The notes beneath the pieces were generated by a model. That model had not been told where the DNA came from. It was given only the letters and a program-made list of their open reading frames with translations, and did no database searches. Source: Candidatus Parcubacteria bacterium (lineage in GTDB: Bacteria > Patescibacteriota > Patescibacteriia > Magasanikbacterales > UBA922). From it: a stretch of DNA of 13,484 nt. This document shows, piece by piece, positions 1 through 13,484 of the stretch (positions are counted from its first letter, which is position 1; every line of letters starts with the position of its first letter). The position numbers and the translations under genes were made by a program. The DNA is taken from NCBI GenBank assembly GCA_018646705.1, contig JABGUG010000060.1, forward strand, positions 1-13,484, read 5' to 3'.

Positions 1-207
1 ATTTATTTCACCATCTAAAAATTCATCAATACGATGTTCATTTTCTATCAGAAAATTGACACCAAAGAAGAATAGAATACCAAAAATAACCAGACCAACA
101 AGCACTGATCTAATTTTTGATTTTGTAACTGGATCCATTGGTGCTTGTGACCCTGGATCAGAAGATTGCGGTGGTTGCGATGGTGGAGGTTGATTTAAGT
201 TTTGCAT
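1..207 (-). CDS. Partial small membrane protein, 3' end off-window. ATG at 207..205. N-terminus is Pro/Gln-rich (MQNLNQPPPSQPPQSSDPGSQAP...), followed by one TM helix (VLVGLVIFGILFFFGV).
   Basis: Hand translation of the minus strand gives an open frame from the ATG at 207 to the window edge (69 codons). It lies 18 bp downstream of the alaS stop on the same strand. It is absent from the ORF track, presumably because no stop lies inside the window. No recognisable family. Confidence 0.3.
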   Translation of the reverse strand, partial: MQNLNQPPPSQPPQSSDPGSQAPMDPVTKSKIRSVLVGLVIFGILFFFGVNFLIENEHRIDEFLDGEIN

Positions 208-225
208 ATGATTCCTTGTTAAGAT

Positions 226-2049
226 TTATTCAAGGATAGCTTTGATACGACGAATACCTGCGGAAGATGATTCTTCTTTTTTGATTCTAAAGTGACCCAT
301 GTCGTTTAAATTTTCAACATGTGGACCTCCACAAATTTCTTTACTTGCTGTCTCATCGTCTGATCCAATTGTGTACACTTTTACCTTTTCTCCATATTTA
401 TCACCAAAGAGTCCAATGGCTCCCTGACTTTTAGCATCTTCCACTGTCATTTCTTCCATAGAAATAACAAGTTTTTTCTCAATTGCTTCATTTACTAATT
501 TTTCAACTTGTTGTTTTTCTTCATCAGTCATCTTGTCTGGATGTGTAAAATCAAATCTAAGTCTATCAGCAGTAATATTACTTCCCTTTTGTCCCACATG
601 ATCTCCCAAAACTTCTCGAAGTGCTGCGTGAAGTAAGTGTGTTGCAGTGTGATACTTTGTACTCATCTCTCCATGATCGGCTAGTCCGCCTTTAAACTTT
701 TGTTCAGCACCTTCGCGAGACAAACTCTTATGTTTTTCAAATGCTTCATTAAAAGCCTTTTCATCAACAGTTAAACTATTCTCACTAGCTAACTCCTGAG
801 TCATTTCGAGTGGAAAACCATATGTATCATAAAGCTTAAATGCTTGTTTGCCAGAAATTTTTGTGATCTTTTTGTTTGTTTTTTCAAAAGCCATTTCAAA
901 ACCTTTGAGTAATTTTTCAAATTCTTTGATACCCTGTTCTAATGTTTGTCTAAATTTATTTTCCTCATTCTTCATCTCGCGCAAAACAAATTCCTCGTTT
1001 CTTTTTACTTCTGGATATACATCTGCAAAAATTTCAACAACACGCTGCGCCATTTCAACACAAAAATTATTTTCAATACCAAGTTTCTTTCCATGGCGAA
1101 TAACACGTCGAATAAGTTTACGTACCACATAACCTTGATCGACATTACTTGGAGCAACTCCTGAATCATCTGCCATTATCATACTTGCCGTACGAATATG
1201 ATCCACGATCACACGCATAGACATGAGAACATCCTTATTTTCTCCATATTTTTTTCCAGAAATTTCTTCGATTTTTTCCACTAGAGGTTTGAGTGTATCA
1301 ATTTGATATACATCTGAAAAACCATTCAAAACAGTCACGGTACGCTCAAGTCCCATTCCTGTATCAACATTCTTTTGTGTAGACTGAATAAATGTTCCGT
1401 CTTTTTGTTTATTGTATTGCATGAATACATCATTCCAAATCTCAAGCCAATTGTTTTCATCAGTTCCTGGATTACTATTCTCATCTGGAAATTCTGATTT
1501 ACCAACCCAATAAAACATCTCACTATCAGGACCACACGGACCAGTTTGACCAGCTGGCCCCCACCAGTTGTCCTTTTTTGGCAATGCAGCAATCTTGTGT
1601 TCTGGTACACCAAGAGACAACCATTTTTGTTTTGATTCTTCATCAAATGGTGCATCATCGTCTCCTTCAAAAACAGTTACTGCCAACTTTTTTGTATCGA
1701 GTCCGAGATAATCTTTTGATGTAAGAAATTCCCAACTCATTTCAATGGCTTCTTCCTTAAAATAATCACCAAGTGACCAATTACCAAGCATCTCAAAAAA
1801 TGTAAGGTGTCCAATATCACCCACTTCATCAATATCCCCTGTTCTGACACACTTTTGTACATCAGTAAGTCTCGTACCTTCTGCGTGTTTTTCACCCATC
1901 AAGTATGGTACGAGTGGATGCATACCAGCAGTAGTAAATAATACAGTTGGATCATTTTCTGGAATCAAAGAAGCTGACGAAATAATCGCATGATCTTTTG
2001 ATTTGAAGAAGTCTAAATATTTTTGTCTCAGTTCGTATGATGTAATCAT
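226..2049 (-). CDS. alaS: Alanine--tRNA ligase, short form (607 aa): catalytic, tRNA-recognition and editing domains, lacking the C-terminal C-Ala/oligomerisation domain.
   Basis: Class II AlaRS signatures in the translation: FTTAGM, WGPAGQTGPCGPDSE, GMGLER. Editing-domain motifs HTATHLLHAALR (HxxxH) and CGGPHV. The protein ends shortly after the editing domain. Confidence 0.93.
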   Translation of the reverse strand: MITSYELRQKYLDFFKSKDHAIISSASLIPENDPTVLFTTAGMHPLVPYLMGEKHAEGTRLTDVQKCVRTGDIDEVGDIGHLTFFEMLGNWSLGDYFKEEAIEMSWEFLTSKDYLGLDTKKLAVTVFEGDDDAPFDEESKQKWLSLGVPEHKIAALPKKDNWWGPAGQTGPCGPDSEMFYWVGKSEFPDENSNPGTDENNWLEIWNDVFMQYNKQKDGTFIQSTQKNVDTGMGLERTVTVLNGFSDVYQIDTLKPLVEKIEEISGKKYGENKDVLMSMRVIVDHIRTASMIMADDSGVAPSNVDQGYVVRKLIRRVIRHGKKLGIENNFCVEMAQRVVEIFADVYPEVKRNEEFVLREMKNEENKFRQTLEQGIKEFEKLLKGFEMAFEKTNKKITKISGKQAFKLYDTYGFPLEMTQELASENSLTVDEKAFNEAFEKHKSLSREGAEQKFKGGLADHGEMSTKYHTATHLLHAALREVLGDHVGQKGSNITADRLRFDFTHPDKMTDEEKQQVEKLVNEAIEKKLVISMEEMTVEDAKSQGAIGLFGDKYGEKVKVYTIGSDDETASKEICGGPHVENLNDMGHFRIKKEESSSAGIRRIKAILE

Positions 2050-2052
2050 AAC

Positions 2053-3576
2053 TTATAAATTCTTTAATTTTTCTATTCCGAAATTAAATTCCCTCCATGA
2101 TTGTTTTATGTCTGAAAAATTTTTATAATCTTTGTTCGAGATTCTCTTGTGCAAATGTCTAAACTTATTTCCAAGATATATATTTTTGAAATTTCCTTCA
2201 CGATAACTTAAATCATTATTTGTACCTTTATATTCAAAACCAGAATCAAACGCCCTTTTTACCTCTGGTATTGCATCTACGGAAAGATGAAATACCAAAT
2301 ATCCCATATCCAACTCTTTGCCTTCGTTAATATATCTATCTACATTTTCACGCGCAATTACACGATCAACATTTATAGACGAAACAATACACATGGCTCC
2401 TACACCGAGCACCATACTTGTATATAAAAAGTTTCTAAATTTCCAATCAACAGAAATGCTCACTGCTGACAGAGTCAAAATAATAACACAAAAATAAATA
2501 AACCACTCCACATACAATCTAAGTACTGTGTAACCAAATTGATCCTGATATATATTCATGCGTTTGAGCGCAGACATGGCAATCACACCAACCTGTATAA
2601 CAAGTAATATTTTTAATAATTTCAAAAGTGTATGACTTCCATGATGTACTGCTGATCTATAAAAAACAATAAGCATCGCAGCAGCAAGAGCAATTACCCA
2701 CGCTAGCTGAAAAAATCCACTACGTGCATACTCAGCAAAATTAATATTATTTTGCACCACAAAGTCATGAGAACCGAATAGATAATTGAGCTGTATAAAT
2801 ACAAAAAGTGCAAAGAGTATATTTACAAGCCCAAGGACAATAGATACAACTGTGTTATCGATTTTGAATACACGAAATTTCTTTTCTTTCAAAATATACA
2901 ATGGATCAATCACTGTATAAAACAATCCACCAAGAAATAATGTAATGAGACCTGTACGAACAATACGCCACACTGTCTCCTCTTCTATTATAAAATTAAA
3001 ATTAAATATATTACCTACCAATTCAGCAAACACCGCATCAGCCTTTACAAATAACAATCCAAATACAAAGAGAATAGGTACTGCAATAGCTAATGCTAAT
3101 GCAATCTTTTTATATATCTCACTGTGTTTTTCTTTTTTTGTAGAAAATAAATCACGAAACATATGACCCCATTTAGTAAGCGGCAAACCAATGCTACGTA
3201 GGACAGGGATTTCAGAAAAAGAAAACAAGTGTTTCCCAGGATTTTTTAGCGTTAACAAAATTGAAAATAAAAACATAAGTAATGCGACAAATAACATTAC
3301 CCAATTGCGTACAAAATCATTATTATAAAATAATATGTCCAAAGAAAATATAAAAATTGGTATAAGTAGTAGCAACGCCTTTGGGTGACGAATTTGATCA
3401 CTAAGTAATGAAAGCACTGAAAAACCGAGTACATAAAAAGCTACAAACAATACAAAACCAAATCCAGGTTGTAATCCCCAAAAGAATACATCATACAAAA
3501 TAGCAACAAGAAGAGCAAAACCAACATATGTAACTCGCCAATGACGCTTTAGTGTTTGCTGTATTGTTTGTTCCAT
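2053..3576 (-). CDS. Polytopic integral membrane protein (about 10-12 predicted TM helices, short soluble C-terminal region), function unknown; possibly a DUF4173/DUF4153-type large membrane domain.
   Basis: 507-aa ORF with many long hydrophobic segments and positive-inside loops. Its stop is 3 bp from the alaS start. Family assignment is from memory of the architecture only. Confidence 0.75.
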   Translation of the reverse strand: MEQTIQQTLKRHWRVTYVGFALLVAILYDVFFWGLQPGFGFVLFVAFYVLGFSVLSLLSDQIRHPKALLLLIPIFIFSLDILFYNNDFVRNWVMLFVALLMFLFSILLTLKNPGKHLFSFSEIPVLRSIGLPLTKWGHMFRDLFSTKKEKHSEIYKKIALALAIAVPILFVFGLLFVKADAVFAELVGNIFNFNFIIEEETVWRIVRTGLITLFLGGLFYTVIDPLYILKEKKFRVFKIDNTVVSIVLGLVNILFALFVFIQLNYLFGSHDFVVQNNINFAEYARSGFFQLAWVIALAAAMLIVFYRSAVHHGSHTLLKLLKILLVIQVGVIAMSALKRMNIYQDQFGYTVLRLYVEWFIYFCVIILTLSAVSISVDWKFRNFLYTSMVLGVGAMCIVSSINVDRVIARENVDRYINEGKELDMGYLVFHLSVDAIPEVKRAFDSGFEYKGTNNDLSYREGNFKNIYLGNKFRHLHKRISNKDYKNFSDIKQSWREFNFGIEKLKNL

Positions 3577-3580
3577 ATAA

Positions 3581-3682
3581 TTATTTTAGATATTTGAATG
3601 CAAAAAATAACAATATGCCAACCACTATTAGTACTGGCCATATGGTTACAAGTAACCCGACTAGAAAATTTGCTTCTTGCAT
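3581..3682 (-). CDS. Possible 33-aa single-TM micro-protein (MQEANFLVGLLVTIWPVLIVVGILLFFAFKYLK).
   Basis: Hand-translated minus-strand ORF, ATG 3682..3680, TAA 3583..3581. The stop is followed by 4 nt (TTAT) and then the ATG of the downstream polytopic membrane protein at 3576, a translational-coupling-like arrangement. Too short for the ORF track. No homology can be asserted. Confidence 0.3.
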   Translation of the reverse strand: MQEANFLVGLLVTIWPVLIVVGILLFFAFKYLK

Positions 3683-3711
3683 ATAATATTAATATTAAGA
3701 TTGAAAATTAG

Positions 3712-3785
3712 ATAACTACACCACCACCTCATCCTTCGCTAAAGCTACGGATGACAAGCATACTTTATATAACTACACCACCACC
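3712..3785. repeat. Perfect 17-bp direct repeat ataactacaccaccacc at 3712-3728 and 3769-3785, separated by 40 bp.
   Basis: Seen directly. The 3769-3785 copy encodes the last six codons of mnmA (GGGVVI). The 3712-3728 copy on the minus strand reads GGTGGTGGTGTAGTTATC-TAA, i.e. again GGGVVI followed by a stop. The intervening 40 bp contains a 6-bp inverted repeat tcatcc/ggatga. Confidence 0.6.
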
Positions 3786-4871
3786 CAGACATTCGCCATC
3801 TAAATAAAATACAGCAAATTGCCCTGGAGTGACCGCACGCTCAGAGTTTTTGAATTGGATCGTATTACCGTCAACCGTGCATTCTCGCAATTCTTGACGA
3901 TGACGCATCCTTACTTTACATTTTAACGGAAAATCCGGGGTCCGTCCAGCAATCCAATGTACATCTTCTAACTCAATTTTGTCTCTATATAGCAAAGGAT
4001 CATCTTTTTCACCAACAACCAATTCATTTGAATCAAATCTCTTGTCTACCACAAACAATGGTTCCCCTCCTCCAGGCTGCTCAAACCCATGTCTTTGTCC
4101 AATTGTATAAAATGCAAGACCTTTGTGTTCTCCTATTTTTGTGCCATCAGACATAATTATTTCACCAGGCTGTATGGACAGGTCTAGACCTGTCCCTCCA
4201 TTTGCAGCCTTGGTTCTCAAAAATTCTTCCATCGACACTTCGCCAACAAAACAAATTCCCATACTTTCTTCTTTTCCTGCAGTTGGCAAATCAAATTTCT
4301 CAGCAAGTTCACGTACCTGCGTCTTTGTGTAGTCACCTAGGGGAAATAATGTATGCGAAAGTTGCTCTTGATTTAACTGATGCAAAAAATATGTCTGATC
4401 CTTATTCTCATCCTCAGCCTGCACCAAAGAAAAGTGTGCTTGTCCGTCATAGCTCGAAGAACGAAGACGGGCATAGTGACCTGTTGCCATTTTATCAAAT
4501 CCTAAATCCTTAATTTTTTCTAACCAAGACCCAAATTTTACAAACTTATTACACATCACATCTGGGTTTGGCGTTCTACCTTTTTCATATTCTGCAAACA
4601 TGTGATCTAAAACTTTACTCTGGTATTCTTTTTTAAAATCTAATTTCAAAAGCTGAATACCAAGCTTAGCAGCCACACGCACCGCATCCCTATAATCTGG
4701 CACCCAACATGATTCCCCTGTTGCGCCCACACCTTCATGATCATCTGTATCATAATTGATCATATATGCTCCGGCCACATCATAACCCTGATCTACCAAA
4801 AGAGCAGCGACAACTGACGAATCAACACCTCCAGACATTGCTACAAGAATTTTTTCTTTTTTCTCTGTCAT
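3765..4871 (-). CDS. mnmA: tRNA-specific 2-thiouridylase MnmA (tRNA U34 2-thiolation).
   Basis: PP-loop SGGVDSS near the N-terminus and the NPDVMCN catalytic-cysteine motif. C-terminal beta-barrel region with C...C. 368 aa, typical MnmA length. Start overlaps the upstream HD gene stop by 4 bp (ATGA). Confidence 0.93.
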   Translation of the reverse strand: MTEKKEKILVAMSGGVDSSVVAALLVDQGYDVAGAYMINYDTDDHEGVGATGESCWVPDYRDAVRVAAKLGIQLLKLDFKKEYQSKVLDHMFAEYEKGRTPNPDVMCNKFVKFGSWLEKIKDLGFDKMATGHYARLRSSSYDGQAHFSLVQAEDENKDQTYFLHQLNQEQLSHTLFPLGDYTKTQVRELAEKFDLPTAGKEESMGICFVGEVSMEEFLRTKAANGGTGLDLSIQPGEIIMSDGTKIGEHKGLAFYTIGQRHGFEQPGGGEPLFVVDKRFDSNELVVGEKDDPLLYRDKIELEDVHWIAGRTPDFPLKCKVRMRHRQELRECTVDGNTIQFKNSERAVTPGQFAVFYLDGECLGGGVVI

Positions 4872-5491
4872 AATTCTATTGGTTCAATTTTGGATTTTAG
4901 ATATTCTCTATATTTTTTTTCAACAGCATCCATTAATTTTTCTTTTTTAATTATCTTTTTGGCAGTTTTGGTATGAACATGTATATATGTTTCATAAACA
5001 TGCCGTAAATGCCAGTTCCAATCTTCATCAGAAGAACAAAGATGACTCATACGTTTTATACCCACTTCTCCATATGCATCAAGCTTGTCTGCATCACGCA
5101 AAATCCAAGCTGTATCATATTTGTCAGCAACATTATTCCAATGATACCGAACTGTATACAATATTTCCTTTTTCTCTTCATCTTTTAAAATATCAAACTC
5201 ACGATCTTCCTTAAACCACTCACGCAATATAACATATGAAAGCTCATGATGCTTACGACTGTTTTCTCCTGGTTTATCTTCTCTAGTCCTACCAATATCA
5301 TGAGTTAATGCTGAGAGTTCACACAAAAATGGATTACTAGCTTTCTCGCCTTTGGCAATCTTAATAGTAGAATCAACAACACGAAAAATATGATCCATAC
5401 CGTGTGCAGGATCTGTATAATCTTCAAAAAGCTTTTCAACTTTTTCTTTTGTGTGATTTATTAGTAATTGTTGTTGTTTTGTATATTTCAT
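4868..5491 (-). CDS. HD-domain metal-dependent phosphohydrolase.
   Basis: H...HD...D metal-ligand pattern: HGMDHIFRV, LTHDIGR, LRDADKLD. The track ORF extends to 5539, but that start is a TTG (verified by reverse-complementing 5537-5539). The first in-frame ATG is at 5491..5489. A TTGATT-N17-TATTAT promoter-like element (5553-5558 / 5530-5535) would sit inside the longer ORF, so the ATG at 5491 is favoured. Confidence 0.8.
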   Translation of the reverse strand: MKYTKQQQLLINHTKEKVEKLFEDYTDPAHGMDHIFRVVDSTIKIAKGEKASNPFLCELSALTHDIGRTREDKPGENSRKHHELSYVILREWFKEDREFDILKDEEKKEILYTVRYHWNNVADKYDTAWILRDADKLDAYGEVGIKRMSHLCSSDEDWNWHLRHVYETYIHVHTKTAKKIIKKEKLMDAVEKKYREYLKSKIEPIEL

Positions 5492-5529
5492 GATCAAAAA
5501 ATCATAAATCTTACGAATATGTGTAATGA

Positions 5530-5558
5530 ATAATACCAATATTATGCTAAAAAATCAA
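5530..5558 (-). promoter_or_regulatory. Putative sigma70-like promoter for the HD/mnmA transcription unit: -35 TTGATT (5558..5553), 17-nt spacer, -10 TATTAT (5535..5530).
   Basis: Read by eye on the minus strand immediately downstream of the Zn-ribbon gene terminator. No experimental support. Confidence 0.3.
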
Positions 5559-5565
5559 GAAAAAA

Positions 5566-5582
5566 CCCCGACTCAGTCGGGG
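5566..5582 (-). terminator. Rho-independent terminator hairpin ccccgac-tca-gtcgggg, flanked by A6 upstream and T4 downstream on the plus strand (T-rich tract tttttt-c-ttgattttt downstream on the minus strand).
   Basis: Perfect 7-bp GC-rich stem with a 3-nt loop, 26 nt downstream of the stop of the minus-strand Zn-ribbon gene at 5608. It could act bidirectionally. Confidence 0.7.
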
Positions 5583-5607
5583 TTTTCAAAAATATATAGT
5601 AATGCAC

Positions 5608-5901
5608 TTAAGCATCTTTGTTCTTGAGATAACATTCTTTACAAAGAAGATTGCTGGTATCTCGTGGTTCGAATGGTAATTGTGTGATTTGAGTACCACA
5701 TCCTGAGCAAGGTACATTTACATCAAACATTTTACGCTCTCCACCGCCACTATTACGTTGTTCACGGTGAGCCTTGTTACAGTCTGAGCAATATACTGGA
5801 CGATCTCCAGATGGTTGGAATGGTAATTGTGTGATTTTTGCACCACATTTTCCACATTCACAATCTACATCGAACATCTGGCGATCATTAAAATCGTTCA
5901 T
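5608..5901 (-). CDS. Small (97 aa) protein made of two tandem CxxC-x18-CxxC zinc-ribbon modules (FmdB-like zinc-ribbon architecture).
   Basis: Two internal repeats: MFDVDCECGKCGAKITQLPFQPSGDRPVYCSDC and MFDVNVPCSGCGTQITQLPFEPRDTSNLLCKEC. The halves share a 26-nt near-identical DNA segment (5665-5690 vs 5812-5837, one mismatch), 147 nt apart. The gene is flanked by a consensus promoter and a hairpin terminator. Confidence 0.8.
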   Translation of the reverse strand: MNDFNDRQMFDVDCECGKCGAKITQLPFQPSGDRPVYCSDCNKAHREQRNSGGGERKMFDVNVPCSGCGTQITQLPFEPRDTSNLLCKECYLKNKDA

Positions 5902-5979
5902 ATTTTTTCCGAAATTTATTTTGAATAAACCTTATCCGACCTTTTTGGGAATACACCATGCATTACCCAACTACGACAT

Positions 5980-6010
5980 ATTATATCACCATCTTATTTT
6001 GACGTCAAAA
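5980..6010 (-). promoter_or_regulatory. Near-consensus sigma70 promoter: -35 TTGACG (6008..6003), 17-nt spacer, -10 TATAAT (5985..5980). It is overlapped by the perfect 14-bp palindrome TTTTGACGTCAAAA (5997-6010).
   Basis: Read directly on the minus strand. It lies about 80 nt upstream of the Zn-ribbon gene ATG (5901) and immediately downstream of the SPFH gene stop (6027). Confidence 0.5.
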
Positions 6011-6026
6011 TAATATTTGGGGCCTA

Positions 6027-7106
6027 TTAGACTCCTCGAAACATTGGCATTCCATTGCTAGCATTGGTCGGTACGTAAATTGTACCCTCTCTATCTTTCA
6101 GACTATTGATGTATAAATATTCAAGATATCTAGGTGTCAAACTTTGATTGATGATTTGTTGCGCATCACGCTGACCTTCTGCCTCAATACGTTTTCTATC
6201 TGCTTCTTTTTCTTCTGTTTGAAGAAGAAAATCATATCTTTGTGCTTCTTGCTCAGCTTGAAGTTTTAGTTGAATACTCTGTGCTAGATCAGCTGGTAAT
6301 TCCACATGACGAAGTAGAACATCTTCTATCTCAATACCACGTGGATCTAGCTTGCCCGTCAATCTATCTGCAATACCTTGAGCAGCTTCTTGACGTTTTT
6401 CACTATAAATATCTTTTGCATCATAACCTGCTATCACTTCGCGAATCACACTTCTAATTTGTGGTCGAATAATAACTTCATCATAATTAAGACCTACATC
6501 ACGATATACATCTGATGCTTTTTCTTCTACCATACGATATAAAACAGTAATATCAAGGTCAACACTCAAACCTTCTTTTGTAAGAGCAGTAATAACGTCA
6601 GAACCATAACGCTTTCCTTCTCCTTGTGTAATACTCATTGTGTATTCTTGTGTACGAATATTCATTCGTGTAATTTTTTCAAGTGGATTTTTGATATGAA
6701 ATCCAGAATGAAATTCACTGTCTCTAACTTTACCAAAAAATGAACGTACACCAGTCTCACCCGCATCTATTACTACCCAAAATGCACTGGCAAAACTTAG
6801 GAAAAGAAGAAAGACAGCGCCGATTACTACCCAAAACCCAATCTTTGCTTTTTTTCTTGGATCAATTGTTTCCATAGGCTTTTCTTTGTTAATTAAATTT
6901 TTTTTAATAGAATTAATAACATTATCAAAATCAAAAGATGTATTTGGTTTTGAAGTTTTTTTATCTTTATATTTTATTGATGCTAAAAAAAGCAAAATTA
7001 TACCCAAAAATATAAAAAATCCACTATTTGCCAATACACCAATCAAAAATCCGCCTAGCCCAAGAACAAATAATGGGTATTTATCAAATATTTTCTTTAA
7101 GTCCAT
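6027..7106 (-). CDS. SPFH/band-7 (stomatin/prohibitin/HflK-C family) membrane protein.
   Basis: Core SPFH-like region: FFGKVRDSEFHSGFHIKNPLEKITRMNIRTQEYTMSITQGEGKRYGSDVITALTKEGLSVDLDITVLYRMVEEKASDVYRDVGLNYDEVIIRPQIRSVIREVIAGYDAKDIY. It is followed by a coiled-coil (LKLQAEQEAQRYDFLLQTEEKEADRKRIEAEGQRDAQQII), preceded by a TM helix, with an extra hydrophobic N-terminal segment. An alternative internal ATG at 6875 (METIDPRKK) would remove the first hydrophobic segment. Confidence 0.88.
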   Translation of the reverse strand: MDLKKIFDKYPLFVLGLGGFLIGVLANSGFFIFLGIILLFLASIKYKDKKTSKPNTSFDFDNVINSIKKNLINKEKPMETIDPRKKAKIGFWVVIGAVFLLFLSFASAFWVVIDAGETGVRSFFGKVRDSEFHSGFHIKNPLEKITRMNIRTQEYTMSITQGEGKRYGSDVITALTKEGLSVDLDITVLYRMVEEKASDVYRDVGLNYDEVIIRPQIRSVIREVIAGYDAKDIYSEKRQEAAQGIADRLTGKLDPRGIEIEDVLLRHVELPADLAQSIQLKLQAEQEAQRYDFLLQTEEKEADRKRIEAEGQRDAQQIINQSLTPRYLEYLYINSLKDREGTIYVPTNASNGMPMFRGV

Positions 7107-7134
7107 ATGTTATTCTTAATTTTCACATTTACAA

Positions 7135-7359
7135 TTAACTGACTACTCCGGTTATTCCCTCACACCCTTCAGGAACTTTACACTCTTTACCAATGGTAGT
7201 TTCTCCAGTTGGATATTGACCAGGCATACAGTCTATATATGCAGGGCACTCTGCCCTTTTAACATCCATTCTATACTTTAGTAGAAAAAAAGTTCCTGTA
7301 AGTAATAATAGCAAAATAAAAATTGTTATGAGTATCTTCTCTGTTTTTTTTAAAGACAT
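7135..7359 (-). CDS. Cys-rich membrane-anchored micro-protein (74 aa): N-terminal signal-anchor TM plus a ~40-aa ectodomain with C-x5-C ... C-x5-C.
   Basis: ATG at 7359 lies 4 bp after the upstream gene stop and 28 bp before the SPFH gene. Sequence AECPAYIDCMPGQYPTGETTIGKECKVPEGCEGITGVVS. No family recognised. Confidence 0.55.
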   Translation of the reverse strand: MSLKKTEKILITIFILLLLLTGTFFLLKYRMDVKRAECPAYIDCMPGQYPTGETTIGKECKVPEGCEGITGVVS

Positions 7360-7362
7360 ATA

Positions 7363-7785
7363 TTATTCTTCATCCTTAGTAGGAATTTCTGTTTTTTTCG
7401 ATTCCATAGTGTATGTTGCATCAAACTCAAATCCAGCATATGTAGCGAGAAGAATTCCTTCGGCAATACCAATATACATGAATACATTGCTATAAAATAC
7501 ACTATATGATTTTACAAACAATGGAACCGTGATAGCAATATCAAGCACCGTACCAACAAGCACACCAATTATACCAAGCAGAAAGCCTTTCTTTGTTGTT
7601 GGTGAATCCTCTCTAAAATACCATTTTGCAAGCAATAGAACAAGTGGAATCAAAAGTATCCAAAGAATAAGAAATTGGTAAAAATCCTTATCTTGCAAAC
7701 TCGGTGTAAACATGAGTATTGAAATAATAGCAAATATTCCTACCCACAACATTACCCCAAAAGCGATGGCTCTTTTTATTTTCAT
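7363..7785 (-). CDS. Small integral membrane protein (140 aa, about 4 TM), unknown function.
   Basis: Four hydrophobic stretches. Tightly packed between the PPDK_N-domain gene (16 bp upstream) and the Cys-rich microprotein (4 bp downstream). Confidence 0.65.
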   Translation of the reverse strand: MKIKRAIAFGVMLWVGIFAIISILMFTPSLQDKDFYQFLILWILLIPLVLLLAKWYFREDSPTTKKGFLLGIIGVLVGTVLDIAITVPLFVKSYSVFYSNVFMYIGIAEGILLATYAGFEFDATYTMESKKTEIPTKDEE

Positions 7786-7801
7786 ATATTTTTAATTAAA
7801 A

Positions 7802-8773
7802 TTAATTATTTTTTAATGTCGTAATTGGTCTACTCTGTGTAATATATAATTCATCATTATCATCAATCGCCCACTCAATATCGCAAGGAAAACCATAATG
7901 TGCCTCAATACGCTTACACATTTCTGCAACTTGAATAGTTTGTTTTCCAGTTAGTTTTTGCTTTCCACCTTCTGATTCGTCTAAATCAATCCAAACATTT
8001 TGTGCATGTCGGTCGCGACCGTCATCTACGTTTTGCATCAATTTCTTACTTTGGTTGCCAACATTAATATCAAGAATGCTCATTTCTAATTTTGAAACGA
8101 CATAATTATCTGGTGTGATCTGACCACTTACAATTGCTTCCCCTAACCCAAAACCCGCTTCTATAATCATCTGATCTCTGTCTTCTGTCACTGGATGAAC
8201 AGTGAAAGCTACCCCTGATACTTCGGATTGTATCATTTTTTGTACTACTACACCAACGGATACGTTCTGATCATTCAAATTTTTTTCATAACGATAAAAA
8301 ATTGCTCGCGGTGTAAAAAGTGAAGACCAACATTCCTTTACTTTTTCAACAACATTATCTCGAGTAATATTTAAAAATGTATCTAATTCTCCTGCCCAAC
8401 TAGCAATTGCGCCGTCTTCGGCTGTGGCAGAAGAACGAACAGCAACAAACTCTGCATTCAACTCATTGAAAGATTTCAAAATTTCTTCTGCCAAATCTAA
8501 TGGCATTTCTGTATCATGAATCACATCGCGAATAACTGAACTAGCCTTATCAACAGAGTTTATATCATCTGGATTTACTTGCTTGAGGCGTGCATCTATT
8601 TCTTGTTTTAAATCTGTTTCTTCTAAAAATCTATCAAAAGCGTCAGCAAGTACCACAAAGCCAGGTGGCACAGAAATTCCGGCTTGGGTCATTTCACCAA
8701 GAGATGCGCCTTTGCCTCCAGCTTCTGATACACTAGTTTTATTTATTTGTTTAAAAAATTTTATATGATTCAT
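7802..8773 (-). CDS. Stand-alone PEP-utilising-enzyme N-terminal nucleotide-binding domain protein (PPDK_N / PEP synthase N-terminal ATP-grasp-like domain only), 323 aa. It lacks the phosphohistidine swivel and PEP/pyruvate TIM-barrel domains.
   Basis: GGKGASLGEM near the N-terminus, AVRSSATAEDGAIASWAGELDTFLN, AGFGLGEAIVSGQITPDNYVV, and YGFPCDIEWAIDDNDELYITQSRPIT at the C-terminus all match the PpsA/PPDK N-terminal domain. The ORF stops at the domain boundary, and the next gene is an unrelated membrane protein. Confidence 0.85.
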   Translation of the reverse strand: MNHIKFFKQINKTSVSEAGGKGASLGEMTQAGISVPPGFVVLADAFDRFLEETDLKQEIDARLKQVNPDDINSVDKASSVIRDVIHDTEMPLDLAEEILKSFNELNAEFVAVRSSATAEDGAIASWAGELDTFLNITRDNVVEKVKECWSSLFTPRAIFYRYEKNLNDQNVSVGVVVQKMIQSEVSGVAFTVHPVTEDRDQMIIEAGFGLGEAIVSGQITPDNYVVSKLEMSILDINVGNQSKKLMQNVDDGRDRHAQNVWIDLDESEGGKQKLTGKQTIQVAEMCKRIEAHYGFPCDIEWAIDDNDELYITQSRPITTLKNN

Positions 8774-8777
8774 GATA

Positions 8778-9575
8778 TCATTTTATAAATTTTTTCCAAA
8801 TATTACCCATTTGTTCTACTAGATCTTCTGCATTATAAAAAGTTCCTTTTTTTTCATACGATTCATCCCCTGCTAAACCAGCGAGATGTATTCCAACACA
8901 AGTAGCTGTAATATTATCATTTGTACAGGAAAGTGCTGCAACAGTTCCAGATACTACATCGCCGGTTCCACCTTTTGTCATTCCTACATTTCCTGTTCTG
9001 TTTTCCCAAATATCTTCTCCATTACTTACATAATCATATTTACCCTTAAGAAGTACAGTTCCTCCATATTCTATAGCCATCGTATGTACATGATCTGAAG
9101 TTGGTTTACATTTATATACTTGCTCAAATTCACGTGAATGTGGTGTTAAAATTGTATTGTTATTTATCCATGCAGGATTAAGATGCCACATAGCTGTTGC
9201 ATCTATTACTATTTTTTTATCTTCATATTTTGTTAACAATGTTTTTACCAAACCAACATTTTCCCCAGTCTCAGCCATTCCAGGCCCAATTAGGACAGCA
9301 TCTACCATATCAACAGTATTCCACAACTCTTCTTCTAATACAGGAATAAAGACGGCTACATCTGACTTTAGATTATCAATAATACCTCTGTTATTCGGTG
9401 TGGTATATACATACACCATATCTACTATTCGAGATGCAGTTTGAACAGCCAAAAGCAAGGCTCCATGAAACTTTTCAGATCCAGCTATTATAAGAAGTCG
9501 GCCATTTTGACCTTTGTGGCTGTCTTTTTTTGGTTTTTGTAAATCCCCAAAAATGGATTGATCTATTATCTTCAT
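8778..9575 (-). CDS. nnrD: ADP/ATP-dependent NAD(P)H-hydrate dehydratase (YjeF C-terminal domain; ribokinase-like fold).
   Basis: HKGQNGRLLIIAGSEKFHGA near the N-terminus and GMTKGGTGDVVSGTVAAL near the C-terminus are hallmark YjeF_C motifs. 265 aa. No YjeF_N epimerase domain is fused. 4-bp gap to the downstream PPDK_N-domain gene. Confidence 0.88.
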   Translation of the reverse strand: MKIIDQSIFGDLQKPKKDSHKGQNGRLLIIAGSEKFHGALLLAVQTASRIVDMVYVYTTPNNRGIIDNLKSDVAVFIPVLEEELWNTVDMVDAVLIGPGMAETGENVGLVKTLLTKYEDKKIVIDATAMWHLNPAWINNNTILTPHSREFEQVYKCKPTSDHVHTMAIEYGGTVLLKGKYDYVSNGEDIWENRTGNVGMTKGGTGDVVSGTVAALSCTNDNITATCVGIHLAGLAGDESYEKKGTFYNAEDLVEQMGNIWKKFIK

Positions 9576-9612
9576 ATATATATTGTGCTCTGTTGAGAGA
9601 AAAAAGTCAATA
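9576..9612 (-). promoter_or_regulatory. Possible promoter upstream of nnrD: -35 TTGACT (9609..9604), 17-nt spacer, -10-like CACAAT, then a 6-nt leader before the ATG (or a leaderless TATATAT-ATG arrangement).
   Basis: Read by eye in the 107-bp intergenic region between the MTase-fold gene and nnrD. Weak -10. Confidence 0.25.
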
Positions 9613-9682
9613 CGAGCCTTAAATAAATAAAAAACGATTATAAAGTATAACCGCTTTTTAAAATTTAGACATAAACCAAATA

Positions 9683-10498
9683 CTACTTCTTTATAACAAG
9701 TATTGGCACATCAGATGAAAACCACTCTTCACCAAATCTTACTCCATGCAAAGTAGCATTTCCTTCTATTACCTTTATAATATCTTGAAAAAGAGGAATA
9801 TAAACTTTTAAACTCATATTTTTTATATCTAGGTCTTCAAAATAATCCAACTCACTTTTCCTCATTTTTTTGTTTTTATAAAGTTTCAAAAAATTCTTCC
9901 ATACTCCAGGAAAAGTACCTTCTTCTTTTTTATAATCATAAGCACTTTTAAACATTGGTGCCATCACAGTTTCTAAAATCGGACGATGCTTCATTTTTGT
10001 CCTATAAAAATGCAAAGCTTTTGCCAAGTCCCCACGCTCGCAGTCATAACGTACAAATGTTTTGAGCATACAAAGCCCATCGGTTTTAAGCATTTTGGAA
10101 ATATTTTTGATAAATTTTGGCTGATCTTTTTTTGACAATACATTGATACAAAAGTCTCCTACAATAAGATCAAATTTTTGTTTAGGACTAACTGTTCGCC
10201 AATCTTTTGTTATAAGCGTTTCTTTGTGTTTTTTCCTTTTCATGAGCGTACCCATTGCTTCATAATTTTCTTTTCTGTAATCAACCACGGTACATGATAA
10301 TTTATATTTTGCATACAAATCACGAAACTCACTTGTGGAACCAAATACCAACACATTGGGTTTTTTCTTTTTCAAAAGAATTTTCTTCAAAATATCTTCG
10401 TATACTTTCATCTCACCTGGAGATGGGCGGTCTGGCGGAGTCCACTTACCCCAAGATTTTGCCAAATTTTGTGTCCAGGTTTTATTTTTTGAAGACAT
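9683..10498 (-). CDS. Rossmann-fold, class-I SAM-methyltransferase-like protein with a degenerate motif I (VLVFGSTSE instead of GxGxG).
   Basis: Order of motifs: VLVFGSTSEF (motif I-like), KLSCTVVDY (acidic post-I), FDLIVGDFCINVL (motif II-like), MLKTDGLCMLKTF (motif III-like). 271 aa. Assignment is by motif order only. Confidence 0.5.
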   Translation of the reverse strand: MSSKNKTWTQNLAKSWGKWTPPDRPSPGEMKVYEDILKKILLKKKKPNVLVFGSTSEFRDLYAKYKLSCTVVDYRKENYEAMGTLMKRKKHKETLITKDWRTVSPKQKFDLIVGDFCINVLSKKDQPKFIKNISKMLKTDGLCMLKTFVRYDCERGDLAKALHFYRTKMKHRPILETVMAPMFKSAYDYKKEEGTFPGVWKNFLKLYKNKKMRKSELDYFEDLDIKNMSLKVYIPLFQDIIKVIEGNATLHGVRFGEEWFSSDVPILVIKK

Positions 10499-10510
10499 AA
10501 TAAAAAATAA

Positions 10511-12736
10511 TTAATTATCAAACCTAACTATCTCATCTTGATTAATGTGTTTTGGTTTATCTTCTGTTTTATTCTGCACGTCCTTTTTCTCTTTAGATTC
10601 TGCATTTTGTGGAGACCTATCAGGACTATTATTATTTTGTGCACCACTTTTCTTCTTTCTACGTCTACGTCTTTTTTTCTTACTTGGTTCAGTACTAGGA
10701 CTATTTTGAACATTTTGTGGTTTGATAACATCATTACTGTCTGTAATAATCTTCTCACCAGTGCCAACAATCTTTTCTTTCAAAATTTCTGGATTATTTG
10801 TATTATCTTTTATACCAAGAAATTTAGTACCACCACCTTTACCACTTCGAATAGCCTGAAATTGAGCCAATGCATCATCTAGTGAACCAACCCATATATC
10901 TGGGGATTTATTCGCTCCAAAAATTTCTTCGGTGTTGGCTGACTCATACATATCTATTTTCACATCATATATTTTAACACCAGCTTTTTCATATATCGAT
11001 CCTTTACGCCTTCCTTTGTTGTCTAAAACAACATCTTTAGGTTTATTTTCTGGTAAAAATACATATTTATGATCACCGTCTTTGTGTTTTATAATATAAT
11101 CTGCATTTTTTTCAAAATAATCAATAATTTCTTTTTTAAATTTTTTCGGTGATGAAGTTTCTTTTGTTTTCTCATCATCTTTTCCTAAGAACCCAAGTGT
11201 GTCTTCGCCAACAGTTTCTGTGTCTTTAGACTTTTCAGAAGCAGGAGGCAAAAGATCTTTTAGAGATACGGTTTCTTCTGGTTTTGTTTTTTCTATTGGC
11301 TCAGACTTCTTTTCAGTATTCGTACCTACCTCAATCTTTTTTTCTTTTTTCTTTCCATCATTTTTTTTATTTTCAACTTCTGACTTAATAGTAGTATCAA
11401 CATCTTCATCATCATTTACATCAGGACCCATTCCACTCCAACGTAAGATCTTATCTTCGATCATTTCACGAGATTTACCATAACGCTCACGAGAAACACG
11501 TATTACTTTTTCTTTTGATCCTGTAGCAGAACCAATTGGTGGCAATGTTAATGCACTAAATGGCTGAGATGCAACTCCATCAATCATTAATTTTAATAAA
11601 ATTTGATATTTGGCAAGATTCACGATATCTGTTTCAATAAATGTTGGCTCGAATTCTTTTGTGAGCATCTCTGCGTCTGCACCACCAACACGAAACGATA
11701 CAATTGTTCCTACATTTCCAAATACAGCATCTGCTACAATTTCATCAAGCTGAGCAACATACTGATGTGCCATAATAAGACTTAATCGATATTTACGTGC
11801 CTCAGACAAAATATTTGCAAAACTAGGTGTTGCAAAATTTTGAAATTCATCAACATACAAGAAAAAATCCTTACGTTCACTTTCTGGCATATCTACACGC
11901 TCCATTGCAGCAAGCTGGATTTTTGTAATAAGCATTCCACCAAGCAATCTACTATTATCTTCTCCGATACGACCCTTTGACAAATTCATGATTAAGATCT
12001 TCTTGTTATCCATGAGTTCTCGAATATCAATTGTGGATTTTACCTGAGCCACCATGTTACGAATTACAGAAGCTGACATGAATTGACCAATCTTATTTTG
12101 GATAGGAGCTACAGCTTCTTTGGCATACCTAGGTTCATAATTGGCAAATTCATCTTGCCAAAAAGCTTTTACAACAGGATCTTTAAGTTGTTTTACTACT
12201 TTACGACGATAATTCTTATCAGCAAGCAAACGATTAATTCCCATAAGTGTGGAACCTGGATAATCAAGTAATGCCAAAAGTGTATTATTCAAAATATATT
12301 CCATTCTTGCACTCCATACATCTGGCCAAATTTTCTTAAAAATTCCCATAAGTCCAGAAGCGATCAAGTGTTTTTGTTCTTCACTTTTAACTTCCAAAAT
12401 ATTAAATCCTATTGGAAAGTCTATATCTGATGGATTCAAATAAATAACATCATTAATACGACTTGATGGAATAAAATCTACTAATTTTTCAGCAAAATCC
12501 CCATGTGGGTCTACAACTCCAACGCCGTGACCTTTGTAAATATCATGAAGAACCATGTTTTCCATCATGGTTGTCTTGCCCATACCAGTCTTTCCAATCA
12601 CGTACATATGTCGACGTCTGTCATCAGTCTTTGTCCCAAACTTAACTGGCTGGCTACGATAATTAGTCTGCGCAAAAATACAGATATCTTCTTTGATCTT
12701 TTCTTCACCTTTTGGTTTGAGATTTTCTATGGGCAT
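10511..12736 (-). CDS. TrwB/TraD/VirD4-family (type IV coupling protein-like) P-loop ATPase. It is a soluble variant without the N-terminal TM anchor, with a ~300-aa Lys/Glu-rich low-complexity C-terminal tail ending in a polybasic KKKRRRRRKKK stretch.
   Basis: RRHMYVIGKTGMGKTT (Walker A) followed by VVDPHGDF (the DPxGD/E motif typical of T4CPs, cf. TrwB ...VIVDPNGD). Walker B FFLYVDEFQNF. SLIMAHQYVAQLDE (conserved Q motif). Walker A sits at residue ~47 with no upstream hydrophobic segment. Residues ~440-741 are K/E/D/T-rich. Confidence 0.85.
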   Translation of the reverse strand: MPIENLKPKGEEKIKEDICIFAQTNYRSQPVKFGTKTDDRRRHMYVIGKTGMGKTTMMENMVLHDIYKGHGVGVVDPHGDFAEKLVDFIPSSRINDVIYLNPSDIDFPIGFNILEVKSEEQKHLIASGLMGIFKKIWPDVWSARMEYILNNTLLALLDYPGSTLMGINRLLADKNYRRKVVKQLKDPVVKAFWQDEFANYEPRYAKEAVAPIQNKIGQFMSASVIRNMVAQVKSTIDIRELMDNKKILIMNLSKGRIGEDNSRLLGGMLITKIQLAAMERVDMPESERKDFFLYVDEFQNFATPSFANILSEARKYRLSLIMAHQYVAQLDEIVADAVFGNVGTIVSFRVGGADAEMLTKEFEPTFIETDIVNLAKYQILLKLMIDGVASQPFSALTLPPIGSATGSKEKVIRVSRERYGKSREMIEDKILRWSGMGPDVNDDEDVDTTIKSEVENKKNDGKKKEKKIEVGTNTEKKSEPIEKTKPEETVSLKDLLPPASEKSKDTETVGEDTLGFLGKDDEKTKETSSPKKFKKEIIDYFEKNADYIIKHKDGDHKYVFLPENKPKDVVLDNKGRRKGSIYEKAGVKIYDVKIDMYESANTEEIFGANKSPDIWVGSLDDALAQFQAIRSGKGGGTKFLGIKDNTNNPEILKEKIVGTGEKIITDSNDVIKPQNVQNSPSTEPSKKKRRRRRKKKSGAQNNNSPDRSPQNAESKEKKDVQNKTEDKPKHINQDEIVRFDN

Positions 12737-12764
12737 AAAAATATATAAGCCTTAGTTCCAACTT

Positions 12765-12773
12765 ATTGTACCA
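12765..12773 (-). promoter_or_regulatory. Extended -10 promoter element TGGTACAAT upstream of the T4CP-like ATPase gene (-10 hexamer TACAAT 12770..12765).
   Basis: Minus strand reads ...GGAGTGTTTTATGGTACAATAAGTTGGAACTAAGGCTTATATATTTTTATG. The TGn-TACAAT lies about 28 nt upstream of the ATG (12736), with AAGG about 13 nt upstream as a possible SD. Confidence 0.35.
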
Positions 12774-12935
12774 TAAAACACTCCAAAATTAAATCTCATG
12801 ACTTATTTTTTTACTAATCTATATTTCTTAATCATTTTTAATTTAATATATTTTCCTTAAACTAGCAAAAAATATAGAGAATACTTGACACTGCTACAAT
12901 TCTATGTTAAATTGTACTGTTTACCTAAATTATCT

Positions 12936-12974
12936 ACTGAATATTGATTTTTCCATTATAAGCTAATATTCAGT
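12936..12974. repeat. Perfect 10-bp inverted repeat actgaatatt (12936-12945) / aatattcagt (12965-12974) with a 19-bp spacer, about 20 bp before the base-composition switch.
   Basis: Seen directly. A second weaker IR tacaatt(12895-12901)/aattgta(12910-12916) and an outward-facing TTGACA(12885-12890)-N17-TAAATT element lie just upstream. Confidence 0.5.
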
Positions 12975-12989
12975 GGGGAATTTTCATAC

Positions 12990-13484
12990 TAGGACGCCTT
13001 TGCGCCCTGGGTTGTATCCCGCTGTACGTATACAAGTGTTTTTTTGTTGTACGGGTATGAAAGGAAAGACCAGTGGACTACTACACGTTCCGTAAGTACG
13101 CCCGACCTCTTATCTTGGCCGGCGCCATCCTGGGTATCATTCTCGGTACCCTAGAATTCGCCGCGTTCATGTCCTCCCCCAAGTGGGAGAACGAAACCTA
13201 CTTGAGGTGGACCGCGGGCTACGTCCCGCCGCCGCCCATCGACGTGGGTACCCGTCCACCCACCGAGGAGGCACTCGAGGAACAGTGCCGGACCGACCGG
13301 ATCCGCGAGAAGGCCACGGAGGAATCCGAGGCTTGGCTCACGGTTCAGCGTGCCGCACAGGCTGAGGCCGACGAACGGTATGCGAAGTACTTCGCGTCGC
13401 TGCCTCAGGCAAAACAACAGCCGAAGGAGAGGCCGCTGTTCATCTGGGACCTGCGACCGGGCGAGTCCTTGGGACAATTCACGC
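12990..13484. other. Abrupt compositional discontinuity: sequence switches from about 30% GC to about 60+% GC and stays GC-rich to the end of the window.
   Basis: Visible by eye: 12737-12989 is almost pure A/T, whereas 13080-13484 is dominated by G/C with codons such as GCC, GAG, CCG, CTG, GAC. The transition zone 12990-13072 is about 50% GC. Confidence 0.8.
13073..13484 (+). CDS. Partial (5' end present, 3' end off-window) high-GC ORF of unknown function. GTG start preceded by AAAGGAAAG (AAGGA SD, 7-nt spacer). N-terminal TM helix (PLILAGAILGIILGTLEFAAF) then a Pro/Glu/Ala-rich soluble region.
   Basis: Hand translation: VDYYTFRKYARPLILAGAILGIILGTLEFAAFMSSPKWENETYLRWTAGYVPPPPIDVGTRPPTEEALEEQCRTDRIREKATEESEAWLTVQRAAQAEADERYAKYFASLPQAKQQPKERPLFIWDLRPGESLGQFT..., 137 codons without a stop. 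Third codon positions are about 80% G/C, a strong frame-specific signal. The two track ORFs in this region are in other frames and look like GC-rich shadow ORFs. Confidence 0.6.
   Translation, partial: MDYYTFRKYARPLILAGAILGIILGTLEFAAFMSSPKWENETYLRWTAGYVPPPPIDVGTRPPTEEALEEQCRTDRIREKATEESEAWLTVQRAAQAEADERYAKYFASLPQAKQQPKERPLFIWDLRPGESLGQFT

Follow-up and report, generated by a model that had tools for sequence, protein, structure and literature searches.

Does the GC-rich end of an AT-rich Parcubacteria contig belong to the genome to which it is joined, and if it does, how did a gene of such composition come to stand there? The window (the whole stretch of 13,484 nt that was analysed, which is the entire NCBI contig) ends inside a GC-rich gene. 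An earlier note on this DNA had described a sharp break near 12,990 and explained it either by a chimera or contamination or by a very recent acquisition. The break itself is real: GC content is 34% before it and 60-63% after it (0.342 for positions 1-12990, 0.601 for 12991-13484 and 0.626 from 13073, by base composition). Over 200-nt segments the GC content rises from 0.245 at 12800-12999 to 0.645-0.675 at 13100-13399, and no 500-nt segment in the rest of the window exceeds 0.41. In the parent genome the 300-nt GC content has a median of 0.353 (sd 0.057) and a maximum of 0.647, so that the peak lies more than 5 sd out. The ORF that begins at 13073 has the GC3 bias claimed for it (0.78 vs. 0.17-0.30 in the other genes of the window, the range of the nine native minus-strand genes), and its GTG start codon follows AAGGA at the distance described. 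The 98 nt before the start codon contain 46% GC and a native-looking RBS, and the GC climb begins almost exactly at the start codon, which is odd for the random insertion of a donor fragment. Table 1 lists the features of the locus.

Table 1. Features at and beside the composition break in the window.
Feature	Position	Strand	Basis or remark
T4SS coupling-protein-like ATPase (TrwB/TraG/VirD4-type), 741 aa, native	10511..12736	-	Pfam TrwB_AAD_bind 2.5e-15, DUF87, TraG-D_C
Sigma-70-type promoter-like site (TTGACA, 17 nt, TAAATT, TG extension)	12885..12913	+	10/12 matches
Leader hairpin H1	12927..12983	+	Perfect 10-bp inverted repeat core; G-U pairs extend it to ~14 bp
Second leader part, predicted outer helix CAGUGGG (12971-12977) / CCCGCUG (13018-13024)	12971..13024	+	Sequence reading
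Predicted inner GC hairpin GGACGC (12992-12997) / GCGCCC (13002-13007), enclosed by the outer helix	12971..13024	+	
Shine-Dalgarno-like AAGGA, 7 nt upstream of the start codon	13061..13065	+	Sequence; conserved in sister lineage L007
First 137 codons of the 216-codon GC-rich ORF P0001	13073..13484, cut by the contig end	+	Frame open to the window end

The left flank is that of an ordinary CPR genome. The genes before the junction make up the CPR-like set that had been noted (short AlaRS, MnmA, DUF4153 and the T4SS-coupling-protein-like ATPase). The gene of the last (GC 0.34, GC3 0.22) is transcribed divergently from the GC-rich gene; the ATPase has more than 585 Patescibacteria homologues, and a 100%-identical protein is named Ca. 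Parcubacteria by NCBI. The contig is assigned by NCBI to Candidatus Parcubacteria bacterium and its relatives are named Magasanikbacteria. Among CPR bacteria it is the Saccharibacteria that are known to live as epibionts on Actinobacteria; the genome is Parcubacteria/Magasanikbacteria-like and not one of these, and the hint at an epibiont living on Actinobacteria is not supported.

A mis-join of high-GC reads to the end of a CPR contig, or contamination, would agree with the fact that the window stops within the GC-rich stretch and that four other short contigs break there too. However, the identical AT-to-GC junction is found in at least 13 other assemblies made from different samples with different assemblers, including contigs of 213,597 and 469,587 bp, and the 13 other contigs are 100% identical across it. 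The species is clonal and occurs in at least 13 metagenomes. The longer contigs run through the island: the GC-rich stretch stops after only ~0.75-0.8 kb, which is one gene, the GC content falls to ~35%, and murG, ftsW and L27 follow. A diverged sister lineage, L007, has the same arrangement, with murG-like synonymous divergence of the island gene, and three further lineages carry GC-rich islands at the equivalent site. As far as assemblies can show, the shared junction, the diverged lineage and the islands in other lineages refute a chimera, to which we give practically no credence. We concluded that the segment belongs to the AT-rich Parcubacteria genome, in whose chromosome it is fixed as a genuine unit of one gene.

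In AT-rich genomes a GC peak is usually caused by a structured non-coding RNA, and the ORF might then be incidental. Conservation of the leader structure (see below), the folding of the ORF with its 3' UTR (z = -4.4, 20 shuffles; ORF alone z = -2.4) and the openness of GC-rich DNA in several frames, with shadow ORFs on the opposite strand, fit such an RNA. The comparison with L007, which has an ortholog at the same site and in the same synteny, points the other way. The full gene would span 13073-13723 in extrapolated coordinates (651 nt), and over this length there are no indels at 11% divergence; the start codon is GTG here and ATG in L007, the same codon behind the conserved AAGGA. For this one sequence pair dS was 0.29, dN 0.072 and dN/dS 0.25, whereas the two shifted sense frames gave omega values of 1.3-1.4; two antisense frames gave 0.83 and 1.47, and the antisense frame with shared third codon positions gave 0.34, as expected of a shadow frame. 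The differences fall on the three codon positions as 21/15/34, and the codon periodicity is marked (GC3 greatly exceeds GC2). For the adjacent murG the same two lineages gave dS 0.25 and omega 0.10. Differences between S and W bases numbered 38 vs. 31, a count in which S-to-W and W-to-S changes are inseparable without an outgroup. In addition, the ORFs of all four slot lineages start with a hydrophobic signal or anchor segment. The earlier note had allowed that the GC content might merely reflect an rRNA- or tRNA-like element; the tRNA search found none at the locus, and the GC-rich block has no Rfam match. Rfam searches of the window and L008 gave nothing below E = 0.1, and those of L097 and L105 gave nothing on island or leader, the sole match above the gathering score being a tRNA elsewhere in L105. 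An incidental ORF in a non-coding RNA is thus very improbable, and P0001 is, judged from its substitution pattern, a protein-coding gene under purifying selection. It is also older than the split of the sister lineages at dS ~0.27, and a 'very recent' acquisition is not borne out.

P0001 differs from the native genes in make-up as well as in GC content. GC1/2/3 of the ORF are about 0.60-0.61/0.48-0.49/0.78-0.79, the G+A+R+P (GARP) fraction of the protein is 0.33 (0.17-0.24 in native genes) and its FYMINK fraction 0.21 (0.25-0.37). Arg is mostly encoded by CGN (CGC/CGG), Lys by AAG and Glu by GAG, the opposite of native genes. GC3 of 0.79, GARP and codon choice together uphold the description of the gene as foreign-looking. 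The protein starts with a TM helix, which a Pro-rich linker joins to long charged helices rich in Trp and Arg. AF2 placed helices at residues 3-34, 65-109 and 133-201, with a pLDDT of 64 and a pTM of 0.24, too weak for a fold search. The gene is real and codes for a membrane-anchored protein that crosses the membrane once, probably in N-in/C-out topology and with a mostly helical charged ectodomain. On the 3' side the ORF is followed by a GC-rich hairpin and then by a native bidirectional terminator common to murG.

Searches for relatives of P0001 returned only its own lineage. No significant match came from Pfam, PHROGs, NCBIfam, PADLOC or PDB sequences (best DUF4226, E 0.07); a word-indexed search of a 5.8-billion-cluster protein index found only the protein itself and an ortholog with 87% identity, and a profile HMM run against 1.84 billion representative proteins only itself. 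There was no match in GTDB species genomes, IMG/VR, INPHARED phages or PLSDB plasmids, and JGI metagenomes held an identical copy of the ORF and no homologue beyond its own lineage. No donor was found among ~1.07 Mb of Patescibacteria loci, although high-GC Patescibacteria exist and loci of 55-66% GC were included. Patescibacteria are documented to receive genes by HGT, chiefly from other members of the group (PMC12455944). Neither the Actinobacteria-type donor proposed earlier nor any other was thus detected, since the taxonomy of matches never leaves the lineage in 1.84 billion proteins, genomes, viruses and plasmids.

The site itself turned out to be shared. The unit sits between murG and the T4SS-coupling-protein-like gene, which marks a conserved slot, and islands of 62-63% GC in L097, 66-81% in L105 and 59-69% in L111 lie at the same place in the same orientation. 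Their ORFs (GC3 0.89, 0.96 and 0.94, respectively) encode small exported proteins with signal peptides that cannot be aligned to P0001. A one-off accident is unlikely, given that three related lineages also carry extremely GC-rich genes in the slot. Among slot lineages murG is at dS 1.5 to saturated, that is, with synonymous sites at or near saturation. The nearest sampled relative, L097, has a murG that is 85% identical (dN 0.095) and a 119-aa signal-peptide protein as occupant, to which P0001 gave no BLASTP alignment even at E 100 and no cross-frame similarity. Among all four occupants, BLASTP and shuffle tests of homology were not significant and no cross-frame similarity was seen. The three occupants other than P0001 share the motif C-x2-6-[FYHW]-x0-2-DG-x1-3-C (shuffle p ~1e-4 each, for a motif defined post hoc), and MAFFT of the three did not align these Cys loops. 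In L110 the site is empty, with murG directly beside the T4CP homologue (147 bp), and L107 and L016 have no island at the slot. A second slot with the same unit layout holds a PepD dipeptidase in L103 (TIGR01893 E 7.6e-153, GC 0.63, GARP 0.34) and a 103-aa ORF with GC3 0.86 in L097; PepD is clearly of foreign make-up, from which it follows that the clade does take up high-GC genes.

Upstream of the ORF the conserved elements are a promoter and a leader. The promoter-like site is AT-rich, of native composition and directed at the GC-rich ORF, and TTGACA-17-TA(T/A)A(C/T)T is found at the equivalent place in L007, L097, L105 and L111. The perfect 10-bp inverted repeat that had been seen just before the switch is present and ends 17 nt before GC begins rising; its arms, ACTGAATATT (12936-12945) and AATATTCAGT (12965-12974), enclose a loop of 19 nt. 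Promoter and H1 are orthologous across the slot lineages. In the RNAalifold result for five lineages H1 has 17 pairs, of which 4 show compensatory double changes such as an RNA helix is expected to have, and the leader folds with z from -2.8 to -5.6. The 5' strand of the outer helix overlaps the 3' arm of H1, which creates alternative pairings: read from sequence only, 12971-12979 can pair with 12931-12939 or with 13017-13024, and the leader may have a switch-like or regulatory role. Changes in L007 restore leader pairs (GCGCCC to GCGTCC, CCCGCTG to CCCACTG), and L097, L105 and L111 show the three-part layout with different helix sequences when H2 and H3 are aligned by eye. Taken over the five sequences, the leader appears to be a conserved secondary structure with covariation upstream of an ORF, resembling a cis-regulatory leader. 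The leader pattern had no match in IMG/VR, and an H1 covariance model searched in 698 kb matched the slot locus only. A role of the inverted repeat as the end of a mobile element was considered and rejected (no second copy, no direct repeats); the far side of the GC-rich segment, where such a copy had been thought possible, lacks one, and the repeat is a conserved leader hairpin. Of the earlier interpretation the foreign-looking gene is supported and the chimera refuted; recency, donor type and epibiont link are not supported.

For the origin of P0001 we tentatively favour, at a little short of even chances, the replacement of a previous occupant of the conserved expression slot by a foreign-type ORF, which is now a genuine fixed single-gene unit. 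The unit consists, in this order, of a native sigma-70-type promoter, a conserved structured 5' leader, the 216-codon GC-rich ORF, a GC-rich 3' hairpin and the bidirectional terminator. P0001 would have arrived as a foreign-type high-GC ORF and displaced the earlier occupant after its lineage had parted from L097 but before the two sampled sister lineages diverged; from then on it would have passed down vertically, under purifying selection and with expression from the native promoter and leader. Composition and codon use agree with a horizontally acquired islet (GC 0.63 vs. 0.34, GC3 0.79 vs. 0.17-0.30, GARP 0.33 vs. 0.17-0.24), and so does the patchy distribution, with L110 empty and L107 and L016 without an island, though four lineages have one. 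The dN of P0001 between the sister lineages is 2.9 times that of murG, a ratio that predicts ~55-65% identity to the L097 occupant under slow divergence; nothing alignable was found there, which favours replacement. On the other hand, a transfer recent enough to leave GC3 at 0.79 should have a recognisable donor, had the donor been sampled, and the lack of any homologue outside the lineage counts against this reading. Mobility genes, tRNAs, border direct repeats and att-like duplications are likewise absent at the locus. Repeats spanning the island were chance-level short pairs only (9-12 nt direct; one 21-nt inverted pair of 76%), with no convincing border repeat among them.

Another possible, though doubtful, explanation is an old, clade-restricted and fast-evolving gene for an exported protein, passed on vertically with its promoter and leader and actively maintained as GC-rich, of which P0001 would be a strongly derived member. 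Four lineages have orthologous promoters, leader hairpins and terminators in the same orientation despite a murG dS of 1.5 to saturated, all occupants have an N-terminal signal or anchor, and P0001 has no homologues outside the clade. That all sampled occupants are GC-rich and three share the Cys-loop motif, albeit one defined post hoc, fits one old family better than independent captures. The ORFs are the most GC-enriched part (61-75%), with 36-65% in the UTRs and 24-40% in the promoter-H1 and terminator segments. The occupants of L097 and L111 have native-like GARP fractions of 0.18-0.19 despite GC3 of 0.89-0.94. The ORF RNAs of the occupants fold better than dinucleotide shuffles (z -1.4 to -7.2) and native pieces do not (+1.6 to -0.6). 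Between P0001 and L007 there are 34 third-position differences vs. ~53 expected under free AT-biased mutation, a deficit that is not significant once the error of the murG rate is included. However, the ORF dS of 0.29 is not below the 0.25 of murG, and strong synonymous-site constraint is therefore not visible. No two occupants resemble each other significantly. P0001 has no Cys loop and matches the occupant of L097, its nearest relative, neither in length nor in architecture, and the foreign-type PepD shows that the clade acquires high-GC genes. To our knowledge there is no precedent for a gene whose GC3 stayed near 0.9 across saturating divergence while that of its genome was near 0.3. The force could be selection for mRNA structure or stability, rare-codon (slow) translation or GC-biased conversion. 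It is also conceivable, if rather unlikely, that the slot is a dedicated expression site with a promoter and a previously undescribed leader RNA, whose exported-protein gene is kept at ~80-96% GC3 in genomes of ~20-35% by an active force; continual renewal from a hidden high-GC pool, for example the host, may be added to mRNA or rare-codon selection and GC-biased conversion as candidates.

The arrangement of promoter, hairpin, single small ORFan and 3' hairpin also resembles Pc-attI-cassette-attC. A small ORFan of deviant composition is the typical content of an integron cassette, and hairpin-directed or site-specific recombination, integron-like or of IS200/IS605 (PATE) type, could have used H1 as recombination site and the ORF with its 3' hairpin as cassette. 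Different ORFs behind the same leader in different lineages, and a Y1 (HUH) transposase-like gene with a faint Pfam match in the L107 slot, would fit. We nevertheless consider this improbable. Within 10 kb on either side there is no integrase, transposase or TnpB; the unit is single, with no array; no GTTRRRY / RYYYAAC core pair was seen by eye around the 3' hairpin, attC cores having been judged by eye only; the 3' hairpin has no sequence relationship to the 5' one; H1 is unique in 698 kb, and its compensatory changes fit an RNA helix. No transposase of the IS200/IS605 or PATE kind occurs in 22 kb of genome. The island as the target of a diversity-generating retroelement finds no backing in the same 22 kb, where neither a reverse transcriptase nor a repeat of the island sequence (a template/variable repeat pair) is present.

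Returning to the favoured replacement of a slot occupant, the locus can be compared with known systems. Like an atypical ORFan islet, it holds a single lineage-restricted gene of deviant GC and codons that has no homologues, is absent in some relatives and is fixed in the species. ORFans are more often AT-rich; here the gene deviates toward high GC, in a genome that is AT-rich, the shift in GC falls together with the ORF, mobility genes and border repeats are lacking, and other lineages have different GC-rich ORFs at the equivalent site, again behind an orthologous leader. At HGT hot spots and in minimal mobile elements (Neisseria, hot-spot surveys), alternative genes between core genes are exchanged via homologous flanks. 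The conserved flanks (murG; AMMECR1 or the T4CP-like gene), variable content, empty sites and lack of mobility genes are alike, but here promoter, structured leader and terminator are conserved too, only the ORF and proximal UTRs differ, and the occupants are all of one kind (small, exported, extremely GC-rich). With integron cassettes the unit shares a small ORFan of deviant composition, a resident upstream promoter and a hairpin after the ORF; integrase, array and recognisable attC cores are missing, and the upstream hairpin is RNA-helix-like and unique to the locus. The vlsE expression locus of Borrelia contains a gene for a surface protein, with a GC content far above that of the AT-rich genome. 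Here too a gene for an exposed protein evolves fast and lies far above genomic GC across related lineages, whereas silent cassettes and paralogues did not turn up in the protein search or in the 10 kb on each side, no strong GC skew or G-runs were noted, and GC3 is far more extreme.

CPR bacteria need other cells, with which they probably interact through exported or surface proteins. On this ground, a slot that combines a fast-changing, exported and compositionally alien protein with a conserved leader can be put forward as a concrete candidate for a locus of host interaction. It also offers a testable case for the origin of deviant-composition ORFans and for whether a gene can stay far from genomic GC for long periods. 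If an active force were at work, GC-richness would be a functional or mechanistic property of the locus, as opposed to a trace passively left by a single transfer. For curation, a sharp GC break at the end of a MAG contig is normally trimmed as contamination, and here it is real. Gene callers put the slot gene on the wrong strand in two relatives, so that genes of this sort are systematically lost or mis-annotated.

The AT-rich to GC-rich junction described in the earlier note was borne out: GC content is 0.342 over positions 1-12990 and 0.601 over 12991-13484, rises from 0.245 at 12800-12999 to 0.645-0.675 at 13100-13399 in 200-nt windows, and exceeds 0.41 in no 500-nt window outside the junction end. 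In the plus-strand frame open from GTG 13073 through the window end, GC1/2/3 is 0.61/0.48/0.78, and the reported bias in third-codon-position GC (GC3) thus holds against 0.17-0.30 in nine native minus-strand genes. The AAGGA-N7-GTG start and the perfect 10-bp inverted repeat were confirmed, and the AT-rich part does carry typical CPR genes (short AlaRS, DUF4153, MnmA, HD, Band7, PPDK_N, Carb_kinase, a methyltransferase, and a 741-aa TrwB/TraG-like ATPase). No tRNA or Rfam family was matched on the window.

The window spans a whole NCBI contig, on which the terminal gene carries the annotation of a hypothetical protein, partial at 137 aa (MBT3539400.1). Matching contigs were gathered from ENA, Logan, and JGI (many samples and assemblers) by the 741-aa neighbour protein and then by the GC-rich protein. 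Thirteen contigs are 100% identical to the window wherever they overlap a 1.2-kb reference across the GC-rich island, and the window matches locus L008 identically over 3,412 nt. Island-bearing contigs reach 213,597 bp, and the cluster is also present on a 469,587-bp JGI contig. Along the long contigs the stretch above 0.5 GC measures only ∼750 nt, after which GC returns to ∼0.35 and murG, ftsW, and the L27 gene follow; the GC-rich segment therefore ends there and is one gene within a CPR chromosome. A mis-joined or contaminated contig, as the earlier note had considered, can practically be dismissed. Five independent short contigs (the window and four others: L004, L005, L006, and the 10,479-bp contig of MBT3949257.1) stop within the GC-rich ORF, after 46, 61, 61, 137, and 150 codons. 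These breaks may reflect locally lowered coverage through GC bias in sequencing, and in part an ascertainment effect.

The complete ORF has 216 codons (product P0001). In the sister lineage L007, from another sample, the order is the same (upstream region of the 741-aa gene, island, murG) at ∼89% nucleotide identity. For this one sequence pair the ORF gave dS 0.29, dN 0.072, and omega 0.25, with 21/15/34 differences by codon position and no indels in 651 nt; the adjoining murG fragment gave dS 0.25 and omega 0.10. Omega was 1.3-1.4 in the two shifted sense frames and 0.83, 0.34, and 1.47 in the antisense frames. The value of 0.34 is as expected of a shadow frame, which has its third codon positions in common with the sense frame, and lends no independent support to the antisense ORF. 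Both lineages have AAGGA ahead of a start codon that is GTG in one and ATG in the other. The GC-rich ORF is thus a real protein-coding gene, vertically inherited at the species level as judged from this pair, and a non-coding RNA is very improbable. Because the island has diverged alongside its flanks in this pair, it predates the split from L007, which argues against the very recent acquisition proposed earlier.

P0001 has a basic N-terminus (R7, K8, R11), a hydrophobic helix at about residues 12-33, a Pro-rich linker, long charged Trp/Arg-rich helices, and a conserved terminal CxxxC. The AF2 model places helices at 3-34, 65-109, and 133-201 with low confidence (pLDDT 64, pTM 0.24). From the positive-inside rule we infer an N-in/C-out topology with the C-terminal domain exposed. 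P0001 is an orphan. P0001 and its 87% ortholog were the only hits in a word-indexed search of 5.8 billion clusters, P0001 alone was recovered by profile HMM from 1.84 billion representatives, and JGI metagenomes yielded one identical copy as sole match. GTDB species genomes, IMG/VR, phages, and plasmids gave no match, nor did Pfam, PHROGs, NCBIfam, PADLOC, and PDB sequences a significant one. With no donor found among 15 billion proteins, neither the Actinobacteria-type source suggested earlier nor another can be named. The accompanying epibiont argument belongs to Saccharibacteria and, as this genome is named Parcubacteria by NCBI (its relatives Magasanikbacteria), is without direct support here. 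HGT into Patescibacteria is documented, chiefly from other Patescibacteria (PMC12455944), and high-GC Patescibacteria occur among the loci retrieved.

The main new result is that GC-rich ORFs occupy the same slot, between murG and the gene for the T4SS-coupling-protein-like ATPase (T4CP), in related lineages. Syntenic loci were located through the 741-aa protein and through MurG, covering 22 kb of the window genome and 7-14 kb per relative. In three relatives, L097, L105, and L111, the slot ORF has the orientation of P0001 (3/3) in genomes with background GC3 of 0.29-0.38. In L110 the T4CP homologue directly follows murG with no island, and L107 and L016 have different arrangements, also without it. 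Two weak cases were all that a GC3-outlier scan flagged in ∼0.6-0.7 Mb of further AT-rich loci from Patescibacteria.

Slot occupants and leader helices in the window species and three relatives
Locus	MurG identity	Order and island GC	Occupant	First-hairpin arms	Outer helix	Inner helix
Window species			216 aa	ACTGAATATT / AATATTCAGT	CAGUGGG / CCCGCUG	GGACGC / GCGCCC
L097 (GCA_002869205.1)	85%	murG - island (62-63%) - AMMECR1 - T4CP homologue	119 aa, minus strand, signal peptide, GC3 0.89	ATTGAATGTT / AACATTCAGT	AGUAGG / CCUACU	CCCUCGA / UCGAGGG
L105	72%	murG - radical-SAM gene - island (66-81%) - AMMECR1	181 aa, signal peptide, GC3 0.96	CTGAATTCCAGA / TCTGGTATTCAG		CCCUCCGCU / AGCGGGGGG
L111 (GCA_964558135.1)	68%	murG - island (59-69%) - T4CP homologue	119 aa, signal peptide, GC3 0.94	CTGAACCGTG / CACCGTTCAG	UCAGUC / GACUGA	GGCUAGGC / GCCUGCC

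Every unit opens with TTGACA-17-TA(T/A)A(C/T)T, followed by a hairpin whose arms start CTGAA and finish TTCAG and whose interiors differ but are mutually complementary. RNAalifold on five sequences gave 17 consensus pairs, four with compensatory double changes, and leader fold z-scores run from -2.8 to -5.6; promoter and leader are orthologous among units. Downstream, in a by-eye alignment, an outer helix surrounds a GC hairpin, and sister-lineage changes in both restore pairs. The two pairings are alternatives, as the outer helix draws in its 5' strand on bases that also belong to the 3' arm of the first hairpin: CAGUGGGGA can pair with upstream UAUCUACUG (first-hairpin base) or downstream UCCCGCUG (outer helix), and this three-part alternative recurs in L097, L105, and L111. 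The leader, which matched no Rfam family, resembles an attenuator or riboswitch expression platform, and a switch or attenuator role is predicted. The inverted repeat of the earlier note is this first hairpin. Its covariance model matches this slot only in 698 kb, and no second, flanking copy of the repeat was found where the island ends; the repeat was therefore ruled out as a mobile-element terminus.

The GC plan is alike in every unit: 24-36% from promoter to first hairpin, 36-59% in the distal 5' UTR, 61-75% in the ORF, 48-65% in the 3' UTR with its GC hairpin, and 26-40% in the native terminator. A second slot with this plan is flanked by a 264-aa gene and the L27 gene; it is empty in the window species and filled in L097 and L103, with a native promoter and long AT-rich hairpin before the gene and a GC-rich hairpin and native terminator after it. 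These two genes are a 103-aa ORF in L097 and PepD in L103; the clade thus carries high-GC genes of clearly foreign make-up.

We tentatively choose the reading that a foreign-type ORF replaced an earlier occupant of a conserved expression slot. The G+A+R+P fraction (GARP) of P0001 is 0.33 vs. 0.17-0.24 in native proteins, a high-GC-type amino-acid make-up. The occupant in the nearest relative, L097 (murG dN 0.095), has no BLASTP alignment to P0001 even at E 100 and no cross-frame similarity, despite the ∼55-65% identity predicted for orthologs from the sister-lineage rate (ORF dN = 2.9 x murG dN). A strong rival, which we consider less likely, is one old gene family kept GC-rich in situ. In its favor, the orthologous leader spans lineages with murG dS from 1.5 to saturated; two occupants have native-like GARP (0.18-0.19) yet GC3 near 0.9; and the donor is missing. 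The three signal-peptide occupants also have in common a Cys loop, C-x2-6-[FYHW]-x0-2-DG-x1-3-C, found in ∼1e-4 of shuffles each for a motif defined post hoc. With neutral third positions and common-ancestor inheritance, GC3 should have decayed to native by this divergence, an expectation resting on murG divergence and the usual AT-biased mutation model. A further point for the rival is that ORF RNAs are more stable than dinucleotide shuffles (z -1.4 to -7.2; P0001 -2.4, or -4.4 with its 3' UTR) vs. +1.6, +0.2, and -0.6 for three native 650-nt pieces; the RNA structure itself could be selected, or the stability could be a by-product of GC3 periodicity. No pairwise test among occupants gave a significant result, and S/W differences between the sister lineages are not polarisable. 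Integron-like or hairpin-directed delivery of the replacing ORF is a minor and quite improbable variant, as neither an integrase nor an array nor a second copy of the hairpin was seen.

Among known systems, this slot comes nearest to compositionally deviant ORFan islets, to HGT hot spots or "minimal mobile elements" flanked by conserved core genes, to integron cassettes, and to the GC-rich Borrelia vlsE locus. None of these has the full feature set of the slot, which combines a conserved promoter and structured leader with ORF-centred GC enrichment and in which every occupant is a gene for a small exported protein with GC3 of 79-96%.

Coordinates of features in the window and related loci
Locus	Feature	Position (strand)	Remark
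Window	AlaRS	226-2049 (-)	607 aa only
Window	Two treble-clef zinc fingers	5608-5901 (-)	97 aa; recurs beside T4CP homologue in L017 and L018
Window	PPDK_N	7802-8773 (-)	Lone gene vs. four tandem PEP-utilizers genes in L097
Window	T4CP-like ATPase	10511-12736 (-)	741 aa
Window	Alternative-pairing segments	12931-12939, 12971-12979, 13017-13024
Window	Inverted repeat	12936-12945 / 12965-12974	Core of first hairpin
Window	GC-rich ORF	13073-13484 (+)	Cut by contig end
Window	Antisense shadow ORF	13151-13477 (-)	108 aa
L008	P0001 RNA folded	3001-3735
L097	Second-slot ORF	677-988 (+)	103 aa, GC3 0.86
L097	Public gene call	4446-5084 (+)	212 aa, wrong strand, no Pfam
L103	Second-slot PepD dipeptidase	674-2131 (+)	TIGR01893, E 7.6e-153; GC 0.63, GARP 0.34
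L103	Avd-like / 23S-rRNA-IVS genes	3074-3451, 4620-4997	Inserted near ftsW, murG
L105	ORF RNA folded	7352-7897	z -7.2
L105	Public gene call	7430-7906 (+)	158 aa, wrong strand, no Pfam
L107	Avd-like / 23S-rRNA-IVS gene	5589-5960	Inserted near ftsW, murG
L107	Gene filling slot	7034-7801	255 aa, faint Y1 (HUH) transposase match
L110	Palindrome in "empty" murG/T4CP intergenic region	1363-1509	Long, near-perfect

Opposite the public calls in the L097 and L105 islands lie the ORFs with RBS, signal peptide, and GC3 of 0.89 and 0.96; gene callers are misled by GC-rich DNA of AT-rich genomes, where several frames are open. The L110 palindrome is preceded by three GGATACGAAA repeats and is unlike the leader of filled slots. 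The T4CP-like ATPase, the constant neighbour of the slot, is conserved in Patescibacteria (>585 loci), with homologues of up to 74-85% identity over the N-terminal ∼55-65% and a highly variable, low-complexity C-terminal third.
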